Shown here one piece after another: positions 1-64,000 of a stretch of 64,000 nt of DNA; within the stretch, counting starts at the first letter, position 1, and each line of letters begins with the position of its first letter. Made by a program: the position numbers and the translations under genes. The notes under the pieces are model-generated. The model was not told the origin of the DNA, searched no databases, and was given only the letters and a program-made list of their open reading frames with translations. The stretch is from positions 59,846-123,845 of the forward strand of contig BTUR01000001.1 in the NCBI GenBank assembly GCA_045863475.1. Direction: 5' to 3'. The stretch comes from Candidatus Campbellbacteria bacterium (GTDB taxonomy: Bacteria; Patescibacteriota; Minisyncoccia; Phycocordibacterales; EsbW-18).

Positions 1-205
1 TATGAGCTTGCAGTATAGCAAATTGAGTAAAAATGGCTCAACAGAGCCGTTTTTTGATATATACAATTAAGCTTAAAAAATGTTGTGGTGCGGGATTTTA
101 AAAACAAAATTGCAGGTTTTAATTGATGCACCTTTCAACAGAAAGTGCCGTCCCTCGGGGCGGCCTTTTGCGTACATGGGAACGTGTGCGCTGGAAGGCA
201 ACCAT

Positions 206-796
206 ATGAAAATCAACATCAAGACTCTACTCCCGAAGCTTTCTGCCAAGGTATGTGCGTTTGGTCTCATCACCTCATTCACGTCGTTTGCGAACTTCGG
301 AGTTATCAGCAATCCTATTCTCGTTGAAGCAGAGACGGAAGGGGAAACTGTGATTACTGTTAATGCAGACACTGAGGTTCTCTGGTTTGCCCGCGCAATC
401 TACTCGGAAACGAAAATTGCATCGGAGCAGGCGCTCGTCGCATGGGTTATTCGAAACCGCGTTGAATCTGAGCGATACCCGGACACATACAAAGAAGTTG
501 TGCTCCAGGCCAATCAGTTCTCCGGATTCTCAATCCGTGATGCGCAGTACCATGTGAACACAACGATGACGTTTGAGGACTCGAGCCCGTCGTGGGACAG
601 CGCGGTTGCCATCGCACAGGCGGTGTACACCGCTCCCGCGGCACTTCGCCCGCTTTCTGCAGACGTCATGCACTTCTACTCGCCGATTTCGGTTGTGAAC
701 ACGCCCTCATGGGCACAGGGACGCGAAGCAGACCACGTCGTTCGCGACACCAAGACCAACGGCATTCGGTTCGCCTTCTACGCAGACATCATCTAA
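206..796 (+). CDS. Cell-wall hydrolase, SleB/CwlJ (Hydrolase_2) family, with N-terminal signal peptide (start chosen at internal ATG 'MKINIK')
   Basis: Motifs LWFARAIYSE...EQALVAWVIRNRVES..YPDTYKEVVLQANQFS typical of SleB-like cell-wall hydrolases; hydrophobic N-terminus after MKINIK; first 42 codons of the track ORF look non-coding. Confidence 0.65.
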   Translation: MKINIKTLLPKLSAKVCAFGLITSFTSFANFGVISNPILVEAETEGETVITVNADTEVLWFARAIYSETKIASEQALVAWVIRNRVESERYPDTYKEVVLQANQFSGFSIRDAQYHVNTTMTFEDSSPSWDSAVAIAQAVYTAPAALRPLSADVMHFYSPISVVNTPSWAQGREADHVVRDTKTNGIRFAFYADII

Positions 797-810
797 CGAA
801 AGAAAAACCA

Positions 811-845
811 CCCCGCACGAAAAACGTGCGGGGTGGTTTTCGTTT
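811..845 (+). terminator. Rho-independent terminator (hairpin ccccgcacg...cgtgcgggg + T-run)
   Basis: GC-rich inverted repeat followed by ttttcgttt directly after stop codon. Confidence 0.55.
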
Positions 846-917
846 GCCGACAACCCTCCGGCGTGCTACAACTCCAAGCAGATTTTCGTTTTTTGACAGA
901 TAGGGAAAGGAGACACT

Positions 918-2291
918 ATGGGCCGGATGGGCGAACGAGCGGCGGCAAAGCGCAAGACACAGGAGTCGGCAACGCTCTTCTTCTGTCCGGTGCACAAGAG
1001 CCGGATCAGCAGAGAAGCATGTCTTGCGTTCTGTACGGCGCCGAAGAACAACGTTGATCGATGCACGCGTGAGTTCGCGTGCCCCTCCTCGTGGAGGCTG
1101 TGCTGGGCGTGTATCGCACACCACGGCCTCGGCGGACGCAGTAAACCCGTGGATGACCCGACCAAAGGTCTCTGCGAGTTTCACGCGGCAAAAGGCTTTG
1201 AAGCTGTGCCGACGTGGGTTGCGCAGGAACGCGAACGGTCACAGGGACATCACGGTTCTACAATCGACGAGATTCGGGAGCGGATCGAGAATCATAAGGT
1301 TGCGCGTAATGCGCCGAAACCGGAGGAAGAGGCGCCGCTTGCGACGGTTGTTCCACTCTCCGGTAACGGACACGCCAAGAAGGAGGATGACGGCCGGTAT
1401 CCGGTTGATGCCGTGCTTGAGGTCGACTGCAGTCGTGTACGACCGCTGAAGGACCAACCAAGATCGTATTTTGATGAGGAGAGGTTTAACGGCCTCGTCA
1501 ACTCAATCGGTAAGGTTGGTCAGCTTGAGATCGTCCCGGCGGTGTCGCTGCCGGACGGCACATTCCGTATCCGTGACGGCGAGCGTCGTTGGAGGGCCTG
1601 TACGAAACTCAGACGTAAGTTACGTATCATTGTGGTTCGGGAACTTTCGTACGAGGAAGAGGTTGAGCAGGCGGCGGTGCTGAACTTCAATCGCCAAGAG
1701 CATACACCCATCGAGAAGGCCCGCATCTTTCTACGGCTTCGCGACGGCGAACTTAAGCGCACGGTCGCAGAGATCGCGCACATGTTCGGTGTCACGACGC
1801 AGACGGTGTACAACCACATTATCCTTCTGGAGAAGCTTACACCGAAGGTTCAGGAACTGCTCGATCCGGTCCTGCAAGGTGGCATGAGGAACATCCTCGG
1901 GTCATCTATTGCGCAATACCTCACTGCTTTTTTCGATCGTCCGAAGAAACAGGAAGAGCTCGCGCAGAAGATTCTAAAGAACAAACTCAACCTCCGTGAA
2001 GCCAAGGTGCTCATCGACCGCGAAGCATCGAAACTCGGTATTAAGACTGGACGCGGACGTGAGGCGAAGGCGCACGACCACATCGTCATTCTCAAGCGGA
2101 TGCTCACGACCATGGGTGCGACACTCGACCGCTTCGAAGGATTTTCGGAGGAGGAGTGGCGGCGTCTGTGGGTGTCTCGTTCGTGGCTCGAGCGTGAGCA
2201 GATTGCCGAGAGACTCAAAAAACTCGAAGCGCGCCTCAACAGCTTGCGAGTCCACATCAACGAATCTCTCGGGCGTCCCAAGGATGCCTGA
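918..2291 (+). CDS. ParB/sulfiredoxin-like nuclease-domain protein with N-terminal Cys-rich (putative zinc-ribbon) region and HTH
   Basis: ParB-N motif ...RPLKDQPRSYFDEERFNGLVNSIGKVGQLEIVPAV...FRIRDGERRWRA; 8 Cys in first 90 aa; RBS aaggaga 7 nt upstream of ATG; no adjacent parA. Confidence 0.6.
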   Translation: MGRMGERAAAKRKTQESATLFFCPVHKSRISREACLAFCTAPKNNVDRCTREFACPSSWRLCWACIAHHGLGGRSKPVDDPTKGLCEFHAAKGFEAVPTWVAQERERSQGHHGSTIDEIRERIENHKVARNAPKPEEEAPLATVVPLSGNGHAKKEDDGRYPVDAVLEVDCSRVRPLKDQPRSYFDEERFNGLVNSIGKVGQLEIVPAVSLPDGTFRIRDGERRWRACTKLRRKLRIIVVRELSYEEEVEQAAVLNFNRQEHTPIEKARIFLRLRDGELKRTVAEIAHMFGVTTQTVYNHIILLEKLTPKVQELLDPVLQGGMRNILGSSIAQYLTAFFDRPKKQEELAQKILKNKLNLREAKVLIDREASKLGIKTGRGREAKAHDHIVILKRMLTTMGATLDRFEGFSEEEWRRLWVSRSWLEREQIAERLKKLEARLNSLRVHINESLGRPKDA

Positions 2292-2311
2292 CAACCTTTC
2301 TTTTCTATCGA

Positions 2312-2348
2312 GCGCGTCCCGGCTAGCCGGGACGCGCTCGTCTTTTTC
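2312..2348 (+). terminator. Rho-independent terminator
   Basis: gcgcgtcccggctagccgggacgcgc perfect hairpin followed by tcgtcttttt. Confidence 0.7.
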
Positions 2349-2365
2349 AAAAATTCTTTATCACC

Positions 2366-3244
2366 ATGGCGTATACTTTCCCCATGCTGCAGAATGTAAA
2401 ACTCTTTTTGTTCTCATTTGTACTTCTTGTGTTTGCAACGGGAAGTATTTGGTATGTCTTGCGCGACGTGGAGCGCGAGCCGACGCTCACGGTTGCGTTT
2501 CTTGATGTCGGACAAGGTGATGCAATTTTTATTGAGAGTCCATCGGGGAAACAAATGCTCATTGATGGTGGGCCGGATAAAAGTGTGGTGCGAGAACTCT
2601 CACGTGTCATGCCATTTTATGACCGCACGATTGATGTCGTCATTAACACACATCCTGACCGCGACCACATCGGCGGGTTACCCGAAGTGCTCAGACGCTA
2701 CCGTGTTGCGCAAGTGTTTGATCCCGGCGTGGAATCGGATTCAGGGACGTACGGGTACTACCGACAACTTATTGAATCAAAGGACATTGAATACATAGCC
2801 GCACGCCGAGGTCAGATAATTGATTTCGGTGATGGAACATATGCAGAAATTTTATTTCCCGACCGGGACCTCAACGGGATTTCAAATGACAATAATGCAT
2901 CGGTTGTTGCGCGTGTCGTGTATGCGAGCACGTCTGTAATGCTTACCGGCGACGCTCCGAAGAGTGTTGAGCAGTATCTTGCTGCACTCGGCGGTGATGC
3001 ATTGGATTCCGATATTTTGAAGGCCGGACATCACGGCTCGCGCACCTCAAGCGGAGAGTTGTTTGTCGTGGCGGTTTCTCCCGTGTGGGCAATTATCTCG
3101 GCGGGGAAGGATAATTCGTACAATCATCCGCACGAAGAGGTGCTGCAAATTTTTGCATCATCAAGTGTCGCAGTGTTGGGTACCTACGATCTCGGCACCA
3201 TTATTTTTGAAAGCGACGGAAAAGAGTTTGTTCTACAAAAATAA
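2366..3244 (+). CDS. ComEC/Rec2-related metallo-beta-lactamase-fold domain protein (stand-alone, membrane anchored)
   Basis: FLDVGQGDAIFIESPSGKQMLIDGG...HPDRDHIGGL...LKAGHHGSRTSS motifs of the ComEC C-terminal MBL domain; N-terminal TM helix. Confidence 0.7.
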   Translation: MAYTFPMLQNVKLFLFSFVLLVFATGSIWYVLRDVEREPTLTVAFLDVGQGDAIFIESPSGKQMLIDGGPDKSVVRELSRVMPFYDRTIDVVINTHPDRDHIGGLPEVLRRYRVAQVFDPGVESDSGTYGYYRQLIESKDIEYIAARRGQIIDFGDGTYAEILFPDRDLNGISNDNNASVVARVVYASTSVMLTGDAPKSVEQYLAALGGDALDSDILKAGHHGSRTSSGELFVVAVSPVWAIISAGKDNSYNHPHEEVLQIFASSSVAVLGTYDLGTIIFESDGKEFVLQK

Positions 3245-3245
3245 A

Positions 3246-3276
3246 AATCCTCCGGCATGCCGGAGGATTTTTAGTT
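3246..3276 (+). terminator. Rho-independent terminator
   Basis: aaaatcctccggcatgccggaggatttttag hairpin + T-run. Confidence 0.65.
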
Positions 3277-3281
3277 TGTGA

Positions 3282-3536
3282 TTATTTGAGTGCGCCGACT
3301 TTCTTGAGTGTCTCGTATGCACCTCGCTTGCGAATGGTCTTGAGGCCGCGATTTGAAACGGAGACATGGACGGACTTGCCGAGTTCTGGAATGTAGAGCT
3401 TGCGCTTCTGGATGTTTGCCTTGCGGCGGTTCTTTCCGCGTTTTACGCCAGGGTTAAATTGCGTCGCACGCGTTCGGTTGCTGTAGCGACCCGCTGTTTG
3501 AGTTGATTTCCCTGTAACAACGCATTTCTTTGTCAT
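3282..3536 (-). CDS. rpmB: 50S ribosomal protein L28
   Basis: MTKKCVVTGK...HVSVSNRGLKTIRKRG matches L28 family; start moved to MTKK ATG inside track ORF. Confidence 0.8.
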   Translation of the reverse strand: MTKKCVVTGKSTQTAGRYSNRTRATQFNPGVKRGKNRRKANIQKRKLYIPELGKSVHVSVSNRGLKTIRKRGAYETLKKVGALK

Positions 3537-3547
3537 ATAGCGTAGGT

Positions 3548-4225
3548 ATGCCGATACCAAACCGGCTCGCGCATGATATCATGAGGCGACATACTCGTAA
3601 AGTTCTTATGCCCGACCTCGTACAAGCCGCAATTACCATCGCCGTCGTCATTTTTTCCATCGTGTTGCACGAGGTCGCCCACGGCTATGCCGCCAATTAC
3701 CTTGGTGATCCGACGGCGCGGCTGTCGGGGAGGCTCACGCTTAACCCGCTGTCGCACCTGGATTTGTTCGGTTCCGTGCTCGTACCCGTGGTCACCTGGC
3801 TCTCCGGTGGTTTTATCTTCGGGTGGGCGAAACCGGTCCCGTACAATCCCTACAACCTGAAAGCAGCGAGGTTCTCGGAGGCATTCGTTGCCGCTGCAGG
3901 CCCAGCGACAAATCTACTGCTCGCTTTGGTCTTTGGACTCGCCATTCGTTTGTTCGGGGACATATTGCCGGACGGTGTTCTCTTTGTTGCGTTTATTGTT
4001 ACCGTTGCAAACATTGCACTCTTCATCTTCAACCTCATTCCCGTACCACCGTTAGACGGAAGTAAGATTCTTGCATCGGTGTTGCCTCTTCATGTTGCTC
4101 AGAAAATGCTCTCGCTTGAAAAATACGGATTTTTACTTGTTTTTTTGGTTATTCTCGTCGCGTGGCGTGTCATTTCTCCCGTTATTAGTGCGACTTTTTC
4201 ACTCATCACCGGTTTGTCGTTTTAA
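3548..4225 (+). CDS. Site-2 protease / peptidase M50 family membrane metalloprotease (start uncertain: 3530 TTG, 3548 ATG or 3581 ATG)
   Basis: HEVAHGYAA HExxH motif in TM helix, multiple TM segments, LDG motif near C-terminus; divergent from rpmB with only ~10-45 nt between starts. Confidence 0.6.
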   Translation: MPIPNRLAHDIMRRHTRKVLMPDLVQAAITIAVVIFSIVLHEVAHGYAANYLGDPTARLSGRLTLNPLSHLDLFGSVLVPVVTWLSGGFIFGWAKPVPYNPYNLKAARFSEAFVAAAGPATNLLLALVFGLAIRLFGDILPDGVLFVAFIVTVANIALFIFNLIPVPPLDGSKILASVLPLHVAQKMLSLEKYGFLLVFLVILVAWRVISPVISATFSLITGLSF

Positions 4226-4317
4226 CTTGTCCACATAAGGCTTTTTTCCGAAAAAAAGCCTTATTTTTCGTGGTATTATTTGGGGTGGCAACTGAAGCCG
4301 CCGATTTTTCATTGTTC

Positions 4318-7300
4318 ATGACAGAGCGAACACCTACAAAAGCGCTTCTCACCTCGATTTTCCTCCTCGGTTCGTTACTCGGACCTCTCTTTTCTGAGGC
4401 CGAGACGACTGTCGAAGACCCGTTTGCGACAGGGTCCACAACCCCCACACTCTTTGACCGATACGCAACATTTTCCGAAGGTGCGCAGGGCGTTATTTTT
4501 GGCGCATTTGAAAAAACACTCGCGGACGTTCTTGTCGGTTTTCGGTTATACGACGAATTTTCCGCCGGCGCGGAGCGGACGGTTCTCGATGGGTTTACCG
4601 CTTTTGCTGATGGTGCGCTGTCAGCAACATACACATACGAAAACGCAGCAAATATTTTGCATACAGCAACACTCGCGTCAGTGTCCGACGCCGTCGATTC
4701 TGTCGGTGGCAGTGTTGCGTTCGGCAGACGCAGCTATGTAACAGCTGTTGATACCGTGTTTGCATTTGCCGAACGCGCAGTCGTAGACACAACCGACGCG
4801 ACTGTTGAAAATGCGCAACGCATGACGCGTGTCGCGCGCTCACTTGTTTCGTTGGACACATTTGTTGTGCGAAGCACAACGGAAGAAGAAAAAGAAAAAC
4901 TAACTCCAAAACAAGAACCGACCGTCGTGATAAAAAATAATACACTCACTGCGTCAGGGGCTCTCGCGTGGAACACGCTTGGTGGCGTACCTGATGTTGC
5001 AATCGATGCTGCAAAAAATTCTCTCGCAGCAAGCGCAGAAGCAACAACGGGACTGTTTGAGCGCACGCGCCTCGCACTCCGACGCTGGCTTGGTATCGGG
5101 GATGACACAATGGTTGCTGTTCCGGGCACGAATACAACGACAGCCACAACGACGGTCATTGAGCGCATCGTTGAGCGCCCGACGACGGTCACGCAGGTGT
5201 TGCGAAGCAGTGGTGTTTCGTATGCAGACCTCATCAATGCAATTGCAGGATTACGAAACGAACTCCAGCCGCAGATAGACCTTGCGATGGAGCGTCCGCG
5301 CACGGTGTCGCATTCAGGTGATGACGATGATGATGGTGGTGATGGCGGAAGCAGCGGAGATGTAACTGAGGACGACTTGTCCGACAACTCCATTGAGGAC
5401 CTTTCCGATGTCGCTGCGATGACTGAAACATCCGGCGACCTGCTCTACTGGAACGGGGCAACATGGACGAACATCGCAACGTCGTCTTTGGGAATTTCCG
5501 GTGGCTCATCACAATGGACGACCTCCGGTTCAGATATCTACTACACGACAGGCAACGTCGGTGTCGGCACAACGTCGCCTGACGAGCGCCTGACGGTGGG
5601 CGGCAATATTCACGCAACGGGCTCCGTTGATATTGACTCAGGTTCCGAATATCAGATCGGCGGTACGGGGATTCTTACGCGCACGAGCTCGGGCGCCGTA
5701 CTGCTTGGTGACTACAACACGTCGGTCACGCGTGGTACAAACGCACTTGAACTCCAGTCAGCGCCCGGTGACACAACAAACTTCGCGCAAGGAAACAGCT
5801 CAATTGTCATCGGTATGTGGAACCGTGCGTCATCAACAAACGCAATTGCAATCGGTAACAGTAATGAAGCATATTCCGCCGATGACATTCTTGTCGGATA
5901 CGGGAACATGACGCGAGAGACCGCTGCAGCTGGAACACAATCGGACTCGACCATCTTTGGTCGCGCCAACGAAATCTGGAACGTAAATAACTCACTTGCC
6001 CTGGGTGACGATAACTCTCTGACCGGCGGATTTGCGGGGCTTGAGCGTCAGGTAGTTGTGGGCGCATCAAACTCTGTGGAAGGGGCGGGGTACACAAGCG
6101 TATTCGGCTACGACAACACACTCAATGCAGCATCGTCATACTTGTACGCGGTTGCGCTCGGTTCAACCAACATCCTCGGTACTACTCCGGCGTACTCGGT
6201 TGCTGTTGGTTCGAACAACGCACTCGACGGTGCGCGCACGGTTGCCGTCGGTTCCAATGTGTACGCCGGCGGTCCCGAGGCAATCGCCATCGGTGTCGAG
6301 TCGTCAGGTGGAAACATGTTTGCGCTCGGTTATCGCGCGATTTCAATCGGTGTGAATACGCAGGCGAACGCCGACGGCGCGATTGCAATCGGCAACGGCA
6401 TCGTCAACGCGGTTGCCTCGTCCACGCAGATCGGTCCGTCAGACACAGCGAAGCTCACTATCCTTGGTGCCACGGGTTCGGAAGGATTCGTCGGTATTGG
6501 CACGACGACGCCCGCGACAAATCTCGTTGTTGACGGCGACGTTTCAATCACTGGCGGGCTCTACGATTCCGGCACCTCGCTTGGTTCAAACGGCATGGTG
6601 CTTCAGTCAACAGGAACGGGTATCGACTGGGTGTCGACGTCATCTCTTAACATCACCCAAGACCTCTCCGCATACCTGACACTTGCCGACTGGTATGCGA
6701 CAACAACGGACGGACTTGCTGAAGGACTCACAAATCTCTATAACCAAACACACACAGGCGAGGTGACTGGGGCAACAGGTCTCACAATTGCTGATGATGT
6801 TGTCGATGAAGCGAATCTAAAAATAAACGCGGCCGTTGACGGGTATGTTATCTCTGCGTCGTCAACCGCATCTGGCGGGCTTGCGTGGGTCGCGACATCC
6901 AGTTTGGGATTTGGTAGTGGTTCCGGGGTTGTTGGCTCTGGCACAACAGGACAGGTTGCATACTACGCCGCGGACGGCACAGCGGTAACGGGAACGTCGT
7001 CTGTGTTCATTGCACCGAGCGGCAATGTGGGCATCGGTTCAACGACACCGTTGAGTGTGCTAACCGTATCAGGTCCTGCGGCAACAATCTCGATAGACAA
7101 CTCAAGTATCGGAGGTCGGATATACCAGTTGCGCAATGGGGTGTCACCCGTTGGTCGTTTCGAAATATTTGATGTCAGTGCAAATGAGACACGGCTTGCT
7201 ATAGACTCTGATGGAAAGACGGCTATTGGCACATCAACACCGATAGAAGACGCAAGGCTATTTATCTACGGTGGCGCGAATGTCGATATTCGCACAGCGG

Positions 7301-10300
7301 CAAACACTGAGAACGCAACGATTGAAGTACAATCCGATGACTTTGAGTCCAGTTTCCAGTCAGCATATCTCCAATACGTTGGGTCAGGTATCGCGGGGAA
7401 CGTGTTTGGCTCTGTCCCGAATGCAGATCTCGCCCGGCTCGTTTTTCAGGAGTCGGCGAACGCAGCGATATACACAACAAATGACGTCCCGATTATTTTT
7501 GGCATAAATAGTGCTGAAGTCGCACGCTTCAGTGGAACGAGCTTTGGTATCGGTACGACATCACCATACGCTACGCTGTCCGTTGCGGGTGATATTGCAC
7601 TGACTGGCGGTTTATACGATAGTACCGCATCGCTCGGTGCAGATGGCTTCGTGTTGCAGACAACAGCCACAGGTGTTGAGTGGGTTTCAACATCATCGCT
7701 TAACATCACCCAAGACCTTTCCGGCTACTTCACACTCGCTGACTGGTACGCAACAACAACGGACGGGCTTGCTGAAGGACTCACAAATCTCTATAACCAA
7801 ACACACACAGGCGAGGTGACTGGGGCAACAGGTCTCACAATTGCTGATGATGTTGTCGATGAAGCGAATCTAAAAATAAACGCGGCCGTTGACGGGTATG
7901 TTATCTCTGCGTCGTCAACCGCATCTGGCGGGCTTGCGTGGGTCGCGACATCAACACTTGGATTGGGTAGTGAGTTGTTTGTTGACGATGGAAGCACACT
8001 TCGCACAGCCGGTGGAGAGGCGGTGCAGGCCGACTACTTTATTGCGACATCAACATCTGCCACTTCAACTTTCCCGATTATTGCGGGAAGTTCTGCCGCA
8101 TCAGGAAATCTCATTTTGCAGTCAACGACCAACTCGACGAAGGGTCGCATCTATCTCGAGGGGACGAGTAACGGAACGGGCCTAGGCATCCGCATCAATA
8201 ATGATTCAGGAACTGCACGGCTCGAACTGTACAACGGGACATCGGGAAACGCAGCACACATTCTTGCCGGCACCATTCTTGGCTCAGCGTTTCGAGGTTC
8301 GGCATCGTGTTCATCCGCTCCGTGCTTCAGTATCAACCCGACGCAGGCATCATTTAACTCGGCGTACACCCTTGATTGGACGAGTGGCGCGTACAATGCA
8401 ACGCGTGACATCGGCCTCGCTCGTGTCAGTGCCGGTATTCTTGGTGTTACAGGTGGACTGACAGGTGGTGGCGCACTTTCCGCAAACTATTTTACTGCCA
8501 CGTCGACGTCAGCAACATCAACGTTTTCAGGTGTTCTGAGTGTTGCGGGTGCGCTCGCAGATGGCTCTGGTAGTCCTGGCGTTTCTGGCTACGTTCTTCA
8601 ATCCACCGGAACGGGAGTAGATTGGGTTTCGACGACAACGCTCGGATTGGACGGAGGTACGAGTTTGTTTGTTGATGACGGCACCACTCTTCGCACGGCC
8701 GATGGGGAAGCAGTGCAGGCGAGCCACATCATCTCCACATCAACCGCGACCTCCACTTTTGGCGGAGACATTTCGATAACCGGCGACATTGTTCCGACTG
8801 CGGACAACACGTACTCGCTTGGTGCTTCAACAACACAGTGGAAAGATGTTTTCATCGGTCCCGGGTCACTGTACATCAACGGACAGAAGGTGATTGAGGA
8901 AGACGGGTCGAACAATATTGTCGTATCGTCTGATATCAACCAGTCACTCGTCCTTCAGACGTCGGGGAGTGGTGATGTGGAACTTAATCCGACGGGGGCC
9001 GGTCTCATTTATCTCAAGGGAAATATTAACGTTACGGGCGGTAAGGTGGTTTCCACATCCGATAATTCATTACTTGAGTTTGAAGACGGCGTCCTTGCAG
9101 GAAATCTTGCAATTGACGGCAACGCAATTACCGCAACGAACACCGATGGAAGCATTTCACTGACTCCCAACGGTGTTGGTAATCTTCTGCTCACAAGTGG
9201 TAACTTTGGCATCGGCACGTCATCTCCATACGCAGACCTTTCCGTTACGGGTGACATAGCACTCACGGGTGGTTTGTATGACAATACGGCAACACGCGGT
9301 GTTTCGGGGTATGTCCTCCAATCCACTGGCACAGGAGTTTCATGGGTCTCGACGAGCTCCTTGAATATATCCGGCGGCTCTTCGCAATGGACAACGACGG
9401 GCTCGGACATTTACTACGCGACGGGACGAGTTGGTGTGGGCACGACGGCACCTGCGTTCACACTCTCGGTTGCCGGTGACACACTACTGGACTCTAACAA
9501 TATTCGTTTTGCATCCAGCTCCGCATCATCACTTACCGTCAGTTACCTTGCCGCTGCGACATCAACGATTGTAAACAACTCCGCGTTTTCGTGGACCCTG
9601 GCGACGTCAACGACTGCAACGCCTATCTTCCGTATCGACACCACATCTGGAGGCATGGCGACAACATCTATTGCCGGCGGACTGCTCATCAACGGCGGTG
9701 CGATTTCATACGACTACGGTGCAAACGAAACATCCATTGAGAAACTCAATCTCGGCAACATGGCGTTTGATGACGACGCCGGCATCGTTTCGTGGATTAA
9801 TCTTCCCATCACGGCGTCTCCGTCCATCGGCACTCCGCAGAGCTATTCCGCGCAAATTGATGACAATATCCTCCTGACTATTTATGGTGAGGCAGACGGT
9901 TCAGGTGGTGCACAGAATTTGCGTGTTGGTGTTGGTACATCAACGCCGTATGCGCGCTTTGCCATTATGGGTGCCGCTGGTTCTACTGATATATTCCAAA
10001 TTGCTTCATCAACCGGAGCGAGTGTTCTTACGGTGACAGCTGCGGGGAAGGTGGGAATTGGCACGACGACCCCGTACACGACGTTGGCTATCATTGGACC
10101 CGATGAAGCACCAACGACAGCGACGACAACCAACGGAGGACTCGGTATTCGTGGTACGGGAACAACAGTCGAGCTGACTATGGGTACGAACGTTGAAGGT
10201 TCAGAAGCATATGCATGGTTACAGGGTAAAAATTATGTGACACCAGGTATATACTATCCGATTATCCTTAACCAAAACGGCGGCAACGTCGGTGTAGGTA

Positions 10301-11100
10301 CCTCAACGCCAACTCAGACGTTCTCAGTGGAGGGGACGGTTGCGTTCAACGGACTCGGAACGGTTGGCGAGATTCAACCAGATGCACTCTGTATAGGCAG
10401 TGATGGAGAGGTAATGGTGAACACAGGAGCGACGGACTGCACCCTATCATCCATTCGTTTCAAACACGACGACCAAGACCTGGCCATCGGCTTAGACGAG
10501 CTCCTACAATTGCGCCCAGTGTCATTCGTGTACAACGAAATGGATGAACGAAGAGTTGGTTTTATTGCCGAGGATGTTGATGCTGTTTCAGGTCTCGACC
10601 CTCTCATCTTCCGTGAAGAAGACGGAACCCCGCGCGGTGTTCGTTATGGTGATATGGTTTCACTTGTCGTCAAATCAATACAGGAACTCAACTACAAGGT
10701 GGACCAGGCACTCGCGGCAAGCGGTGCAGCAATCCAAGGTGGTATCGCGCGATTTACGGAACTCATTGCGGACAAGGTTACGACAAAAGAACTTTGTCTG
10801 GATGATGTGTGTGTGACGCGTGACGAACTGCAAGAACTTCTTGATAATGCAAACATTGATAGCACGCCTCCAAGCGGCGGGGGAGACACAACACCGCCTT
10901 CAGGCACAACAACGCCGCCGACAGACGGGACGGGCACGACAACCGACCCCGCCCCCGAACCTGACCCGACCCCTGATCCGACGCCGGAGCCAGAACCAAC
11001 CCCGGAACCAACGCCGGAACCAACACCTGAACCTGAGCCAGAACCTGAACCCGAGCCCGAGCCAGAACCTACTCCTGAACCCGAACCAATAACCCCGTAA
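4318..11100 (+). CDS. Giant (~2260 aa) secreted fibre-like surface protein: signal peptide, YadA-head/Hep_Hag-like Gly-rich beta-repeats, repeated ~55-aa modules, peptidase-S74 intramolecular chaperone domain, Pro/Glu/Thr repeat tail
   Basis: Signal peptide MTERTPTKALLTSIFLLGSLLGPLFSEA; repeats like AIAIGNSNEAYS / SVAVGSNNALDG / AIAIGVESSGG; S74 motif SSIRFKHDD...LRPVSFVYNE...GFIAEDV...SLVVKSIQEL; C-terminal PEPTPEPEPEP. Confidence 0.8.
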   Translation: MTERTPTKALLTSIFLLGSLLGPLFSEAETTVEDPFATGSTTPTLFDRYATFSEGAQGVIFGAFEKTLADVLVGFRLYDEFSAGAERTVLDGFTAFADGALSATYTYENAANILHTATLASVSDAVDSVGGSVAFGRRSYVTAVDTVFAFAERAVVDTTDATVENAQRMTRVARSLVSLDTFVVRSTTEEEKEKLTPKQEPTVVIKNNTLTASGALAWNTLGGVPDVAIDAAKNSLAASAEATTGLFERTRLALRRWLGIGDDTMVAVPGTNTTTATTTVIERIVERPTTVTQVLRSSGVSYADLINAIAGLRNELQPQIDLAMERPRTVSHSGDDDDDGGDGGSSGDVTEDDLSDNSIEDLSDVAAMTETSGDLLYWNGATWTNIATSSLGISGGSSQWTTSGSDIYYTTGNVGVGTTSPDERLTVGGNIHATGSVDIDSGSEYQIGGTGILTRTSSGAVLLGDYNTSVTRGTNALELQSAPGDTTNFAQGNSSIVIGMWNRASSTNAIAIGNSNEAYSADDILVGYGNMTRETAAAGTQSDSTIFGRANEIWNVNNSLALGDDNSLTGGFAGLERQVVVGASNSVEGAGYTSVFGYDNTLNAASSYLYAVALGSTNILGTTPAYSVAVGSNNALDGARTVAVGSNVYAGGPEAIAIGVESSGGNMFALGYRAISIGVNTQANADGAIAIGNGIVNAVASSTQIGPSDTAKLTILGATGSEGFVGIGTTTPATNLVVDGDVSITGGLYDSGTSLGSNGMVLQSTGTGIDWVSTSSLNITQDLSAYLTLADWYATTTDGLAEGLTNLYNQTHTGEVTGATGLTIADDVVDEANLKINAAVDGYVISASSTASGGLAWVATSSLGFGSGSGVVGSGTTGQVAYYAADGTAVTGTSSVFIAPSGNVGIGSTTPLSVLTVSGPAATISIDNSSIGGRIYQLRNGVSPVGRFEIFDVSANETRLAIDSDGKTAIGTSTPIEDARLFIYGGANVDIRTAANTENATIEVQSDDFESSFQSAYLQYVGSGIAGNVFGSVPNADLARLVFQESANAAIYTTNDVPIIFGINSAEVARFSGTSFGIGTTSPYATLSVAGDIALTGGLYDSTASLGADGFVLQTTATGVEWVSTSSLNITQDLSGYFTLADWYATTTDGLAEGLTNLYNQTHTGEVTGATGLTIADDVVDEANLKINAAVDGYVISASSTASGGLAWVATSTLGLGSELFVDDGSTLRTAGGEAVQADYFIATSTSATSTFPIIAGSSAASGNLILQSTTNSTKGRIYLEGTSNGTGLGIRINNDSGTARLELYNGTSGNAAHILAGTILGSAFRGSASCSSAPCFSINPTQASFNSAYTLDWTSGAYNATRDIGLARVSAGILGVTGGLTGGGALSANYFTATSTSATSTFSGVLSVAGALADGSGSPGVSGYVLQSTGTGVDWVSTTTLGLDGGTSLFVDDGTTLRTADGEAVQASHIISTSTATSTFGGDISITGDIVPTADNTYSLGASTTQWKDVFIGPGSLYINGQKVIEEDGSNNIVVSSDINQSLVLQTSGSGDVELNPTGAGLIYLKGNINVTGGKVVSTSDNSLLEFEDGVLAGNLAIDGNAITATNTDGSISLTPNGVGNLLLTSGNFGIGTSSPYADLSVTGDIALTGGLYDNTATRGVSGYVLQSTGTGVSWVSTSSLNISGGSSQWTTTGSDIYYATGRVGVGTTAPAFTLSVAGDTLLDSNNIRFASSSASSLTVSYLAAATSTIVNNSAFSWTLATSTTATPIFRIDTTSGGMATTSIAGGLLINGGAISYDYGANETSIEKLNLGNMAFDDDAGIVSWINLPITASPSIGTPQSYSAQIDDNILLTIYGEADGSGGAQNLRVGVGTSTPYARFAIMGAAGSTDIFQIASSTGASVLTVTAAGKVGIGTTTPYTTLAIIGPDEAPTTATTTNGGLGIRGTGTTVELTMGTNVEGSEAYAWLQGKNYVTPGIYYPIILNQNGGNVGVGTSTPTQTFSVEGTVAFNGLGTVGEIQPDALCIGSDGEVMVNTGATDCTLSSIRFKHDDQDLAIGLDELLQLRPVSFVYNEMDERRVGFIAEDVDAVSGLDPLIFREEDGTPRGVRYGDMVSLVVKSIQELNYKVDQALAASGAAIQGGIARFTELIADKVTTKELCLDDVCVTRDELQELLDNANIDSTPPSGGGDTTPPSGTTTPPTDGTGTTTDPAPEPDPTPDPTPEPEPTPEPTPEPTPEPEPEPEPEPEPEPTPEPEPITP
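6718..6899 (+). repeat. Intragenic direct repeat copy A (~180 bp identical to 7768-7949)
   Basis: Identical DNA encoding AEGLTNLYNQTHTGEVTGATGLTIADDVVDEANLKINAAVDGYVISASSTASGGLAWVAT in both copies; antisense ORFs 6738..6944 and 7791..8006 share identical translations. Confidence 0.85.
7768..7949 (+). repeat. Intragenic direct repeat copy B
   Basis: See copy A; flanking ~80 bp diverged at synonymous and nonsynonymous sites. Confidence 0.85.
10860..11097 (+). repeat. Low-complexity (ccn-gaa/gag-cca) tandem repeat encoding TPPSG...PEPTPEPEPEPEP tail
   Basis: Visible short-period repeat cctgaacc/cgagcc; antisense translation is GSGVGSG. Confidence 0.8.
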
Positions 11101-11106
11101 TCTCCC

Positions 11107-14100
11107 ATGCGTTTTTCTCGTAGAACAATATATGTAGTAGTCGGGGTGATTGCGTTGATTGTTGCTTTGTACGCGCTGGTCACAACAGTGCGCGGTGATA
11201 CGTTTTTCGGAATTTCTCTGCGCTCGGGTTCTTTGAGCGACGGACTTATTGCGCATTGGACGTTTGACGGTAAGTACATGACACCGAATGTGCGGGATGC
11301 AGCCGGAAGTTACCACGGTGTATTAACAAACCAAACGGCAACGACAACACGTATCGGACGCATCGGGCAGGCGCTCGAATTTGACGGTGACAATGACTAC
11401 GTCAACCTCGGCACCATCCCGCTCAGCGACCCACTGCAGCTCTCTGACGATGTACTCACTATTTCTGCGTGGTTCTATCAAAAATCAGGGGGCGACAGCT
11501 TTCAACGCATTATCGACAAATCAAGCAACACGGGTGCGACAAACGGCTGGGCGTTTTTTGCCGACCCCAGTGATCCGAACTCCATATGGTTTCAATCTGC
11601 CGGTTCTGAACTTCGTTCCGCGGATAACGTCTACAATCAGAACGAATGGACACACGCGGCAGTCGTGTTTCGCGCCAATGATGTCAAAAAGATATACGTA
11701 AATGGCCAAGAGGTTTCGTTACAAACATCAAACAACCTAAACATCCCCAATTCAGCTGTCGGTGCCCGCATTGGTACGTGGTATAACGCCACGACGCGTG
11801 AATGGAACGGCTATCTCGATGATATCCGCGTGTACAACAGACTGCTTTCGGCAAACGAAATCAAGCGTTTGTACGGACTCGGCAACACGACGCGGATTTC
11901 AAAAACAATTTCTGTCGGCAGTATCGGTGCAACGGCCGACTCCGGGCTCGTCGGCCACTGGACGTTTGACGGTAAACACATGACACCGAATGTGCGGGAT
12001 ACCAGCGGGCAAGCGAATCATGGCGCACTCGCGAACTTTTCTGCTACGACCACTGCGATTGGCCGCATTGGTCAGGCACTTGAATTTGATGGATTGGACG
12101 ATGTTGTTGCTATTACACACAACAGCGTGCTCAATCCGTCGGGCAGTTATACCGTCGCGGCATGGGTATACCCACAAACCCTTCCTACAGTGAGCAACGG
12201 ACAATGGATTGGGATAGTTGCAAAAGGGAATACAGGGGAAACATCCGCGAGCAACCACCCATATGTTATCGCGTACCACCCTGTCGGTGGGGGAAGCCCG
12301 GTCGGCTTCGGTGTTGGACTCGAAAACAGCTCTGGATCAAACTGCAATGCATTTTCAAGTGATGCGGAACCAGCGGGAGCGTGGTATCACGTTGTCAGCC
12401 GTTTCAATGACAGTTCCAATGTGCTTGAAGTTTTCGTCAACGGTGTTTCTCAGGGAAGTGATGCATGTAGTTTAAGCCCCAACACTGGGAACTCGCGCCC
12501 TGTTTGGATTGGAGATGACGAACACACATCAGGACTTCGATTTGACGGTGTCATAGATGACGTCCGTATCTATAATCGCGCTCTTGTTGATGACGAAATA
12601 CAACGGCTCTACGATCAGGGTTCTGGCACCAGAATTACCTACACACCACCTGCGGAAGAAAACACTGCGCCGACGGTAAGTGATTCGGGGAGGAGTCCAT
12701 TTCACGGTGCGGATCTTGGCGGCTCTTCGTCCATAAAGCTCTTCATGAATACATGGACGGATCCGGAGGGGGATTCTATTGAATATTATTTTGAATTTTT
12801 CCAGAACGCGGCGTTTTGCAGTGGTGGAACAGGGATACTAAACAGTGGGTGGATTAGTGACCCAACAGCGACCGGAGGATTCACCGTAGCACTATCCGCT
12901 GGCAGCACATATTCATGGCATGTAAAGGCAAGGGACGAACACGGACTTGAGAGTGATTACAACGCCTGTTATGTGTTTACGAACAGTATCGGCGGCAGCT
13001 GTCCGTATGTGTTCGGTTGGGATGGAGAACAGTATCAATTCGAAGCAGATATCTACGGCTCCGGCGGCTTGGGGTACAAGAAATGGGGAGCATCCGACTT
13101 CGTGCAACCCTCTCCAAACAGGACGTATGTCCTGAAGTACGTAGAACCCCGAAATGGAGCGTTTGAGTGGCGCATCGTGGGTGACCTCAGTGAAATCAAC
13201 TACTTTGACCTCTTCCGTATGTATTCGTATTTTGTGCCGGAGGATCGTGACATCATCGTTGAGTCGCCGACGCTGGGCTCGGGTATGAGCGCGACGAGTA
13301 CGCTCCATACCATATCAACGGCACCGCTGTCGGCTCTGTCGGCGACGCGCCTTGATACGAACGAAGACGTTACGAGCGCTCTGTCAGCGCGCGACGAAGA
13401 CAAAGTCATCGTCAATAAGAACAAAAAAGAGACATATGAACCCGTACAAATAGAAGTCGATTTCGGCGACATCTCACGCTATTCGACGAAGAAGCTCGTT
13501 GTCGGCGGCTCAACAACGTACCCAACCACCGAAGAGGGTATCGCGCGCAAACAACTCTACGGTCGGGAGTGGGGTTTGTACGTGCAGGACGCGGCAGGGC
13601 AGTGGCAGAAAGTGCCGTACGAAAAATACAGCCCGACAAAACCGCTCTCATTCGAAAGTGTACTCGCCGTTGATATCTCAGACATCTTTATTTCGGAGAA
13701 CACAAAACTGCGCCTCGAGTACTTATATAAGGTATACGTGGATTACGTTGCATTGGACGTTACCGAGGATTTGCCGCTCGCGGTCGCCGAGGAACATCCA
13801 ATTACGTATGCTGACTTGCATGACTTTGGCGGATGGCACGATTTCGATAAGGATGGCAATGTGCCTGACTACTACAACGTTTCGCCACTTGAGGAGGATT
13901 ACGAGGATTTTCCGGGATACTACACCCGTTTCGGCGATGTTACTCCGCTTCTTGAAAAGCGTGACGACAAATTTGTTATTCTTGCGAAGAGAGACGAGAT
14001 AACCGTGAAGAACGCGCTACCCAAAATTGAACCCCCGACAGGATACAAGCGCGTGTACATGCTCGATGTGACCGGCTACTACAAGGCGCTCACCAAGACG

Positions 14101-14310
14101 ATGACGCCTATGACCGTTGAACCCATGCCGTTCTCGGGTATGAGTGCGTTCCCGTACCCTGATACGGAGCACTACCCGGACACGCCGGAGTATCAGGAGT
14201 ATCGGGCCAAATACAATACGCGGTACCTCTCTCCTGACACTCCAAGGAGCGGCTCCTCTATTACTGATGCGGCAAAGCGGCTCCTGGATGGCGTCCTTGG
14301 CGGGGAATAG
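11107..14310 (+). CDS. Membrane-anchored protein with two LamG-like (concanavalin A-like lectin) domains and a long Tyr/Pro-rich C-terminal region
   Basis: N-terminal TM helix; duplicated motif L(I/V)(A/G)HWTFDGK(Y/H)MTPNVRD..G..HG.L.N.(T/S)ATTT.IGRIGQALEFDG.(N/D)D(Y/V)V plus I(R/D)VYNR(A/L)L...EI.RLY; 7-nt gap after giant gene suggests one operon. Confidence 0.75.
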   Translation: MRFSRRTIYVVVGVIALIVALYALVTTVRGDTFFGISLRSGSLSDGLIAHWTFDGKYMTPNVRDAAGSYHGVLTNQTATTTRIGRIGQALEFDGDNDYVNLGTIPLSDPLQLSDDVLTISAWFYQKSGGDSFQRIIDKSSNTGATNGWAFFADPSDPNSIWFQSAGSELRSADNVYNQNEWTHAAVVFRANDVKKIYVNGQEVSLQTSNNLNIPNSAVGARIGTWYNATTREWNGYLDDIRVYNRLLSANEIKRLYGLGNTTRISKTISVGSIGATADSGLVGHWTFDGKHMTPNVRDTSGQANHGALANFSATTTAIGRIGQALEFDGLDDVVAITHNSVLNPSGSYTVAAWVYPQTLPTVSNGQWIGIVAKGNTGETSASNHPYVIAYHPVGGGSPVGFGVGLENSSGSNCNAFSSDAEPAGAWYHVVSRFNDSSNVLEVFVNGVSQGSDACSLSPNTGNSRPVWIGDDEHTSGLRFDGVIDDVRIYNRALVDDEIQRLYDQGSGTRITYTPPAEENTAPTVSDSGRSPFHGADLGGSSSIKLFMNTWTDPEGDSIEYYFEFFQNAAFCSGGTGILNSGWISDPTATGGFTVALSAGSTYSWHVKARDEHGLESDYNACYVFTNSIGGSCPYVFGWDGEQYQFEADIYGSGGLGYKKWGASDFVQPSPNRTYVLKYVEPRNGAFEWRIVGDLSEINYFDLFRMYSYFVPEDRDIIVESPTLGSGMSATSTLHTISTAPLSALSATRLDTNEDVTSALSARDEDKVIVNKNKKETYEPVQIEVDFGDISRYSTKKLVVGGSTTYPTTEEGIARKQLYGREWGLYVQDAAGQWQKVPYEKYSPTKPLSFESVLAVDISDIFISENTKLRLEYLYKVYVDYVALDVTEDLPLAVAEEHPITYADLHDFGGWHDFDKDGNVPDYYNVSPLEEDYEDFPGYYTRFGDVTPLLEKRDDKFVILAKRDEITVKNALPKIEPPTGYKRVYMLDVTGYYKALTKTMTPMTVEPMPFSGMSAFPYPDTEHYPDTPEYQEYRAKYNTRYLSPDTPRSGSSITDAAKRLLDGVLGGE

Positions 14311-14385
14311 GCCAGAGCGCTTGTACACGGCGTTTCTCTGTGGTATCTTTTTGACACCCGCAGAGGGGTTTTTTCTTGGAAACAC

Positions 14386-14799
14386 ATGGCGACAATTAAC
14401 CAGCTGACAAAGAAAGGTAGACGAAAGGTGGCGCGAAAAGCGAAGACCACCGGCCTTCGTCGTGGTTTCAACACGCTCACGAACCGTCCGACGCGATACG
14501 TCTCGCCGTTTAAGCGCGGTGTGTGCACACAGGTCAAAACAACGACGCCGAAAAAGCCGAACTCAGCTATCCGCAAGATTGCCCGTGTACGACTCACCAA
14601 CGGTCAAGAGATTACCGCATACATTCCGGGCATGGGACACAAACTCCAGGAACACTCGGTGGTCTTGGTGCGCGGCGGACGCGTGAAAGACATCGGCGTA
14701 CGCTACACCATTGTCCGCGGCACGCTTGACGCGGAAGGTGTTGAGAAGCGCATGAAGGGCCGCTCGCACTACGGAGCAAAACGACCGAAAGCTAAATAA
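14386..14799 (+). CDS. rpsL: 30S ribosomal protein S12
   Basis: Conserved S12 sequence (PKKPNSA(L/I)RK, GHNLQEHS-like, VRGG.VKD.PGV). Confidence 0.95.
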
Positions 14800-14807
14800 T
14801 TTTTACT

Positions 14808-15311
14808 ATGCGTCGCCGACTTAAAGAAAGAGAAAAACACCCCGTACGCCCTGACCGCGTTTACAACTCGGTTACGGTTTCTAAACTCATCTCGCACGTT
14901 ACAAAAGACGGAAAGAAAAGCACTGCACAGCGCCTCGTCTACGGTGCACTCGATCTGCTCAAAAGCGAGCACGATGTGAAGGAGCCTGCAGCACTCCTTG
15001 AACAAGCAATTCAAAACGCAGCCCCGACGATGGAGGTTCGCTCACGACGCGTGGGAGGTGCCAACTACCAGGTGCCGTTCCCGGTCCGACCCGAGCGACA
15101 ACTCGCACTTGCACTCCGCTGGATTTTGGAAGGCGCCCGCGCCAAGAAGGGAAGTGATTTTTCAAAACGACTTTCCGACGAGCTTTTTGCAGCATCAAAG
15201 GGAGAGGGGGGCGCAATGACCAAGCGCGAAAACGTCCACCGCATGGCGGAAGCCAACAAGGCGTTCGCTCACTTCGCATTTTCACGACAGAAGAAACCGA
15301 GCGTGCGATAA
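14808..15311 (+). CDS. rpsG: 30S ribosomal protein S7
   Basis: S7 family sequence; canonical position after rpsL. Confidence 0.95.
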   Translation: MRRRLKEREKHPVRPDRVYNSVTVSKLISHVTKDGKKSTAQRLVYGALDLLKSEHDVKEPAALLEQAIQNAAPTMEVRSRRVGGANYQVPFPVRPERQLALALRWILEGARAKKGSDFSKRLSDELFAASKGEGGAMTKRENVHRMAEANKAFAHFAFSRQKKPSVR

Positions 15312-15346
15312 ACGCCCTCGGATTTTCTGCATAATTCTGTTTTTTC

Positions 15347-17497
15347 ATGAACCGAGACTACCCACTGGAGAAGGTACGCAACTTCGGAATCGTTGCGCAC
15401 ATTGACGCCGGCAAGACGACTGTCTCCGAGCGTGTGTTGTTCTATACCGGCATGTCGCACAAAATCGGCGAGGTGCACGAAGGTGAAGCAACCATGGACT
15501 GGATGGAACAGGAGCGCGAGCGCGGTATCACCATTACCGCCGCGGCAACGACGTGTTTCTGGACGCCGTCTTACGAGGCGGACAACACGGAGCGCAAACA
15601 CCGTTTCAATCTCATCGACACTCCGGGCCACATCGACTTCACTATTGAAGTGAAGCGCTCACTGCGCGTGCTTGACGGTGCAGTCGTCGTCTTCGACGGC
15701 GTGTCTGGCGTCGAACCGCAGTCAGAGACGAACTGGCGCTATGCCGATGAAGGTAAGGTGCCGCGCATGTGTTTCATCAACAAACTCGACCGCACGGGTG
15801 CGTCATTTGAACGCTCCTACAAATCCATTCTTGACCGCCTCACGACGAACGCGGTGCGCATGCAGATTCCGATTGGTGAAGAGGACAAGCACGAAGGCGT
15901 CGTTGATCTCCTCACGATGAAGGCGTACTACTTCGAGGGAAACATGGGCAGTGTTATTCGTATTGATGAAGTACCGGAACACCTCACAGCCGATGCACAG
16001 AAATATCGTCACGAACTTATTGAGAAGATTGTTGAGCAGGACGAGGATGCAATGAACCTGTATTTGGAAGGGAAGGAGCCCTCTCTTGCGGAGCTTAAGA
16101 AGATTCTGCGCCGCGCGGTTATTGCAAACGCAATTACGCCGGTGTTTACCGGTTCAGCACTCAAGAACAAGGGTGTGCAGCTTGTGCTCGATGCGGTTGT
16201 TGATTATCTCCCCTCACCGTTGGATATTCCTCCGGCAAAGGGTATTGATCCGCACACTGGAGAAGAACTCGTGCGTCACGCCTCAGACGAGGAGCCGTTT
16301 TCGGCACTTGCGTTTAAGGTGCAGACCGACCCGTTCGTCGGACAACTCACGTTTTTCCGTGTCTACTCGGGAACGGTTGAAGCTGGCTCATACATGTACA
16401 ACGCGACAAAAGAGAGCAAAGAGCGTGTTGGCCGTATCGTGCGTCTTCACGCCAACGATCGTGAAGAGGTGAAGAAAGTGTTTGCGGGAGAAATTGCCGC
16501 CGCCGTGGGTTTGAAGGACACAACAACGTCGGATACGCTCTGTGACGAGAACAATCCGATTATCCTTGAGCGCATCAAGGTTCCGGAGCCGGTTATCTCA
16601 TTGCGTATTGAGCCGAAGACAAAAGCAGACCAGGAAAAACTCGGACTCGCGCTCAAACGTCTCTCGGACGAAGACCCGACATTCCGCGTTACGACTGACC
16701 CTGAAACCATGGAAACCATTATTGCAGGCATGGGTGAACTGCACCTTGAAGTGCTGGTGGAGCGCATGCGCCGCGAATTCTCCGTGGACGCAAACGTCGG
16801 CAAGCCGCAAGTTGCGTACCGCGAGACGATTACGGGCACGGCGGAAGTTGAAAACAAATACATCAAACAAACGGGAGGTCGCGGTCAGTACGGTCACGTG
16901 AAGCTTCGCGTCAAACCGATGGACACGACGATTAACGAAGAAGATTTGCCGAAGAACACGAAACGCGATGACGGTCTTGAGTTCATTAACTCCATCAAGG
17001 GAGGTGTCATTCCGCAGGAATACATTCCGGCGGTCCAGAAGGGTCTTCGTGAGGCGATGGATCGTGGTGTTTTGGCCGGTTACCACCTCGTGAACATCTC
17101 TGTAGATCTCTACGACGGTTCGTACCACGAAGTTGACTCATCTGAAATCGCGTTCAAAATTTCTGCTTCACAAGCACTCCAGGAAGCGGTACAGAAAGCA
17201 CGACCGGTGTTGCTCGAACCGATTATGAAAGTGGAGGTTGTGGTTCCGGAGCAGTTCATGGGTGACATTACCGGTAACCTCTCATCCAAGCGCGGACAAA
17301 TTCAGGGAATGGAAGACCGCGGACAACTCAAAGCAATCAAGGCATTTGTTCCGCTCTCCGAGATGTTCGGCTACACAACCGCACTTCGCTCCATGACGGA
17401 AGGACGCGGTAACTCAACGATGGAATTTGACCACTACGAAATCGTTCCAGACAGCGTTGCAAAGGGCATCATCGAAGCACGTGGTGCAGCTCGTTAA
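15347..17497 (+). CDS. fusA: Elongation factor G
   Basis: [13 protein letters not shown]1 motif, [11 protein letters not shown], full EF-G domain order; canonical str-operon position. Confidence 0.95.
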
Positions 17498-17522
17498 CTC
17501 TCCACCCGCATTTATTTTTGAG

Positions 17523-17562
17523 AACACAAAAACCGCCAAGCAAGGCGGTTTTTGTTTTTTTT
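17523..17562 (+). terminator. Rho-independent terminator after fusA
   Basis: aaaaccgccaagcaaggcggtttttgttttttttt. Confidence 0.75.
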
Positions 17563-17577
17563 TAAAAAAGGGGGGGT

Positions 17578-17611
17578 CTTGACGTTTTTTAGGTATACGC
17601 TATTGTGAACG
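17578..17611 (+). promoter_or_regulatory. Putative sigma70-like promoter (ttgacg-16-tattgt)
   Basis: -35/-10-like hexamers ~100 nt upstream of the 17718 ORF. Confidence 0.3.
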
Positions 17612-17717
17612 CTAAATTTGCTGTTCTTTGCAGACCCCATACTTCACCTCCTGGACCGCGTGGGTTCAGGGTTCGCTGTGATAGCAGGCGACTACCAGAA
17701 AGAAGAGGTGCTCAGAG

Positions 17718-18095
17718 ATGAAGAGATTCGTCCTCTGCGCGACGCTCGCGACGTTCGTCGCGGCGCTCGCCGTCTCCATCCCGGCCCAAGCAACGGACCC
17801 GAGTCCGCCGCTTGCCGAGTTGTCGATGGAGGCGCCGTACGCGCCCACCGATATCAATACCTTCTGCGAAGTCCAGATCGGCCTGACCCCTGCCATCCTC
17901 ACCGAGCACGTCCTCGTCCTGCCCGACCTCACCGGCGACCGTGTCGACCGCGACGTCGGCTGGGTCGACATCTCCGCGAACCCCTTCTTCGTGCGAACGG
18001 TCGACACAACGACCACTTCGAGCTCCATCGGCGCCGACCGACAGCGTGACACCGGCGAGAAACGAGGGGGCGCCCTGCGCGCCCATCCGACCTGA
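17718..18095 (+). CDS. Small secreted protein of unknown function on a high-GC (~66%) island
   Basis: Sec signal peptide MKRFVLCATLATFVAALAVSIPAQA; RBS aagaggtg; GC3-rich codon usage unlike flanking fusA; own promoter-like and terminator. Confidence 0.55.
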   Translation: MKRFVLCATLATFVAALAVSIPAQATDPSPPLAELSMEAPYAPTDINTFCEVQIGLTPAILTEHVLVLPDLTGDRVDRDVGWVDISANPFFVRTVDTTTTSSSIGADRQRDTGEKRGGALRAHPT

Positions 18096-18118
18096 CCAAC
18101 ACCACCAAGGCGAAGTAC

Positions 18119-18160
18119 GGGAAACCCCGAGTCCGAAAGGATTCGGGGTTTCTTCTTTTT
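18119..18160 (+). terminator. Rho-independent terminator
   Basis: aaaccccgagtccgaaaggattcggggtttcttcttttt. Confidence 0.65.
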
Positions 18161-18250
18161 GTATACGGGTTTGACTTCCATTTTTGAAGAGGGTAGTGTT
18201 GTCCTAGATTTTGCGGATTCTGGCTTGAGAGAGCCGAGGAGGGGGTAAAG

Positions 18251-18616
18251 ATGCCCAGGTACTGTCTCACGTTTGGGAACAATTACTTCGACAATGGACT
18301 CGAGAACGGGTGCGTCGAGGGCAACATGTGCCGAGTCATCTTCGCGGATGATGAGCAGGTGGCCAGACGAATTGGCCTGATTATGGAGGGTGAGGAGGTT
18401 AACGCCCACGAGACTCTCGGTCGGCTCCTCACGGTGAATGAGACAAAGGGCGAGATCAGTCTCAACTCATGGGATCCCGAGAAGATGATGGAGGAGGTGC
18501 TCCAAATTCTGATTACCCAAGGCGAAGAGGGTCTCCAGATTGCTCGAGGTGGCCAGGGTGAGCCAATCGGGTTGACACGCCTCGTGTCCACCGTGCCCGC
18601 CGTAAAGCTCGAGTAA
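18251..18616 (+). CDS. Hypothetical cytoplasmic protein (121 aa)
   Basis: Strong RBS gaggagggggtaaag immediately upstream of ATG; no signal peptide; followed by terminator hairpin. Confidence 0.5.
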   Translation: MPRYCLTFGNNYFDNGLENGCVEGNMCRVIFADDEQVARRIGLIMEGEEVNAHETLGRLLTVNETKGEISLNSWDPEKMMEEVLQILITQGEEGLQIARGGQGEPIGLTRLVSTVPAVKLE

Positions 18617-18624
18617 TACTGAGG

Positions 18625-18680
18625 AGCAGGACAACAACCGCCCAACGAGATCGTTCAATGAATCCGTTGGGCGATTTCGT
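18625..18680 (+). terminator. Rho-independent terminator
   Basis: ccgcccaacg...cgttgggcg hairpin followed by atttcgttttttt. Confidence 0.55.
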
Positions 18681-18699
18681 TTTTTTGAATCAAGGTAGC

Positions 18700-18845
18700 C
18701 GCACGATATTCCTGAGGGATTAGTGCTATATCGTGCGGCGTAGTACGAAGTGAGCTTGTTATTTGCAAAAACTCGCGGAGGCCGAAGAGGCCGAGTGTGA
18801 ACGCCCCGCCAACAGGCGGGGACGTGTGTTTTGCAAATAATCAAG
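18700..18845 (+). other. Inverted-repeat-bounded structured element: hairpin ccgcacgatat/atatcgtgcgg, then 12-bp perfect IR ttatttgcaaaa...ttttgcaaataa enclosing GC-rich nested stems
   Basis: Perfect 11-bp and 12-bp inverted repeats read directly; inner cgccccgcc aaca ggcggggacg stem; palindromic core TTTGCAAA in both arms. Confidence 0.4.
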
Positions 18846-18971
18846 CGAGCGGAGAGTTTATGTACTTTTTATGCAATGTGTGCTATCGTCGTTGCGCAGA
18901 GTCGTAAGGCTCTTTATTAGCTCTTTTCGGCAAGTATCGCAATACGCCGAAGAGGGAGAAGTTAGCATAGT

Positions 18972-19271
18972 ATGGAAGGAGCAAAATTGTACGTCGGCAA
19001 CCTTAGCTACGGAACGACTGAAGAGTCGATCCGCGAGCACTTTGGACAAGCTGGCTCAGTCGCATCAGCGACAATTATTCGCGACAAGATGACCGGCCGT
19101 TCAAAAGGTTTCGGGTTCGTCGAAATGTCATCTGCAGAAGACGCGCAGAAGGCAATTGAGATGTTCCACGGAAAAGACTTCGACGGACGCGCGCTGACGG
19201 TAAACGTAGCACGCCCGATGACGGAGCGACCTCCGCGCCGTGACAACTACGACAACGGTGGACGTTGGTAA
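18972..19271 (+). CDS. RNA-recognition-motif (RRM) RNA-binding protein
   Basis: RNP-2 LYVGNL and RNP-1 KGFGFVEM motifs; Arg/Gly/Asp-rich C-terminal tail. Confidence 0.8.
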   Translation: MEGAKLYVGNLSYGTTEESIREHFGQAGSVASATIIRDKMTGRSKGFGFVEMSSAEDAQKAIEMFHGKDFDGRALTVNVARPMTERPPRRDNYDNGGRW

Positions 19272-19282
19272 GCCACTCTCTT

Positions 19283-19362
19283 TGATTTTTTAAGAGCACG
19301 CGTCCGTTTCTACTGAAACGGCGCTCACGCTCGGGCTCTTCGCCCTCCGCAAGGCTCTTAAA
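19283..19362 (+). other. Second IR-bounded element (ttttttaagagc ... gctcttaaaaaa) enclosing hairpin ccgtttc tact gaaacgg
   Basis: 12-bp perfect inverted repeat flanking a GC-rich 57-nt core, immediately downstream of the RRM gene. Confidence 0.4.
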
Positions 19363-19375
19363 AAATAAAGTATCG

Positions 19376-19412
19376 TTTGATTGATAAAAACCTTGGGCTT
19401 TGCCCAAGGTTT
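19376..19412. terminator. Bidirectional rho-independent terminator
   Basis: gataaaaaccttgggctttgcccaaggtttttatc: 12-bp perfect stem with A/T runs both sides. Confidence 0.7.
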
Positions 19413-19482
19413 TTATCGTTTCTTTACAATTTTTAAGTGCAGGCATACCATTTATCATAGAAGTACACCAACGAGAGGAGGG

Positions 19483-19806
19483 ATGTGTATGTCCGTTTTG
19501 AGAGACCACGTGGTTGAGACGCTGATGGCTCACCGCTCTCAGATTCGACGCCTGCTTACCATCATGACTCCCAACCTTCCACGGAGGGCGAGCATGGTCA
19601 GGCGCATCAACACGCTGATCAATCAGAAGGAGCTTTCCCCAGAGTTCGGGGTGGGGCTCAAGATGGTTCTCCACGCCAGAATTCCTTCTGGGGCGAGGTC
19701 ACTCGTCGAGCTGGGGAGAACTGCAAGGCAGTTTCGCCATCTTCTGGAAGCAACAGATCAGTCGATGCAGATGACCAAGAAGGTGCACGTGCTCAAGGCC
19801 GTGTGA
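19483..19806 (+). CDS. Hypothetical protein (107 aa; alternative start ATG at 19489)
   Basis: RBS gagaggagg just upstream; intact ORF. Confidence 0.45.
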   Translation: MCMSVLRDHVVETLMAHRSQIRRLLTIMTPNLPRRASMVRRINTLINQKELSPEFGVGLKMVLHARIPSGARSLVELGRTARQFRHLLEATDQSMQMTKKVHVLKAV

Positions 19807-19949
19807 ACGGCTGTTTACCGAGGCTCGGGTTACCCCCGGGCTTCTTCTTTTCCCCATGATTTCCCCAGAAATATGAAGTGAGCCCAAAAGGCCTTATTTG
19901 AGGCCTCTAAAATACCTATTTTTACGGCCTAAAATAAGGCTAAATAAAC

Positions 19950-19977
19950 TTGACACGATACTTCGGCTGGGTATAAT
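19950..19977 (+). promoter_or_regulatory. Consensus sigma70 promoter (TTGACA-16-TATAAT), probable 23S rRNA promoter with A/T-rich UP region
   Basis: cttgacacgatacttcggctgggtataatggc read directly; ~320 nt upstream of 23S 5' end. Confidence 0.6.
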
Positions 19978-20893
19978 GGCCGTACTGAATATGATTACTT
20001 CAATTAACTGCATACCGCGGAGCATATAGATGCGAGCCCTTGTGGTGCGCCTCGAAACCCTCCGCTCAAAAAGCGGTTTTTTTGTTCTCATAGACAGTCG
20101 ATGACCTTTGACAACTGCATAAGCAATAAAGAATCAAATGCTTATTTCGCGCAAGCGAAGTAAGCGCAGGTATCTCGTGCGGCTCATCTAGCGCCGCGCG
20201 GGAATCAAACAACGTGTACCGCGCAGCGGTGTGTTGGTGCACGGAATCGCAGACGCATGTAGGTGCGTATGCGATAAAGACGGTTTTTAGATTTCCTAAC
20301 GGGAGATTTAAAGGGCGTATGGTGGATGCCTTGGTTCTATGTGGCGATGAAGGACGTGGTGTAACTGCGATAAGCTTCGGGGAGGTGTTAAGCAACCTTT
20401 GATCCGGAGATTTCCGAATGGGGAAACCCTGTCGAGTAACCCTCGATAACCGACGCAGCGATGCGCGGAGCATACCCTGGGAAGTGAAACATCTCAGTAC
20501 CAGGAGGAAAAGAAAACAAATGTCATTCCCTTAGTAGCGGCGAGCGAAACGGGAGCAGCCCAAACCACACTGTACTTGTATAGTGTGGCGTTGTAGGGCG
20601 GTAACGCCTGTTTTTAACAAGGAGAAAGTTACAAAATACATCTTTAGTCGAATGCGCTGGAAAGCGCAATCCCAGAAGGTAACAGTCCTGTAGACGAAAA
20701 AGATGTATCTTTCTAGTTACCGTTCCTGAGTACCTCAAGACACGAATAGCTTGGGGGAATCCGCCGGAACTAACCGGCAAGGCTACATACACATAGAGAC
20801 CGATAGTGAACTAGTACCGCGAGGGAAAGGTGAAAAGAACCCCGGAGAGGGGAGTGAAATAGATCTGAAACCATATGCCTACAAGGAGTCAGA

Positions 20894-21228
20894 GCCGAGC
20901 TCTACTTTTTGTTTTTAATTTTCTTTGAACATGTTGAAGGTACGCTCGTGCATATGCACGTTGTGTATCTGATACAAAACACGGTGAGCCACGAACTGTA
21001 CGTTGGTGTAACACGCGACCTTAAAAAGAGGTTGGTGACACATAACAGCGGTGCGGTTACGGCAACGCGACGCAGCGGCGAGTGGGTCTTGATTTACGCG
21101 GAGGCGTATCGAGATGAGCACGACGCGCGCGAGCGAGAGCATCACCTCAAACAGCGCGGCGCGGCAAAACGCGGCGTGTATGAAAGAGTTCGAAGAAGTT
21201 TCCTTGAAAACAAAAAGTAGAGCTTCGG
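20894..21228 (+). other. Intervening sequence (IVS)-like insertion in the 23S helix-25 region, closed by a ~17-bp stem (gccgagctctactttttg ... caaaaagtagagcttcgg)
   Basis: rRNA similarity is interrupted after CAAGGAGTCAGAGC and resumes at GCGTGCCTATTGAAGAATGAGCCAACGAGTT; the insertion termini are an almost perfect inverted repeat. Confidence 0.65.
20954..21220 (+). CDS. GIY-YIG nuclease-superfamily protein (UPF0213-like, ~88 aa) encoded inside the 23S insertion
   Basis: VYLIQN...ELYVGVTRDLKKRLVTHNSG...LIYAEAYRDEHDAREREHHLK GIY-YIG motifs; ORF exactly fills the loop, stop codon TAG lies in the 3' stem arm. Confidence 0.7.
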   Translation: MHVVYLIQNTVSHELYVGVTRDLKKRLVTHNSGAVTATRRSGEWVLIYAEAYRDEHDAREREHHLKQRGAAKRGVYERVRRSFLENKK

Positions 21229-22640
21229 TCATGGCGTGCCTATTGAAGAATGAGCCAACGAGTTTAAGTATGCGGCGAAGCTAAATCCTTTGTCGGATGA
21301 AGCTGCAGGGAAACCGAGTGTTAATAGCGCGTACTTTGAAAGCAAGGAGGTCGGACGTGTAGGTGAGCAATCACACACGCGTTCGGCATTCTCGCTTTCA
21401 AAAGGTCGTATACTTAAGACCCGAAGCTAGGTGAGCTACCCATGAGCAGGGTGAACTTTGTCGAAAGATGAAGGGAGGCCCGAACCGGTTGATGGTGCAA
21501 AATCTTCGGATGACTTGTGGGTTGGAGTGAAAAGCTTATCGAACCTAGTAATAGCTGGTTCTCTCCGAAACAGCTTTTGGGCTGGCGTACAGCGTACCTC
21601 TTGGGGGTAGAGCACTGGATGGTCCGGATAGGGAGAAATCTCGCTGGACCAATCAAACTCCGAATACCAAGAGTAAGTACTGTGCAGTTAGACCGTGGGG
21701 GCTAAGCTCCACTGGTCAAAAGGGAAACAGCCCTTGATCTCAAGTTAAGGTCCCTAAATCGATGCTAAGTGCAAGTCGAGGAGGTGAAATTTCTCAGACA
21801 CTGAGGAAGTTGGCTTAGAAGCAGCCATCTTTTAAAGAAAGCGTAACAGCTCACTCACTCAGAGATTTCGCGCCACAGACTATCGGGGCTAAGTATCGTA
21901 CCGAAACTGAGGATGACACGTGCGTTCGCGCATGTGTCGTGGTAGGAGAGCATTTCCATCTGCGATGAAGCCGAAGGCGTGAGCCACGGTGGAGCGATGG
22001 GAAGAGAGAATGTTGGTACAAGTAACCGCAATGCGGGTGAAATACCCGCACGCCGAAAAACCGAGGTTTCCTTCGCGATGGTAATCAGCGAAGGGTTAGT
22101 CGGGCCTAAGCGAATGGCGAAAGCCGGACGTGATGGACACACGGTTAATATTCCGTGACTCGGCTGTAATTCGATGGAGAGACGGAGTGAAGTATATATC
22201 GCACATTATTGGATTTGTGTCGGGCATGCGAGGAGGTCTGTTTGGCAAATCCGGCAGACACTACTCCAGAGGCATGTTCGGGAACCCAATCTACGGAACG
22301 GGGAACGATATAAAGCGCGCTTCCAAGAAAATCTTCTAAGGTTAATTACAGACGACCCGTACCGCAAACCGACTCCGGTGGTTAGCTCGAGTAGAGTAAG
22401 GCGAACGAGTGAGAGGTCCTCAAGGAACTCGGCAAAAAAGCGACCGTAAGTTAGCAATAAGGTCTGCCTGCGCAGCAGTGCGTGGGCCGCAGCTAAAGTC
22501 TTCCTGGCGACTGTTTATCAAAAACACAGCTCCCTGCGAACTCGTAAGAGGATGTATAGGGGGTGACACCTGACCAATGCCAGAAGGTCAAGTATGGAGG
22601 GTCTTCTCCGCAAGGAGAAGGCTGAGCTATATAAGCCCTG

Positions 22641-22702
<62 letters not shown>

Positions 22703-22765
22703 ACGCCGATGAGAACAAATGCTATGGTACGTAAATAGTCTGTGCGCATGGCGAAGTGCCACGTG

Positions 22766-23425
22766 CTATGCAGTTTCTTCAGGTGCGGCTGTTTCTCCTT
22801 CTCCCTCCGCAGTTTCATCCTTACCTTTCTTTTCCACTTCGATTGCATCCATGTCAATCGGTGCAACCGGCTCTTCGATTTCTTCTTGCGGCTGAGAAAT
22901 TGCGGCAACCACTTCGTCTCCTTCGTTGAGAATCGTAACACCTGCAGGCACGGGTATGTCTTTAATGACAACTTGACTGTCAAACGTTTCAAGCGATGAC
23001 ACATCAACAGTGAGCTCGTGTGGCAAGTCTTTTGGCATCGCCTCAACTTCCACCTCGTGCATCACCTTCACCAGTGTACCACCCAAGTTCTTAACTGCGG
23101 GCGCCTCACCTGTGAACAACAGCGGGACATCGATGCGAAGCTTCTTTCCTTTCTCGATAACGTAAAAATCAACGTGCTCAAATACATCCGTGACCGGATG
23201 TTTTGTAACTTCATGAACGAGCGCGTCTTTCGGCTCACCAACACCTTCCAGTGTGATGATGGATGATTCACCGGCCGAGCGGAACACTTTTTCAAATGTC
23301 TTGCGGTCAACTGCAATCGGCGTGGATTCCTCTTTCGGACCGTAAAAAACCGCCGGAATCTTGCCGCCTTTGCGCAAGCTCTCCGCGTTTCCTGCCTCTC
23401 GTTTTTCTACTGTAAGCGTCAACAT
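22766..23425 (-). CDS. rplY: 50S ribosomal protein L25 / general stress protein Ctc
   Basis: L25/Ctc family (LTVEKREAG..SLRKGGKIPAVFYG, two beta-barrel domains, acidic tail); start set to MLTLTVEKR. Confidence 0.85.
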   Translation of the reverse strand: MLTLTVEKREAGNAESLRKGGKIPAVFYGPKEESTPIAVDRKTFEKVFRSAGESSIITLEGVGEPKDALVHEVTKHPVTDVFEHVDFYVIEKGKKLRIDVPLLFTGEAPAVKNLGGTLVKVMHEVEVEAMPKDLPHELTVDVSSLETFDSQVVIKDIPVPAGVTILNEGDEVVAAISQPQEEIEEPVAPIDMDAIEVEKKGKDETAEGEGETAAPEETA

Positions 23426-23465
23426 AGGCGTCCTATACTCGCATAAAACCTCGCCGAAGGCAAGA

Positions 23466-24338
23466 TTAGAACCCCGCAAAAAGCTTCATGCGCTTCTCGA
23501 CGACCTCCTGGACTGCAACAAGCGCTTGTTTTGTGTATTTGTAGGGAGCAAGCTCGTCCGGGTTCTCCTGCAAACTGAGCTGGAGTGCTTTTCGGTACGC
23601 CTGTCTGAGTTCCGTGGAAACATGCACGAGCGCAATGCCGTTTTTGATGACCGCCGCGTAATCCTCGTCAGATGTTCCGGTGCCGCCGTGCAAAACGAGC
23701 GGGACAGCGACCGCACCGGCAATCTCTTTAACCCGTTCCGGGTTAAGCCGCGGATCCATACCGCTCTTCAGTGTTCCGTGAATGGTGCCGACCGCAGGAG
23801 CAAGCAGGTCAACGCCGGTTTCCTCAACAAATCGCTTTGCATCCGCCGCTGTCGTCATCATCTCGGAAGTGACCGCTGCTCCCTCGGGAAGCGCATCAAG
23901 CACTTGTGAACCGACACCAATAAATCCGAGTTCCCCTTCAATCAACGTCGCGCCTCCTTTCTCTTTTGCGTATGCGGCACACTCACGCGCCTTGGTAATA
24001 TTCTCCTCAAGTGAAAGTTGTGCGCCGTCAAAAATGACCGAGTCGAAACCAGCGTCAATTGCCTCCTTCACGCGCTCAACTGAATAGGTGTGATCGGCGT
24101 TAAGATAGACGGAGAGACCTGATTCTTCACGCGCTGCGCGCACCATTACGGCAAGTTCACGAACGCCGAACGCATCACGCTCGCCCTCTGACGCTCCGAT
24201 GACGACCGGAAGACCGGTTGCCTTTGCCGCGGCAACGACGGCGCGAAACATCTCTATGTTGCCGACGTTAAAATGGCCGACTGCCTTTCCCTGCGCGCGA
24301 TATTCTTGGAGCGTCTCTATAAGCGTCTGCATGCACAT
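23466..24338 (-). CDS. fba: Class II fructose-1,6-bisphosphate aldolase
   Basis: FbaA/tagatose-bisphosphate aldolase family motifs (VGHFNV, LHGGTG.SDED). Confidence 0.85.
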   Translation of the reverse strand: MCMQTLIETLQEYRAQGKAVGHFNVGNIEMFRAVVAAAKATGLPVVIGASEGERDAFGVRELAVMVRAAREESGLSVYLNADHTYSVERVKEAIDAGFDSVIFDGAQLSLEENITKARECAAYAKEKGGATLIEGELGFIGVGSQVLDALPEGAAVTSEMMTTAADAKRFVEETGVDLLAPAVGTIHGTLKSGMDPRLNPERVKEIAGAVAVPLVLHGGTGTSDEDYAAVIKNGIALVHVSTELRQAYRKALQLSLQENPDELAPYKYTKQALVAVQEVVEKRMKLFAGF

Positions 24339-24360
24339 ATTTTAGCACGGCGCCTGTGCT

Positions 24361-25380
24361 ATGATAGTCCTCATGAAGTACGACTTTATCGCCATCGGCG
24401 ACACGGTAACTGATGAATTCATCGAGGTAGATGACGTGCGCATTGATGTAAAACGCGATCCGGAGGATAAGGGCTACCAGGAAATCTGCTTCCGTTTCGG
24501 AGATAAGGTGTCCTATAAAAACGTTGAGACCGTGCATGCTGTCGGCAATTCCGCAAATGCCGCGGTTGCCGCAACACGTCTCGGACTCGCAACCGCATTC
24601 GTCTCCAATGTCGGCGATGATGAGCTTGGCGAGAAAATCCTTGAGACGCTCACGATGCAAAATGTTTCAACTGCATTTGTGCGCATTCATGAAGACATGC
24701 TGTCCAATCACCACTACGTATTGCAGTACGGCCCGGAACGAACCATTCTCATCAAGCACCAGCCGTATCCGTACGCATTGCCCGACATTGATGATCCTGC
24801 GTGGGTATACCTCTCATCACTCTCGGAACACTCGCTTGAATTCCATCACGAAATTGCAACCTACCTCGAAGCACACCCAAACGTAAAACTCGCGTTTCAA
24901 CCCGGCACGTTTCAGATTAAGCTCGGCGCCAAAGAACTCGCCGACCTCTACGCACACACGCACGTCTTTTTCTGCAACCGCGAAGAAGCGGGCCGCATCC
25001 TTGAAACAACTGAACTGGGAGACACACAAAAATTATTGAAAGATCTCTCGGCACTCGGTCCGAAGATTGTCATCATCACCGACGGTCCTGCCGGCGCATT
25101 CTCATACGACTCTGCAAGCGGCGAGATGCTCACTGTCCCCATGTTCCCCGATCCGAAACCGCCCGTAGACCGCACCGGCGCGGGAGATGCATTTTCTTCA
25201 ACCGTCATCGGCGCACTCGCGCTTGGAAAACCCTTATCTGAGGCCCTTTTGTGGGGACCCGTCAATTCCATGTCGGTTGTGCAGCACATCGGTGCACAGA
25301 AGGGTCTTCTCCCCCGAGAACAGATTGAAAAGCACCTCGCCGAAGCACCCGCTGGCTACGCGGTCACTACTCTGAGTTAA
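24361..25380 (+). CDS. PfkB-family carbohydrate kinase (ribokinase-like)
   Basis: N-terminal GD motif, GNSANAAVA, C-terminal DRTGAGDAF signature. Confidence 0.8.
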   Translation: MIVLMKYDFIAIGDTVTDEFIEVDDVRIDVKRDPEDKGYQEICFRFGDKVSYKNVETVHAVGNSANAAVAATRLGLATAFVSNVGDDELGEKILETLTMQNVSTAFVRIHEDMLSNHHYVLQYGPERTILIKHQPYPYALPDIDDPAWVYLSSLSEHSLEFHHEIATYLEAHPNVKLAFQPGTFQIKLGAKELADLYAHTHVFFCNREEAGRILETTELGDTQKLLKDLSALGPKIVIITDGPAGAFSYDSASGEMLTVPMFPDPKPPVDRTGAGDAFSSTVIGALALGKPLSEALLWGPVNSMSVVQHIGAQKGLLPREQIEKHLAEAPAGYAVTTLS

Positions 25381-25422
25381 TACCTGCTACAATGGCGGCA
25401 GACCTTTAAAAGGAGCCCTGCC

Positions 25423-26226
25423 ATGCGAAATAGTTTCGTTGTCGCCGCGCTCCTTCTTGGAGCGCTCTTTGACACCTCTTCCCCTCTTCTCGGACACACC
25501 GAAGAAGAACGGCGCACCGATCTCGTACAGGAACTCAGTGCATTCTTCGAAAAAGACTGGGTCCTCGACATCTTCAACCACCAAGACCTCTGTGCCGGTC
25601 GCGAGATTCCCATTGAACGACTACGGGGCGGTTGGCCTGAGCTTGAGCGCCAAGTACTCCACGAAGATTCCGTCGCTCGCGGCGTCGCGTTCTTCGAGGA
25701 ACACTATTTCACGCTGACAGGCACGAGCTATGCGCACCGAGACAAGACAAACACACTTCCGTTTGTCACGGTGGCAATTCTCCGCATCGAGTCCGATCTC
25801 GGTGAAAACCGCACCGGCACACCGGTCATACGAACGTTGTTCAACAAGTATCACAGAGCAACAGACGGGCCCGGCGGCAATGCACGTCGACGGTATATCC
25901 TTGAGCGCGAAATTGTTCCCTTCATGCGCATGGCGGCCCAAAGTGATTGGGACGTGTGCGGTATTCTGGGAACGCGTGCTGCAGCATTCGGCTATCCGCA
26001 TTTCATTCCGGAATCCCTGCGTCTCTCGGCTGACGGTGATGGTGACGGTACCATCGACCTGATGTGGAGCGTGGCCGACGCGGTCGCAAGCATCGGAAAC
26101 TACCTCGAAAAAACGGGGTGGCATCGCTCACCAAAGCAGTCGGTGTTTCGGTACAATCCCGACTGGAGGTATGTGCACATCGTGCTTTCGTACGCGAAAG
26201 CACTGGAAAGAGCTGTTAAAGAATGA
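25423..26226 (+). CDS. Lytic murein transglycosylase (MltB/SLT_2-like) with signal peptide
   Basis: VAILRIESDLG...GYPHFIPESL...DGDGDGTIDL...ASIGNYL pattern of SLT_2 family. Confidence 0.7.
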   Translation: MRNSFVVAALLLGALFDTSSPLLGHTEEERRTDLVQELSAFFEKDWVLDIFNHQDLCAGREIPIERLRGGWPELERQVLHEDSVARGVAFFEEHYFTLTGTSYAHRDKTNTLPFVTVAILRIESDLGENRTGTPVIRTLFNKYHRATDGPGGNARRRYILEREIVPFMRMAAQSDWDVCGILGTRAAAFGYPHFIPESLRLSADGDGDGTIDLMWSVADAVASIGNYLEKTGWHRSPKQSVFRYNPDWRYVHIVLSYAKALERAVKE

Positions 26227-26227
26227 A

Positions 26228-26265
26228 GAAGCCCCGTTTCGGCATGCCGGAACGGGGGTGTTTTT
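26228..26265 (+). terminator. Rho-independent terminator
   Basis: ccccgtttcggcatgccggaacggggg + tgttttt. Confidence 0.65.
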
Positions 26266-26482
26266 ATTCTTCTATTTTTTCAAACCGTCTTCTTCTCTGT
26301 CCTTCAATCTCTACTTCCTCCTCAAACATGGAGAGCGGTCGAACCCAGAGTTTTGATTTCGGATTATCGTAAAGCGCCTCGTAGACCACCAGGTCTTCGA
26401 GAGTTTCTGAGTGTTTTGCAACTCCCAGAACTCGATAGAGGTTCCCCGTCTTCGCGTGTTTGTATGTTCCCGGTGTCACCAT
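26264..26482 (-). CDS. DUF1653-family small protein (72 aa)
   Basis: GTYKHAKTGNLYRVLGVAKHSETLEDLVVYEALYDNPKSKLWVRP matches DUF1653 pattern; start abuts transketolase stop; upstream 200 nt of track ORF treated as non-coding. Confidence 0.5.
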   Translation of the reverse strand: MVTPGTYKHAKTGNLYRVLGVAKHSETLEDLVVYEALYDNPKSKLWVRPLSMFEEEVEIEGQRRRRFEKIEE

Positions 26483-26483
26483 A

Positions 26484-27473
26484 TTATTTTCTTGAAACCG
26501 CCCTCTTCGCGGCGGCGGCGATGGACTTCGCGTCCAGTTTGTAATGTTCCCAAAGCTCATCCGGCGTTCCTGACTGACCATACTGGTCGTGCACCCCAAT
26601 GAATTCCTGCGGCACCGGATACGTCTGTGTAAGAAATTCCGCAACCGCGGACCCCATACCGCCAGCAACTTGATGCTCTTCAATGGTCACTACCGCACCG
26701 CACTGTTTTGCAACACTTTCAATCGTCTTCTCATCCATCGGTTTAATCGTGTGGTTATTTACGACGATGGAACCCACTCCTTCATCTTGTAGTTTTTTCG
26801 CCGCGACGAGCGCGTTGTGTGTGAGCGCTCCGCATGCAATCAACGCAACAACAGGGCTCTCCGATTTCCATAAGATTTCCGCACGTCCGAGTTCAAACGG
26901 CGACGACAGTGTTGTAAATGCCGGACTTCCCGCACGCCCGAGACGGATATACGACGGGTTGTTCGTCCCCGCGATAGCAACGGTTGCCTTCCGTGCTTCT
27001 TCCGCGTCCGCGGGTACCACCACCGTCATGTTCGGCAGCATGCGCATAAGTCCGATATCTTCAAGTGCCTGATGTGTCGCGCCGTCGGGACCCACCGACA
27101 CACCCGCGTGGCTTCCCGCGATTTTTACCGGTACGTTGTTAAGCGCAATCGTCGTGCGAATTTGTTCGTTGTTGCGCCCAGGGGAAAATGTTGCATACGA
27201 CGTAATAAACGGAATCTTGCCGTAGTTTGCAAGACCGGAACCTACGGTCGCCAAGTTCTGCTCGGCGACACCGACTTCAATAAACCTCGTTGGAAATTCT
27301 TTATGAAACCATTCGGCACGCGTGGACTCTTCCAGATCAGCACATACGACGACAACGCGCTCATCCGCTTTTCCTGCTTCCACGAGCCCGTGCCCGAAAC
27401 CATCGCGCGTCGGCACCTTTTTGATGTCGTCGTTGAAAATCCCGTCAATGAGTTTTTGCTCTTTATTAATCAT
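26484..27473 (-). CDS. Transketolase, C-terminal (pyrimidine-binding) subunit of split enzyme
   Basis: FIEVGVAEQN...GPDGATHQALEDIGLMR motifs. Confidence 0.9.
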   Translation of the reverse strand: MINKEQKLIDGIFNDDIKKVPTRDGFGHGLVEAGKADERVVVVCADLEESTRAEWFHKEFPTRFIEVGVAEQNLATVGSGLANYGKIPFITSYATFSPGRNNEQIRTTIALNNVPVKIAGSHAGVSVGPDGATHQALEDIGLMRMLPNMTVVVPADAEEARKATVAIAGTNNPSYIRLGRAGSPAFTTLSSPFELGRAEILWKSESPVVALIACGALTHNALVAAKKLQDEGVGSIVVNNHTIKPMDEKTIESVAKQCGAVVTIEEHQVAGGMGSAVAEFLTQTYPVPQEFIGVHDQYGQSGTPDELWEHYKLDAKSIAAAAKRAVSRK

Positions 27474-28329
27474 TGTGTGATGCCTCTATTTTTCCCTTGA
27501 GGGTCCGCAATTCTTTCAAAAATTTCTTTTCTTCTTCTTTTGTCGGCGGTTTGCCGTGCCAGTGGTAGTCATATTCAATCTCTTTGACTCCCTTGCCGGC
27601 AATGGTGTGCGCGATGATAACCGTCGGGCGCTCAGAAATCGCGCGCGCCTCATCCACCGCGTCCACAAACGCCATGATGTTGTGCCCGTCCACTTCAATG
27701 ACGTGCCAGTTGAACGCGCGCCATTTGTCGGCGAGCGGCTCCAGGGGCATCACGTGCTCGGTTGTACCGCTGATTTGAATGTTGTTGCGATCAATGACCG
27801 CGGTAAGATTGCTGAGTTTGTTCGCACCGGCAAACATCACGCCCTCCCAGGTGTTGCCCGCCTGCAATTCCCCGTCTGACATCAGACAGTACGTGCGCCA
27901 TTTCTTGCCGTCGAGGCGCGCGGCGTACGCGTAGCCCGCGGCCTGCGAGAGTCCGGAGCCCAGCGGCCCTGATGTCGTCTCAACTCCGGGCAGGCGTTCG
28001 CGCTCGGGATGTCCCTGCAGTCTCGTGCCAAATTTTCGAAGTGTTTTAAGCTCTGAAAGCGGAAAGTATCCGGCGTGTGCCATCGCGGCGTAGCGAACCG
28101 GCGTAATGTGGCCATTGGAGAGAAAGAGCCGGTCGCGTTCTTCCCACGCAGGATTCTTCGGGTCGTGTTTGAGAATATGAAAATAAAACGCCGTAAAGAT
28201 GTCCGCCATGTCCAACGGTCCCGCGGTGTGCCCCGACCCCGCGTCTTCCAGCATATCAATCAGTGATATGCGAATATCATTGGCTTTCAATTCTAAATCT
28301 TTAATCTTGTCGTCAGAAAGATGTGTCAT
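27466..28329 (-). CDS. Transketolase, N-terminal (TPP-binding) subunit of split enzyme
   Basis: GSGHTAGPLDMADI, GHPE...GVETTSGPLGSGLSQAAG, MSDGELQAGNTWE motifs; 8-nt overlap with C-terminal subunit gene. Confidence 0.9.
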   Translation of the reverse strand: MTHLSDDKIKDLELKANDIRISLIDMLEDAGSGHTAGPLDMADIFTAFYFHILKHDPKNPAWEERDRLFLSNGHITPVRYAAMAHAGYFPLSELKTLRKFGTRLQGHPERERLPGVETTSGPLGSGLSQAAGYAYAARLDGKKWRTYCLMSDGELQAGNTWEGVMFAGANKLSNLTAVIDRNNIQISGTTEHVMPLEPLADKWRAFNWHVIEVDGHNIMAFVDAVDEARAISERPTVIIAHTIAGKGVKEIEYDYHWHGKPPTKEEEKKFLKELRTLKGKIEASHND

Positions 28330-28417
28330 ACGCTTTTGAAAGTATACCCCGTGAGATAGTTTTTTACATCTCACGGGGTATAACAAATCTCCCTACAAAT
28401 TCTTGACAAACCATGCA

Positions 28418-28960
28418 CTAATCAAGAATTAAATAACCACACCAAACATTGTTCTTATCGACACCAATCCCATCATCTCCATAAGCACATTCAAAATATT
28501 GAGATGACTCATCCAAATGGAATGTCTGGGCGTCTGCGCCCTCCAACAATACGATCCCGTGACCAGCCATCACGTTATCATAAAACCAGACGTATTTACC
28601 TGATTTAAAAAATTCTGGGTCACCTCCCTCGGAAAACTTTTTTCCTGATGTAAGACCAACCGCTTTTGAAAGTTCTATATCATAATCTTCCGGTTTAACC
28701 CAAGAACCATACACCTGACCATTTGATGTAATGACACAAAAATTTTTGTTGTATCCACAATTAACTTTTGATGTGTCTTTAGACTGGGAAAGCACACTGT
28801 TTAATGTACCCGCCCATTCTTCACTTGCTTGTTGTGTTGTATTTATTAATTTTTGTTTTTTTAAATAAACCAATGCCCCAACGAGGGTTAGAAAAACTAC
28901 AAGAAAAATAGCGACGTAGGTGGCCGTCTTAAATGTAATTTTCAAATCAAACGACTTCAT
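28418..28960 (-). CDS. Hypothetical membrane-anchored protein (AT-rich gene, ~38% GC)
   Basis: N-terminal TM helix; intact ORF; compositionally distinct from flanking genes. Confidence 0.45.
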   Translation of the reverse strand: MKSFDLKITFKTATYVAIFLVVFLTLVGALVYLKKQKLINTTQQASEEWAGTLNSVLSQSKDTSKVNCGYNKNFCVITSNGQVYGSWVKPEDYDIELSKAVGLTSGKKFSEGGDPEFFKSGKYVWFYDNVMAGHGIVLLEGADAQTFHLDESSQYFECAYGDDGIGVDKNNVWCGYLILD

Positions 28961-28972
28961 GTCTAAAAATTG

Positions 28973-29650
28973 TTATAAATTTTTTAAACGTTCAATGGTT
29001 GCCTTGATGTTCTCACTGCCGAATATTGCAGAACCTGATACGAGCTTCGTTGCGCCTGCGTCCACAAGCTGTGGTGCGGTCTCCTCGGAAACACCGATAT
29101 CAACGGCAATGGGAAGTTCCGGATAACGTGCGCGTATCTCCTCAATTTTCTCGTACACACGCTCATCCAACGAGACGCCGTGGTATCCGATATCATCACT
29201 GCCCATGCACTGCACAAAATCCGGCACGCCGTGCGCTTCAAGTATGGAGAACAACACCTCGTTGGGGGTACTCGGTGTAATCGCCCACCCCACTTCAATA
29301 TCTGCATCTTTCAGTTTCTTAAAAATATCCCCGTGAGCTTTGGTACTCTCAATGTGCACCACCGCTGCAGCAACGCCAACTCGTATCCACGTGTCAATTT
29401 CTTTTTCTGGCTCGTCGATGAGCAAATCCACTTCGTAGTTTATTTCATCCCACAGCGGCAACCCTTCGTCCTCAGATGCAAGCCGCTGCATGTGTCCGTC
29501 GTCGCCGTTGTACGGCCATGTTTTTGACGGCGCGTAGGTACCGTCCGCAACATCCAACTGCACACGCGACACAGAACTGCGAACCAGTCCCGCCTTCGCG
29601 GTTATGTCTTCGTAGGTATCAGGAATGATTGCCGGTACGACTTCAATCAT
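28973..29650 (-). CDS. rpe: Ribulose-phosphate 3-epimerase (divergent)
   Basis: QLDVADG..., VDIGVSEETAPQLVDAGATKLVSGSAIF C-terminal signature; start set at MIEVVP (8-nt overlap with rpiB end). Confidence 0.65.
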   Translation of the reverse strand: MIEVVPAIIPDTYEDITAKAGLVRSSVSRVQLDVADGTYAPSKTWPYNGDDGHMQRLASEDEGLPLWDEINYEVDLLIDEPEKEIDTWIRVGVAAAVVHIESTKAHGDIFKKLKDADIEVGWAITPSTPNEVLFSILEAHGVPDFVQCMGSDDIGYHGVSLDERVYEKIEEIRARYPELPIAVDIGVSEETAPQLVDAGATKLVSGSAIFGSENIKATIERLKNL

Positions 29651-30119
29651 CGAGTTTTTTGATGCGTCGAAGGTGACGCTCTTCTCCGGGAAAACGCATC
29701 GAGAGCCATTCCTCAACGACCGCACCCGCCTCCTCAGGAGAGACGAAGGATGCACCGATAGCAAGCACGTTTGCGTCGTTGTCTTCACACACCGACTCAA
29801 TGAGGCTCTTCTGCGGCCCTGTTTTTGCGGTTTGCGAATACGGCTCACGCTCGCCGTAGTACACCACCGAACGTACACCCTTTATGCGGTTTGCCGCAAT
29901 GCTTTCACCTTGGCCTGATGAACCGATGATGATGCCGCGCTCAGCATCACGGCCGGCAACGGAGTGCGCAACGGGAAATACAAAGTCAGGATAATCGTCG
30001 TTTGGGTCTAGTGCGTACGCACCGAAATCTTTTACCTCATGACCGAGCGATGTGATAAACGTTTTCAGCTGTTCTTTGAGGGCGAACCCCGCGTGGTCTG
30101 CTCCGATTGCTATTTTCAT
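29643..30119 (-). CDS. rpiB: Ribose-5-phosphate isomerase B
   Basis: MKIAIGADHAGF...GIIIGSSGQGESIAANRIKG RpiB/LacAB family. Confidence 0.9.
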   Translation of the reverse strand: MKIAIGADHAGFALKEQLKTFITSLGHEVKDFGAYALDPNDDYPDFVFPVAHSVAGRDAERGIIIGSSGQGESIAANRIKGVRSVVYYGEREPYSQTAKTGPQKSLIESVCEDNDANVLAIGASFVSPEEAGAVVEEWLSMRFPGEERHLRRIKKLDD

Positions 30120-30127
30120 ATAGATTT

Positions 30128-31147
30128 TTACAAGCTAGCTGACATTTTTCGCACATGCTGAACAAGTGTTGCGCAATAGCCGACTTCGTTGTCGTACCAC
30201 GACATCACCTTCACGAGATTTCCCGCAACGACGCGTGTCATGTTGCTGTCAACAATTGCCCCGTACTGCTCCCCGACGATATCTGACGACACGAGCTCGT
30301 CATCGGAAACTTTAAGGATCCCCTGCCAGCGCGCGTCTGCAGCCGCCTTACGCAAAATGTCGTTTACTTCCTCAGCGGTCGTGTCGCGTGAAGTTACCAT
30401 CGTCGTGTCGGCAATGGAGCCGACAATGACGGGTACGCGAACGGCGATACCGTCGAATTTTCCTTCCAAATCGGTAAGTGCTTTCGTCACCGCGATTGCA
30501 GCACCGGTCGTCGTCGGCACAATGTTCGCCGCCGCCGCACGTCCTTCACGCCAGCCGCGCGCATTCGGCGCATCCTGCAAACTCTGCGACTGCGTGTACC
30601 CGTGCACGGTGTTAAGAATTGCTTTTTCGACACCGAGCGCTTCGTGGATAACCTGAATTATGGGAGATGCGGCGTTTGTTGTGCACGATGCGTTAGAGGT
30701 GATATCACACGTCTTGAGTTTTTCTTCGTTGATACCCATCAGAACCGTCGCCACTTCGATACCGGGAACACTGTCGCCTTTTGCCGGTGCGGTAATGACA
30801 ACTTTGCTGGCACCCGCGTCGAGGTGTTGCTTTGCGTCCTCATACTTCGTGTAGTGTCCGGAGCTCTCAATGACAATATCGATATCGAGTTTCTTCCATG
30901 GAAGCTTTGCCGCCTCTTTTTCTTGCAAGAATGCGATATCTTTTCCGTTAATGGTGAGCACGCCGTCTTTTGACTCAACATCTATGCCCGATCTTCCGTA
31001 CACCGAGTCGTACTTCAGGAGATACGCAAGGTTGTGTGCGTCGCCGAGGTCATTGATGGCGACAATATCAAGTTCCGGATACTTGAGCGCGAGTTTCAAA
31101 AACGCCCTGCCGATGCGACCAAAACCGTTTATTGCAATGCGAGCCAT
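30128..31147 (-). CDS. gap: Glyceraldehyde-3-phosphate dehydrogenase
   Basis: INGFGRIGR, SNASCTTNA active-site motif. Confidence 0.95.
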   Translation of the reverse strand: MARIAINGFGRIGRAFLKLALKYPELDIVAINDLGDAHNLAYLLKYDSVYGRSGIDVESKDGVLTINGKDIAFLQEKEAAKLPWKKLDIDIVIESSGHYTKYEDAKQHLDAGASKVVITAPAKGDSVPGIEVATVLMGINEEKLKTCDITSNASCTTNAASPIIQVIHEALGVEKAILNTVHGYTQSQSLQDAPNARGWREGRAAAANIVPTTTGAAIAVTKALTDLEGKFDGIAVRVPVIVGSIADTTMVTSRDTTAEEVNDILRKAAADARWQGILKVSDDELVSSDIVGEQYGAIVDSNMTRVVAGNLVKVMSWYDNEVGYCATLVQHVRKMSASL

Positions 31148-31311
31148 ACGCGTGGGGATTAGTGAATGGTGAATAGTGAAAGGGACTACTGCAGTAAAAA
31201 GTATACCATGCAGGGACTGCGTTCTCGGTGTACGCTCGGAAAAATTGACACATCACTATTTATTGTGGTATCGTACGCACAGATTTTCGGACCTTCGAAA
31301 GGAGAACAGCG

Positions 31312-31587
31312 TTGAAAACGCTCGGTGAAGCACGCAAGCAGATGGAACGCCTGCGCATCAAGATGGCAATCTTCGGCGTCCACTCAGAGCACAAGCAGGA
31401 GCTCGAGTTTCGAGCCGAGGAGATCGTTCGGATCTTCATCGAGGAGAATGCTGTGGGTAAGGGAGTGAGCGCTCCTGATGACGGTGTGCTCGGCACCCGG
31501 AGCTCCGAGCTCCTCGACGCTACTGTCGAGTGGTTCAAAACCATCGAATCCACGTGGGTTCCACAGGAAGCCCTGGAAGTTTCCTGA
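31312..31587 (+). CDS. Hypothetical small protein (TTG start)
   Basis: RBS aaaggaga 7 nt upstream of TTG; followed by strong terminator; putative TTGACA-type promoter at ~31236. Confidence 0.4.
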   Translation: MKTLGEARKQMERLRIKMAIFGVHSEHKQELEFRAEEIVRIFIEENAVGKGVSAPDDGVLGTRSSELLDATVEWFKTIESTWVPQEALEVS

Positions 31588-31595
31588 CTCGCAGC

Positions 31596-31632
31596 ACACG
31601 AAAACGCCGTCCCGGCTTCCGGGACGGCATCG
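31596..31632. terminator. Bidirectional rho-independent terminator
   Basis: aaaacgccgtcccggcttccgggacggcatcgtttttt. Confidence 0.7.
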
Positions 31633-31636
31633 TTTT

Positions 31637-33040
31637 TTATGAAAGCTTTTCCTTGAGAAGCTTCGCGAGCACCCCGGGGTTCGCCGAACCTTTTGAGAGT
31701 TTCATGCCCTGCCCCACGAGGAACTGCAGCGATGCTTCCTTACCCGCTTTGTATTCTGCAACCACTTTTTCGTTTTGTGCGATAACGTCATCAACGATCG
31801 CGCCAATCGCACCTTCATCGCTTTGCTGCAGCAATCCTTCCCGTTCCGCAATTTCTTTCGGGTTACCGCCCTGGGCCACCATAACAGCGAGCGTATCTTT
31901 TGCGCCGCGTGATGAAAGTTCATTGCCTGCAACCATCCGAATCAATTCCGCGAAGTCACCGGGTGCCACGGTAATCTCTTGCGCACCTTTAAGCAATCCT
32001 GCGAGGTCAGCGGCAATGTAGTTAGCGGCAAGCAAAATCATTTTCGTATCATCACCGAGTTCTTTTGTAACCGCCTCGAAGAAATTGCCGAATACGACAT
32101 CGCCTCGAAACATATTCGCGTCTTCCTGCTTGAGTCCGAATGCGAGGTATCGCTCTTTCTTCTCCCACGGCAATTCCGGTAATTCTTTTTTGAGCGCATC
32201 AACTGAAAACTCGGGAATCTCGGAGATTTTCAGTTTCGGCAAATCAGGTTCCGGGAAATAACGATAGTCATGTGACGATTCTTTCTCGCGCTGTGAGAAT
32301 GTCTCACCTTTCTCATCGTCCCATCCACGGGTTTCCTGCACAATCTTTTCTCCCGCCTCAAGTGCGGCGATTTGCCGCTGTGTCTCGTACTCAATTGCTT
32401 TTTCCGCGGCGCGGAACGAGTTGATGTTTTTTATTTCCGTCTTTGTTCCTAGTGTGCCGTCTTTTGAGACCGAAATATTTACCTCAACACGCAAATGTCC
32501 TTTTTCCATGTCCGCGTCCGACACGCCGAGGTAGCGCAGTAGGAGCTGCAGCTCACGCGCAAAGTCGCCCGCCTCTTTCGACGAGTGAATGACAGGTTCG
32601 GTCACGAGCTCCATCAAAGGCACGCCGGCGCGGTTGAAGTCCACCAATGAGTGATCGCCCTCGTGCTGAGAGCGCGCCGTGTCTTCTTCCAAGTGAATAC
32701 GCGTCAGTGCAACGCCGTTTAAACTGCCGCCGGAGACCAGCGGATACGCGTACTGGCTGATTTGGTAACCTTTCGGGATATCAGGGTAAAAATAATTCTT
32801 CCGGTCGAATTCCGTGTAGTCCGCCAATGTTCCGCCGACGGCGACACCGACCTTCAGCACGTGCTTCACCGCCTCGCGGTTGATGACCGGAAGCGTGCCC
32901 GGATGCGCCATACACACCGGACACACGTTCCAGTTCGGACGCTTCTCGTCCGGGTCATTCTTTGAATCGCAGAACATCTTCGTCTGCGTTTTGAGCTCGG
33001 CGTGAATCTCGAGCCCTATCGTGGGCGTGTACTCCGTCAT
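31637..33040 (-). CDS. gatB: Asp-tRNA(Asn)/Glu-tRNA(Gln) amidotransferase subunit B
   Basis: GatB N-terminal IGLEIHAEL..., central and C-terminal YqeY-like domain. Confidence 0.95.
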   Translation of the reverse strand: MTEYTPTIGLEIHAELKTQTKMFCDSKNDPDEKRPNWNVCPVCMAHPGTLPVINREAVKHVLKVGVAVGGTLADYTEFDRKNYFYPDIPKGYQISQYAYPLVSGGSLNGVALTRIHLEEDTARSQHEGDHSLVDFNRAGVPLMELVTEPVIHSSKEAGDFARELQLLLRYLGVSDADMEKGHLRVEVNISVSKDGTLGTKTEIKNINSFRAAEKAIEYETQRQIAALEAGEKIVQETRGWDDEKGETFSQREKESSHDYRYFPEPDLPKLKISEIPEFSVDALKKELPELPWEKKERYLAFGLKQEDANMFRGDVVFGNFFEAVTKELGDDTKMILLAANYIAADLAGLLKGAQEITVAPGDFAELIRMVAGNELSSRGAKDTLAVMVAQGGNPKEIAEREGLLQQSDEGAIGAIVDDVIAQNEKVVAEYKAGKEASLQFLVGQGMKLSKGSANPGVLAKLLKEKLS

Positions 33041-33052
33041 GACCTCATTATA

Positions 33053-34045
33053 CTAGCGTCCTTCCAATTCGCCCATGCGCCGAGAAAGCTCGTCGGAGAG
33101 GTCTTTCAGCGACGCATCATCGTATATAGAAACCGTTAGTATCCGATCCTGCGGGATACCTGCGCGGGCAGAGAACTCTTTCTTCCGCTCCTGTACTTCC
33201 TCCGGCTGGAGTAAATCTGTTTTTGTCAGCAGGACGACTTCCGACTTATCGGAAAGCTCGCTAGAGTATTTTGAAAGCTCGCGGCGTACCGTGGTGTAGG
33301 CGTCAGCAGGATCTTCGTGCTCAAGTGAGATGCAGTGTACAACCATCTTCGTCCGTTTGATGTGACGTAAAAATTTGTGTCCCAATCCCCTTCCTTCCGA
33401 CGCGCCCTCAATAAGTCCCGGAATATCAGCGAGCACGTATCCGTACAAAACACCCAAAGAAGGATTAAGTGTGGTAAACGCGTACGCACCGACTTTTGCA
33501 TGTGCACCGGTGAGTGCGTTGAGTAAACTGCTCTTGCCCGCATTCGGCATACCAATGAAACCTGCGTCCACAACGAGCTGGAGTTCGATATCAACATCCG
33601 TTTCCTCACCCGGTTTTCCTTTCGTCGACTGTAGCGGTGTTACGTTACGTGAACCTTTGAAGTGTTCGTTGCCGTACCCGCCGTTACCGCCAACGAGAAT
33701 GGTTTCGCGCTGGCCGTCGGCAAGCAACTCCCACGTCTGCCCGGTATCCCGTCGCGTAACAATGGAACCCACCGGAACCTGGAGGATAAAATCCTCACCG
33801 TTGCGTCCCTCTTTACTGCGTCCTCCGCCGGGCGCACCGTCCTCCGCGTCATAATTCTTTTGGTCCATGTAGCGCTCAAGCACCGAGAGGTCACGAATGG
33901 CCTCCACAACAACGTCACCGCCGCGCCCGCCATTGCCTCCGGCCGCACCTGAAAACTCCTTGCCTTTCAAGTGCAGCCAACGGACAACGCCGTCGCCGCC
34001 GCGTCCCGCTTTTAGATGTAGATGTAGTTCGTCGATGAATGCCAT
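33053..34045 (-). CDS. obg: GTPase Obg
   Basis: Obg fold N-terminal Gly-rich domain (GGDGGRGG), G-domain GxPNAGKS. Confidence 0.95.
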   Translation of the reverse strand: MAFIDELHLHLKAGRGGDGVVRWLHLKGKEFSGAAGGNGGRGGDVVVEAIRDLSVLERYMDQKNYDAEDGAPGGGRSKEGRNGEDFILQVPVGSIVTRRDTGQTWELLADGQRETILVGGNGGYGNEHFKGSRNVTPLQSTKGKPGEETDVDIELQLVVDAGFIGMPNAGKSSLLNALTGAHAKVGAYAFTTLNPSLGVLYGYVLADIPGLIEGASEGRGLGHKFLRHIKRTKMVVHCISLEHEDPADAYTTVRRELSKYSSELSDKSEVVLLTKTDLLQPEEVQERKKEFSARAGIPQDRILTVSIYDDASLKDLSDELSRRMGELEGR

Positions 34046-34059
34046 GCGGACACTGTATC

Positions 34060-34087
34060 CTAGAGACGCTAAATAAAAAAGCGGCCC
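34060..34087 (-). terminator. Rho-independent terminator for the 34301..34088 gene
   Basis: Minus strand reads ggccccgtaactcgtaggggcc gcttttttatt. Confidence 0.55.
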
Positions 34088-34301
34088 CTACGAGTTACGG
34101 GGCCGGAGAGAGTGCGGGACGTACGTGCCGTCGCCGCGGAGGAAGGGACGTTCGGAGAAGACCGGCGGATGATCTTCGTACGCTCCGTCACAGACGGCGC
34201 AGGATCTTCCGTCGCGTTGCCCGCCCGGACCCGTGTCCAGCACGAAGGTGTGCCCGCGGCGGACCCGCGCTTCTTGAGACAGACTCTGGGACTGCGACAT
34301 G
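34088..34301 (-). CDS. Small protein (71 aa) of unknown function on a ~66% GC island
   Basis: Strong RBS ggaaggaggacac ATG on minus strand; terminator directly downstream; CxxC-containing; track ORF 34088..34462 trimmed to this start. Confidence 0.45.
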
Positions 34302-34361
34302 TGTCCTCCTTCCTTGAAAACTCTGCAGAAGCTATAGCATGAATGACCGCCTGTGTGCAAC

Positions 34362-35267
34362 TTATGCGGCAAGTGCGATTTCAGCAAGTTTAAGCGCACC
34401 TTCTTTACTGTCGGCAACCGCCATGAAACCTTCACGATGACAAAAGTATGCATCCGGAACACCTGTTACTGCCGCCAGCTCTGCCTCCTGCTTTCCGCGC
34501 CATGCATCCGGAAGAGGTTTTCTGTTGTCGTCATACATCGGAGGATCCACAACGCACACAAGCTGCCATCTGCCACCTTCGTGTTTGCGAATGAAGTAGA
34601 GTGTGTCGGGATGCGCGCCGAGAAACAGTGCGACGAGAATACGGTCAACGACCAAAGACTCGTCAAAGACAATGAGTTGTTTGTTCGGTGCTTTTTCGTA
34701 TGCGTCATCGACAATTGTTTTGATTTCAATCTCTCCTTTCGCCGAGACGATGAGCCGTGTCAAAATCTTCTTCGCAAGTTCGACGGCCTCGAGAAACCCC
34801 TCATCATTGCTCCTGCTCTCGCGCCACATCGGCTCGAAAAGCGACATGACATCTTGCACTAAAAACGGAGGGGTGTTGCGTTCATTGAGCGAGAAGAGTT
34901 TCGTGCCGTTATCGTACGCATCAACCTGCTGAACAAGGCGCGTGTCTATCCGGTCTGCTACTTCCTGCGAGCCGCACACCTGCACGCCGAACTTTTTCCA
35001 TACAAGCCCGAAAGACGCATACGGGATGCCGTTATCGCGCATGCCAGCACCAACTTCTTGGTGGTGGTCAAAGCGATTCTTTGCCTCGTCATAGACAAAT
35101 CCAACATCAAGCACGTAGTCGCCTGCATCAATGAGGGACTGGTCGCGCGTTCGAACGACTTCAATGTTGTCATCACCCAGTAACAGTGCGAGTGTGGCGA
35201 CGGCAAACACATCGTCGGCGTGAAAACCGGCGTTGTGCGTCACGATGCGGATTTTCTTTTCCGCCAT
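34362..35267 (-). CDS. MYG1/UPF0160-family metal-dependent hydrolase
   Basis: THNAGFHADDVFA...RTRD...DVGFVYD...DHHQ signature. Confidence 0.8.
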   Translation of the reverse strand: MAEKKIRIVTHNAGFHADDVFAVATLALLLGDDNIEVVRTRDQSLIDAGDYVLDVGFVYDEAKNRFDHHQEVGAGMRDNGIPYASFGLVWKKFGVQVCGSQEVADRIDTRLVQQVDAYDNGTKLFSLNERNTPPFLVQDVMSLFEPMWRESRSNDEGFLEAVELAKKILTRLIVSAKGEIEIKTIVDDAYEKAPNKQLIVFDESLVVDRILVALFLGAHPDTLYFIRKHEGGRWQLVCVVDPPMYDDNRKPLPDAWRGKQEAELAAVTGVPDAYFCHREGFMAVADSKEGALKLAEIALAA

Positions 35268-35272
35268 GGAGA

Positions 35273-35620
35273 TTAGTCGTTATCCGGAAGCAGTTTGTGG
35301 CCAACCCACACGACAACTGACACCAAGAGAGCACCGAGAAATGCACCGGTGAAACCAAAGACGTTAAACCCGTCAACAAAGTACGATGCGAGCCAGAAGA
35401 GTCCCGCGTTGATGACGAGGGTAAAAAGACCCAGGGTCACGAGGTTAATCGGAAGTGTGAGCAGTATGATAACCGGCTTCACAATAAGGTTGAGCACTGC
35501 GAGCACGACCGCAACGATGAGCGCGACGTAGAAACTCTCAACGGAAACGAATTGCGGCAGCAAGTATGAGGCCGCAAGTACCGCGAGCGCAGTAAGAATA
35601 ATCTTAAAAAGGATACGCAT
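35273..35620 (-). CDS. YvlD/DUF360 (phage holin 4_2 superfamily) small membrane protein
   Basis: 4 TM helices, LLP.F.V.SF..AL..A.VLA.LN..VKP......LP...TLGLF.LVINA pattern. Confidence 0.6.
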   Translation of the reverse strand: MRILFKIILTALAVLAASYLLPQFVSVESFYVALIVAVVLAVLNLIVKPVIILLTLPINLVTLGLFTLVINAGLFWLASYFVDGFNVFGFTGAFLGALLVSVVVWVGHKLLPDND

Positions 35621-35661
35621 AGAAATTGAAATTAACGGATAACGACTAAATAAACCTGAAA

Positions 35662-36339
35662 TTATTGTACCACCTTTTCCGGAGGGGTCGCGGGTGTCTC
35701 CACGAGTCGCGCGCGTCGCTTTCGGTGGTACAGATACGCACCAACAGCAATGAGAACGATGAGAAAAACGATGTTTTGGGTATTTTCAATGACCGTCGCA
35801 TATCGCTGGTAGATATGCGCAAATTCCCAACCCAAGAATCCCGACCACATTGAACGAATAATGGTTCCAAAGAATGTGTAGAGGGCAAACTTACCCAACG
35901 GCCAACGCACCAGACCTGAGAATACGTTGATGGCAACCGACGGCATGAGCGGGAATGAGCGCGCCAAGAAGAATACGACGTCATCCCACGCGTGCCCGCG
36001 CATATATGACTGTATCTTCTCAACATCCTCCCAGGAGAGTCCTGCGTAGCGACCATATCGTAGTACGAGCGGCTTCCCTCCCCAGTACACGACTCCGTAG
36101 ATAATGAGCGAGCCGAGGGTAAGCCCCACCGCAATCGGCAAGCCAACGTACAAAAACATTTTCAGAAATGCCGCCCAGGAAAATGCTTCACCTGCAAGAA
36201 ACACAAACCCTGCGGACACCGTCACGAGTGTTGAAGGTATCGGCGGCACGATTTCCTGTACAAACGCCAACAACAATACTCCCCACGGACCTAGACTGAG
36301 GAATATTGTCTGTATGTACGAGAGGAGACTCTCAATCAT
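35662..36339 (-). CDS. DedA/SNARE-associated (VTT-domain) membrane protein
   Basis: DedA-family topology and VTT-domain motif (F..E...PPIPS..V....G); 4-nt gap to secA. Confidence 0.75.
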   Translation of the reverse strand: MIESLLSYIQTIFLSLGPWGVLLLAFVQEIVPPIPSTLVTVSAGFVFLAGEAFSWAAFLKMFLYVGLPIAVGLTLGSLIIYGVVYWGGKPLVLRYGRYAGLSWEDVEKIQSYMRGHAWDDVVFFLARSFPLMPSVAINVFSGLVRWPLGKFALYTFFGTIIRSMWSGFLGWEFAHIYQRYATVIENTQNIVFLIVLIAVGAYLYHRKRRARLVETPATPPEKVVQ

Positions 36340-36343
36340 GATA

Positions 36344-38884
36344 TTACGCCGTTGGCGCTATCTTCCACTCACCACTTTCAAGCAAGCTTTCGGCTTTTTT
36401 GTATTTCATCTGTTTGGTTTCCTTGCCGTTGGTGACGGTCACGAGATCATTGCGGCCGATTTTGTCGTGCGCGACCGCCGGCACCGGTGCACCCGCAGCA
36501 GATGTGTCACCGCCGATCATTTGCAATTTCGCGCGCTCGCGACGCAAGTTCTCTTCTTCCTTGGCGAATGCACCGGCACCCACTTGTGGCAGCATTGAGA
36601 GAATGTTCGCACGCACCGCCTCCTGCATGGAGCGGAACGCACGGATGCCTTCTTTTTGGTATTCAACGAGCGGGTCACGCTGGCCGTACGCACGGAGATT
36701 GACGCTGCTGCGCGCATAATCCATCAGCTCGAGGTGGTCAATCCACATGATATCAATGGTCTGCAGCATGAGCCGGCGAACCGCTTCAAAAAACGCCTCA
36801 TCGCCGAGTGCGGTGCGCTTTTCTTGTATGAGTGCGTGCGTTGCTTCGTCGTCGCCGACCGCTTCAAGGAGTTCTCGCTCAATGTCCTCGTGCGTTCCGA
36901 GCACCAGTGCGCGTCGGTTGCTGTACACGGATGAGCGCTGTGTGTTCATGACGTCGTCGAATTCCAACACGTGCTTACGCACATCAAAGTTAAGACCCTC
37001 AATCTTCTTTTGTGCGCTTTCAAGCGACTTGTTGATGAATCTGTTTTCAATCGGCACATCTTCAGGGATGCCGAAACGGCCCATCATGCGCTTCACCACA
37101 TCTGAAGCGAACACGCGCATGAGCGAATCCTCAAGCGAAACGAAAAATTGCGTCTCGCCCGGGTCTCCCTGACGACCGGAACGGCCGCGAAGCTGATCGT
37201 CAATGCGTCGCGCTTCGTGACGTTCGGTTCCGAGCACGAACAATCCTCCCAAAGACTTTATCTCTTCGTGTTCCTCAGGTGTTGCCTTCACGCCGCCGAG
37301 TTTGATGTCGACACCGCGACCGGCCATGTTTGTCGCAACCGTTACCGATCCTTTCTTTCCCGCCTGTGCGATAACTTCACCTTCCTGCTCGTGCATCTTT
37401 GCGTTGAGCACGGTGTGCGGAATACCCTCGCGCTGTAAATGCATGGAGAGCATCTCGTTTTTCTCAACAGACACCGTACCAATCAAGACCGGCTGACCTT
37501 TGTCGTGCGCCTCTTTCACGCGCTTTGCTATCGCTTCAAATTTTCCTTTCTCGGTCTGATAGATGAAATCGTTTCGGTCGACACGTGCAGACGGCCGATG
37601 CGTCGGGACGGGAATAACCTGCAGTCCGTATACTTTGTAGAATTCTTCTTCGCTGGACAGCGCCGTTCCCGTCATGCCGGAGATCTTCTTGTACATACGG
37701 AAGAAGTTCTGGTAGGTGATGGAGGCAAGCGTTCGTGATTCTTCCTGAATGCGCGTGCCTTCTTTTGCTTCAATGGCTTGGTGCAAACCTTCAGACCAGC
37801 GTCTGCCCGGCTGAAGCCGTCCGGTGAACTCATCAACAATGACAACCTGTCCGTCACGCACGATGTACTCCTTGTCGCGTCGGTACAAGGCCTTTGCGCG
37901 TACGGCCGTTTCAAGGTGGTGCACGTAGCGGATACCCGCATCGGTGTAAATGTTCTCGATACCGAGCATTTTCTCGGCTTTTTCAATACCCTTGTCGGTC
38001 AACAGCACGGCATTTTTCTTTTCATCCACCTCGTAGTCCTCATCCGGCTGGAGTCGCGCCGCGATTTGGGCGAATGTTGTGTACAATTTCTCCCCTTCAC
38101 GCGTCGCGACCGAGATAATGAGCGGTGTGCGGGCCTCATCAATCAAAATAGAGTCGATTTCGTCGACAATGGCGAAGTTATGCCCGCCGTCCTCCGGCGT
38201 ACGCTGGGAAAGGTCCTCTTTGCGGTACACCGTGTTGTCCCGCAAGTAGTCGAATCCGAATTCACTGTTTGTTCCGTAGGTAATGTCGGCACCGTACGCT
38301 TCTTTTTTCTCGCACGGACGCAAAAATTCGTATATAACTTTGAACGCAGCAACTTCATCGCGCTTTTGATCCGCTTCTGAATGCGCCGGGTCATACAAAA
38401 ACGACTGTCGCTGACTGTTAACAACACCCACCGTTAGTCCGAGCGCCGCGTACACTTGTCCCATCCATACCGCGTCACGTCGCGCAAGGTAATCGTTCAC
38501 CGTTACGATGTGCACACCGTGTCCGGTGAGTGCATTAAGGTATGCAGGAAGTGTTGCGACGAGCGTCTTTCCTTCTCCGGTTCGCATCTCGGCAATTGCA
38601 CTTTGATGCAAAATCATACCGCCGATGAGCTGCACGTCGTAGTGGCGTTGTTTGAGTGTTCGCTTCGCCGCTTCGCGTACGCACGCAAACGCTTCTGGCA
38701 ACACGTCATCGAGCGTCTCGCCGGAGGCCAAACGCTTCTTGAATTCTTGCGTCTTGTCGCGCAACTCCCCATCCGAGAGTTTTTCAATAGTCGGTTCCAG
38801 GGCGTTTATCTCATCCACCTTGGCGCGCAGTTTCGCAACCGCTCTTGAAGCATCATCTCCGAAAATCTTCTTTAAAAAATCCAT
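36344..38884 (-). CDS. secA: Preprotein translocase ATPase SecA
   Basis: Full-length SecA motor domains, DEAD-like Walker motifs. Confidence 0.95.
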   Translation of the reverse strand: MDFLKKIFGDDASRAVAKLRAKVDEINALEPTIEKLSDGELRDKTQEFKKRLASGETLDDVLPEAFACVREAAKRTLKQRHYDVQLIGGMILHQSAIAEMRTGEGKTLVATLPAYLNALTGHGVHIVTVNDYLARRDAVWMGQVYAALGLTVGVVNSQRQSFLYDPAHSEADQKRDEVAAFKVIYEFLRPCEKKEAYGADITYGTNSEFGFDYLRDNTVYRKEDLSQRTPEDGGHNFAIVDEIDSILIDEARTPLIISVATREGEKLYTTFAQIAARLQPDEDYEVDEKKNAVLLTDKGIEKAEKMLGIENIYTDAGIRYVHHLETAVRAKALYRRDKEYIVRDGQVVIVDEFTGRLQPGRRWSEGLHQAIEAKEGTRIQEESRTLASITYQNFFRMYKKISGMTGTALSSEEEFYKVYGLQVIPVPTHRPSARVDRNDFIYQTEKGKFEAIAKRVKEAHDKGQPVLIGTVSVEKNEMLSMHLQREGIPHTVLNAKMHEQEGEVIAQAGKKGSVTVATNMAGRGVDIKLGGVKATPEEHEEIKSLGGLFVLGTERHEARRIDDQLRGRSGRQGDPGETQFFVSLEDSLMRVFASDVVKRMMGRFGIPEDVPIENRFINKSLESAQKKIEGLNFDVRKHVLEFDDVMNTQRSSVYSNRRALVLGTHEDIERELLEAVGDDEATHALIQEKRTALGDEAFFEAVRRLMLQTIDIMWIDHLELMDYARSSVNLRAYGQRDPLVEYQKEGIRAFRSMQEAVRANILSMLPQVGAGAFAKEEENLRRERAKLQMIGGDTSAAGAPVPAVAHDKIGRNDLVTVTNGKETKQMKYKKAESLLESGEWKIAPTA

Positions 38885-38899
38885 ATTTTAAGGGCTACG

Positions 38900-39060
38900 A
38901 AGGCAATTGTAACACAAATCCCGCCTTTCGGCGGGCGCGTAGTAAAAAGCGTATAAACACAAAACCCGCCAGAGGGGCAACGGGCGCCTTTGGCGCCCGT
39001 ATATTAAAAAGTGTGTAAACAAAAAATCCCCTGAGGGGATTTTTTGTATGTGGGACAAAG
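38900..39060. repeat. Three tandem repeat units, each GT(A/G)TAAACA-A-rich spacer + GC hairpin (cccgcctttcggcggg; gggcgcctttggcgccc; aaaaatcccctgaggggattttt), the last a bidirectional terminator
   Basis: Hairpins and repeated gtaacacaaa/gtataaacacaaaa/gtgtaaacaaaaaa leaders read directly. Confidence 0.55.
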
Positions 39061-39068
39061 CGGGGCGC

Positions 39069-39173
39069 TTACGCGCGACGTCGCTTCGTCGTCTTCTTGG
39101 CTGCGCGCTTCGTTGTTCGCTTCTTTGCCTTTTTTGCAACCTTGCGCTTCTTAGCTGCTTTCTTTTTTGCCAT
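39069..39173 (-). CDS. Possible 34-aa Lys/Arg-rich peptide (MAKKKAAKKRKVAKKAKKRTTKRAAKKTTKRRRA)
   Basis: ATG..TAA ORF below the 60-aa track cutoff; followed by the hairpin array; no clear RBS. Confidence 0.25.
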   Translation of the reverse strand: MAKKKAAKKRKVAKKAKKRTTKRAAKKTTKRRRA

Positions 39174-39339
39174 ATGTTTGTCGTGGTACCACGACTAAGT
39201 AGTGTTTGGTAATGTCGACCAACACGAACACACAACTAAATGTGTGTATGTTCTATATAAAGTATCGGACAAGTACGAACACAACACAATGATTTTTAAG
39301 GAAAAATGTGGATAACTTTTTCGTTGCGTGCAGAATGAC

Positions 39340-40389
39340 TCAGGTAAGCATCTGCGCTTCTCTTTCAATAACAATGTTCGTCGCGTCATGCACGCGTGTT
39401 TCAATTTTTTTTGCAAACGCGTCGACTTCCGCAGCTGTTGCACCTGCACGCGCACACAACACAAGCGGCTGTGTCGGAAAACAAAACACGTTTCCCTCAG
39501 CAGCTCCGTTAAGGTGCAGTACGGTATCCAGCACCCACGCCAAAAGCACCTTCACGCGTCCATCCCCCACCGGAAACCCTTTGATGCCAGGGTATTTCAT
39601 TTCTAAAGAAGCAAACTGCTCGGCCGAGAGTATCGGATTCTTAAAAAACGAGCCTGCGGTCCCTACCGTGCGCGGGTCCGGAAGCTTCCGCTCCCGAACC
39701 GAACGCACTGCGGTGCGCACCGCATCGGCGTCAGACGGCACTACTCCCCCGAAGTACGCTTCAATGTCTTTATATGCAGTGTTCGGTACAAACGTTTTTG
39801 AAAGTCGAAACGCAACACGTGTCACGACATACCGTTTTCCCTCAAGCGTTTTGAAAAAACTGTCCCGATATCCGAACGCACAGGCAGTGTTTGGAAATAT
39901 TTTTATCTCACGCGTATCCAACGAAATCGTTTCCACCCATTCAATTGTATCTTTCACTTCCGCGCCATACGCGCCGATGTTTTGTATCGGTGACGCACCG
40001 ACGGTTCCCGGTATGCCGGAGAGATTTTCAAGTCCGAATGCTCCATGTGCAATCGTGTCTGCAACAAACGTATCCCAGTCAACACCCGCACCCGCAATTG
40101 CACGCACCGCGTCATCTTGATCTTCGTACACAATACCCGGAATGCATATGCGAATGACAACGCCGCGCACGCCACGGTCACCGACGAGTATGTTGGAACC
40201 ACCGCCGATAATTGTTATCCGACCGTCTTGGTGGTGCGCGATGATGTCTGCCAACTCATCCGTGTTTTTCGCTTCATAAAAAATATCGGCGGGACCGCCG
40301 ATATGGAACGTGGTGTACGGAGCGAGCGCAACATTTGGGGTTCCCCCGTTAGAGATTGCCCATTCCGAATTCTTTTCAAAAATTGTCAT
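39340..40389 (-). CDS. murB: UDP-N-acetylenolpyruvoylglucosamine reductase
   Basis: FAD-binding PCMH domain motifs (TTFHIGGPA, IIGGGSNIL) and MurB C-terminal domain; start set at MTIFEK. Confidence 0.9.
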   Translation of the reverse strand: MTIFEKNSEWAISNGGTPNVALAPYTTFHIGGPADIFYEAKNTDELADIIAHHQDGRITIIGGGSNILVGDRGVRGVVIRICIPGIVYEDQDDAVRAIAGAGVDWDTFVADTIAHGAFGLENLSGIPGTVGASPIQNIGAYGAEVKDTIEWVETISLDTREIKIFPNTACAFGYRDSFFKTLEGKRYVVTRVAFRLSKTFVPNTAYKDIEAYFGGVVPSDADAVRTAVRSVRERKLPDPRTVGTAGSFFKNPILSAEQFASLEMKYPGIKGFPVGDGRVKVLLAWVLDTVLHLNGAAEGNVFCFPTQPLVLCARAGATAAEVDAFAKKIETRVHDATNIVIEREAQMLT

Positions 40390-40424
40390 ATCGATTCTGA
40401 TATATACATATCGAAGCAAAAATT

Positions 40425-40620
40425 AAGAACGGAAACGCATAGCGTTTCCTGTCTCTAACGGGGTTCCGTTCATACATGACCGGCGGGTGCGAAGCTCCAA
40501 TGAAATGTTCTATGTGAGTGCAGCCGCCGGCCATGCATAAAAAGAAACAATTCTATTGTACGTGCGACACAAAGTGAGTGCAACGGAAAAAACAAAGAGG
40601 CCTCGCCACCGATTTGGCGG
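40425..40620. other. Hairpin-dense intergenic region (ggaaacgcatagcgtttcc; ccggcggg...cccgccgg; gaggcct..ggcctc) ending in a minus-strand terminator
   Basis: Multiple perfect stems; minus strand reads ggaggccttgccgcc aaatc ggtggcgaggcctc tttgttttttcc. Confidence 0.35.
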
Positions 40621-40651
40621 CAAGGCCTCCGGAAATCTCAGGTTTGTCCTA

Positions 40652-41137
40652 CTACTCCGTTGCCTCTTCTATGATGACCTCAGACGCGGGCGGGAGTTGT
40701 TGTTCCGCTTGTGCCGGCTGTTGCTGTGCTTCGCCTTGGTTTTTCAGCGACTCCTCGTACTGCTTAATGGTTGCGATTACCTGCGAGTCAGCGCGTAGTG
40801 GTTGGATAAGCAGGATATGATCACGGTTGATGTGCATCTCGTCACGAGGGCCGTGCAGCTCAGACCCGCTCTTCTGCAACACAAATCCGGCCTGTCCCGC
40901 GTTCTCCACCTGTTGTAGGTAATACACGTTCTTCAGTACGACGTAGTCATAGCTCAGTGAGCCAACCTTTCCGAAAAAGACCTGGTTCGTATCAAGAAAA
41001 GCCGCGACGTATGTGGAGTTACCCAAAAGTGCGCTGTTGGTGTCGAGTGTTGAACGGTAGGTGTACCAGACCAGGCCGCCGAAAAAGCCGCCGAGGATGA
41101 TACCGAGTAAAATTGAGAGCCCTGATGGTTTACGCAT
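40652..41137 (-). CDS. Hypothetical membrane-anchored protein with Gln-rich acidic C-terminus
   Basis: Start chosen at MRKPSGLSILLGIILGGFFGG (TM helix); upstream part of track ORF discarded. Confidence 0.45.
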   Translation of the reverse strand: MRKPSGLSILLGIILGGFFGGLVWYTYRSTLDTNSALLGNSTYVAAFLDTNQVFFGKVGSLSYDYVVLKNVYYLQQVENAGQAGFVLQKSGSELHGPRDEMHINRDHILLIQPLRADSQVIATIKQYEESLKNQGEAQQQPAQAEQQLPPASEVIIEEATE

Positions 41138-41326
41138 AGTAGATAAAATTAAAAAACCCGTATGCATACAGTATATACGAGAGTGAGAGCGCACCAAAAG
41201 GAGTTGTGTACAATGTCTTTCCGGAAACGAAAACACCGCGCGGAGCGCGGAGCTTTCGTAGAACATCTGTGTAGTAGCTTAACACGCCACTGCACTCACG
41301 GGGGACATCATATCACAAAACGTTTT

Positions 41327-43594
41327 TTATTGCAACTCCCCCGAAGTTGAGGTGCCCGGTCCTTGGATTTGAATCTCTCTGCCAGACTGAACGGCGGCTT
41401 TCAATTCTGTTGCTTGTTGTGCGTACTCCGGAACAAATGCCGCGAGATCATCGGTCAGAACGAGCGCTTCCGTCTTCCTTCCCGCATTCGCCAAGTCGCG
41501 AATACCGATAAGATATTCATCTTTTGTTGCGTTAATGCGTCGCAGCTGTACTCGTTCCACTTCAAACGCGGTGATACGCGATGCCTCGGTATACGAGACG
41601 GGTGTTTTGTAGAGTGCCAGTGAAACCGGCCTGTCTCCAAGCAACCCTTCGGAGAACTGCATGAGCACCGTTTCAGCATCTGCGCGTTTTCCATGGAGGA
41701 ACAACGAAGCTACGTATCGCGTTGCTGCATCAGCACTCTCAGGGGCACTCTCCCAATATCGTTTAAAGATATCTTCTGACTCGGTTTTCTTACCTAAAAG
41801 TTCCAGCACAACACCGTACTCGGCAAGGAAAATCTGTCGGTGCGGGTTAACTTCAAAAAGCTCCGCAAACAGTCGTTCTGATTCCACGAGATTTCCCGTG
41901 CGTGCGTGGAAGACGGCAAGAAAGTACTTCGGACGCGTATTCAAGGGGTCTTCTGCAACACCCTGTTCCAGCTCTGCAAGCGTGCGCTCCAAATACTGTC
42001 GCTTGACCTCATTGGTTACCGTCGGATTATCAGTCGCAGCAACGGTAAATGCGAGCCGGTTCAATTGATACCGCGCTTCGTCATCAGCGACCGGATCCGC
42101 GATTGCATCGTTAAACATCTCCAGAGGCTCGGTGAGACTTCCTTTCTGCAGGGCAAGGACAGCGCCAATAATATTTTTGGATGCGCGGATGTGCGGAATG
42201 GTTGTCATGTACACGAGTACCAGTATCAGAAGTAACACTCCGCCGACAATGGTGTTTCTCAGCGACGAATCGGCAAACACCCCGTCGTTTTGTTGCCGTG
42301 TATTCTGTGCAACAGCAGACGCTTCCCCGCCTAAGCGCACGTACGTCGACGCTATGAATCCCAAAAATAAGAAGAAGAAAATATAGCTGATAAGATTGTC
42401 GAATACGAAGAGGTTGTGGACGAAGTAACCGGCAAGCAGCCCCGTTCCCAAGCTCCGCTCAGGCACAGAGAGCTGCGCCGACTTTCTCCAGAGAATATAG
42501 AGTGCAACGCCAAAAAGCGAGAGGTACGCGAGTAAGCCGACAACACCCGCGGCAATGAGCCAGTCCAAAAATACGTTGTGTGCCCGGTCATACCATGGCT
42601 CCTGCTGATACATCCGCGGATCGTAGTACTTACCGAACACAACGATAAAGTTGTCCTGCCCCCATCCCAAGATCGGACGCTCATAAAATCCCGGAAGCGC
42701 GACGCCATTCCACAGGATGAAGCGGGCTTCTCCGGAATCCGTGTAAATTGAAATATTTGCGAAACGGCTGAGAATCGGCCGTTCCTGCACGAACGACGAA
42801 TCTTTAAATGCGGTAAATACAGCCACGAGCGCAACGAGCGCCAGTATGACGCCGAGAGAAATTTTTCGCAGTCGCGGGTGCGCACCACCGCGCCACGCAA
42901 TCAGAAGTGCTGTGAGACCAAGACCGCCAAGAAGTCCGAGCATCGTACCGCGCGTACCGGTGTTGTAGAGCGCCGCGAATTGTAGAATAAGTGCAGTAAT
43001 ATAAAAAACGGCAGGTCCTTTTGAGCTGTGTTTCCGGTAGAGGAACCATAGCGTCAGGAACATGTGGAAAAGCATGTACACCGCGAGGTAAATCGCGTTT
43101 CCCATAGTTCCGTCAACGCGCACACCTGCTTGTGAAGGGTCAGAAACGCCGAACGCCTGCGCAAGTGCATAAAACGCCATAACGACGGATGCTGCGATAG
43201 ATGTATTCCAGAAAGCGCTCCATAAATTCTTTCGAGTCAAAACCGTTGAGCTCACAAGGAAAAATGCACAGAGATACAGAAACGTCACGAGTCCTTCCAT
43301 GCGCTCAAAGTTACTCCACAAACTGCGCTCAAAGTTCGCGCCGAAGATGTCTGCGACGGCAACAACACCGAAGAATGCGAGTACCGCCCAGAGCATTGGC
43401 GACTTCTTCGGCACATACGAGCGATCGAAAAACAAGAGTGCACACCACAATGCCAGACCGATACCGACAAGAATACGGAATGCAAAGGCTTTTCCGGTAA
43501 TAAACGGGAAATACATGGACCCCGTGACCAAAAACGGGATAAACGGAACAAGAAAGAGGGTACCGAGAATTCCCCACTCAAGATTTTTTTTCAT
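41327..43594 (-). CDS. O-antigen ligase/polymerase-like (Wzy_C) polytopic membrane protein with C-terminal TPR-like domain
   Basis: ~12 TM helices with large periplasmic loop followed by ~300-aa soluble helical-repeat domain. Confidence 0.6.
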   Translation of the reverse strand: MKKNLEWGILGTLFLVPFIPFLVTGSMYFPFITGKAFAFRILVGIGLALWCALLFFDRSYVPKKSPMLWAVLAFFGVVAVADIFGANFERSLWSNFERMEGLVTFLYLCAFFLVSSTVLTRKNLWSAFWNTSIAASVVMAFYALAQAFGVSDPSQAGVRVDGTMGNAIYLAVYMLFHMFLTLWFLYRKHSSKGPAVFYITALILQFAALYNTGTRGTMLGLLGGLGLTALLIAWRGGAHPRLRKISLGVILALVALVAVFTAFKDSSFVQERPILSRFANISIYTDSGEARFILWNGVALPGFYERPILGWGQDNFIVVFGKYYDPRMYQQEPWYDRAHNVFLDWLIAAGVVGLLAYLSLFGVALYILWRKSAQLSVPERSLGTGLLAGYFVHNLFVFDNLISYIFFFLFLGFIASTYVRLGGEASAVAQNTRQQNDGVFADSSLRNTIVGGVLLLILVLVYMTTIPHIRASKNIIGAVLALQKGSLTEPLEMFNDAIADPVADDEARYQLNRLAFTVAATDNPTVTNEVKRQYLERTLAELEQGVAEDPLNTRPKYFLAVFHARTGNLVESERLFAELFEVNPHRQIFLAEYGVVLELLGKKTESEDIFKRYWESAPESADAATRYVASLFLHGKRADAETVLMQFSEGLLGDRPVSLALYKTPVSYTEASRITAFEVERVQLRRINATKDEYLIGIRDLANAGRKTEALVLTDDLAAFVPEYAQQATELKAAVQSGREIQIQGPGTSTSGELQ

Positions 43595-43765
43595 CCCATT
43601 AGAAAGCAGGTCGCGGTCATCAGCCGATTTCGACACTGCAAGATTATCACTGAGTAATTGTCCTCCATTGAAATTACTGACCCCCGTATATTGCGACCGC
43701 GGCTTCTAACGGAATTCATATGAAAAACACTATACCACAGACAAAAAATCTACTGGAAAGCGGGA

Positions 43766-44485
43766 TTAATGCTTCTGTGCCCATACCGCGATTGCGGGAA
43801 ACAGAATTTCGCGTTCAGATTTGGGCATATGCAACAAGTACGGAGAGACATCAAATTCCCACTGCAAAACTCTTTCAGCAAGTGCTTTTTTTTCTTCTGT
43901 GTCGGCTATAAATGTCTTGAGAAACCGCTTGTGGTTAGGCATTTGATGATACGTCATGCGCGTCACCTGTGCTCCTTCTTGTTTAAGAATTTGCCTGACT
44001 TTTTCAGGATCGAGATAACACACGTATTTTTTCTCAGACAAAAGAAACGGGAGATTATTCCCCAAAAAAACCTGTAGGCGCTCCTTCAATGACGATGGCA
44101 GAAGCGAGTGTCCGAGGTCATAGCGATGAATAATGTATCCGCCGCTCTTTGTCAGCTGTACACTGTTTTTTAAGAATCGTTCAATCTGCTTTACATGCTC
44201 GAGAACGCTGAGGGACACGCAAAGATCAAACTGTGCTTCGTTACGTAGTGGTTCATATGCCAGTTGATTATAGATACGAACATTTGGAAAACGCGAGAGA
44301 AGTGCCCGTGCAGTATCGGCATCTTCTTTGCGCGGCTCAATACCGATGTACGAAAGTTTTGGAAACCGTTCAAGGAGCGGCAAAAAACTGCGCGACTGCC
44401 CACTACCCAGGTCGACGATACGCGTCGTCTCCCCAACTTCGAGTTCTCGTGCGATACGTTCGATAAAAAACTCTTTCGGCTGCAT
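43766..44485 (-). CDS. Class I SAM-dependent methyltransferase
   Basis: IVDLGSGQS glycine-rich motif I, IGIEP motif II. Confidence 0.7.
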   Translation of the reverse strand: MQPKEFFIERIARELEVGETTRIVDLGSGQSRSFLPLLERFPKLSYIGIEPRKEDADTARALLSRFPNVRIYNQLAYEPLRNEAQFDLCVSLSVLEHVKQIERFLKNSVQLTKSGGYIIHRYDLGHSLLPSSLKERLQVFLGNNLPFLLSEKKYVCYLDPEKVRQILKQEGAQVTRMTYHQMPNHKRFLKTFIADTEEKKALAERVLQWEFDVSPYLLHMPKSEREILFPAIAVWAQKH

Positions 44486-44545
44486 GATATTCGTACTATA
44501 TCATGGCAAGCAAAAAGTGCTCTCGTACGGTACACTAATGGTCGT

Positions 44546-45793
44546 ATGGAACAGATAAAACACCGTCTTATCGGCGCATTGCGTTGGAGCGAAAAATACA
44601 CGAAGACCGACATGGTGTATCTCGTTGGTAATAGTTTCTGGCTCACGGTAGGACAGGGCATCTCCTCTCTAGCATCCCTCGCGCTAATAATTGCGTTTGC
44701 TAACCTTCTCCCAAAAGAAACTTACGGGACTTACAAGTTTGTTCTCTCGGTGGCAAGTGTTCTTTCCGTGCTGACCTTGCCAAGAATGAACACCGCAATC
44801 ACACAGGCCGTTGCACGCGGGTATGAAGGTTCTCTTTTTGTTGGCACAAAAAAACGCGTTATTTGGGGTACGTTCGGTGCTATCGTCTCCTTTTTTGTTT
44901 CCCTTTATTATTTTCTGCAAGGCAACACTGAAATTGCAATTGCACTACTTCTTGCCGCAGCATTTCTTCCCATATTTGATACATTCGGCACCTGGAATGC
45001 ATATCTCCAAGGAAAACAGGATTTTAAATCCGGGGTGATTTATACCACAGTTGTGCACATTGCTTCTGTTACCATACTGTTTCTAACTATTCTTGCCACT
45101 GACAGTCTTCTTGCGATTGTTTTTATCTACTTTCTTTCATATACGCTACTACGCGCTTTCTTTTTCTATCTCACAGTCAAAAAATATACGCCAAATACCC
45201 TGATTGATCCGAGTACGTATTCCTACGGGAAACACCTGACGGCGATGACAGTTTTGAGCACTATCGTTGGACAATTGGACAAAATACTTCTCTTTCATTT
45301 TTTGGGAGCAGCCCAAGTTGCAACATACTCAATCGCCCTGGTTGTACCAGAACAAGTTCAGGGTATGCTTAGAAATGTCGGGGTGGTTGCATTTCCAAAG
45401 TTTGCTTCACAAAGTTTTGAGGATATAAAAAGAAATCTCTCCTTCCGGCTTGCACAATATGGTCTCTTCATAACTATTCTGACCATCCTTTATGTTTTTT
45501 TGGCACCGTTTTTATTTTCTCTTCTTTTTCCCGGATACAGTGACGGCATCCTGCTCTCGCAAATAGTTTCGCTGTCCCTTATTACCGCCTTGGTTGGGCC
45601 TGCCGTAGCAGCCCTAGAAGCTCAACAGAAAAAACAGCAACTCTACATGCTTCGAACCCTCTTTCCTGTTATAGGCATCGTTCTTTTTCTTGCCCTTGTA
45701 CCCACTTTTGGGATTTTAGGAGCAACACTTGCGTTTACTACCCTAAACTTCTCAAAACTCATCCTCTCACTCTTCTTTCTCTATAGGACATAA
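44546..45793 (+). CDS. Polysaccharide biosynthesis flippase (Wzx/MOP-family)
   Basis: ~12 TM helices, Polysacc_synt-like pattern; start trimmed to MEQIKHRL. Confidence 0.7.
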   Translation: MEQIKHRLIGALRWSEKYTKTDMVYLVGNSFWLTVGQGISSLASLALIIAFANLLPKETYGTYKFVLSVASVLSVLTLPRMNTAITQAVARGYEGSLFVGTKKRVIWGTFGAIVSFFVSLYYFLQGNTEIAIALLLAAAFLPIFDTFGTWNAYLQGKQDFKSGVIYTTVVHIASVTILFLTILATDSLLAIVFIYFLSYTLLRAFFFYLTVKKYTPNTLIDPSTYSYGKHLTAMTVLSTIVGQLDKILLFHFLGAAQVATYSIALVVPEQVQGMLRNVGVVAFPKFASQSFEDIKRNLSFRLAQYGLFITILTILYVFLAPFLFSLLFPGYSDGILLSQIVSLSLITALVGPAVAALEAQQKKQQLYMLRTLFPVIGIVLFLALVPTFGILGATLAFTTLNFSKLILSLFFLYRT

Positions 45794-45932
45794 CTTCCAC
45801 CTAAAATAAGTTGTCTGTACAAGTAAAGCTTTAAAAAACGAAACCAGGGTAGAAACCGCCTGTTCTAAAAGAGGAAAGTGGGTTACATTAGTATGGTTCC
45901 CATTAAAACGACGCCAATAGCAACTACACAAC

Positions 45933-46601
45933 ATGCAGAACAACACTCATTTCAGCAAAAAAAATAAAGACTATGAAGCTTACTGGAAGGACAGAATCGG
46001 AAGAAACAGAACTTACATAACACCGATTCATCGAAAAATTTTGGAGTTGGTCTCGAAAATAGCGAAGCCGGGTAGTGCCGTCCTTGATTTGGGGGTTGGT
46101 CCCGGCCACGTGTTTAGAGAATTACAAAAAGACTACAAAGTATACGGGGCGGAAATCTCTACCACAGTATTTGATCTTTATGACTTTCCCACCGAAAACA
46201 TCAAACATGTTGACTTGGAAAAAGAGATGCCCGCGTTTGATGGAAACCCAAACTTCTCCGTGATTATCGCAAGCCACATCATCCACCATTTTGATGATCC
46301 GCTGGCTTTCCTGCGTCGGGTTAAAGAAAAAATGGATAGCAACACTCGCCTCTTGGTGGCCACACCCAATACTGTATTTATAAACTACAGAATAAAATAC
46401 CTCCTTCTTGCTCAGTTTCCTGATCTTAGTCGTGCCCACGTCAACTACCTGACTCCACGTGAATATAGAAAATTATTCGAAGAGGCAGGTCTAGAAATTG
46501 AAACATTTGCAGGAATTAAGCATTACCCCCTCCTAGTTTTAAGCACAATCTTTCCCTCCCTGTTCTCACAAACACTATTCTTTGTTGTTAAAAAGGTCTA
46601 A
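45933..46601 (+). CDS. Class I SAM-dependent methyltransferase (AT-rich gene)
   Basis: VLDLGVGPGHV motif I, acidic motif II YGAEIS. Confidence 0.7.
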   Translation: MQNNTHFSKKNKDYEAYWKDRIGRNRTYITPIHRKILELVSKIAKPGSAVLDLGVGPGHVFRELQKDYKVYGAEISTTVFDLYDFPTENIKHVDLEKEMPAFDGNPNFSVIIASHIIHHFDDPLAFLRRVKEKMDSNTRLLVATPNTVFINYRIKYLLLAQFPDLSRAHVNYLTPREYRKLFEEAGLEIETFAGIKHYPLLVLSTIFPSLFSQTLFFVVKKV

Positions 46602-47201
46602 AACTACCTGTAGGGTTTTTTCTTCTCGCACAATCGATGCGGGAGTTTGAAAGTTTAAGTAATCCCAGTCAATGAAATAAATCTCTCCTTTCTCATTTAG
46701 GAGGATATTTTTAGCTTTAATATCCCCGTGTACGTATCCAAGATCGTGTAGCCTTGAAGTAAAATCTTGAACTTGTTTTTTAATTTTCATTCTTTCAGCC
46801 AGAGTTGGATTTTTTGCCAAAAAATCTTTCAGGCTTTCAGACTCTGTAATAACCTCAGTTAGTATTTTATTTTCAAAAAGAACGACTTTTGGAATATTGT
46901 TTTTTAAAACAACGTCCTCGGTTAGTTTCTTTAGGATTAGAAAACATTCCTTGTCCGGCAACCAATCAAGCCCCATTTTCTTGTGGTAAATCCTGGTAAC
47001 GGGGTTTTTAATTTTTATAACGAACCACTCAGGTTTCTCTTTTTGTTTTACCCTGTAAATAAAATGTGTTGGCTTTTCGTTTCCACAAAAAAAAGAGGTG
47101 ACGTCTAATCGGTTTTTAAACTTCAACTTATAAAAAAATAACACTGGAAAATAGAACAGAAACAGGATAATCTTCGATGTGTAAAGTAAAACACTGTTCA
47201 T
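46575..47201 (-). CDS. Kdo/WaaP-like lipopolysaccharide kinase-family (protein-kinase-like fold) protein, AT-rich gene
   Basis: LHDLGYVHGDIKAKNILL catalytic loop, YFIDWD metal-binding motif, N-terminal membrane anchor. Confidence 0.6.
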   Translation of the reverse strand: MNSVLLYTSKIILFLFYFPVLFFYKLKFKNRLDVTSFFCGNEKPTHFIYRVKQKEKPEWFVIKIKNPVTRIYHKKMGLDWLPDKECFLILKKLTEDVVLKNNIPKVVLFENKILTEVITESESLKDFLAKNPTLAERMKIKKQVQDFTSRLHDLGYVHGDIKAKNILLNEKGEIYFIDWDYLNFQTPASIVREEKTLQVVLDLFNNKE

Positions 47202-47228
47202 TTTCGTTTGATTTCAATAATCGACCGT

Positions 47229-47855
47229 TTATTTTTTTACAACAAAAAAATAACCAAGGGGCATGAAACGTGGAGAAAAGTGGCTATCTTTTTTTATCCA
47301 ACTAATCACCCTATCGAGGAAGCGCACAAGAAGCATCATACCTTCCTTGACCACAGCAAACCTATACAGACCGAATAGCGCGTGGTACAGCACGCTAAAA
47401 GCCCCCGTTCCGAGTGGTGAGACATGTATCTCGGTAAAACCGGCGTCTGCAAAAATACGTTCAAGCGCAGACTGAGTGTAACGAAAATAGTCGTCTGGAG
47501 ACCCGTGGACGTTAAAAAGAAACGGCGTTGAACCAACGAGTACGCCACCTTGTTTGAGTATGCGGAAGCTTTCATTAACCGCGTTTTGGTACCCAAACAA
47601 GTGCTCCAAAACATTGAGCATAATCACGCCGTCATAACTCTCGTCCTTCAAAGGAAAAGGTTTTTGTGCATCAAACGTCATGTCTATATCCACACCCTCC
47701 TTAATATTTGCGACCTGGATCGTATGTGTACCAGAAATAAGTTCGTGGTATCCAGATTTTTTATCTCCACCAACATCGAGTATTTTTCCGTTGATGGTTA
47801 GGTGCGACATGCACTCATATTGAAGCCTGCGAAGCAGTGAAAATGTTTTGGTCAT
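47229..47855 (-). CDS. Class I SAM-dependent methyltransferase (Methyltransf_11-like)
   Basis: ILDVGGDKKSG motif I; ATGA start/stop overlap with upstream methyltransferase. Confidence 0.7.
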   Translation of the reverse strand: MTKTFSLLRRLQYECMSHLTINGKILDVGGDKKSGYHELISGTHTIQVANIKEGVDIDMTFDAQKPFPLKDESYDGVIMLNVLEHLFGYQNAVNESFRILKQGGVLVGSTPFLFNVHGSPDDYFRYTQSALERIFADAGFTEIHVSPLGTGAFSVLYHALFGLYRFAVVKEGMMLLVRFLDRVISWIKKDSHFSPRFMPLGYFFVVKK

Positions 47856-48493
47856 AGCGATGCAATAAAAATAAGGTCGAAAGCAAAGAGGCCAGGTAGC
47901 CATCGCGCAAGTTTTCGGTATTTTCCAAGTCCGATAATTTGGACAGAGGAAAAATGCAGACGCAACATCGCACTGAGTTCTGAGACCGAAAAATGATTTA
48001 TATGTGTCGGATCAGCGAGAGGTGTATTTCTCTTATTCCCCAAAAAAAGCCGGATTCTGTTCTTGATGCTAAACGCGTTCGGTACAGAGCCGATGAACAT
48101 GCCGTTTTCCTTAAGGGCAGCGCGTGCCCGTTGTATAACCTTATTCGGATAATACAAATGTTCAAGTATCTCTCCCGCGACAACAACATCAAAACGCCTG
48201 CCGCCTAGTTCTCCCCAGTCACCGTTAAGATCGAAGCTTTCGGTCTTGATACCCAAATCCCGCCGAGCCTTTTCGAGAAGCCGCTCGTCAATATCAACTC
48301 CAAGCACTTCGTTATGCTTCGAAAAATGTTGCGTAAGCGTACCATCCCTGCATCCGATATCCAGAACCTGCTTCCCCGACCCGATAGTTTGCGATAATAC
48401 TTCGCCACGCTCTTTTTCAAAAACAGAAAAACCGTCCCGTTGGCGTGAGCGGTGGTGTTCTTCGTACATTGTTTTTAGTGTGTTTGTGGTCAT
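47852..48493 (-). CDS. Class I SAM-dependent methyltransferase
   Basis: VLDIGCRDG motif I, FDVVVAGEILEHL. Confidence 0.75.
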   Translation of the reverse strand: MTTNTLKTMYEEHHRSRQRDGFSVFEKERGEVLSQTIGSGKQVLDIGCRDGTLTQHFSKHNEVLGVDIDERLLEKARRDLGIKTESFDLNGDWGELGGRRFDVVVAGEILEHLYYPNKVIQRARAALKENGMFIGSVPNAFSIKNRIRLFLGNKRNTPLADPTHINHFSVSELSAMLRLHFSSVQIIGLGKYRKLARWLPGLFAFDLIFIASL

Positions 48494-48514
48494 AACAATC
48501 TCGCCCGAAATATT

Positions 48515-49207
48515 TTATATAATTGTTTTTTTAAACATACAAACAATCGGGTTTCTACGGACACGTAGTGCTCGATGTTCGATCAAGTGTAACCCATAAC
48601 GGGCAAAAAAGTCACGGACACCGAGTATTCCGAAATGATACGATTTTCCGATACCACGCCTATATTCCTTATAGCGCTTTATCGACCGTAAAACCGAAGT
48701 CAAAAAGATGGAAAGAGACATATTATTGACGAAATCGGCAATAAGCAGGCCATCCTTCTGTAAGATGCGCGCAACCACCGGGATAGCATCTTTATGGGTT
48801 GCGGCCGACGCAAAACCTGTTGAAATAATTATCTGCTGTGATTCTGCTCCGAGAACTTGTTCGGCTTGGTACACATCAAGCACTGAAAAACGGAGTCCGT
48901 TCTCCGACATGCCCGCGTTGCACACCTGCTTCCTCGTACGCTCGATGCAGCGTGGGAGTAAATCGGTAAAATGGTACGAGAAAGACATCGCGTGTTCCTT
49001 AAGAATCTTAATGACGCAGATTCCGACGTATCCATTCCCACACCCTATCTCTAAAATATCGTAATGCGGTAATTGTTGTGCTATAAGCCACCGCGCGATA
49101 AGACGTGCTTCCTTTTTTTGAATACGGCGTTGACGAAGCGTATTCCATCCTTCAAAACGCACATACTCTTTCTCCCACACATCTACTTCACCGAACTTAT
49201 TTTTCAT
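48515..49207 (-). CDS. Class I SAM-dependent methyltransferase
   Basis: ILEIGCGNGYV motif I; ATGA overlap with upstream GT4 gene. Confidence 0.7.
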   Translation of the reverse strand: MKNKFGEVDVWEKEYVRFEGWNTLRQRRIQKKEARLIARWLIAQQLPHYDILEIGCGNGYVGICVIKILKEHAMSFSYHFTDLLPRCIERTRKQVCNAGMSENGLRFSVLDVYQAEQVLGAESQQIIISTGFASAATHKDAIPVVARILQKDGLLIADFVNNMSLSIFLTSVLRSIKRYKEYRRGIGKSYHFGILGVRDFFARYGLHLIEHRALRVRRNPIVCMFKKTII

Positions 49208-50232
49208 ATGCGATGTTGTGTAGCTAACCGAAGCACGGCCATCTTCTTCTGTATCAACACTGGAAGTGAATGCTCCTGTTGGACATACAAGTGCGTGTTA
49301 TGTTTCACCTGCGGTTGTTTTATCACCGTCGCAATCGATTCTGCGTCTTGGTCCGCAACAACAACCCCAAGAACCGAACTGAAAGCGATATTCGTACTCA
49401 CCACGGGAATGTTCATCGCAAGCGCCTCAAGTACTGCCTTATCCATACTCCCCGTCTGACTCGCCTGGGCAAAGACATCAGCCTCAGCAAGAAAGTGCGG
49501 CAAGTCAGTGTACACGACCGCACCGGCAAAGTGGACTTTGTCCGCAATCCCCCTTCTCCCCGCCAGATCTTCAAGTCCTTTTTGGTACCGCTTCTCACCT
49601 TCGGTTTGTGCCAATCCGTACAGATAGAGTTCCGCCTCAGGATTCGTCTGGAGCACAATGGAAAGAGCGTCAATGAGCACGTTGATGTGTTTGACTGAGC
49701 TTATTCTCCCCACTGAAACAATTCTTAACGCACCGTCCTTCCTCACCATTCCCATTGGTTTGAAAAGTTCAGTGTCGATTCCCTGCCCGACAATGTGAAC
49801 TTTTCTGCTTGCAATGCGGAACCCGTCCGGAGAAGACGTAAAGGCGATATTGGTCAGTTTCTCCGCGAGGCGCATTGATGTACTCACCGCACCGTGTGCA
49901 TACCACCAGGAAACCGTCTTCCCGAGACACCTCCACACCAACGCCCCAAGAATCACATAAATCTGATTCATGTGCGCATACACGGCGTCGTAGTTCTTTC
50001 GCTCCCGCCAGATGTATGTGTAAAACCGTCGTACATATTTCATACGCGAAACGCCGCCCTCTTTCCCCAATGAGAGCACGCGCACGTTCTCCGGCAGGTG
50101 GTGTTCTCCCTCGTAGAGACAGACGACAATGATACTTTCGCACTGTTTCGCAAACGCTTCCACCCATCGATGAAAGAACCCGAGTACCGGGTCCCGTACA
50201 TCCATTTTTTGGGTCAGAATAAGCAGTCTCAT
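49204..50232 (-). CDS. Glycosyltransferase family 4
   Basis: GT-B fold with C-terminal Glycos_transf_1 motif (E..G....EA). Confidence 0.8.
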   Translation of the reverse strand: MRLLILTQKMDVRDPVLGFFHRWVEAFAKQCESIIVVCLYEGEHHLPENVRVLSLGKEGGVSRMKYVRRFYTYIWRERKNYDAVYAHMNQIYVILGALVWRCLGKTVSWWYAHGAVSTSMRLAEKLTNIAFTSSPDGFRIASRKVHIVGQGIDTELFKPMGMVRKDGALRIVSVGRISSVKHINVLIDALSIVLQTNPEAELYLYGLAQTEGEKRYQKGLEDLAGRRGIADKVHFAGAVVYTDLPHFLAEADVFAQASQTGSMDKAVLEALAMNIPVVSTNIAFSSVLGVVVADQDAESIATVIKQPQVKHNTHLYVQQEHSLPVLIQKKMAVLRLATQHRI

Positions 50233-50253
50233 TGAACTTTGGTTGAAGTGTTT

Positions 50254-51405
50254 CTATTTTGCGCGCCTGGAATGACTGATTCGCTCTAGAAATTCCGCGA
50301 GCGGGCGCTGATAATCGAGAACCGTTTTCCCGCCATACATTTTTTTAAACTGCTCTCGAATCGCCTGTGACATGGATGCAATTGTATCCGGAGGGTTATA
50401 CAGCCCGTGGAGAGCACTCAGCCACACAGCAACATCAGCCCCCTGCGGAAGCACACGCCCCGTAACACCGTCAATAATCAAATCCTTGATACCGCCGACG
50501 TCGCTGGTAATAACCGGCATTCCCGCAAGCGCTGCTTCCATAAAAACCCGCGGAAAACCCTCATAAAAGGACGTGAGTATGAGTACGTGATGCGTTCCGT
50601 ATACCGAAAGAATCTCATCTCTGTTGAGAACACCCCTATCACCTACAACAGACGCGGCACCCGACCGTGTAAGGCCCGCTACAAAATCTTTTTTACGTGT
50701 GCCGTCACCAACAAGTGTAAACCGAACCGCACCGCCAAACTCACCATGCGCTCTAGCAATCACTTTCTCAAGGAGATTTAAATTCTTTTGTTTTTCAAAG
50801 CGACCGATAAAGAGAACTTTCAGCGGCGGAATGTCCGGAGTTGAGCGCGAAAGATTTACAAGAGCATCTGCGTTTGCTGGAAACATGGGTTTGAAAAACA
50901 CCTTGTTTCCGTAAGTAATCCTGAGGTGATCAACCGTCTCGGGACCGTCTGTTTGTATAGCGTCAGCACGTCGGAAAACAAACGGAGCTATGACAGCACT
51001 GATGCGACGTGCAACTGATTCCTTGGTAAACGCGCGGTTACGTATGTCCGTACCATATACCCCGACTGAAAATGGAATTTTGCAGCGTCGTGACAACAGC
51101 CACGCGACAACACCAAGCCAAAACGGATCTTGTGCGTAGATGACGGTAAAGTTTCCGTGCATAGCAACACGGCTAGCCTTTCTCCAGAGAGAAAAAAGAC
51201 CGAGTGGTTTACTACGATACGGTACAGGGTGTACAACAACCGAAGGGCGTACTTCCCTTGCATCAACCGGGATACTTCGTCCAACAACAAGTATCTCTAC
51301 CGACTCATACAGTTGCGCGTACTCCTCCATACGGCGCGCCGTATCGCTGGAAGGATTGAGTACGGACACATCCGTCGAGAGTATGAGGGCTTTGCCGTAT
51401 TTCAT
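50254..51405 (-). CDS. Glycosyltransferase family 4
   Basis: Glycos_transf_1 domain motifs (SFYEGFP..FMEAAL.G.PVI). Confidence 0.8.
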   Translation of the reverse strand: MKYGKALILSTDVSVLNPSSDTARRMEEYAQLYESVEILVVGRSIPVDAREVRPSVVVHPVPYRSKPLGLFSLWRKASRVAMHGNFTVIYAQDPFWLGVVAWLLSRRCKIPFSVGVYGTDIRNRAFTKESVARRISAVIAPFVFRRADAIQTDGPETVDHLRITYGNKVFFKPMFPANADALVNLSRSTPDIPPLKVLFIGRFEKQKNLNLLEKVIARAHGEFGGAVRFTLVGDGTRKKDFVAGLTRSGAASVVGDRGVLNRDEILSVYGTHHVLILTSFYEGFPRVFMEAALAGMPVITSDVGGIKDLIIDGVTGRVLPQGADVAVWLSALHGLYNPPDTIASMSQAIREQFKKMYGGKTVLDYQRPLAEFLERISHSRRAK

Positions 51406-52403
51406 ACCAAGAGATTAGTAAACTCTCGCGCAATGTCTTTATATGAATGTACAAAAGAGAATTCCTGCACGCGCCCCTGGAACGTTTTGTAGATGGTGTC
51501 ATTGCACATCTGCACCACAGCATCTGTAATAGCTACCTCATCAAGCGGATCAACATACAACACGATGTCGCCGAGCCGCTCTGTCAGACCCGTTTCTCGC
51601 GTAAGAATTACGGGTTTGCCGTACGACAGCGCCTCAGACACAAGGTTGGGTGATATGTCCCCAAGCGAGACCAAAATAGCGCAGTAGCACCGCTTGAGCG
51701 CGGTAAGTGTCTCTTCATGCGACACATCAAATCGCATATCCAATAGTGCAGTAGGAGCTTTTTGCTTTGCAAGTACAAATGCACGCATCAGCGTATCTGT
51801 GTTCTTCCATTTCAAATCACGGACGATGCATACAAAATCCTTTCTGGACGGCTGAACCGCCTCATCGGTCTTCTTTTGGAATGCATTTTCGATAATGGAC
51901 GTTTCCTTTGCATCAAGGTTATACGGTTCCTTCCACACGCGCCGTTGATATTCCGAGTTAAACACGATGTGGTCAGCGAGTGAGAGCGCCCATTGCATTA
52001 AACGGAAAATTGTTTGTTCTTTTTTGTTGAAATACCGATGGCCTGTATAAAATTCAGAGAACAGTACTTTGTTCCCTGTCCGCTCTACATATTGCTCCCA
52101 TAAAAAGTCGCCGCCCGTGCGGATAATCATTTTTTTACCGAACCATTTTTTCATCAGCGCGACCGGCACTGCGACTGAAAACGTATCCATGACGATGGTC
52201 GCATCCGCCCACAGGTATGCAGGGAGCGTTTTCAAAAAATACACAGCGTGACGCATCCCCGTTGGGAGCCATCGCTCCAACGTAAATGTCCGCACGGCAA
52301 CTTTGTGGCCAAGTAGTTTGAGTTCTTCACGCAAACTCTTCGCGTAATAGGAAGGGCCGCCGGCATGCGGCGGATAAATACCTGTTGCTATCAAAATCTT
52401 CAT
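51402..52403 (-). CDS. Glycosyltransferase (GT-B fold, GT4-like, divergent)
   Basis: MKILIATGIYPPHAGGPSYY N-terminal GT4 motif; ATGA overlap with downstream GT4. Confidence 0.65.
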   Translation of the reverse strand: MKILIATGIYPPHAGGPSYYAKSLREELKLLGHKVAVRTFTLERWLPTGMRHAVYFLKTLPAYLWADATIVMDTFSVAVPVALMKKWFGKKMIIRTGGDFLWEQYVERTGNKVLFSEFYTGHRYFNKKEQTIFRLMQWALSLADHIVFNSEYQRRVWKEPYNLDAKETSIIENAFQKKTDEAVQPSRKDFVCIVRDLKWKNTDTLMRAFVLAKQKAPTALLDMRFDVSHEETLTALKRCYCAILVSLGDISPNLVSEALSYGKPVILTRETGLTERLGDIVLYVDPLDEVAITDAVVQMCNDTIYKTFQGRVQEFSFVHSYKDIAREFTNLLV

Positions 52404-52423
52404 TATTCTGGATTATCGCATAT

Positions 52424-52445
52424 TCCAATGTTCTTAAGAACATTG
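52424..52445. promoter_or_regulatory. Perfect 9-4-9 palindrome CCAATGTTC TTAA GAACATTGG ~20 nt upstream of the 51402..52403 start codon
   Basis: Read directly; no flanking T-run, so operator-like rather than terminator. Confidence 0.4.
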
Positions 52446-52449
52446 GAGG

Positions 52450-52665
52450 AATAAAAAAGGTCCTCCGTGCATCGAGTCGAAGGGCCAGACAAACCCACTC
52501 CTTCGCCTATAGCTCCCGGAGGGAGACGACGAAGGGGGTGCCGCATTCCCGCGGAGACATGCGGCCGACGCAAGGCGACCGGGGGAACCTCGGCTACCGG
52601 TTTGACCGGAGCTTCACAAACGACCACGGAGGACGCCTTGAGCGTACGCGAGTAAACTCTCAAAA
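52450..52665. other. ~215-nt GC-rich (~63%) hairpin-rich non-coding island interrupting the glycosyltransferase operon
   Basis: Stems ggaggaataaaaaaggtcctcc, gccgcattcccgcggagacatgcggc, ccggtttgaccgg; no convincing ORF or RBS. Confidence 0.3.
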
Positions 52666-52680
52666 GCAAGCCGTTTTCTA

Positions 52681-53841
52681 CTACACCGCAGAGGCAAACA
52701 CTTCTTCGTTCACCCGGCGAGCAATGGTGTCCCAGTTGTAAGTTGTTGCGATGCGCTCAGCACCGTTTTTGATAAGCGATAAGCGAAGTGTCTCGTCTGA
52801 GAGAATTTTGGAAAGTGCCTGTGCAATAGAGTCGGGGTCACCTGCGCGGGCGAACACCCCCGTGACACCGTCCTCCAGAAAGTCAGGAATACCGCCGACC
52901 GGTGTTGCAACAACAGGTACGCCGGCCGCCATCGCCTCAAGAAAGACGATACCGAAACCTTCCGACAGTGGTGTACGCGCGTACACATCCGCACTTGCGA
53001 CAAGTTCACCAACCTTTTCATGTAGTACGTGTCCAAGAAACGTAACGCGTTGTTTAATCCCGTGTTCCCGCGCGAGTGCCTCAAGCGACACGCGACGGCT
53101 TCCGTCGCCGGCGACAATGAGATGCGCGTCGGGAATCTTTGCAACAGCCGCAATAAGATCCTGCACACCGTTCTTGTGTTCAAGGCGCGATGTTGTCACA
53201 ACAAGCTTTGCATCAAGTGGCACCTTGTATGTCTCTCGTACACGTCGCTTCCCCGCCTCGTCCAACGGTTTGAATACGTCCGTTTCCACGCCGTTGGGAA
53301 TCATGACGCACGTGCTCACGCCCTGATTTCTAAAGTGCTTGCACAAATCATTGCTCACCGCATGGCACACACGCGCGCGTCGGTAGACCGCACGCTCAAC
53401 CGCCATCTGTAGACGAACGAGAAAACGTGCCTCCGGATGATAAATAGTAAAGTCGGCCGACTGAATGGTGATGACGTACGGAACGTGCGTAAAAAAAGAG
53501 ACGCACATACAGACGATACCGCTGAAAAATCCGTTGGCGTGCAGTAGCGGCCGTGAAGTTTTCCGGACCGCACGAACAGTCTGAAAAAACAAAATCGGCA
53601 GCGCGGTCAGCACATACCAATACGAGCTGTACGAAAGGTTGGAAAGCGGATACAGCGATGCGGTACGATCAATGTGCAAACGGCCATCTGTTTCGCGCGT
53701 CGGTGTTCCTGCCACGCGTCCGGTAATGATGCGGATATCCATGTCTTGAGACAACCGCTGTGCAATATTTTGTACGAATACCTCAATGCCGCCAATAACG
53801 GGCGGATAGTGTAGAATCGGTATGATGAGTGTAAAACGCAT
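52681..53841 (-). CDS. Glycosyltransferase family 4
   Basis: N-terminal IPILHYPPVIGGIEVFV, C-terminal Glycos_transf_1 motif EGFGIVFLEAMAAGVPVV. Confidence 0.8.
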   Translation of the reverse strand: MRFTLIIPILHYPPVIGGIEVFVQNIAQRLSQDMDIRIITGRVAGTPTRETDGRLHIDRTASLYPLSNLSYSSYWYVLTALPILFFQTVRAVRKTSRPLLHANGFFSGIVCMCVSFFTHVPYVITIQSADFTIYHPEARFLVRLQMAVERAVYRRARVCHAVSNDLCKHFRNQGVSTCVMIPNGVETDVFKPLDEAGKRRVRETYKVPLDAKLVVTTSRLEHKNGVQDLIAAVAKIPDAHLIVAGDGSRRVSLEALAREHGIKQRVTFLGHVLHEKVGELVASADVYARTPLSEGFGIVFLEAMAAGVPVVATPVGGIPDFLEDGVTGVFARAGDPDSIAQALSKILSDETLRLSLIKNGAERIATTYNWDTIARRVNEEVFASAV

Positions 53842-54849
53842 ATGATTACCTTTCATCCAACAGTATCGCTCCTAGAACTTGGTGCAACGCTTTTTGGAAG
53901 CGCTCCGAACCCTGAAAAGCGCCTTACTGAGCTGTTTCCGGGTCATCATAGCATACTTACCGACTCCGGACGCTCCGCACTCGCCGTCATCATAGAAGCC
54001 CTGCACCTGGAAGGCACGCGTATGGCGGTCCCCGCGTTTCTGTGCACAAACCTGCTCCCCGTGCTCACTCACTACCGCATCGAGCCGGTATTTATCGACA
54101 GCGAGCCGGGAACATTCCAATTCCACGCGAGTTCGTACGCGGGAGCATTTCAAAGCGCACTCGTCGTTGCAACATACGGACAGATGCCCGACGCGACGCT
54201 CATTGAAACTCTTGAGCGCCGTAGTGTCCGCGTCATTGAAGACTACGCGCACGTTCCATTGCCGAATACTCCCGAAAATTTCTCGCGCCCGCGCTACTAC
54301 AGCATTGCAAAGACACTACCTGCCCCCGATGGCGGTATTGCGCTTCTCCCCCGAGAATACGCGTATGAAAAAACATTCCCGCGCGCGCAGTGGACACCCG
54401 GGTTTCTAAAAAACACTCTCAAGCTCTGGCGCGTCGTAGCAGCATTCTTATTCCGAGTACGTATTCTTGTGCATAAAACGGAGACGCAGCCACCCGCATG
54501 GCACGGTATCACCGCAATGGCGTCTCTTTCGCGCCGCTGCTTGGGCCGCACACTTGCAAAAGGCAGCCGTTTTTCTCCCGCACCCTACGCGTACTGCTAC
54601 CCTTTGCTTCTCTCCAACCCGGAGCGTGCGCAGCAAACACTTTTCAAAAACGGCATCATCGCCGAGCGCATTTGGAATCCGATTATCGCAGGGGCGCACA
54701 ACGCGCACGCGTTCCCGAATGCGTATGAAAAATCAAACACGACACTGTGCCTTCCGCTGTGGCACATAGACAGCGACACGGCGCTGGAAACATACGAAAA
54801 GAAACTACAGAACGTACTTGCCGGCGAGTTTGCTGGCTTTCGGCAGTAG
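53842..54849 (+). CDS. DegT/DnrJ/EryC1/StrS-like (aminotransferase fold) protein, short and divergent
   Basis: SGRSALAVII..., PAFLC, and YYSIAKTLPAPDGG resembling the SF.xxK..xxGEGG PLP-lysine block; start codon abuts divergent GT4 start. Confidence 0.45.
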   Translation: MITFHPTVSLLELGATLFGSAPNPEKRLTELFPGHHSILTDSGRSALAVIIEALHLEGTRMAVPAFLCTNLLPVLTHYRIEPVFIDSEPGTFQFHASSYAGAFQSALVVATYGQMPDATLIETLERRSVRVIEDYAHVPLPNTPENFSRPRYYSIAKTLPAPDGGIALLPREYAYEKTFPRAQWTPGFLKNTLKLWRVVAAFLFRVRILVHKTETQPPAWHGITAMASLSRRCLGRTLAKGSRFSPAPYAYCYPLLLSNPERAQQTLFKNGIIAERIWNPIIAGAHNAHAFPNAYEKSNTTLCLPLWHIDSDTALETYEKKLQNVLAGEFAGFRQ

Positions 54850-55755
54850 TACAAGCGGAATGAGTCCCCAGAGAGCGCGCAGCGGCGAACGGCGCGCTTT
54901 TTCGTGTGCGGAGTTATCTGTGATTGTGTACATACCGCACGGTGTCCCGCGCCACCCTTCCTTAAACGTTTGCAGTGGAGAGCCCGCGCGAACGCCGCCG
55001 AGAAATACTGATTGAAAACCGCGCTTTTGATACTCAGCAAGTGCATGGAACAACAGATGGTGCGGTGCGTGAAGGTTCTTACCTGCCCTGTCGGATGCGC
55101 TTATAAAATAGTGCGCGGTGTTTTTCTCGGTAAGAAACACAGAGGCAGCGCGTGCGTTGCCATTTACCAGAAAAAGATACACATCGTCGTGCGAAAAATG
55201 CGCAAACGTGGAGAACGGGAGTGCAAACGCTTTGGCCGCGCGCATCGTCCTGAGATACAGCCGATACGCGTCGCGCATGTCGCGCGGAGTTTGTGCGGTC
55301 CTGATGGAAACTTCCTGCGGGACTTCCTCTGAGAGGATGTGCCGCAAGGTTTTACGTATTGACTCAACTCCAAAGTTCGGGAGCGCAATGCGATAATCCA
55401 TCACATCGGGTTCCAGGTCACCGCGGTCCGCAACGGGACAAAAGCTTTCGTGCACGCGAAGTGTGCATGACGGCCCGAAAAACGCGAGACAATCATCACG
55501 GAATTTTGAGAGTAAGAGTGGTTCACCAGAAAGTGCGACGACGTCACCGCCGTCTGAAAACGGCACCGTCGTAGCGCGTCCACGAATAGCTGCAACACGC
55601 ACCGCATACCCGTCGCGATACAAAAAATACTTGAAATGAATATACGGAAACGCAGAGGAAAGCGCGTCCTCCCACGCACGCTCCAAAAAAGGAGACCGTT
55701 TCCCGACAAGCGCGCCCCATGCGTTTCGATCTGTAATTTCCTTAAAAGGACTCAT
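54805..55755 (-). CDS. FemAB-like / GNAT-fold acyltransferase
   Basis: YFISASDRAGKNLHAPHHLLFHALAEYQKRGFQSVFLGG characteristic of FemAB/Acetyltransf_6 family. Confidence 0.55.
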   Translation of the reverse strand: MSPFKEITDRNAWGALVGKRSPFLERAWEDALSSAFPYIHFKYFLYRDGYAVRVAAIRGRATTVPFSDGGDVVALSGEPLLLSKFRDDCLAFFGPSCTLRVHESFCPVADRGDLEPDVMDYRIALPNFGVESIRKTLRHILSEEVPQEVSIRTAQTPRDMRDAYRLYLRTMRAAKAFALPFSTFAHFSHDDVYLFLVNGNARAASVFLTEKNTAHYFISASDRAGKNLHAPHHLLFHALAEYQKRGFQSVFLGGVRAGSPLQTFKEGWRGTPCGMYTITDNSAHEKARRSPLRALWGLIPLVLLPKASKLAGKYVL

Positions 55756-56612
55756 GTTGTTTTTGAAACCTGTTCGGTGTACTCCTTCATGGTCACGATA
55801 TCAAGCAGTCCTTTGTCACGAAGAGAACACGCATGCGCAAGTACTCGTTCAAAAATCTTAAGCTGTGTCTCGGTGTCATACGAGAAGTTGGACGGATGAA
55901 ACCACAAATGGAACACCTCGCCGCGTGTAACGGCCTCATCAATGCCATACCGCATTTTTCGCACGAGCTGTGAAGGCGGCAGGAGCTTCTGCAGACCTCT
56001 GCGTGTGATGAAAAAAAGGCTGTCGGGGATGTTGAGCAGTCCCGACTCATGCCGGCGCGGCGTGTGCGTGCGCGCAATCGGCAGCCAGAAATCCAAACCG
56101 CGCCATAACGGCTTCGTTATTTTCGGGAATCGGTCGTACCACGTTTTCGTGACGCCGCGATATGCGCGTATGCCGTTTTCTTTCAACACGTCGTAATGCC
56201 CTTCTTTGTTGCGCGGGAAGATAAACGATGCGAACGGAAACCCGCGCGCTTCGTGGATAGCTTTTGCTCGGCGGATATCGGCAAGCGCCACGTCCCTTGA
56301 AGCGGCATCAAACAGCGTGTGCTCAAACGAGTGGCTCGCAATTTCGTGTCCTGCCGGAGAGGAGGCTATCGCATCAACGAGGTGTTCCGCGTCATACCAC
56401 GCAAGATCGTCTCCATGGAAATCTTTTTCAAGAAGATGCGCGACAATAGCCCACGTCGCAGGAACGTTGTACGTTTCAAATGATTTCAGGAGCTTTTTGG
56501 TAATAGCGGCTTCACCACGCATGCGCTCAAAGTCGGCCGATGTCAGGTTCCAGTCGGTAAATCCCCATGCGTATTCGTAATCAATACTGATGATGAACGT
56601 GCCGCGTCTCAT
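55752..56612 (-). CDS. Polysaccharide deacetylase (NodB/CE4 family)
   Basis: TFIISIDYEYAWG (Asp-Asp region), HSFEHTLF His motifs; ATGA overlap with FemAB-like gene. Confidence 0.8.
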   Translation of the reverse strand: MRRGTFIISIDYEYAWGFTDWNLTSADFERMRGEAAITKKLLKSFETYNVPATWAIVAHLLEKDFHGDDLAWYDAEHLVDAIASSPAGHEIASHSFEHTLFDAASRDVALADIRRAKAIHEARGFPFASFIFPRNKEGHYDVLKENGIRAYRGVTKTWYDRFPKITKPLWRGLDFWLPIARTHTPRRHESGLLNIPDSLFFITRRGLQKLLPPSQLVRKMRYGIDEAVTRGEVFHLWFHPSNFSYDTETQLKIFERVLAHACSLRDKGLLDIVTMKEYTEQVSKTT

Positions 56613-56782
56613 ACGGTGCTCCGGTAAGCCGGTTGCACCCTCATCCTAGCACATCGTCTTCTATGATTTCGATGCCGTCTGCAAGCGACGCTCGCTCGTT
56701 TTTTTGCAGTGATTCAAAGAATCGTACGGCCAAAACTGCACACATGCCGCCAAAAATTCCGATGAATACTGAAAGCAGCATA

Positions 56783-57886
56783 TCAGCGTGACGCGACAGT
56801 TTTTCCGCTCGGCAAAATCAAGTCAATCCGGTCGCCTTCTTCGGGAGCCATGTCGGTAATAACCGCAGGAAATGGAATACTCGTGTTTGGTGCAAGTAGT
56901 GTCGCGTTTGGGAATGAAAATGTTTTGTCTTCTTTCTCGCCTGATTTCAGGCGCAGTTCCCAACCGGAGAGATCGAGTTCGTACTCACTTTCATTCCGTA
57001 CTGTTATAAAACCGCGCGGGCCGTACACGACGTCCCCTATCGACACGGCGGGTTCCGTGACACGCACTACCACTTTATCGCGTGACTTCTGCTCTTTTCC
57101 GGAAACCGAGAGTACCGCCGTGTACGTGCCCGGGAAATGGTAGATGTGGTGCACGCTCGCTCTCCTGTCGGTTGCTCCGTCACCGAAGTTCCATGAGTAC
57201 CGTGCAAACTCGAGGCGCTCCCCTTTCTCATCAACACCGTAACCGTCAAAGAATGCAGATGCACCGGCGACCGTGCCGATATCAGGACCGGCATACGAGA
57301 ACGCCCGCTGCACGTAGCCATTGGTTGTTTTTGCGGTCGATGTCTTCTTTGTAGTGCTTGTTCCGGCCACCTCACCCGACTCCTTCTCTTTTTTTGTGTT
57401 CTCGGTGCTGTTTGCCGCACGCGGTGTGGGAACACCTGTAATCCACGAGCCGTCCCCCTGGCGCTGTGCCGTGTGTTTTGTTGTATTGTCGCCGCCGAGT
57501 GACCAGTTCTCACCGCTTTGTACTTCATCAATCTTTGTACCAGAAGCATCACTAAGTGTCAGATGCTCCGTGTCGTTGCCGATTGCTCCGGTAAATATAA
57601 GATCCGCCGGAACATCCGGCACGGACGCGTCATCACTGCGCTCCAACAAAAAGTAGCCACCGGCCTCGATGACACCGGACAGTGCAATGGAGGGCGCGCC
57701 GTCCTCCCCGGAGAGCCGCCAGCCATCAAGCGACATGTGATCGGTGCCGTCGTTGTACAGCTCAATCCATTCGTCGTTTGCCGAAACCGACGTTCCCATC
57801 CAGGCAACTTCGTTGATAACAACAGCAGCCCCGGCCGAAAGTGGCCAGAGTGCGATGCATGTAAACAAAAAGAATGCGTGTTTCAT
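56783..57886 (-). CDS. Secreted protein with lamin-tail domain (LTD), PKD domain and second LTD-like domain
   Basis: Signal peptide; VVINEV...NDEWIELYN.G...LDGWRL (LTD); YSWNFGDGATD...HIYHFPGTYTAVLSVSG (PKD); LDLSGWELRL. Confidence 0.7.
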   Translation of the reverse strand: MKHAFFLFTCIALWPLSAGAAVVINEVAWMGTSVSANDEWIELYNDGTDHMSLDGWRLSGEDGAPSIALSGVIEAGGYFLLERSDDASVPDVPADLIFTGAIGNDTEHLTLSDASGTKIDEVQSGENWSLGGDNTTKHTAQRQGDGSWITGVPTPRAANSTENTKKEKESGEVAGTSTTKKTSTAKTTNGYVQRAFSYAGPDIGTVAGASAFFDGYGVDEKGERLEFARYSWNFGDGATDRRASVHHIYHFPGTYTAVLSVSGKEQKSRDKVVVRVTEPAVSIGDVVYGPRGFITVRNESEYELDLSGWELRLKSGEKEDKTFSFPNATLLAPNTSIPFPAVITDMAPEEGDRIDLILPSGKTVASR

Positions 57887-58081
57887 CCCGTTAGAGAAAG
57901 GAAATGCAAAACATTTCCGCGGTTATTTAAAATAAACCAAACTTTTTTAAAGCCGGTCTATACGCCTCCCGTCCGAGATTACGACTATCTAATCTCTAAC
58001 GGGATTCATACGCACGCACGATACAGAATCGGATATGAAAAAAATATAAGGACTGAGTGGCTGCGTCCCTTAGGGACGATT

Positions 58082-59869
58082 TTAGTTTTTTTCGTCGCGT
58101 TTAAAGAGATCTTTCAGGACGTGTTCTGGAACTTCTTTTGGTTGTTGCTTCTCCTGCTTCTGTTGCGGCGGTTCAGTTTTTTCCGTCTCTCGGCGCGGTT
58201 CTTCTTTCGGTTTTTGCGGTGCCGCAGGCGGAGGTGTCGGTGTTTTTTCTGCAGCATTCGCTTGTACGTCACCGATAACCGCGGAAAGTGCCGCGCGTAA
58301 GTCAGAGAGGTGCGCTTGTGACGGCCCCTTCTCTTTTTTCACGTGTTTGTGTTTTTGTTTGTGCCGATCTGCATCGTGACGGAGATTGGAAAGCGACACC
58401 GCTGCACGCAGTTGTGTCTCTCGATCAACAGCGGGTGCCGGAGCAGGTGCCGGGCCCCTGTGAGCGTGCTCGGGTCGCTCTGTGCGCGGCTGCTGCGGCC
58501 GACGCTCTTCTCGGCGAGGGCCGTGATTCCCGTGTCCCTCACCTTCTGGTCGAGGTTGCGCGCTCTTGCCGAAGTTTTTTTGGTGCCATTTCAAAATGTC
58601 GTTCTCCACAACGGCGCGCGGATGCGCGAATTGCGCACGTGAACGCGCGATAGAAACGTCACGGTATGAAATGTGCGGCACGGTAATCGGCGGCAGCGTA
58701 CGCGCGGAGAACGGCGAGGACGCCATGCCGTCAATCATGAGCTTGAGATAAATCTGGTAGCGGTCCAGGTTCACAAGGTCTTCGGCGGTAAATGCCGGCG
58801 CGTACTCCTTCTCAAGATATTCGGCGTCAGTCGCACCGACACGAAATGTCATCATGGTGCCGACGTTGCCGAACACGGCGGCGCGTACTTCCTCGGACAT
58901 TTGTTCAATGTACTGGTGCGCGATGGTGAGGTTGAGCTTGTACTTGCGAGCTTCCGAGAGAATGTCGGCAAACGACTCGTTGGCAAATGACTGAAATTCG
59001 TCCACGTACAGATAGAAGTTCGGCAGCTTTTCAAGTTCCGGCTCGCGCAAATCAGCGCGTGACATCGCGGCGAGGTAAATCTTCGTGATAATCATGGAAC
59101 CAAGGAGGTTCGCACTGTCCTCACCCACCTGCCCCTTTGAGAGGTTGATGATGAGAATCTTTTTCTTGTCCATGATTTCGCGGATGTTGAACGTGGACTT
59201 CGGCTGACCGATGATGTTGCGGATAACCGGATTGGCGGTGAATTGTCCGACCTTGTTTTGAATTGCCGGTGTTGCCTCTTGTGCGAAGCGGTCGGTGTAG
59301 TTGGCAAACTCATCTTCCCAGAACGATTTCACACCCGGGTCGGTAACGTGCGAAACAACTTCCTTGCGAAAATCTTTGTCCGCGAGCATGCGGTTAATGC
59401 CAAGCAGTGTTGAGCCCGGATACTCCAGGAGGGCGAGAATGGTGTTGTTGAGAATGTACTCCATGCGCGCCGACCATGCATCCACCCAGATTTTTTTGAA
59501 CGCCGACATCAAACCCGCCGCAACGAGGTGGCGCTTGTCCGGTCCGATATCTTCCATGACGTTGAATGACACCGGGTTGGCGAGGTCAAACGGTGCAAAA
59601 TACAGCACGTCGTCAACGCGCTCTTTGGGAATGTAGTCGAGGAGTAAGTCGGCGCTCCGTCCGTGCGGATCAATAAACGCGAACCCTTCGCCGTTTTGGA
59701 TATCCTGAACGGCCATGTTCTCCAGGAGTACAGACTTACCGACACCGGTCTTACCGATGACATACACGTGGCGCGTACGGTCTTTCGCCTTAATGCCGAA
59801 TTTTACCCGTTTGCTGCGATAATCGGTCTCGCCGATATACGTGATGCGGTTTGGGTCGTAGGAGGACAT
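58082..59869 (-). CDS. P-loop ATPase of the VirD4/TraD/HerA-FtsK (DUF87-like) clade with long disordered Pro/Glu/Lys-rich C-terminal tail
   Basis: Walker A HVYVIGKTGVGKS, Walker B NFYLYVDEFQ, sensor TIAHQ; low-complexity tail ...PRREERRPQQPRTERPEH...KQEKQQPKE; start set at MSSYDP. Confidence 0.55.
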   Translation of the reverse strand: MSSYDPNRITYIGETDYRSKRVKFGIKAKDRTRHVYVIGKTGVGKSVLLENMAVQDIQNGEGFAFIDPHGRSADLLLDYIPKERVDDVLYFAPFDLANPVSFNVMEDIGPDKRHLVAAGLMSAFKKIWVDAWSARMEYILNNTILALLEYPGSTLLGINRMLADKDFRKEVVSHVTDPGVKSFWEDEFANYTDRFAQEATPAIQNKVGQFTANPVIRNIIGQPKSTFNIREIMDKKKILIINLSKGQVGEDSANLLGSMIITKIYLAAMSRADLREPELEKLPNFYLYVDEFQSFANESFADILSEARKYKLNLTIAHQYIEQMSEEVRAAVFGNVGTMMTFRVGATDAEYLEKEYAPAFTAEDLVNLDRYQIYLKLMIDGMASSPFSARTLPPITVPHISYRDVSIARSRAQFAHPRAVVENDILKWHQKNFGKSAQPRPEGEGHGNHGPRREERRPQQPRTERPEHAHRGPAPAPAPAVDRETQLRAAVSLSNLRHDADRHKQKHKHVKKEKGPSQAHLSDLRAALSAVIGDVQANAAEKTPTPPPAAPQKPKEEPRRETEKTEPPQQKQEKQQPKEVPEHVLKDLFKRDEKN

Positions 59870-59945
59870 GGATTTCAAAGACTGTGGGTCCCGCGCGGCG
59901 GCGGACCAGCTAGAGTTCAGTATAAAGCACAAATGAAAAAGAAAA

Positions 59946-59977
59946 AGCGCCGAGCTGTCTGAGCAGACAGCTCGGCG
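59946..59977 (-). terminator. Strong rho-independent terminator for the minus-strand small-gene operon
   Basis: gcgccgagctgtc tgagca gacagctcggcgc (13-bp stem); minus strand followed by tttttctttttcattt. Confidence 0.75.
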
Positions 59978-60006
59978 CGAACCCCGCGTCCTTCCTCAGT
60001 AGTTGA

Positions 60007-60456
60007 TCACAGCGATAGGCCTCCTTGGTTGACCCTGTCTGCGTTGACGTTCCTGACGGCGCCACGTGCAATCTCTTCGACGGTCGCGAGATCGTGCGGG
60101 TCTCCCCACACCCACCGCACTTCTTTGACATCACGCCATGCACCAAGCAGGTGCGGGTACGCGTCCGGTTCGACGGTAAACAATCTCCAGTCGTCGTACA
60201 CAACGAAGCGCCACGGATGGCGGCGCCAGTACGTGACCTGCACCCCGTCGTGGTTCTTGAGGCGCTGTTGAACAACGTGCTCCGGCATCAACGTATCGCA
60301 CGGAGTCACAAACAGCATCCAGAGCCGAATCTCCTCTTTGGACGAAAGACCGCGAATCGGCGCTCGCTTGAGAAGCCCTCGCCAGTACTCATACCGTTCC
60401 ACGGGATGATTCCCGATGACGACGTCCTCCAAGGGACGTGGTCTGTTGTAGAGCAT
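60007..60456 (-). CDS. Hypothetical protein (149 aa), Trp/Arg-rich
   Basis: RBS ggggggtgg 5 nt upstream of ATG (MLYNRPRP); ~58% GC; terminator downstream. Confidence 0.5.
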   Translation of the reverse strand: MLYNRPRPLEDVVIGNHPVERYEYWRGLLKRAPIRGLSSKEEIRLWMLFVTPCDTLMPEHVVQQRLKNHDGVQVTYWRRHPWRFVVYDDWRLFTVEPDAYPHLLGAWRDVKEVRWVWGDPHDLATVEEIARGAVRNVNADRVNQGGLSL

Positions 60457-60584
60457 TGATCCACCCCCCGACTTGTCGGTAATGCTGTCTTGAAAAATGT
60501 GCTTCTGCACACTACCCTACTCTGCAAAAACACGAAAATCAAGAACGCCGTCCGGGGTTAGCCCGAGACGGCGTTGAAGAACAG

Positions 60585-60824
60585 TCATGATTCGGTTTGG
60601 CATCCATCGCGCCTGATACGCTCGCCGCGCACACCGGCGAAGAGCCAGACGGCTTTCAGAAGAAATGCTTCCTTCCAGGTCCCCGACGACACCGCCGTCG
60701 CACCGTATTGCACGAGTGTGTCAGCAAGTGCAATGACCCAGATGAACGTAACCAGGGACAGCGGAATGAAAAAGAGTCCCGTGCCGGAGAGCGCGTACCC
60801 GAATGGCACAAGAAACTTCTTCAT
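60585..60824 (-). CDS. Small two-TM membrane protein (79 aa)
   Basis: RBS ggaaggtgag; ATGA overlap with upstream ORF stop; hydrophobic helices. Confidence 0.45.
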   Translation of the reverse strand: MKKFLVPFGYALSGTGLFFIPLSLVTFIWVIALADTLVQYGATAVSSGTWKEAFLLKAVWLFAGVRGERIRRDGCQTES

Positions 60825-61063
60825 GCGCTCACCTTCCTGCACCAGATGGAGATGGCCTTGGAACCTTTCTTCCACGTAACCCTCCATCCGCGTTCCTTGT
60901 ACATCTTGAAGAGACACTGCAACACTTCCGCCGGCAGACCCGTCGGCGAATCCCACCGGCCAACGGTCAGCAAACCCGTGTTGATGGAGCCCTCGAGATA
61001 CGAGAGCATCGCCGGCAGATTGTTTTGGCAATCCAGATGATCCTGCACCGATACGACGCGCAT
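60821..61063 (-). CDS. Hypothetical small protein (80 aa)
   Basis: Strong RBS gggagggag immediately upstream of ATG; 57 nt after hydrolase gene stop. Confidence 0.45.
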   Translation of the reverse strand: MRVVSVQDHLDCQNNLPAMLSYLEGSINTGLLTVGRWDSPTGLPAEVLQCLFKMYKERGWRVTWKKGSKAISIWCRKVSA

Positions 61064-61119
61064 GACTCCCTCCCTTTCCGTTGAGGTACGTTTCTGAAAA
61101 ATCTGCCCCCTACAGTGCC

Positions 61120-62481
61120 CTACCGCCCTGTCGGTGTCAAAGAGCTGCCGGTGGCAGTCGCTTCATGGAGTGCAGCGCGTGTGTACGTGTTGCCTGCATC
61201 CCACAGCGCCCAGGAGGTCAGTCCTGCGTCGTATGTTGCCTGCATCTGTGCACGAACCATCTCAGGTGTATACGTCGCGCCGAGGTCAAAGTCCTGCAGC
61301 CAAGGGCGCATTTGTAGTACGTTGATGTTGCCATGTCCTTTGTTTGCCTGTGTACGCAAATAGGTGGCTTCGGTTGTTGTTGCGGTTGAATTTTTTGCCT
61401 CCGCCATAGCACGCACGCGCCGCACCGCCTCGTCCATAGAATACTTCACCACTTCGTACGGGGAGCTTGCCGGTTTTGCAATCCCGATGAATCCTGCGTT
61501 GTAGTGCGACGGGTACACCATCGGCATCACGTAATCAAAGTACGGGAGCGCGCGTTCAAGCAGCTGTCCGATGCCGAGATCGTCGCGGTTCGTTGTTGTG
61601 TACCCAAAGAGATCAACGGAGAGCACCGGGCGCGGTTCATCGTCTGAGAAAATATTGCGCACCGAACGCAAACCCGACGTCGGTGCCTCGCCCGTATCAA
61701 GTGCTTCGTAGAGATATGCGAAAAAAGTTTCGAGCTCCACATCTTTCGGCTTGCCCTCAGAGAGCGTGAACGCGATATCTTTCATGTTGCCGTCGGACGG
61801 ATAGCGCACGTAGTCGTAGTTAAGTTCATCAAACCCGAGTGCGTATGACTCACGCGACAGTTCAATGATGTAGTCCCAGAATGGACGCGCACCGACATCG
61901 ATAAATGACAGTCCTTTGTGGTCCGTCCAGACAACCGACGTGTCACTCTCTTTCTTCACCGCGAGTTCCGGGTGCAGTTTGCTGTAAAACGGATCTTGGA
62001 ACACCGTAATGCGTCCGACGACGTAAATATTTTTGCCGTGGAGCATTTTGATGAACTCTTTCATGTCACGCGCGCCACACGCGTCAGATACGGACGGTGC
62101 AAGCACCGGATTATCGGTCGTAAAGGCGATTTTTCCGGAAAAATCCTTGATGTCAATGATAACGGCGTTGAGTTCGGTCTCATCAATGAGCTTTACGAGC
62201 TTCTCGCGAAACGACGGTGTGCCGACGACACACTGCGTCATGTAAATTGCCTTGAGCGGGTCGGGTGTCGGGAGGTGCACCACGTCAGAGGCGGGCTTTT
62301 TTTCCTCTTCGTCAAACGTCGCGTTCTGTGCCTTCACTTCCTGCTGGTTGTATCGGTATGAAAAAATCTGCGGTCCGATGAAAAAACCAACAAGGAAGAT
62401 GACGACTGCCACCAACGATGCCCAGAGGAGCACCGGAGAGAACCATCGTATATGTTTACGCGATATGGGTTGTTTCATCAT
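61120..62481 (-). CDS. Putative TIM-barrel glycoside hydrolase-like protein (DUF4015/GHL-type), N-terminal signal anchor
   Basis: TM anchor ...LLWASLVAVVIFLVGFFIG; NAVIIDIKDFSGKIAF, GRITVFQDPFY motifs typical of DUF4015 family; start set to MMKQP. Confidence 0.6.
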   Translation of the reverse strand: MMKQPISRKHIRWFSPVLLWASLVAVVIFLVGFFIGPQIFSYRYNQQEVKAQNATFDEEEKKPASDVVHLPTPDPLKAIYMTQCVVGTPSFREKLVKLIDETELNAVIIDIKDFSGKIAFTTDNPVLAPSVSDACGARDMKEFIKMLHGKNIYVVGRITVFQDPFYSKLHPELAVKKESDTSVVWTDHKGLSFIDVGARPFWDYIIELSRESYALGFDELNYDYVRYPSDGNMKDIAFTLSEGKPKDVELETFFAYLYEALDTGEAPTSGLRSVRNIFSDDEPRPVLSVDLFGYTTTNRDDLGIGQLLERALPYFDYVMPMVYPSHYNAGFIGIAKPASSPYEVVKYSMDEAVRRVRAMAEAKNSTATTTEATYLRTQANKGHGNINVLQMRPWLQDFDLGATYTPEMVRAQMQATYDAGLTSWALWDAGNTYTRAALHEATATGSSLTPTGR

Positions 62482-63109
62482 GTGATACTTCTTGCCGCAG
62501 TGTCCCGCCATACCGCAGATATAATCCCCAAGCGATATAAAACAGTCCGATGCCTGCTGAAATCCATTGCTTCCAGAGAAGCGGAATGCCGATGACCTGC
62601 GTCAACAGGAGCACCACACCAAGCAAAACGAGTGTGCGTGTTTGTTTGCGGTTCATGGGGATAAGTATAGCGTGCAGAACCAAAATATTGTAGTGTGAAT
62701 TACAGACGAACCGCGAAGCATGCGCTTCGCAGAAAGGAGAGCACCATGAGAGCGTGGAGGGGATGATGCGTAGGCACACCCGCAGGAAAACTTCCAACTT
62801 CGGCAAGATGATCGACCGCGGTATCTGGATTCGCCACAGGTACATCCAGAACGGCATCCGCCGGCGCATCATCGATGGACGACGCAGTTACATCGTCCGG
62901 GCTCACCGTGGAAGGAGCACCTCACATCGGTGCAGGAGCACCGTCACCAACATGAAGGCCCGTACCATCTAGGGGGTGATCCGGCGCCTCGGCGCCATAT
63001 CTGCCGCCGACGGGGCGGTGCAGGGTCCCACCGCAACGGGTAGTTGCCGCAGCACCATCCGCAACACTCTCCTGCCACCACGGCCGTCTCGATTCCGAGG
63101 CGGCCGCGT

Positions 63110-63805
63110 TTATTTTCCAGAAACAATCACCACAAATTCCCCTTTTTGCTTCTCTGTGTTGTCTTCAAAATATTTCAGTACCTCTTCGGCACTTCCGCGC
63201 ACTACTTCTTCGTAAATTTTGGTCAGTTCGCGCGCGATGACGACAGTTTTTTCTTTCGGCAGAACATCCGAAAGTGACGCGAGTGTTTTCATGATGCGGT
63301 GCGGTGATTCATAGAAAATCATCGCGCGCTTACTCTCCGCAATCTCTTTGAAGAGTGTTTGGCGTCCTTTTTTGTGCGGCAAAAACCCTAAGAACACAAA
63401 ATCCGCAACGGGCACGCTTGCAATGGAGAGCGCTGCAGTGAGCGCCGAAGGACCGGGAATAACTTCAATGCGAACATCCGGCATTTTCTCCCGAACGACT
63501 GACACCACGAGCCCGCCCGGGTCCGATACGCCCGGCGTTCCTGCATCAGAGACGAGCGCAACCTTCTTCCCCTCAGTTAGTGCTCCCATCACTGAGCCGA
63601 TTTTTGCGTGTTCGGTGCGCGCATTCAAAGATGTCGTGCGTGTGTGAATGTCGTACTTATCCAGCAGGCGCTTCGTTACTCGTGTGTCTTCACAAAAAAT
63701 AACGTCCGCCTCTTTCAAAATGCGCAACGCGCGGAGCGTCACGTCTTCCAAGTTGCCTATCGGCGTTCCCACCACGTAAAGCGTTCCGAGTATTTCACTT
63801 GTCAT
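63110..63805 (-). CDS. rsmI: 16S rRNA (cytidine1402-2'-O)-methyltransferase
   Basis: LYVVGTPIGNLEDVTLRALRILKEADVIFCEDTR tetrapyrrole-methylase-family N-terminus; start trimmed to MTSEILG. Confidence 0.85.
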   Translation of the reverse strand: MTSEILGTLYVVGTPIGNLEDVTLRALRILKEADVIFCEDTRVTKRLLDKYDIHTRTTSLNARTEHAKIGSVMGALTEGKKVALVSDAGTPGVSDPGGLVVSVVREKMPDVRIEVIPGPSALTAALSIASVPVADFVFLGFLPHKKGRQTLFKEIAESKRAMIFYESPHRIMKTLASLSDVLPKEKTVVIARELTKIYEEVVRGSAEEVLKYFEDNTEKQKGEFVVIVSGK

Positions 63806-63825
63806 ACGGGCACTATACATGAAAC

Positions 63826-63852
63826 CGAAACGCCCCGCGAGGAATCCTCGCG
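63826..63852 (-). terminator. Rho-independent terminator for gene entering from window end
   Basis: cgccccgcgaggaatcctcgcggggcg with T-run on minus strand. Confidence 0.5.
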
Positions 63853-63872
63853 GGGCGCGAAACGAACGGAGG

Positions 63873-64000
63873 TTAGACGACGTATGTCTTGAGCAACTGA
63901 TCATCGAGATCCAACTCCTCACCGAGAGCACGCGCATACCCGAGAGTCCTACGGGCGCTCCTCTCATCGCCGTATGAGGTGTACGCTTCGGCGAGCTGCT
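63873..64000 (-). CDS. 3' end of a CDS continuing beyond the window (unknown product)
   Basis: Open minus-strand frame to window edge, stop TAA at 63873-63875. Confidence 0.3.
   Translation of the reverse strand, partial: QLAEAYTSYGDERSARRTLGYARALGEELDLDDQLLKTYVV

Follow-up and report, generated by a model that had tools for sequence, protein, structure and literature searches.

A giant S74-type fibre gene and a linked LamG membrane-protein gene as a candidate cell-attachment module in a Campbellbacteria genome

Introduction

The closest described counterparts of the locus studied here are the mosaic adhesive trimer (MAT) fibres of Bdellovibrio, which are displayed at the cell surface and bind prey glycans (PMC10769870). 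MATs carry a conserved, β-rich domain of ~130 aa directly after the signal peptide (PMC10769870), and one of them, Bd3182 (PDB 8OJN), measures ~550 Å for ~780 residues (PMC10769870; Caulton et al. 2024). For the Patescibacteria, genetic support for parts of host attachment is limited to type IV pili and unnamed “adhesins”, and to Saccharibacteria (PMC11665869, PMC10633639). Searches of the literature on S74 or “giant genes” in Patescibacteria/CPR turned up no account of the fibre family reported here.

We analysed a 64,000-nt stretch of DNA (the window) from a MAG of Candidatus Campbellbacteria (Patescibacteria), an identity that fits an episymbiont lifestyle, the lifestyle itself being assumed from the phylum. 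An earlier note on this DNA had proposed an operon of a giant, fibre-like surface protein and a double-LamG membrane protein, and had read the former as a chimera put together from parts of adhesins and of phage fibres. It had also named the pair a candidate apparatus for host attachment, which we consider a reasonable hypothesis. We find in this pair a concrete and widespread candidate for how hosts are found and held.

Results

Gene context

The fibre gene (ORF1) and the LamG gene (ORF2) are preceded by genes for ParB, a metallo-β-lactamase-fold (MBL) protein and an M50 protease, and are followed by rpsL, rpsG and fusA (Table 1). ORF2 starts at the seventh base past the ORF1 stop codon, which leaves a gap of 6 nt (11101-11106) and places the LamG gene, as proposed, in close linkage 3′ of the fibre gene. 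Terminator-like hairpins bracket the pair, and the one following the M50 protease gene marks the upstream boundary of the transcription unit. Support for the operon reading comes from the 6-nt gap, the bracketing hairpins and other Patescibacteria in which a LamG gene again follows the fibre gene. No template/variable repeat pair of a diversity-generating retroelement (DGR) was found in the window, nor was a reverse transcriptase found among the window ORFs scanned against Pfam. Avd-like genes occur close to relatives.

Table 1. Position of the genes, domains and signals of the fibre/LamG locus within the window
Feature	Position	Strand	Remark
Terminator-like hairpin 3′ of M50 protease gene	4235..4264	+	13-bp stem, then T run
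ORF1, 2,260-aa precursor of the giant fibre	4318..11100	+	counted from first ATG
Sec-type signal peptide, aa 1-27	4318..4398	+	...LFSEA/ETT; read from sequence; hydrophobicity
N-terminal region without relatives, aa 28-332	4399..5313	+	two relative searches and Pfam
Acidic Asp/Gly/Ser linker, aa 331-364	5308..5409	+	
YadA-head-like β-roll block with AIAIG repeats, aa 480-715	5755..6462	+	Pfam scan
Duplicated fibre block, copy 1, aa 726-893	6493..6996	+	opens with ~60-aa GIGTTxP...WVSTSSL module
Duplicated fibre block, copy 2, aa 1077-1251	7546..8070	+	
Phage-fibre-like block, aa 1481-1663	8758..9306	+	phage record comparison
Third copy of ~60-aa module, aa 1631-1690	9208..9387	+	
Pre-S74 fibre segment, aa 1860-2024	9895..10389	+	three VGxGTxxP loop motifs
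Cys2025-x15-Cys2041 loop	10390..10440	+	directly 5′ of predicted cleavage site
Peptidase_S74 intramolecular chaperone domain, aa 2044-2140	10447..10737	+	
Predicted catalytic Ser2044	10447-10449	+	
Predicted catalytic Lys2049	10462-10464	+	
Conserved post-S74 motif, aa 2150-2182	10765..10863	+	...TKELCLDDVCVTRDELQELL...
Pro/Glu/Thr low-complexity tail, aa 2183-2260	10864..11097	+	
ORF2, 1,067 aa, membrane-anchored, multiple lectin-type domains	11107..14310	+	
N-terminal membrane helix of ORF2, aa 8-27	11128..11187	+	hydrophobicity, KD up to 2.7
LamG domain 1 (Laminin_G_3), aa ~44-257	11236..11877	+	
LamG domain 2, aa ~279-505	11941..12621	+	
ORF2 C-terminal part	12649..14226	+	poorly modelled stretch, then rare ~430-aa domain
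Weak terminator-like hairpin between ORF2 and rpsL	14326..14342	+	

The same context bears on whether the locus is a phage remnant, that is, the tail-fibre gene of a degraded prophage or tailocin that is now functionless for the cell. Separate blocks of ORF1 match phage tail fibres, the S74 domain is classically phage, and IS200-like transposase genes adjoin fibre genes in two relatives. Housekeeping genes nevertheless flank the pair (M50 protease on one side, rpsL-rpsG-fusA on the other), no other phage genes lie nearby, and a PHROG scan of ORF1 gave no match; on this gene context a prophage origin was rejected. The Sec signal peptide, the intact reading frame and the syntenic occurrence of the same locus in another MAG argue in the same direction, as does the small part of ORF1 (at most 12%) that any phage record covers, and we consider a phage remnant highly improbable.

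The fibre precursor

Counted from ATG 4318, ORF1 runs uninterrupted over 2,260 codons; the open frame itself opens upstream, at GTG 4270. An open frame of this length in DNA of 52% GC, with 128 relatives, is far beyond chance. The exact protein starting at ATG 4318 is absent from the protein collection, in which ORF2, S7 and EF-G are present, and the deposited ORF1 start probably differs from ours. Thr, Gly, Ala and Ser together make up 46% of the residues. The protein begins with a signal peptide recognisable by inspection (MTERTPTKALLTSIFLLGSLLGPLFSEA, followed by ETT, the boundary being placed by eye), in keeping with a giant secreted fibre. Because its hydrophobic core is short, with all 19-residue windows below a Kyte-Doolittle (KD) value of 1.6, this segment looks cleavable and not like a membrane anchor. 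For aa 28-345, no relative was found at E≤1e-3 among 5.8 billion clusters or among 1.84 billion representatives, and the N-terminal region gave no Pfam match when scanned piecewise. Since the N-terminus is an orphan, the ~130-aa N-terminal domain of MATs has no counterpart in ORF1 aa 28-345 detectable by sequence search. A possible role for aa 28-332 is retention or docking.

The body of ORF1 is a series of blocks of different kinds. In a scan of aa 470-725 alone, YadA_head (formerly Hep_Hag) scored 32.1 bits (cut-off 25; E 1.5e-7, two stretches), and in the scan of full-length ORF1 it scored 19.8 bits, short of the cut-off; the sequence AIAIG or AISIG is present at positions aa 509, 655, 674 and 688. 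Farther on, a module of ~60 aa, GIGT(T/S)SP...WVSTSSL, is present in three full copies (aa 726, 1077 and 1631) and in partial ones. The first two copies open a longer block of 168-175 aa that is itself duplicated, with 74-89% protein identity and 84% DNA identity over 300 nt. The block at aa 1481-1663 shares 46-48% identity with segments of tail fibres from a marine virus and from Xanthomonas jumbo phages. The loop pattern that caps MAT fibres, V-G-x-x-x-x-P-x-x-x-L, occurs in ORF1 as well, the VG(I/V)GT(T/S)xP motif being present ten times, and a profile search found aa 1860-2024 homologous to Bdellovibrio MAT fibre tips. The C-terminal profile of ORF1 matched phage fibres (8jov, 4e-16; 6f45, 4.5e-13) and five solved MAT tips at E values of 9e-15 to 6.5e-3 (Bd2133, 9e-15; Bd3182, 8ojn, 4.7e-7; also 8ol4, 8oml and 8on4). 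Both the YadA-head and the module repeats of the earlier note were thus recovered, and its view of ORF1 as a chimera is upheld by separate blocks that match different phage fibres (25-59% identity, none covering more than 12%) and by the matches of the C-terminal profile to phage fibres and to the chimeric MAT fibres.

The S74 domain and C-terminus

Peptidase_S74 (PF13884) matched ORF1 at aa 2044-2090 with 31.9 bits in the full-length scan (gathering cut-off 22) and with 37.1 bits when the segment was scanned alone. All 23 aligned relatives retain Ser2044, Lys2049 and a GFIAE motif, and these columns also align in a 50-sequence alignment. An S74 domain had been claimed from the sequence, and a score above the cut-off and the conserved Ser and Lys confirm it; the S74 and Hep_Hag similarities, which the note itself had exposed to refutation by HMM search, were both found by Pfam. 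The catalytic motif is SSIRFK where the canonical form is SDxxxK, with Ser instead of Asp after the catalytic Ser. Within the clade, Ser is the residue most often found at this position (23 of 36 motif-matching relatives). A Cys-x15-Cys-type pattern is found in 36 of 50 family C-termini, and the loop between Cys2025 and Cys2041 is predicted to be the distal tip of the mature fibre. Beyond the S74 domain, the Pro/Glu/Thr tail was found where it had been described and shows a 12/24-nt periodicity. SslE, the sole NCBIfam match of ORF1, reflects compositional similarity to this tail.

In an AF2 monomer model of aa 1860-2260, confidence was confined to the S74 part (pLDDT 83-95, aa ~2040-2130). As the fibre part was modelled with low confidence, a trimeric β-helix is argued from homology. 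Among PDB structures, the S74 model matched best, if weakly (E 0.02-0.1), the ICA domain of MyRF and the chaperone of an endosialidase, 3GW6. In a viral structure library it had 163 matches at E≤1e-3, with S74 tail fibres and tailspikes of phages at the top. One of these structural matches is the K1E tailspike, and endosialidases and tailspikes are typically matured by S74; some relatives of ORF1, moreover, carry Beta_helix/NosD (P0019) or pectate-lyase-type (P0041) domains. Such likenesses would suit a tailspike-like, β-helical depolymerase that cuts host capsule or a cell-wall polymer, with ORF2 targeting the substrate. ORF1 itself, however, gave no glycosidase, lyase or Beta_helix match, even piecewise at E≤1, and what its modules match are the shafts and tips of fibres rather than the catalytic bodies of tailspikes; we regard an enzymatic role as improbable.

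The LamG partner

Laminin_G_3 (PF13385) matched ORF2 in two stretches with 165.9 bits against a cut-off of 27.6 (E 9.5e-49), and these stretches, with a strong N-terminal helix, agree with the double-LamG membrane protein proposed before. The first ~117 residues of the model of the C-terminal part were unusable. The ~430-aa domain that follows (CPYVFGWDG ... TVEPMPFSGMSAFPYP) was modelled as galactose-binding/CBM32-like β-sandwiches; it has only 10 database relatives, and Pfam scans of these gave no family. The nearest genomic relatives of ORF2 are in Patescibacteria, DPANN archaea and Planctomycetota. A match to the TafC family fimbrial protein (NF052521) reached 95.9 bits against a cut-off of 410 and lay on the LamG part only; with this score below the cut-off and no prepilin motif, ORF2 was rejected as a pilin.

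The fibre family and its pairing with LamG genes

The 128 relatives of ORF1 range from 1.3 to 3.9 kaa; those that are named are nearly all from Patescibacteria and most carry PF13884. NCBI already labels the family “tail fiber domain-containing protein”. Of the 13 fibre loci examined, 8 have a LamG_3 gene one or two positions downstream and on the strand of the fibre gene (rough Fisher test, p = 3e-6), and 4 have no LamG neighbour. All LamG partner proteins have an N-terminal hydrophobic segment. We considered whether LamG partners are restricted to fibres without a membrane anchor of their own and found no correlation with N-terminal anchor type; a docking role of ORF2 therefore gains no specific support. 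The fibre-LamG cassette occupies differing chromosomal slots among relatives (between M50 and rpsL, GatB and GAPDH, Wzy_C and MurB, or fusA and RRM), and fibre modules are mosaic and fast-changing, with tip loops that vary among relatives.

These observations also bear on a less specific function, in which the pair would be a general envelope or substrate adhesin (biofilm, particle attachment, self-aggregation) built on the same fibre and maturation. The sequences of ORF1 and ORF2 name no ligand, LamG and CBM32-like folds bind many glycans, and in some relatives the fibre gene adjoins the cell's own surface-polysaccharide genes (Wzy_C). Against this, the family is concentrated in Patescibacteria, its closest characterised relatives (Bdellovibrio MAT and phage fibres) recognise other cells, and mosaic, fast-changing modules with variable tips agree less well with an inert surface than with a biological target that itself changes. 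We hold a general adhesin to be unlikely, if less so than a depolymerase.

Discussion

We propose, with moderate confidence, that ORF1 and ORF2 form a two-gene surface module in which a secreted, trimeric, S74-maturing fibre and a lectin-like membrane partner take part in cell-cell attachment. The pair is a good candidate for how ultra-small bacteria grip other cells. Export, trimer formation, cleavage, surface display and host binding are all steps that we infer. ORF1 would be exported through Sec, as its signal peptide suggests. Folding of three chains would then begin at the C-terminus, with the S74 intramolecular chaperone domain as template, and give a long, intertwined β-helical fibre that includes a β-roll of YadA-head type, as expected from homology to obligate-trimer families. 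The invariant catalytic pair points to self-cleavage at Ser2044 with Lys2049 as base, which would release a fragment of ~217 residues (S74 domain, helix, Cys motif and Pro/Glu/Thr tail) and leave a mature fibre of ~2,000 residues ending in the Cys-bracketed loop. If packed like Bd3182, such a fibre would, by extrapolation, reach a length of the order of 100 nm. ORF2, which its N-terminal helix would anchor in the membrane, would display two LamG domains and the CBM32-like sandwiches and may act as a sugar-binding co-adhesin, as a dock that holds the fibre, or as both. Acting jointly, ORF1 and ORF2 would recognise another cell, presumably the host, and hold on to its surface, by analogy with the prey-recognition MAT fibres of Bdellovibrio and with phage receptor-binding fibres.

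A more tentative extension, which we regard as possible, is that the pair is a portable host-range cassette in which tip and lectin set the host, and retargeting proceeds via swaps of phage blocks and moves between slots. The cassette would then be the episymbiont counterpart of a phage receptor-binding module, and S74 cleavage would expose its tip, the Cys-bracketed loop. Used as markers, the mosaic modules and the variable tip could allow host range to be predicted from metagenomes.

Four kinds of known system share parts with the fibre, and one resembles ORF2. The MyRF ICA domain (7DC3), from a eukaryotic membrane-bound transcription factor, is the best solved-structure match of the S74 model (probability 1.0, target TM-score 0.55-0.60; profile E 1.7e-8); only the self-cleaving trimerisation domain is common to the two, the rest and the biology being unrelated. 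Trimeric autotransporter adhesins such as YadA share the YadA_head repeats (aa ~640-700, within a β-roll-like block of 235 aa), and this building block only. Pfam found no YadA_anchor β-barrel, stalk or neck family anywhere in ORF1, which ends instead in the S74 domain and Pro/Glu/Thr tail, in an organism without an outer membrane for a barrel. ORF2 resembles LamG_3 proteins of Patescibacteria and DPANN archaea in its tandem LamG_3 domains, HWTFDG-type starts and N-terminal hydrophobic segment, and differs from LamG_3 surface proteins in its extra, rare C-terminal domain.

Phage S74 fibres and tailspikes (K1F endosialidase 3GW6, T5 L-shaped fibre 4UW7/8, S16 long tail fibre 6F45 and 8JOV) share with ORF1 the sequence and fold of S74, several shaft blocks (25-59% identical) and the expected mechanism, C-terminal trimer nucleation followed by self-cleavage. 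In contrast to these, ORF1 stands outside a phage, has a Sec signal peptide in place of a baseplate-attachment domain, and is many times longer.

The MATs of the S74 group in Bdellovibrio bacteriovorus have the signal peptide, the long fibre with repeated VGxGTxxP...L loops, the mosaic of phage-like and adhesin-like blocks, and the C-terminal S74 chaperone/protease domain with catalytic Ser and Lys in common with ORF1. Both are chromosomal, and we liken their carriers as bacteria living on other bacteria, a lifestyle that is assumed for Campbellbacteria. The supplementary text of the MAT paper makes no mention of “LamG” (PMC10769870), and a conserved lectin-type partner had not previously been described with these homologous prey-recognition fibres. 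ORF1 differs from MATs in its SS rather than SD motif and in its size, which at 2,260 aa is two to three times that of a MAT (~1,000 aa). It also belongs to an organism that, as a member of the Patescibacteria, is not known to have an outer membrane. Further features that distinguish ORF1 from the MAT plan are the block of YadA-head type, the Cys-bracketed loop that precedes the cleavage site, the conserved Cys motif and Pro/Glu/Thr tail that follow S74, and a LamG partner gene conserved downstream.

Genomic context of the fibre and LamG genes

The earlier note on this DNA had described an operon of a giant trimeric-fibre-like surface protein and a double-LamG membrane protein, and we confirmed the gene pair: ORF1, the giant secreted fibre candidate, is followed 6 nt later by the co-directional ORF2, a LamG protein with an N-terminal membrane helix. 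Because terminator-like hairpins lie on both sides, the pair looks, judged from sequence, like a single transcription unit. Its surroundings in the window are housekeeping genes, with a cell-wall hydrolase, ParB, a metallo-beta-lactamase-fold gene and an M50 protease upstream, rpsL, rpsG and fusA downstream, and a 23S rRNA gene further out. This context speaks against the ORF1 locus being a phage remnant, an explanation that we regard as effectively excluded. ORF2 is annotated as a "hypothetical protein" in the deposited "Candidatus Campbellbacteria bacterium" MAG AMXMBFR44 (GMU73881-84), which carries identical ORF2, S7 and EF-G and so places the source in the Patescibacteria (CPR); the name of the isolate hints at a bioreactor.

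The lone 23S rRNA gene is only 2,535 nt long yet aligns to all 2,925 positions of the bacterial LSU model, and so appears ~390 nt short of consensus; no 16S, 5S or tRNA genes were found in the 64 kb of the window. In the surface-polysaccharide gene cluster, GC content drops to 0.40-0.43, versus ~0.52 elsewhere, which suggests that the cluster is an acquired island.

Features of the window (positions in nt of the window, or in residues of ORF1 where marked aa)
Feature	Position	Strand	Remarks
Terminator-like hairpin	4235-4264		13-bp stem, just upstream of ORF1
ORF1	4318-11100	+	2,260 aa counted from first ATG
ORF1 internal duplication	aa 726-893, aa 1077-1251
ORF1 Peptidase_S74 domain	aa 2044-2140
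ORF2	11107-14310	+	1,067 aa
Terminator-like hairpin	14326-14342		weaker, after ORF2
fusA to 23S rRNA	17500-20300		ORFs without Pfam family, e.g. 17666-18409 (-)
Small RRM_1 RNA-binding protein	18972-19271		between fusA and 23S rRNA
23S rRNA gene	20299-22833	+
Small membrane protein	40652-41266	-
Surface-polysaccharide cluster	41327-56000		low-GC core 44000-48000; Wzy_C/TPR, flippase, several methyltransferases, Kdo/WaaP-like kinase, four GT4 glycosyltransferases, DegT-type aminotransferase
Lamin-tail + PKD domain protein, adjoining TrwB/VirD4-like type IV secretion coupling ATPase	56783-57886, 58082-59932	-, -

Architecture of ORF1 and its S74 domain

ORF1 begins with a signal peptide (short hydrophobic core, S-E-A cleavage-type site), in agreement with the earlier note. 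The ~300 residues that follow returned no relatives in two exhaustive searches; after this orphan region come an acidic linker, a YadA-head-like block and a series of fibre blocks. The YadA-head/Hep_Hag-like assignment also held: with the whole protein scanned, the block stayed under the Pfam cut-off at 19.8 bits, and by itself it reached 32.1 bits (E 1.5e-7), clearly over it. The fibre blocks contain ten copies of a VG(I/V)GT(T/S)xP loop motif and a diverged internal duplication, 74-89% identical, with 84% DNA identity over 300 nt. At the C-terminus, the Peptidase_S74 domain (PF13884), of the self-cleaving chaperone type, is followed by a conserved Cys motif and a Pro/Glu/Thr tail; domain and tail had both been noticed previously.

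Alignment and structure modelling predict that the S74 domain looks functional. The predicted catalytic pair, Ser2044 and Lys2049, is invariant in 23 aligned relatives, as are the glycine and alanine of GFIAE. The ORF1 motif reads SSIRFK, whereas the canonical form is SDxxxK; serine is the commonest state of the second position in ORF1's clade. An AF2 monomer model was confident over the S74 part only (pLDDT 83-95). Among solved structures, this part most resembled the ICA domain of MyRF and the chaperone of the K1F endosialidase; at E<=1e-3 it also matched 163 viral proteins, with S74 tail fibres and tailspikes of phages at the top. A rival reading of ORF1 as a tailspike-like enzyme is judged unlikely. 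In 36 of 50 relatives the predicted cut is immediately preceded by a Cys-x10-16-Cys loop, which would form the distal end of the fibre once cleavage has occurred.

A mosaic fibre family

We identified 128 relatives of ORF1, 1.3-3.9 kaa long, most with PF13884 and some labelled "tail fiber domain-containing protein" by NCBI. Those with a named source are nearly all from Patescibacteria (Campbell-, Pace-, Taylor-, Zambryski- and Moranbacteria, Minisyncoccia). Family members resemble one another block by block in rearranged order, and the family is thus a mosaic. Among solved structures, a profile built from the last 400 residues of ORF1 matched phage fibre 8jov (4e-16), Bdellovibrio Bd2133 (9e-15), the phage long-tail-fibre tip 6f45 (4.5e-13), MyRF (1.7e-8), Bd3182 (PDB 8ojn, 4.7e-7) and three more Bdellovibrio fibre tips. 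In phage genomes, individual blocks of ORF1 were 25-59% identical to tail fibres from phages unrelated to one another, with no single record covering more than 12% of ORF1. By these block-wise matches, ORF1 is put together from phage-fibre and adhesin parts and is no phage gene, which bears out the chimera proposed before.

Several relatives carry further domains. In P0010, P0011, P0017 and P0019 (loci L050, L051, L053 and L049), the giant fibre comes after an HTH_17/excisionase-like domain, which is cytoplasmic, plus a membrane helix. These proteins physically join a domain of DNA-binding type to a surface fibre. In L053 and L054, small MerR/HTH_17 genes lie upstream of the fibres. The Taylorbacteria fibre P0010 (L050 3788-15106, 3,772 aa) also contains an intein and an NYN domain. 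In L049 and L050, fibre genes are flanked by IS200-like Y1 transposase and 23S_rRNA_IVP (Avd-like four-helix-bundle) genes.

The LamG partner and the probable mobility of the cassette

Among 13 fibre loci inspected, window included, eight have a same-strand LamG_3 gene at +1 or +2 downstream of the fibre (window, L001, L003, L009, L050, L051, L052, L054). In a ninth, LamG giants are encoded at -2 and +3 relative to the fibre, and four lack a LamG neighbour. LamG genes are strongly concentrated at +1/+2 (Fisher p = 3e-6, from rough gene counts), and partner presence did not correlate with fibre N-terminal type. The fibre and LamG pair is a conserved module; this recurrence, the 6-nt gap and the bracketing hairpins together uphold the proposed operon. 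The ORF2 counterpart at a syntenic locus in another MAG has four LamG domains and lacks the rare, ~430-aa C-terminal domain of ORF2. Beyond the Patescibacteria, the ORF2 LamG region has its closest genomic relatives (L013-L045) mostly in DPANN archaea (Woese-, Aenigm-, Nanohalo-, Nano-, Pace- and Micrarchaeota) and Planctomycetota, which makes this lectin-type module common to Patescibacteria and DPANN archaea, both ultra-small symbiont groups.

The cassette occupies varying positions on an otherwise similar gene backbone: between M50 and rpsL (window, L001), between Obg-GatB and GAPDH (L003), directly after Obg-GatB (L051, L053, L054), between Wzy_C and a small membrane protein-MurB (L002, L005), and between fusA and RRM, adjoining an IS200-like transposase gene (L049). 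In the window, the GatB-GAPDH and Wzy_C-MurB slots exist without a fibre gene, and the fusA-RRM interval has no ORF with an S74 or fibre motif and includes ORFs that match no Pfam family. These differing and empty slots suggest that the surface module is mobile and often swapped. The small membrane protein of the window is 60% identical to the post-fibre gene in L002 and L005 (Campbellbacteria).

Proposed mechanism and comparison with known fibres

In the best-supported reading, ORF1 would be exported by Sec, its S74 domain would nucleate the trimer from the C-terminus, and self-cleavage at Ser2044 would split off a C-terminal fragment of ~217 aa, leaving a mature fibre about 100 nm long that ends in ...GATDCTL. 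The length is extrapolated from Bd3182, whose self-cleavage was shown with the mutant S782A. ORF2 would serve as a membrane-anchored lectin partner, either as fibre dock or as parallel co-adhesin. From membership of the Patescibacteria (CPR), we infer an episymbiotic lifestyle for the Candidatus Campbellbacteria source. The pair stays a reasonable candidate for the host-attachment apparatus proposed in the earlier note; a less likely rival is that ORF1 and ORF2 form a general adhesin.

The mosaic adhesive trimer (MAT) proteins of Bdellovibrio are chimeric fibres displayed at the surface; a self-cleaving S74 domain terminates 13 of 21, and prey-glycan binding has been demonstrated for one (PMC10769870). 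The supplementary text of that paper places MAT relatives in predators and Omnitrophica, and a term search of this supplementary text found no mention of Patescibacteria, Parcubacteria or Saccharibacteria (PMC10769870). In targeted literature searches, no account of the ORF1 fibre family or of the fibre-LamG pairing turned up. By its predicted features, ORF1 is a fibre of known type, the S74-matured, MAT/phage-type trimeric fibre. Within this type it stands out by its size, by the absence of the MAT N-domain, by its Cys-bracketed tip loop, by a further motif and a tail that follow S74 and, most of all, by its recurrent LamG partner in Patescibacteria.

Follow-up and report, generated by a model that had tools for sequence, protein, structure and literature searches.

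What becomes of a self-cleaving chaperone domain that does not stand at the end of its protein? This question is raised by the 3' end (10440-11100) of a large gene in the window, that is, the 64,000-nucleotide stretch of DNA analyzed here. The initial annotation saw in this region an S74 intramolecular-chaperone domain of the phage tail-spike kind, internal to the protein and followed by a coiled segment and a repeat tail, and suggested that autocleavage could free the tail as a separate proline-rich peptide. The region starts 7 nt 5' of the Ser2060 codon and ends with the stop codon (11098-11100). The coordinates of the features discussed below are collected in Table 1.

The domain itself is real. 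Positions 1-52 of the 58-position profile of Pfam family PF13884 (Peptidase_S74) match residues 2060-2106 (window 10447-10587) with 31.9 bits (E = 1.7e-7; cut-off 22) when the whole protein is searched, and with 35.7 bits (E = 1.1e-8) when the C-terminal 266 residues are searched. Ser2060 and Lys2065 of the SSIRFK motif are spaced canonically, S(+0)/K(+5); these residues are predicted to act as nucleophile and general base, respectively, which would put the cleavage site at Leu2059|Ser2060. The equivalent Ser-Lys dyad was defined in MyRF, where S587/K592 correspond to S911/K916 of endoNF (PMC8326128). S2060 and K2065 are both invariant in an alignment of 30 relatives, the pattern S-x-x-[RKQ]-x-K is kept in 140 of 150 cluster representatives, and the family motif aligns with SDERLK (8jov) and SdRRIK (6f45) of solved phage fibers. 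Since the dyad is present and invariant, the objection that it might be missing from a profile alignment does not apply. Profile comparison matches solved phage fibers as well as MyRF, the Ser/Lys and GxIAxE motifs being in register, and at a limit of E <= 0.001 a viral structure library yielded 269 S74/ICA proteins of viruses.

Where does the domain end? AF2 run on the single sequence gave a pLDDT of 39, and an alignment-based model of the monomer (mean pLDDT 82.6) was used instead. The characteristic S74 fold was found, including the long helix at its C-terminal end. This helix is the coiled segment that had been taken for an additional element. In MyRF the C-terminal helix of the S74 domain builds a trimeric coiled coil (PMC8326128), and phage profiles and solved phage chains extend through the helix to their own ends; it is thus part of the structural domain. 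Residues 2060-2155 are a bona fide S74 intramolecular-chaperone/autoprotease domain with its dyad intact, for which autoproteolysis is predicted. Because the helix belongs to the domain, the true extension past it is ~121 aa (a linker, a Cys hairpin with a short helix, and an acidic tail) and not ~180 aa. Beyond the Pfam envelope there remain 170 aa, and the distance from Ser to the end of the protein is 217 aa, so that the observation that the S74 domain is not at the extreme C-terminus holds.

Table 1. Positions in the window of the fiber gene, its downstream neighbor and the elements of the encoded protein
Feature	Residues	Window position	Strand	Description
Fiber gene	1-2276	4270..11100	+	2276 aa, secreted fiber/adhesin-like product (ORF list)
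N-terminal hydrophobic segment TKALLTSIFLLGSLLGPLFSEA	23-44	4336..4401	+	Kyte-Doolittle window >1.5 nowhere else in the protein
Cys2041...Cys2057 loop	2041-2057	10390..10440	+	directly N-terminal of predicted scissile bond; both Cys invariant in 30 relatives
Structural S74/intramolecular-chaperone domain	2060-2155	10447..10734	+	
SSIRFK motif	2060-2065	10447..10464	+	profile position 1 = aa 2060
GFIAED motif		10558-10575	+	within S74 domain
C-terminal helix of the domain	2126-2155	10645-10734	+	earlier 'coiled segment'
Variable linker	2156-2173	10735..10788	+	pLDDT ~50; gappy, of varying length in family alignment
Mini-module ELCLDDVCVTRDELQELLDNAN	2174-2195	10789..10854	+	beta-hairpin bracketed by Cys2176/Cys2181, then short helix
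Acidic low-complexity tail	2196-2276	10855..11097	+	81 aa, 8.2 kDa; T/G/S/P-rich part, then (Pro-X)24
Strict Pro-X run	2227-2274	10948-11091	+	48 residues, direct reading
Downstream gene	1-1067	11107..14310	+	1067 aa; N-terminal membrane segment, two LamG-type lectin domains (Pfam Laminin_G_3, E 9.5e-49)

The extension has one element that the AF2 model predicts with confidence. In the mini-module, strands at 2175-2177 and 2180-2182 and a helix at 2184-2194 have a pLDDT of 87-90; both of its cysteines are invariant, and no Pfam family was found for it. The tail that follows is indeed a proline-rich repeat, as the initial annotation said, though not a perfect (PEPT/PEPE)n: proline alternates strictly with a residue that varies (E 14, T 6, D 2, A 1, I 1), so the run is a (P-X)24 dipeptide repeat and not a tetrapeptide repeat. 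The only database matches of the tail are to Pro-X repeat proteins (Trypan_PARP, SslE/AcfD, P14 and others), and they are compositional, not homologous. One such match reaches 27 bits, where Pfam sets its cut-off at 100; Trypan_PARP and NF037973 were rejected as homologs because they fall far under their cut-offs, and the hits to SslE/AcfD, the P14 protein, PR20 and others from a phmmer search of the fragment against PDB were likewise set aside as compositional. The EP/GPEET procyclins of Trypanosoma, the (EP)n/(KP)n region of TonB and the N-terminal linker of SslE/AcfD share with the tail a strict, Glu-rich Pro-X alternation, in contexts entirely different from that of a fiber. Strict Pro-X tracts such as those of TonB and procyclin are generally regarded as extended and rod-like.

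At the DNA level the Pro-X tract is degenerate: TRF scores 71% matches with period 6, and 89% with period 12 (3.4 copies). The idea of a slippage or phase-variation tract was rejected given the degenerate codons and the lack of a long perfect DNA repeat. A minus-strand ORF at 10692-11279, encoding (GS/GV)n, was rejected as a gene, being the mirror image of the Pro-Glu codons.

Upstream of the S74 domain lie some 2000 aa of repetitive, T/G/S/A-rich sequence in a protein that is as a whole rich in T/G/A/S and has a pI of ~4. In this fiber body Pfam gave one weak YadA_head match, below the cut-off, and neither a triple-beta-helix nor a known fiber family was recognized; the N-terminal 421 aa have no match in Pfam. 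Translation likely starts at the ATG at 4318 (codon 17). To judge from its hydrophobicity, the segment at residues 23-44 may be a signal peptide or signal anchor, and a signal peptidase may cut C-terminal of it, after SEA (SEA|E). The whole protein has just six cysteines, all in three short-range pairs. This is a family habit: across the family 863 of 910 cysteines sit in such pairs, and a Cys pair precedes the Ser in 135 of the 150 representatives.

Is a long post-chaperone extension an oddity of this one protein? A word-indexed search with residues 2040-2200 returned no homologs, and an exhaustive HMMER search was required; related loci were scanned with a 5-sequence alignment, the 30-sequence one being too diverse. 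In the 150 closest cluster representatives the median distance from Ser to the C-terminus is 244 aa. More than 160 aa follow the Ser in 38 of 39 related loci labeled Patescibacteria, as against 93-106 aa in relatives from Planctomycetota, Aminicenantes and Syntrophaceae and 94-124 aa in four relatives on viral contigs, which have no extension. Long extensions are also found in five loci labeled Gammaproteobacteria or Pseudomonadales, so either the restriction to Patescibacteria is not strict or the labels are wrong. The extension is the norm in this family and routine in Patescibacteria/CPR.

Its make-up recurs as well. The hairpin motif is present in 97 of 151 family members. The family tails have a median length of 91.5 aa and are net acidic in every case, with 1.5% K+R. 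What is conserved in them is composition, not sequence: they cannot be aligned even among the closest relatives, and length and composition vary widely. Of 69 S74 ORFs, 34 end in an acidic low-complexity stretch, and not one of the 160 remaining ORFs with a length of 300 aa or more in those loci does so (p = 1.3e-21). A local HMM search detected 29 hairpins in the fetched loci, every one of them in an S74 protein; the sample is biased, since it was by an S74 match that these loci had been retrieved. Against a set of 5.8 billion proteins, a hairpin-only profile gave one 69-aa match, too short to show whether an S74 domain is present or absent. The S74 fibers of CPR thus share a recognizable post-chaperone module, in which an acidic low-complexity tail is combined with a Cys hairpin or, as an alternative, a Cys loop. 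We found no description of an S74 domain followed by a disulfide hairpin and an acidic Pro-rich tail in the searchable literature. The feature at 10440-11100 is typical of its family, which is widespread and carries generic annotations, and the result is mostly a clarifying one.

The domain resembles the chaperone domains of phage tail spikes and fibers such as the K1F endosialidase (3GW6), the GA-1 neck appendage (3GUD), the T5 L-shaped tail fiber (4UW8) and the S16 long tail fiber (6F45). These, however, end a few residues past the helix, whereas here ~121 residues follow; the present protein differs further in having Cys pairs ahead of the predicted scissile bond and in the extension, a cellular gene and a signal-like N-terminus. 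A terminal position is in any case not a universal rule for S74 domains, the extension being usual in this family and the MyRF domain (ICA domain, 7DC3) being internal. MyRF continues past the domain with a TM helix and a luminal domain, and its cleavage frees a transcription factor, while in our protein no TM segment comes after the domain, only the hairpin and acidic tail, and the product is presumably an extracellular fiber.

Closer in function may be the MAT fibers of Bdellovibrio bacteriovorus, which are chromosomally encoded, carry a signal peptide and a self-cleaving S74 end, and serve in predator-prey contact (PMC10769870). They are ~1000 aa long, with a shared ~130-aa beta-rich domain after the signal peptide, and the 13 MATs of the S74 group terminate in the S74 domain; Bd3182 (922 aa) cleaves itself at S782, and the change S782A abolishes cleavage (PMC10769870). 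No hairpin or acidic tail figures in the published description, through which the comparison with our fiber was made. By analogy, the S74 subgroup of MATs would be the closest functional counterpart for an episymbiotic or parasitic CPR cell. The CPR/Patescibacteria make up a very large and mostly uncultivated share of bacterial diversity. Cultivated members attach to other microbes, and host recognition is described as largely open. With the MAT fibers as precedent (PMC10769870), it is plausible that giant chromosomal fibers matured by a phage-type self-cleaving chaperone are host-contact structures.

We consider it probable that the product of 10440-11100 is the maturation module at the C-terminus of a secreted, presumably trimeric fiber of 2276 aa of the Patescibacteria/CPR type. 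For this protein we infer export, disulfide formation, trimerization, cleavage and a role for the tail along the following lines. The protein would be exported by Sec via its signal-like N-terminal segment, and the three short-range Cys pairs would be oxidized outside the cytoplasm. Three chaperone domains would then trimerize by their helices and nucleate folding of the fiber, and trimerization would activate Ser2060 to cut the bond that precedes it. This would leave a mature fiber of ~2040 aa with the Cys2041-Cys2057 loop at its C-terminal tip. A cut at this place would not release a separate proline-rich peptide, as had been envisaged, but one shed fragment of 217 aa (23 kDa, pI ~4) comprising chaperone, hairpin and tail. 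The predicted cleavage site and fragment masses are thereby defined for searches of metaproteomes. Most speculative are the roles of the added parts. The hairpin could be an additional clamp on the chaperone trimer (the structure model is of a monomer), and the acidic, extended, disordered tail could be a solubility or spacer appendage of a disposable chaperone, needed perhaps because folding would occur extracellularly and not in a phage-infected cytoplasm. This raises the question how a domain whose chaperone function evolved for assembly in the cytoplasm adapts to extracellular folding.

Need the shed fragment be disposable? Some relatives have a folded Ig-like domain (PF16403) C-terminal to the chaperone domain, which is odd for a discarded part and suggests that the C-terminal fragment may itself be functional. 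Autocleavage might accordingly yield two products, the fiber and a secreted trimeric fragment, in which the coiled-coil chaperone core is joined to the hairpin and to an acidic Pro-X rod (in paralogs, to Ig-like domains), with a role such as binding to the envelope or the host surface. Besides the Ig-like domains, this reading is favored by retention of the post-chaperone region across hundreds of clusters as a feature specific to S74 proteins, by the confident prediction of the hairpin, and by the parallel with MyRF, both halves of which persist after cleavage; enrichment of the C-terminal dipeptide T-[P/E] (33 of 151, 6.6 +/- 2.5 expected) hints at constraint at the extreme end. The unalignable tails of variable length and composition, however, fit a physical role better than a specific binding one, and we regard a functional second product as unlikely. 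We give a similarly low probability to its evolutionary counterpart, namely that in CPR/Patescibacteria a phage-derived chaperone became a two-product device whose second product acts at the envelope or host surface or tethers the fiber until release.

Tethering as such can be put in more specific terms: once the signal peptide has been cut off, the protein stays in the envelope by means of its acidic Pro-rich tail until the S74 cut frees the fiber. Models for this exist in the Pro-rich regions with which Gram-positive surface proteins span the wall and in the MyRF N-terminal trimer, which is freed from the ER membrane. The possible SEA|E site and the extended character usually ascribed to strict Pro-X runs would suit such an arrangement, as would a CPR-like relative on a viral contig (L053) whose chaperone domain runs straight into a transmembrane helix, a topology like that of MyRF. 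Anchoring of the C-terminus in the membrane or by sortase was rejected, however, as none of 115 family tails examined has a TM-like stretch and the C-termini showed neither an LPXTG-like ending nor any other anchoring motif; moreover the tails, strongly acidic and with almost no K/R or aromatics, offer no obvious wall-binding chemistry. We hold this arrangement to be quite improbable. Still less probable is a domain that never cleaves and stays as a permanent trimerization module, the tail then being part of the mature fiber tip. Folded domains C-terminal to S74 would in that case be retained, but the invariance of the dyad among the 30 relatives and the persistence of the motif in 140 of 150 representatives are hard to explain without catalysis, and all tested S74 domains having the dyad do cleave (PMC8326128; PMC10769870).

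That the gene is a prophage tail spike and its tail a phage-specific add-on is scarcely credible: PHROG tail-fiber families match the S74 domain, and 2-4 kb upstream there are genes for a cell-wall hydrolase and a ParB-like protein, but the full-length 2276-aa protein has no PHROG match and carries the signal-like segment, the flanks are an M50 peptidase gene on one side and the LamG gene followed by rpsL/rpsG/fusA on the other, with no phage structural genes flanking the fiber gene, the gene order is conserved in a different species, and the four relatives on viral contigs are without the extension. The fiber gene is not encoded among virion genes and its S74 domain is not at the extreme C-terminus; it is a chromosomal gene of an ultra-small bacterium of the CPR/Patescibacteria type and does not lie within a phage. 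The chromosomal neighbors, the synteny and the signal-like segment speak against the phage frame in which the region was first described. The post-chaperone module offers a sequence signature by which cellular S74 fibers can be told from phage ones in metagenomes; this is useful because the sources label such proteins 'tail fiber domain-containing protein', and they can be mistaken for prophage genes. The species in which the gene order recurs (locus L002) has a fiber body only ~30% identical to the present one, and the LamG gene, syntenic with the fiber gene, may be its functional partner.

A single long ORF, 4270..11100 (+), encodes 2276 residues (numbered here from the listed GTG start), and window 10440-11100 forms its 3' end. 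The GTG is probably too far upstream, and we prefer the ATG at codon 17 (window 4318), from which the fibre protein begins MTERTPTKALLTSIFLLGSLLGPLFSEAETT... Its sole strongly hydrophobic stretch, aa 23-44, would suit a signal peptide or a signal anchor, the choice of type being interpretive. The protein is acidic and rich in Thr, Gly, Ala and Ser, and has only six cysteines, arranged as three closely spaced pairs (1347/1352, 2041/2057 and 2176/2181). The gene also holds a 300-nt direct repeat (6529-6828 and 7582-7881, +; 84% identity, spacing 1053 nt), which means that part of the fibre body is present in two copies; at the protein level the motif ...WVSTSSLNITQDLS.Y.TLADWYATTTDGLAEGLTNLYNQTHTGEVTG... 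is found twice.

Is the S74 domain proposed in the initial annotation genuine? The PF13884 profile aligns from its first position to aa 2060-2106 (E 1.7e-7 and 31.9 bits for the whole protein, cut-off 22; E 1.1e-8 for the isolated C-terminus). A missing dyad in a profile alignment would have refuted the initial annotation, and this refutation fails: in an alignment with 29 relatives (33-54% identity) both members of the Ser-Lys dyad are present, and the invariant columns are C2041, C2057, S2060, K2065, G2097, A2100, E2101, G2119, C2176 and C2181; G2097, A2100 and E2101 belong to a GFIAED motif. A profile of these 30 sequences matches the solved S16 long tail fibre 6f45 (E 1.7e-10) and tail fibre 8jov (4.1e-10), and also the T5-like L-shaped fibre 8hqz and MyRF 7dc3, with the Ser/Lys and GxIAxE motifs in register with all four chains. 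An alignment-based AF2 model of the C-terminal region has a mean pLDDT of 82.6 (core 91-97). Foldseek searches with this model agree with the S74 assignment against the PDB, and bring up 269 proteins annotated as S74/ICA or tail fibre in a viral structure library (E <= 0.001). Profile, dyad and fold all place the domain in the S74/ICA family, with autocleavage predicted; at the level of sequence, it is a genuine S74 domain whose conserved dyad is intact and predicted to be catalytic.

The Pfam model spans just the first 58 positions of the S74 domain. In the AF2 model, aa 2126-2155 form a helix of 30 residues. PHROG tail-fibre profiles cover aa ~2054-2146, where they too come to their C-termini (for example 892-991 of 1000 and 402-500 of 507), and the solved phage chains stop 2-8 residues past the part aligned with the helix. 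In MyRF the equivalent helix makes a triple coiled coil driving trimerisation, which cleavage requires (PMC8326128). The 'coiled segment' at first taken as an extra element is for these reasons part of the domain, namely its own C-terminal helix. The domain is internal, as had been claimed, since sequence continues past it, but the extension measures 121 aa (aa 2156-2276) and not ~180. No Pfam family matched its hairpin mini-module. What had been described as a PEPT/PEPE tract is indeed a Pro-rich repeat tail, its last part a strict (Pro-X)24 alternation (aa 2227-2274). The tail DNA is degenerate in codon usage, which rules out recent slippage as its origin. A minus-strand '(GS)n ORF' at 10692-11279 is the mirror image of the tail coding DNA.

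Features of the fibre protein's C-terminal region and the adjacent LamG gene
Feature	Position	Strand	Description
SSIRFK motif	aa 2060-2065, window 10447-10464	+	Lys2065 five residues past Ser2060
Linker	aa 2156-2173	+	low-confidence in AF2 model
Mini-module ELCLDDVCVTRDELQELLDNAN	aa 2174-2195	+	beta-hairpin bracketed by Cys2176/Cys2181, plus short helix; pLDDT 87-90
Acidic tail	81 aa, C-terminal end	+	36.5% Pro, zero basic residues
LamG neighbour, 1067 aa	11107-14310	+	N-terminal membrane segment, two LamG/concanavalin-type domains

Among one genome per GTDB species there are 51 related loci, mostly labelled as Patescibacteria lineages. The protein continues >160 aa past the Ser in 38/39 Patescibacteria-labelled loci; relatives from Planctomycetota, Aminicenantes and Syntrophaceae end 93-106 aa past it, and four from viral contigs 94-124 aa. 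Long extensions also occur in five loci labelled Gammaproteobacteria or Pseudomonadales, so either those labels cannot be relied on or the feature is not strictly confined to Patescibacteria. Among the fetched loci, 34/69 S74 ORFs end in an acidic low-complexity C-terminus versus 0/160 other ORFs with a length of 300 aa or more (p = 1.3e-21), and the hairpin lies in S74 proteins in 29/29 occurrences, all these loci having been fetched via an S74 match. Some relatives have a folded Ig-like domain (PF16403) inserted past the chaperone domain. Across the window and the 57 fetched loci together (L002-L057 cited), 70 ORFs match a profile built from alignment A1 of the C-terminal module, so some genomes have several adjacent S74 fibre genes. 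At loci L009, L011, L013, L015, L023, L024, L027, L029, L031, L032, L038, L039 and L041, a second conserved Cys module past the chaperone helix (…GI(T/E)(L/M)xDxxTGxxYC…G…G.C) replaces the LC...C hairpin, apparently as an alternative cassette for that position, and the PF16403 domain often comes next. L053 (IMGVR_UViG_3300027567_000004, match from 5001) is a contig that has been assigned to viruses. Its CPR-like S74 domain (…VCINAATKELVDAGGNTCTLSSEYLKHN…) leads straight into a hydrophobic C-terminal helix (WYFIGVLIIWNIWLTI), after which come basic residues; from Ser to end is 136 aa, and the topology is membrane-tethered like that of MyRF.

Queried exhaustively with HMMER, aa 2040-2200 match 9232 cluster representatives at E <= 1e-3, of which 777 reach E <= 1e-10 (best 57% identical). 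In source databases such proteins are entered either as 'tail fiber domain-containing protein' or simply as 'hypothetical protein'. The median Ser-to-C-terminus distance is 244 aa in the top 150, versus 217 in the window protein. With the latter included, 97/151 have the LC...C...LL hairpin and 21/151 the alternative G..YC...G.C loop. The tail after either element (median 91.5 aa) is T/E/P/S/D-rich with 1.5% K+R; all 115 scored tails (>= 20 aa) are net acidic, and Pro reaches at least 20% in 36 of them. Judged from these sequences, a post-S74 extension is the rule in the family. A Cys pair precedes the Ser in 135/150 representatives and 863/910 family cysteines lie in short-range pairs, which suggests disulfide bonding and hence extracytoplasmic folding. 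The extreme C-terminus is also non-random: 45/151 proteins have Thr at position -2 (20.6 +/- 4.1 expected when positions are drawn at random among the final 60 residues), and 33/151 end in T-P or T-E (6.6 +/- 2.5 expected; maximum 15 across 2000 resamplings). The window protein ends ...ITP (Thr-Pro at 11092-11097) and its counterpart in L002, the best genomic relative, ...VTP.

We infer that the fibre protein would be exported by Sec and its Cys pairs oxidised, that the chaperone domains would trimerise via their helices, and that, once the fibre had folded, Ser2060 would attack the Leu2059|Ser2060 bond. The predicted products are a mature fibre of ~2040 aa (~207 kDa from M17), ending in the Cys2041-Cys2057 loop, and a single C-terminal fragment of 217 aa (23.3 kDa, pI ~4) that holds chaperone, hairpin and tail together. 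One cleavage would therefore not release the separate proline-rich peptide foreseen at the outset. Our preferred reading, and the weakest step, is that the extension adapts a disposable chaperone to extracellular folding, the hairpin serving as an extra clamp and the acidic, extended tail as a solubility or spacer element. The protein could instead be a two-product precursor, which we think unlikely. A tether-and-release arrangement like that of MyRF, which also has an internal ICA domain (PMC8326128), seems quite improbable; none of the 115 scored family tails has a TM-like stretch. To a non-cleaving S74 domain we give slightly less credence still; S-x-x-[RKQ]-x-K is kept in 140/150 top representatives.

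That the gene encodes a prophage tail spike is hardly credible, although PHROG tail-fibre profiles match its S74 domain; the full-length protein has no PHROG match. The window genes include rpsG, fusA, L25, ParB, M50 peptidase, rpsL and 23S rRNA; the fibre gene is flanked by the M50 peptidase and LamG-domain genes, the latter followed by rpsL-rpsG-fusA. Gene order is the same in L002, a MAG labelled Candidatus Saccharibacteria, where a LamG protein and then S7 come after the giant S74 protein; the chaperone module of L002 is 59% identical and its fibre body only ~30%. The fibre gene is cellular and chromosomal and not a phage gene; it differs from phage tail spikes in both genomic context and the non-terminal position of S74, and the initial tail-spike frame is abandoned. 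In L002, too, the fibre gene is paired with a LamG gene, whose product has four LamG stretches; the window's LamG protein weakly matches the NCBIfam TafC fimbrial protein (95.9 bits, cut-off 410).

The closest working parallel is with the mosaic adhesive trimeric (MAT) fibres of Bdellovibrio, cellular fibres bearing signal peptides, of which 13/21 terminate in an S74 domain and one, Bd3182, has been shown to self-cleave (PMC10769870). Full-text literature searches found no paper linking CPR/Patescibacteria with S74 or intramolecular chaperone domains, and none of the 32 papers found to mention Peptidase_S74 or PF13884 was about CPR. The family itself is already known, in databases under generic names; its novelty lies in the appendage that the well-known domain carries, typical of the lineage and undescribed in the papers searched. 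The initial observation is confirmed with corrected boundaries, and its interpretation is partly supported.

Elsewhere in the window, the 23S rRNA gene (20299-22833, +; Rfam RF02541, 1436 bits) spans just 2535 nt versus a 2925-position model. It has neither a 16S nor a 5S gene as a neighbour, and the whole 64 kb contain no tRNA gene. Taken from the listed TTG start, an L25/TL5 ORF (22766-23479, -) overlaps the 3' end of the rRNA gene. GC falls to 0.40-0.43 at 44001-48000, versus ~0.52 elsewhere, and this block may be horizontally acquired or consist of surface-polysaccharide genes.

Follow-up and report, generated by a model that had tools for sequence, protein, structure and literature searches.

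The canonical str operon has the gene order rpsL-rpsG-fusA-tufA. Compositionally atypical, acquired ORFans in plasticity hotspots form a known class, the "unameliorated" foreign genes of Lawrence and Ochman, and CPR bacteria, Campbellbacteria among them, are episymbionts not yet in culture, whose hosts and interaction factors have for the most part yet to be identified. Small Sec-secreted proteins of CPR/Patescibacteria have been described from a Gracilibacterium genome, for which 24 such proteins are listed and in which the hypervariable gene encodes a large repeat protein (PMC6851277). Mobile insertion cassettes, of which MIC231 of Bacillus cereus and the qnrD "mic" element are examples, are bracketed by two inverted repeats, contain no transposase gene, and usually show a target-site duplication (PMC3913671).

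The window considered here, a 64-kb stretch of a Candidatus Campbellbacteria metagenome-assembled genome (MAG), contains a 125-codon ORF (ORF125) 3' of fusA that is a recently acquired foreign ORFan for a predicted secreted protein, a real accessory gene of an ordinary kind situated in a hotspot (Table 1). It resembles the unameliorated foreign genes in several respects: its GC and GC3 lie far from the host norm, its distribution among close relatives is patchy, the cargo of the slot that it occupies differs by lineage, and neither detectable homologues nor any AT-ward amelioration are seen so far. It differs from that class in that the GC-rich part of the island is very small, amounting to one 378-nt gene; in that no tRNA, integrase, or phage genes are nearby; and in that the donor is not identifiable against about 15 billion proteins.

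Table 1. Features at the fusA locus, in window positions (SD, Shine-Dalgarno-type site)
Feature	Position	Strand	Evidence or remark
rpsL	14386-14799		Pfam and NCBIfam
rpsG	14808-15311		Pfam and NCBIfam
fusA (EF-G), closing the rpsL-rpsG-fusA series; bounds the variable slot on the left	15347-17497	+	TIGR00484 EF-G, 1089 bits; Pfam domains
Left inverted-repeat arm, AACTCTCCACCCGC	17496-17509	+	Inverted-repeat search; begins within the fusA stop codon; AACTCTCCGCTCGC in L083
Long hairpin with the fusA terminator inside	17504-17577	+	Terminator scan; inverted-repeat search
fusA terminator, core hairpin and T-run	17526-17555	+	Terminator scan
Homopolymer block T9A6G7, 3' of the fusA terminator core	17555-17576	+	
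Sigma-70-like promoter, TTGACG-16 nt-TATTGT	17579-17606	+	Promoter-like hexamers; in AT-rich, host-like DNA
Direct repeat TTTTTGTATACG, copy 1	17585-17599	+	Repeat search
GC-rich leader; start of foreign core	17628-17717	+	89/90 identical to L083
In-frame mini-ORF tail, ...LQTPYFTSWTAWVQGSL	Inside leader; stops TGA TAG at 17679-17684	+	
ORF125 SD, GAGGTG	17705-17710	+	7 nt before the ORF125 ATG
ORF125, 125 aa	17718-18095	+	Annotated hypothetical protein AMXMBFR44_0840
ORF125 signal peptide, codons 1-25	17718-17792	+	Predicted cleavage site follows AQA
Mature ORF125, 100 aa	17793-18092	+	Acidic, pI 4.5
ORF125 intrinsic terminator, 16-bp stem and T-run	18119-18154	+	Terminator scan; inverted-repeat search
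Direct repeat TTTTTGTATACG, copy 2	18153-18167	+	Repeat search
ORF121 promoter-like hexamers, TTGACT and TAGTGT	18171-18176 and 18194-18199	+	Picked by eye
ORF121 SD, GAGGAGG	18236-18242	+	
ORF121, second ORFan, acidic, no signal peptide	18251-18616	+	GC1/2/3 = 0.615/0.361/0.705
ORF121 terminator	18644-18681	+	Terminator scan
Hairpin-rich non-coding tail with two perfect 12-bp inverted repeats	18682-18844	+	No sister-locus counterpart
Right inverted-repeat arm, plus strand GCGAGCGGAGAGTT	18845-18858	-	Inverted-repeat search
Conserved promoter and leader of the RRM_1 gene	about 18855-18971	+	
RRM_1 RNA-binding protein gene; right anchor of the variable slot	18972-19271	+	PF00076 at 1.3e-24

A variable slot between fusA and an RRM_1 gene

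As in the canonical str operon, rpsL-rpsG-fusA is complete and in the same order; the difference is that no tuf lies 3' of fusA in this Campbellbacteria clade. An earlier note on this DNA had described both a terminator after fusA and a missing tuf. The terminator was located as a hairpin with T-run, and a tblastn search with EF-Tu, which located tuf in 45 other loci, had no match anywhere in the 64 kb. Directly after fusA, tuf appears only in more distant CPR loci. The note's further suggestion, that the island stands in place of tuf, does not hold against the sister genomes. An EF-G scan of the genome collection gave only relatives at ≤76% identity, and closer sisters were reached via the protein database and context look-ups. 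Six loci from sister Campbellbacteria, with EF-G 88-92% identical, have a conserved RRM_1 gene 3' of fusA, either directly or past an unrelated insert; tuf was therefore not what was displaced, and its loss here is older than the island.

Three of these six loci have nothing between fusA and RRM_1. In L084 and L085 (EF-G 92%) and L087 (90%), the order is fusA, terminator, and RRM_1 gene, with an intergenic distance of 148-172 nt. Positions 17498-18853 of the window have no counterpart in these three, and sister homology resumes, with the RRM promoter, at 18854-18859. Relative to the sister genomes, the insertion is thus ~1.36 kb long (about 17498-18858) and carries two ORFans, ORF125 and ORF121. 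The earlier note had correctly recognized a foreign insertion but had drawn it too small, as 0.6 kb with one gene. It had proposed to look for the island in sister genomes: the ORF125 island is missing from L084, L085, L086, L087, L088, L089, L090, and L095, and is present only in L083, a divergent strain from a separate study (SRR13959604). The fusA terminator hairpin region is 95% identical between L083 and the window, a homopolymer length difference aside.

Other lineages carry different cargo in the slot: a NUDIX gene with an 84-aa ORF, a low-GC secreted protein of 924 aa, or a Peptidase_S74 protein of 1442 aa. In L093, a beta-helix protein of >2000 aa is immediately 3' of fusA, with RRM_1 not in view. 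The unrelated inserts at the same junction indicate a hypervariable accessory slot, which the insertion at 17498-18858 would fill in one Candidatus Campbellbacteria (CPR) lineage. With its short slot, conserved flanks, and lineage-specific, often secreted or surface-associated cargo, the fusA/RRM_1 junction constitutes a clean natural experiment. No tRNA gene occurs in the 64 kb, and the flanking genes examined contained no integrase or transposase domain (Pfam); the PHROGs search gave no match.

The abrupt shift in GC coincides with gene borders, as might be produced by an assembly chimera or by a contaminating high-GC read cluster fused to the CPR contig, and the earlier note had named such an artefact as grounds for rejecting its reading. 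However, the junctions are 100% identical in the Logan assemblies of runs DRR491769 and DRR491768, and the left junction is found again in the independent data set containing L083. The same junction in two per-run assemblies and a divergent strain argues against a chimera, to which we assign next to no probability.

Composition, coding frame, and predicted product of ORF125

The GC content of ORF125 is 0.669, with GC1/2/3 = 0.635/0.524/0.849. Across the window's 45 long ORFs, GC3 has a mean of 0.551 (sd 0.078), placing ORF125 at a z of about 3.8; the highest GC3 in any other real gene is 0.696. Among 378-nt segments, the GC maximum of the whole 64 kb (0.680) is at 17729. The earlier note's claim of foreign composition thus survives the GC3 check that it proposed, and the widespread low-GC homologues that would have spoken against it were not found; the sole homologue, in the closely related strain L083, has a GC3 of 0.87. 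The pattern GC1 > GC2 << GC3 occurs in the plus frame of ORF125 only, and period-3 GC in this frame reaches upstream to about 17628. It is lost over the last 20 codons (0.85/0.65/0.75), and the C-terminal tail may therefore be the product of a truncation or frameshift.

The note had also reported promoter-like hexamers, a ribosome binding site, and a terminator belonging to ORF125. All were located: the hexamers TTGACG and TATTGT, the GAGGTG site, and the terminator hairpin. L083 has the same two hexamers but a different spacer and different bases near the TSS. These plus-strand signals bear on whether the real feature is instead an antisense or alternative-frame gene, for instance the 247-aa minus-strand ORF at 17666-18409, or a structured RNA. 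The minus-strand ORF is also high in GC3, though this is because its third positions are shared with those of ORF125, and the 99% conservation of the leader might suit an RNA. The minus-strand ORF, however, crosses terminator and promoter signals that serve the genes on the plus strand, is Arg/Ser-rich without a family match, and lies opposite the only frame in which GC1 exceeds GC2; the promoter, the SD, and the terminator each point along the plus strand. For an RNA, the leader matched no Rfam family, the E-value scan yielding only terminator-like noise, and its fold is no more stable than those of shuffled sequences (z = -0.9). Both forms of this alternative appear very unlikely.

No homologue of ORF125 was recovered by a word-indexed search of 5.8 billion proteins or by an exhaustive phmmer search against 1.84 billion representative proteins; the only extra phmmer match, P0122, was rejected as an artefact, being a tandem-repeat translation of eukaryote-like character. 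Searches of Pfam, NCBIfam, PHROGs, PADLOC, and PDB sequences returned no match, and no homologue was found in plasmids and phages (tblastn and blastn) or in viral and JGI metagenome contigs (protein search and a 24-nt leader pattern). A 48-nt match to Curtobacterium (E = 9e-3) was discarded as a GC-rich chance match. The mature peptide, the query recommended in the earlier note, had no family match in Pfam, and neither did five alternative or antisense ORFs. With no homologue in any of the frames and databases searched, ORF125 can be assigned neither a donor, such as the actinobacterial host suggested in the earlier note, nor a function, such as the effector or toxin role suggested there.

The N-terminus of ORF125, MKRFVLCATLATFVAALAVSIPAQA followed by TD, opens with a basic n-region, continues into an h-region of 18 residues, and carries A-x-A at -3/-1, in the layout MKR / FVLCATLATFVAALAVSI / PAQA↓TD (arrow, predicted cleavage). 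This agrees with the canonical signal peptide described in the earlier note under a simple Sec / signal peptidase I heuristic, which requires a basic n-region, a hydrophobic h-region free of charges and 12 or more residues long, small residues at -3/-1 (A-x-A), and cleavage at residues 18-35. Of 379 six-frame ORFs with a length of 60 aa or more, only 4 passed, and all of these resemble real genes. The L083 allele retains the Sec pattern (MKRFVSCATFATLVAALAVSVQAQA↓TD). Other export or anchoring routes were considered and rejected. For a lipoprotein (SPase II), which needs a lipobox [LVI][ASTVI][GAS]C where the h-region ends, the signal peptide offers a single Cys, at position 7 in FVLC, before the h-region and with no G/A/S at -1; for a Tat substrate, which needs the motif S/T-R-R-x-F-L-K, the n-region M-K-R-F has no RR; and for a sortase signal, LPDLTG at residues 68-73 is neither LPxTG nor C-terminal. 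The predicted mature protein begins TDPSPPLAELSMEAPYAPTDINTFCEVQIGL..., is Thr/Asp/Pro-rich, and contains a single Cys and one Lys against seven Arg. An AlphaFold model made without an alignment reached a pLDDT of 39, too low for a fold search.

Like the small secreted proteins described from CPR/Patescibacteria (PMC6851277), ORF125 is short, has a classical signal peptide, belongs to an episymbiotic, reduced-genome bacterium, and is lineage-specific with no assigned function. It differs from the Gracilibacterium case in that variation here takes the form of whole-gene presence or absence and point substitutions, and in its foreign composition.

With moderate confidence, the best explanation for these data is that a GC-rich core was recently captured from a high-GC donor and rides within the ~1.36-kb strain-specific insertion in the fusA/RRM slot, its product being exported by Sec and probably engaged in cell-cell interaction. 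The captured core (about 17628-18100) would comprise the apparent last 17 codons and double stop of an upstream gene of the donor, an SD, and the 125-codon gene. Transcription would start from the sigma-70-type promoter in host-like, AT-rich DNA and run to the gene's own terminator. The predicted product would leave the cytoplasm by Sec, and signal peptidase I would cleave it behind Ala25 (AQA↓TD), freeing an acidic protein of ~100 aa, rich in Thr, Asp, and Pro, at the cell surface or into the surrounding medium. Its most likely role there would be in cell-cell interaction, either in host attachment or recognition or in antagonism.

Divergence between the two strains

The L083 contig ends before ORF121, and the ORF125 comparison rests on a partial homologue (78 third positions), which is 85% identical and has a 3-nt in-frame indel. 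Third positions differ at 2 of 78 sites in ORF125 and at 200 of 717 in fusA (p = 2.7e-8), corresponding to dS values of 0.033 and 0.58, respectively. The occurrence of ORF125 at the same site in two strains with this fusA dS would suit a native, vertically inherited gene whose composition is odd for reasons of its own, such as amino-acid content or selection. However, the gene is missing from all other sister loci examined, its extreme value is GC3 rather than amino-acid content alone, and divergence at its silent sites is about 17-fold lower than in fusA, which is incompatible with co-divergence. A native origin is therefore exceedingly improbable.

The ORF125 alleles differ by 12 non-synonymous and 2 synonymous changes (6/6/2 by codon position), comprising 10 transitions and 4 transversions and involving all four bases; no AT-ward change is seen at third positions. 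The dN/dS of about 2.2, drawn from 14 substitutions, is not distinguishable from neutral (p = 0.25), and an omega of 0.1 is rejected (p = 7e-7). Non-synonymous sites changed in excess of silent sites, the latter taken as synonymous plus leader sites (p = 0.037), and changes are concentrated in codons 6-54 (p = 2e-4). Two differences in 78 third positions alongside 12 non-synonymous ones indicate recent spread combined with fast protein evolution. We propose that the N-terminal half diversifies quickly between strains because of a role in cell-cell interaction. A diversity-generating retroelement (DGR) target was considered and rejected, as the variable stretch has no internal repeat and the differences are not confined to adenines; no reverse transcriptase was found among the Pfam domains of the window genes examined.

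The same substitutions bear on the principal alternative, that the core is dead-on-arrival DNA: a donor fragment consisting of a gene end and the 5' part of a secreted-protein gene, without function in the CPR cell and open in frame only because it is GC-rich and young. Neutrality is not rejected, dN/dS is not below 1, and the 6/6/2 distribution over codon positions is in keeping with this; ORF125 may on these grounds be a non-functional fragment. Several other frames are also open across the island (a 125-codon open frame is computed to arise by chance in 67% GC DNA at about 6% per frame), the weaker period-3 signal of the last 20 codons fits truncation, protein searches gave no homologue, and the structure model lacks confidence. 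Against this alternative, ORF125 has a full expression kit, with hexamers conserved between strains despite a diverged spacer, appropriate SD spacing, an ATG, and a terminator. The indel between the alleles keeps the frame, and five substitutions within the signal peptide leave its n/h/c architecture and AQA intact. The excess of amino-acid over silent changes and their clustering are also not predicted by uniform neutral decay. A dead fragment is thus unlikely, although it deserves serious consideration beside the preferred reading of a captured, functional gene for an exported protein.

Recently acquired, predicted to be secreted, and fast-evolving, ORF125 may reasonably be considered as an interaction factor specific to its strain. 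Were the genome of the donor to be sampled, the unameliorated high GC of the gene could in principle lead to that organism, which might be the host. At present, the practical value of the finding extends no further than flagging one candidate and one hotspot.

Insertion ends and ORF121

A 14-nt inverted repeat, AACTCTCCRCYCGC, coincides with both independently defined ends of the insertion. Its arms match at 12 of 14 positions inside the window, and the left arm of L083 matches the right arm of the window at 14 of 14. A pattern search of the 1.04 Mb of DNA fetched, allowing 2 mismatches, found no further occurrence of the repeat. The insertion contains no transposase, only ORF125 and ORF121, neither with a family match. 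There is no target-site duplication; the flanks read ...CGTT on the left and TATGTAC on the right, and the duplicated bases only extend the inverted repeat. No second copy of the cassette is present within the 64-kb window.

These ends invite comparison with mobile insertion cassettes, which the 1.36-kb block resembles in being bounded by an inverted repeat, in carrying passengers with their own promoters and no transposase, and in an apparent spread between strains more recent than the divergence of the flanking genes. It differs in having no visible target-site duplication and only one known copy, in the lack of a cognate IS or transposase with matching ends in the 64-kb window, and in the shortness of the repeat (14 nt, with 12/14 matching within the window). 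The promoter-proximal part has also diverged more than the remainder: the promoter-proximal 60 nt are 23% diverged from L083, where the adjoining leader is 99% identical, so that a single recent transfer of the whole cassette is not a sufficient account. It is doubtful that 17498-18858 represents a new transposase-less, inverted-repeat-bounded cassette that enters the fusA/RRM slot of one Campbellbacteria species from another with promoter-equipped genes, one of them a secreted-protein gene taken from the high-GC host of the CPR cell. Were this true, ORF125 would serve in host interaction as a mobile factor, would be subject to diversifying selection, and would offer a molecular clue to the organism on which this CPR lineage lives.

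The second gene, ORF121, had only its self-match among 5.8 billion proteins, and its single-sequence AlphaFold model (pLDDT 35) was too low in confidence for a fold search. Its proximity to ORF125 raises the possibility of a secreted toxin or bacteriocin and a cytoplasmic immunity protein paired on one cassette. A single insertion holds the gene for a small, predicted secreted protein and, 3' of it, an ORFan for a small, acidic, cytoplasmic one; both genes are strain-specific, and the predicted secreted partner evolves fast. However, ORF125 and ORF121 have separate promoter-like sites and separate terminators, indicating that the two do not form an operon; there is no match to toxin, immunity, or defence families; and mature ORF125 is acidic, with a single Cys and no evident bacteriocin-like features. 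Such a pairing therefore seems improbable.

Within the insertion, the direct-repeat pair TTTTTGTATACG flanks a 568-nt module containing ORF125. The pair could be due to chance; copy 1 in L083 equals copy 2 at 12 of 12 positions.

The insertion between fusA and the RRM_1 gene

ORF125 is a real feature of the window, part of a contig from a MAG of Candidatus Campbellbacteria (CPR/Patescibacteria); NCBI lists its product under the name [quoted passage not shown]. Its composition is foreign to its surroundings: GC is 0.669 (GC1/2/3 = 0.635/0.524/0.849), against a GC3 of 0.551 ± 0.078 for the window's 45 long ORFs, and the 64-kb GC peak in 378-nt windows (0.680) falls at 17729. The terminators, tuf absence, composition, promoter-like hexamers and Shine-Dalgarno sequence described in the earlier note were all confirmed. 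Because the DNA is high in GC, many frames are open at this locus, with five overlapping ORFs of >75 aa. The coding signature GC1 > GC2 << GC3 occurs only in the plus frame from 17718, and a gene on the other strand, or an RNA, in place of ORF125 is very unlikely. A 247-aa minus-strand ORF was rejected as an Arg/Ser-rich shadow that has its third positions in common with ORF125 and crosses the plus-strand terminator and promoter.

Features of the window discussed in the text
Feature	Position	Remarks
Peptidase_M50 gene	3530-4225	
Two giant surface-protein genes	4270-14310	2276 aa with Peptidase_S74 domain; 1067 aa with Laminin_G_3
rpsL	14386-14799	
rpsG	14808-15311	
fusA	15347-17497	
Left inverted-repeat arm	17496-17509	AACTCTCCACCCGC; begins within fusA stop codon
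fusA terminator	17526-17555	
Homopolymer block	17555-17576	T9A6G7
Promoter-like site	17579-17606	TTGACG-16-TATTGT
Leader of ORF125	17628-17717	
ORF125	17718-18095	SD GAGGTG 7 nt 5' of ATG
Strong terminator	18119-18154	
ORF121	18251-18616	own SD and terminator
Non-coding tail	18682-18844	
Perfect 12-bp inverted repeat	18698-18709/18728-18739	in tail
Perfect 12-bp inverted repeat	18759-18770/18829-18840	in tail; encloses GC-rich hairpin
Right inverted-repeat arm	18845-18858	minus strand
RRM_1 leader	18914-18971	TTATTAGC...GTATCGCAATACGCCG...GAAGTTAGCATAGT
RRM_1 RNA-binding protein gene	18972-19271	
Conserved 23S upstream region	19848-20299	
23S rRNA	20299-22833	
Low-GC island	28232-29137	ORF 28418-28960, GC 0.37, no Pfam match
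Low-GC gene run	about 44264-49207	GC 0.33-0.46

A second ORFan, ORF121, returned only itself among 5.8 billion proteins; it is acidic, lacks a signal peptide, and has a GC3 (0.705) above that of every real gene in the window other than ORF125. A toxin/immunity pairing of the two neighbors is conceivable but unsupported, and we consider it decidedly improbable. The tail beyond ORF121 may represent either a small RNA or what is left of an element.

An inverted repeat lies at the outer limits of the insertion, and in L083, a divergent strain with a partial ORF125 homolog, the left arm (AACTCTCCGCTCGC) complements the window's right arm perfectly, at 14/14 positions. Within 1.04 Mb of retrieved sequence, the 14-mer (≤1 mismatch) was found only at the boundaries and, with a single mismatch, once in the unrelated locus L062. 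No target-site duplication was seen at the boundaries. A 12-nt direct repeat, TTTTTGTATACG, flanks the ORF125 module on both sides and could be due to chance. Mobile insertion cassettes are defined by inverted repeats without a transposase, usually with a target duplication (PMC3913671). The block resembles them in its inverted repeats and in having no transposase inside; unlike them, it shows no visible target duplication, extra copies or cognate transposase in the 64-kb window, and is therefore not classed as one.

The fusA/RRM_1 slot in related genomes

Sister contexts were taken from the contigs of EF-G homologs.

Content of the fusA-RRM_1 interval in sister loci
Locus	EF-G identity	Content
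L084, L085	92%	nothing; terminator, then RRM_1, the two genes 148-172 nt apart
L087	90%	nothing; arranged as in L084/L085
L086	90%	NUDIX gene and 84-aa ORF
L088	89%	1.25 kb, no genes called
L089	89%	three small ORFs
L090-L092	89%	924-aa secreted protein at just 42% GC; RRM_1 visible in L090 alone
L095	88%	1442-aa Peptidase_S74 protein
L093	87%	beta-helix protein >2000 aa; RRM_1 not in view

The three empty loci have no counterpart of window positions 17498-18853, and their homology restarts at 18854, at the RRM promoter. A native origin for ORF125 is contradicted by the data and is highly improbable. With its differing cargo, the fusA/RRM_1 junction is, in this clade, a hypervariable slot for accessory genes. 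tuf is absent from the entire 64-kb window and lies 3' of fusA only in CPR loci that are more distant (EF-G identity ≤76%); its loss from this position predates the island. The earlier note's account of a foreign, inserted, secreted-type gene stands. However, tuf was not the gene displaced, as sisters have RRM_1 after fusA, and the supposed ~0.6-kb single unit is ~1.36 kb, with two ORFan genes and a 170-nt hairpin-rich tail.

The cargo in L090-L092 (about 7100-9900) is a beta-propeller/Big_5 protein (GC 0.42, GC3 0.30) whose signal peptide likewise starts MKRF (MKRFLITTLSILLLAVVFIPSSVFA); set against high-GC ORF125, it indicates that the slot takes foreign genes of both compositional extremes. 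The homopolymer block after the fusA terminator reads T5A2G5 in L083, and L090, despite a wholly different insert, has a comparable A8G7 block behind fusA (about 7200-7230). In L094 (7152-12151; EF-G 88%), the genes after fusA are rpsS-rplV-rpsC-rplP..., with tuf, rpsJ and rplCDWB missing from between them and fusA, a further str/S10 rearrangement within the clade. The RRM_1 leader is ~89% identical in sisters, where the surrounding intergenic DNA cannot be aligned; it has no Rfam match and is a candidate RNA element for autoregulation of the RRM protein.

Recency and divergence of the GC-rich core

Positions 17400-20400 recur with 100% identity in Logan assemblies of the separate runs DRR491769 and DRR491768, and the L083 contig derives from a separate study (SRR13959604). 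L083, with an EF-G 97% identical, shares the fusA terminator (95% identity), the promoter and TSS region (77%, both hexamers intact), the leader (89/90 identical) and the first 79 codons of its ORF125 homolog (94%), where its contig ends; this allele is equally GC-rich (GC 0.68, GC3 0.87). A chimera is contradicted by these data and has an almost negligible probability. Neither of the grounds for doubt raised in the earlier note, widespread low-GC homologs and contamination or chimerism, was borne out by the Logan runs and the L083 allele.

The two fusA genes are 89.2% identical (dS 0.58, dN 0.021), with third-position differences of 10-46% in each 50-codon block right to the stop codon. ORF125 shows 14 substitutions (6/6/2 by codon position) and one in-frame 3-nt indel (dS 0.033, dN 0.073), and its third-position change is far lower than that of fusA (2/78 vs. 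200/717, p = 2.7e-8). Most simply read, these alignments suggest a common ancestor of the GC-rich core far younger than that of the strains, which would point to a recent exchange between lineages, by transfer or recombination. Divergence is much higher in the 60 nt around the promoter than in the adjoining leader, and one recent transfer of the entire cassette would not account for it. None of the third-position changes runs toward AT, so amelioration has not begun, and ORF125 fits the classical picture of an unameliorated, horizontally acquired ORFan located in a plasticity hotspot.

The ORF125-frame period-3 GC signal reaches upstream to about 17628, the exact onset of near-identity with L083; the in-frame upstream codons read ...LQTPYFTSWTAWVQGSL, then TGA TAG. 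This 17-codon stretch may tentatively be read as a donor gene's 3' end that came along with ORF125. The conserved leader is explained by neither an Rfam family nor an unusually stable fold.

Strong purifying selection on ORF125 (omega = 0.1) is rejected (p = 7e-7), and neutrality is not (p = 0.25). Amino-acid-changing differences are in excess over silent ones (synonymous and leader sites combined, p = 0.037) and are concentrated in codons 6-54 (14/147 vs. 1/165 nt, p = 2e-4). A very young foreign fragment without function is rather unlikely in our estimation. The simplest reading is that, since the core spread, the predicted exported protein has altered chiefly at the amino-acid level.

Predicted product and wider setting

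At its N-terminus (MKRFVLCATLATFVAALAVSIPAQA|TD), ORF125 shows the n/h/c layout typical of signal peptidase I substrates, without a lipobox or twin-arginine motif. A simple Sec heuristic accepted it among only 4 of 379 six-frame ORFs (≥60 aa); the other three also resemble real genes, one being the LamG surface protein. The mature product would comprise 100 aa (pI 4.5), rich in Thr, Asp and Pro, with 7 Arg against 1 Lys. No homologs of ORF125 were identified in Pfam, NCBIfam, PHROGs, PADLOC, a word-indexed search of 5.8 billion proteins or phmmer against 1.84 billion representatives, nor among PDB sequences, plasmids, phages, viral contigs or JGI metagenome contigs. Single-sequence AlphaFold models were uninformative (pLDDT 39 for ORF125, 35 for ORF121).

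The best explanation as a whole, which we hold with slightly more confidence than doubt, is that a foreign gene was acquired recently and would be transcribed from a host-type promoter; its small, Sec-exported, SPase I-processed product would act extracellularly and diversify fast, and the gene would ride a short inverted-repeat-bounded cassette within an accessory-gene hotspot. The anatomy, foreign composition, insertion and recency of the gene are shown by the sequence comparisons, while its expression, export and extracellular role are inferred. CPR genomes commonly encode small secreted proteins (e.g., PMC6851277). The significance of ORF125 would rise if the donor were the CPR cell's host or the cassette mobile, and is otherwise modest.

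Both giant surface-protein genes sit between Peptidase_M50 and rpsL; in several sisters M50 lies immediately 5' of rpsL, which makes the upstream flank of the rpsL-rpsG-fusA block another variable slot. The 23S rRNA match covers only 2535 nt, against a 2925-position bacterial LSU model (1436 bits only), and sister-locus conservation (82-86%) begins ~450 nt upstream of its Rfam-defined 5' end; no 16S, 5S or tRNA genes were found across the 64 kb. The two low-GC islands are the compositional opposite of ORF125 and may be acquired DNA too.
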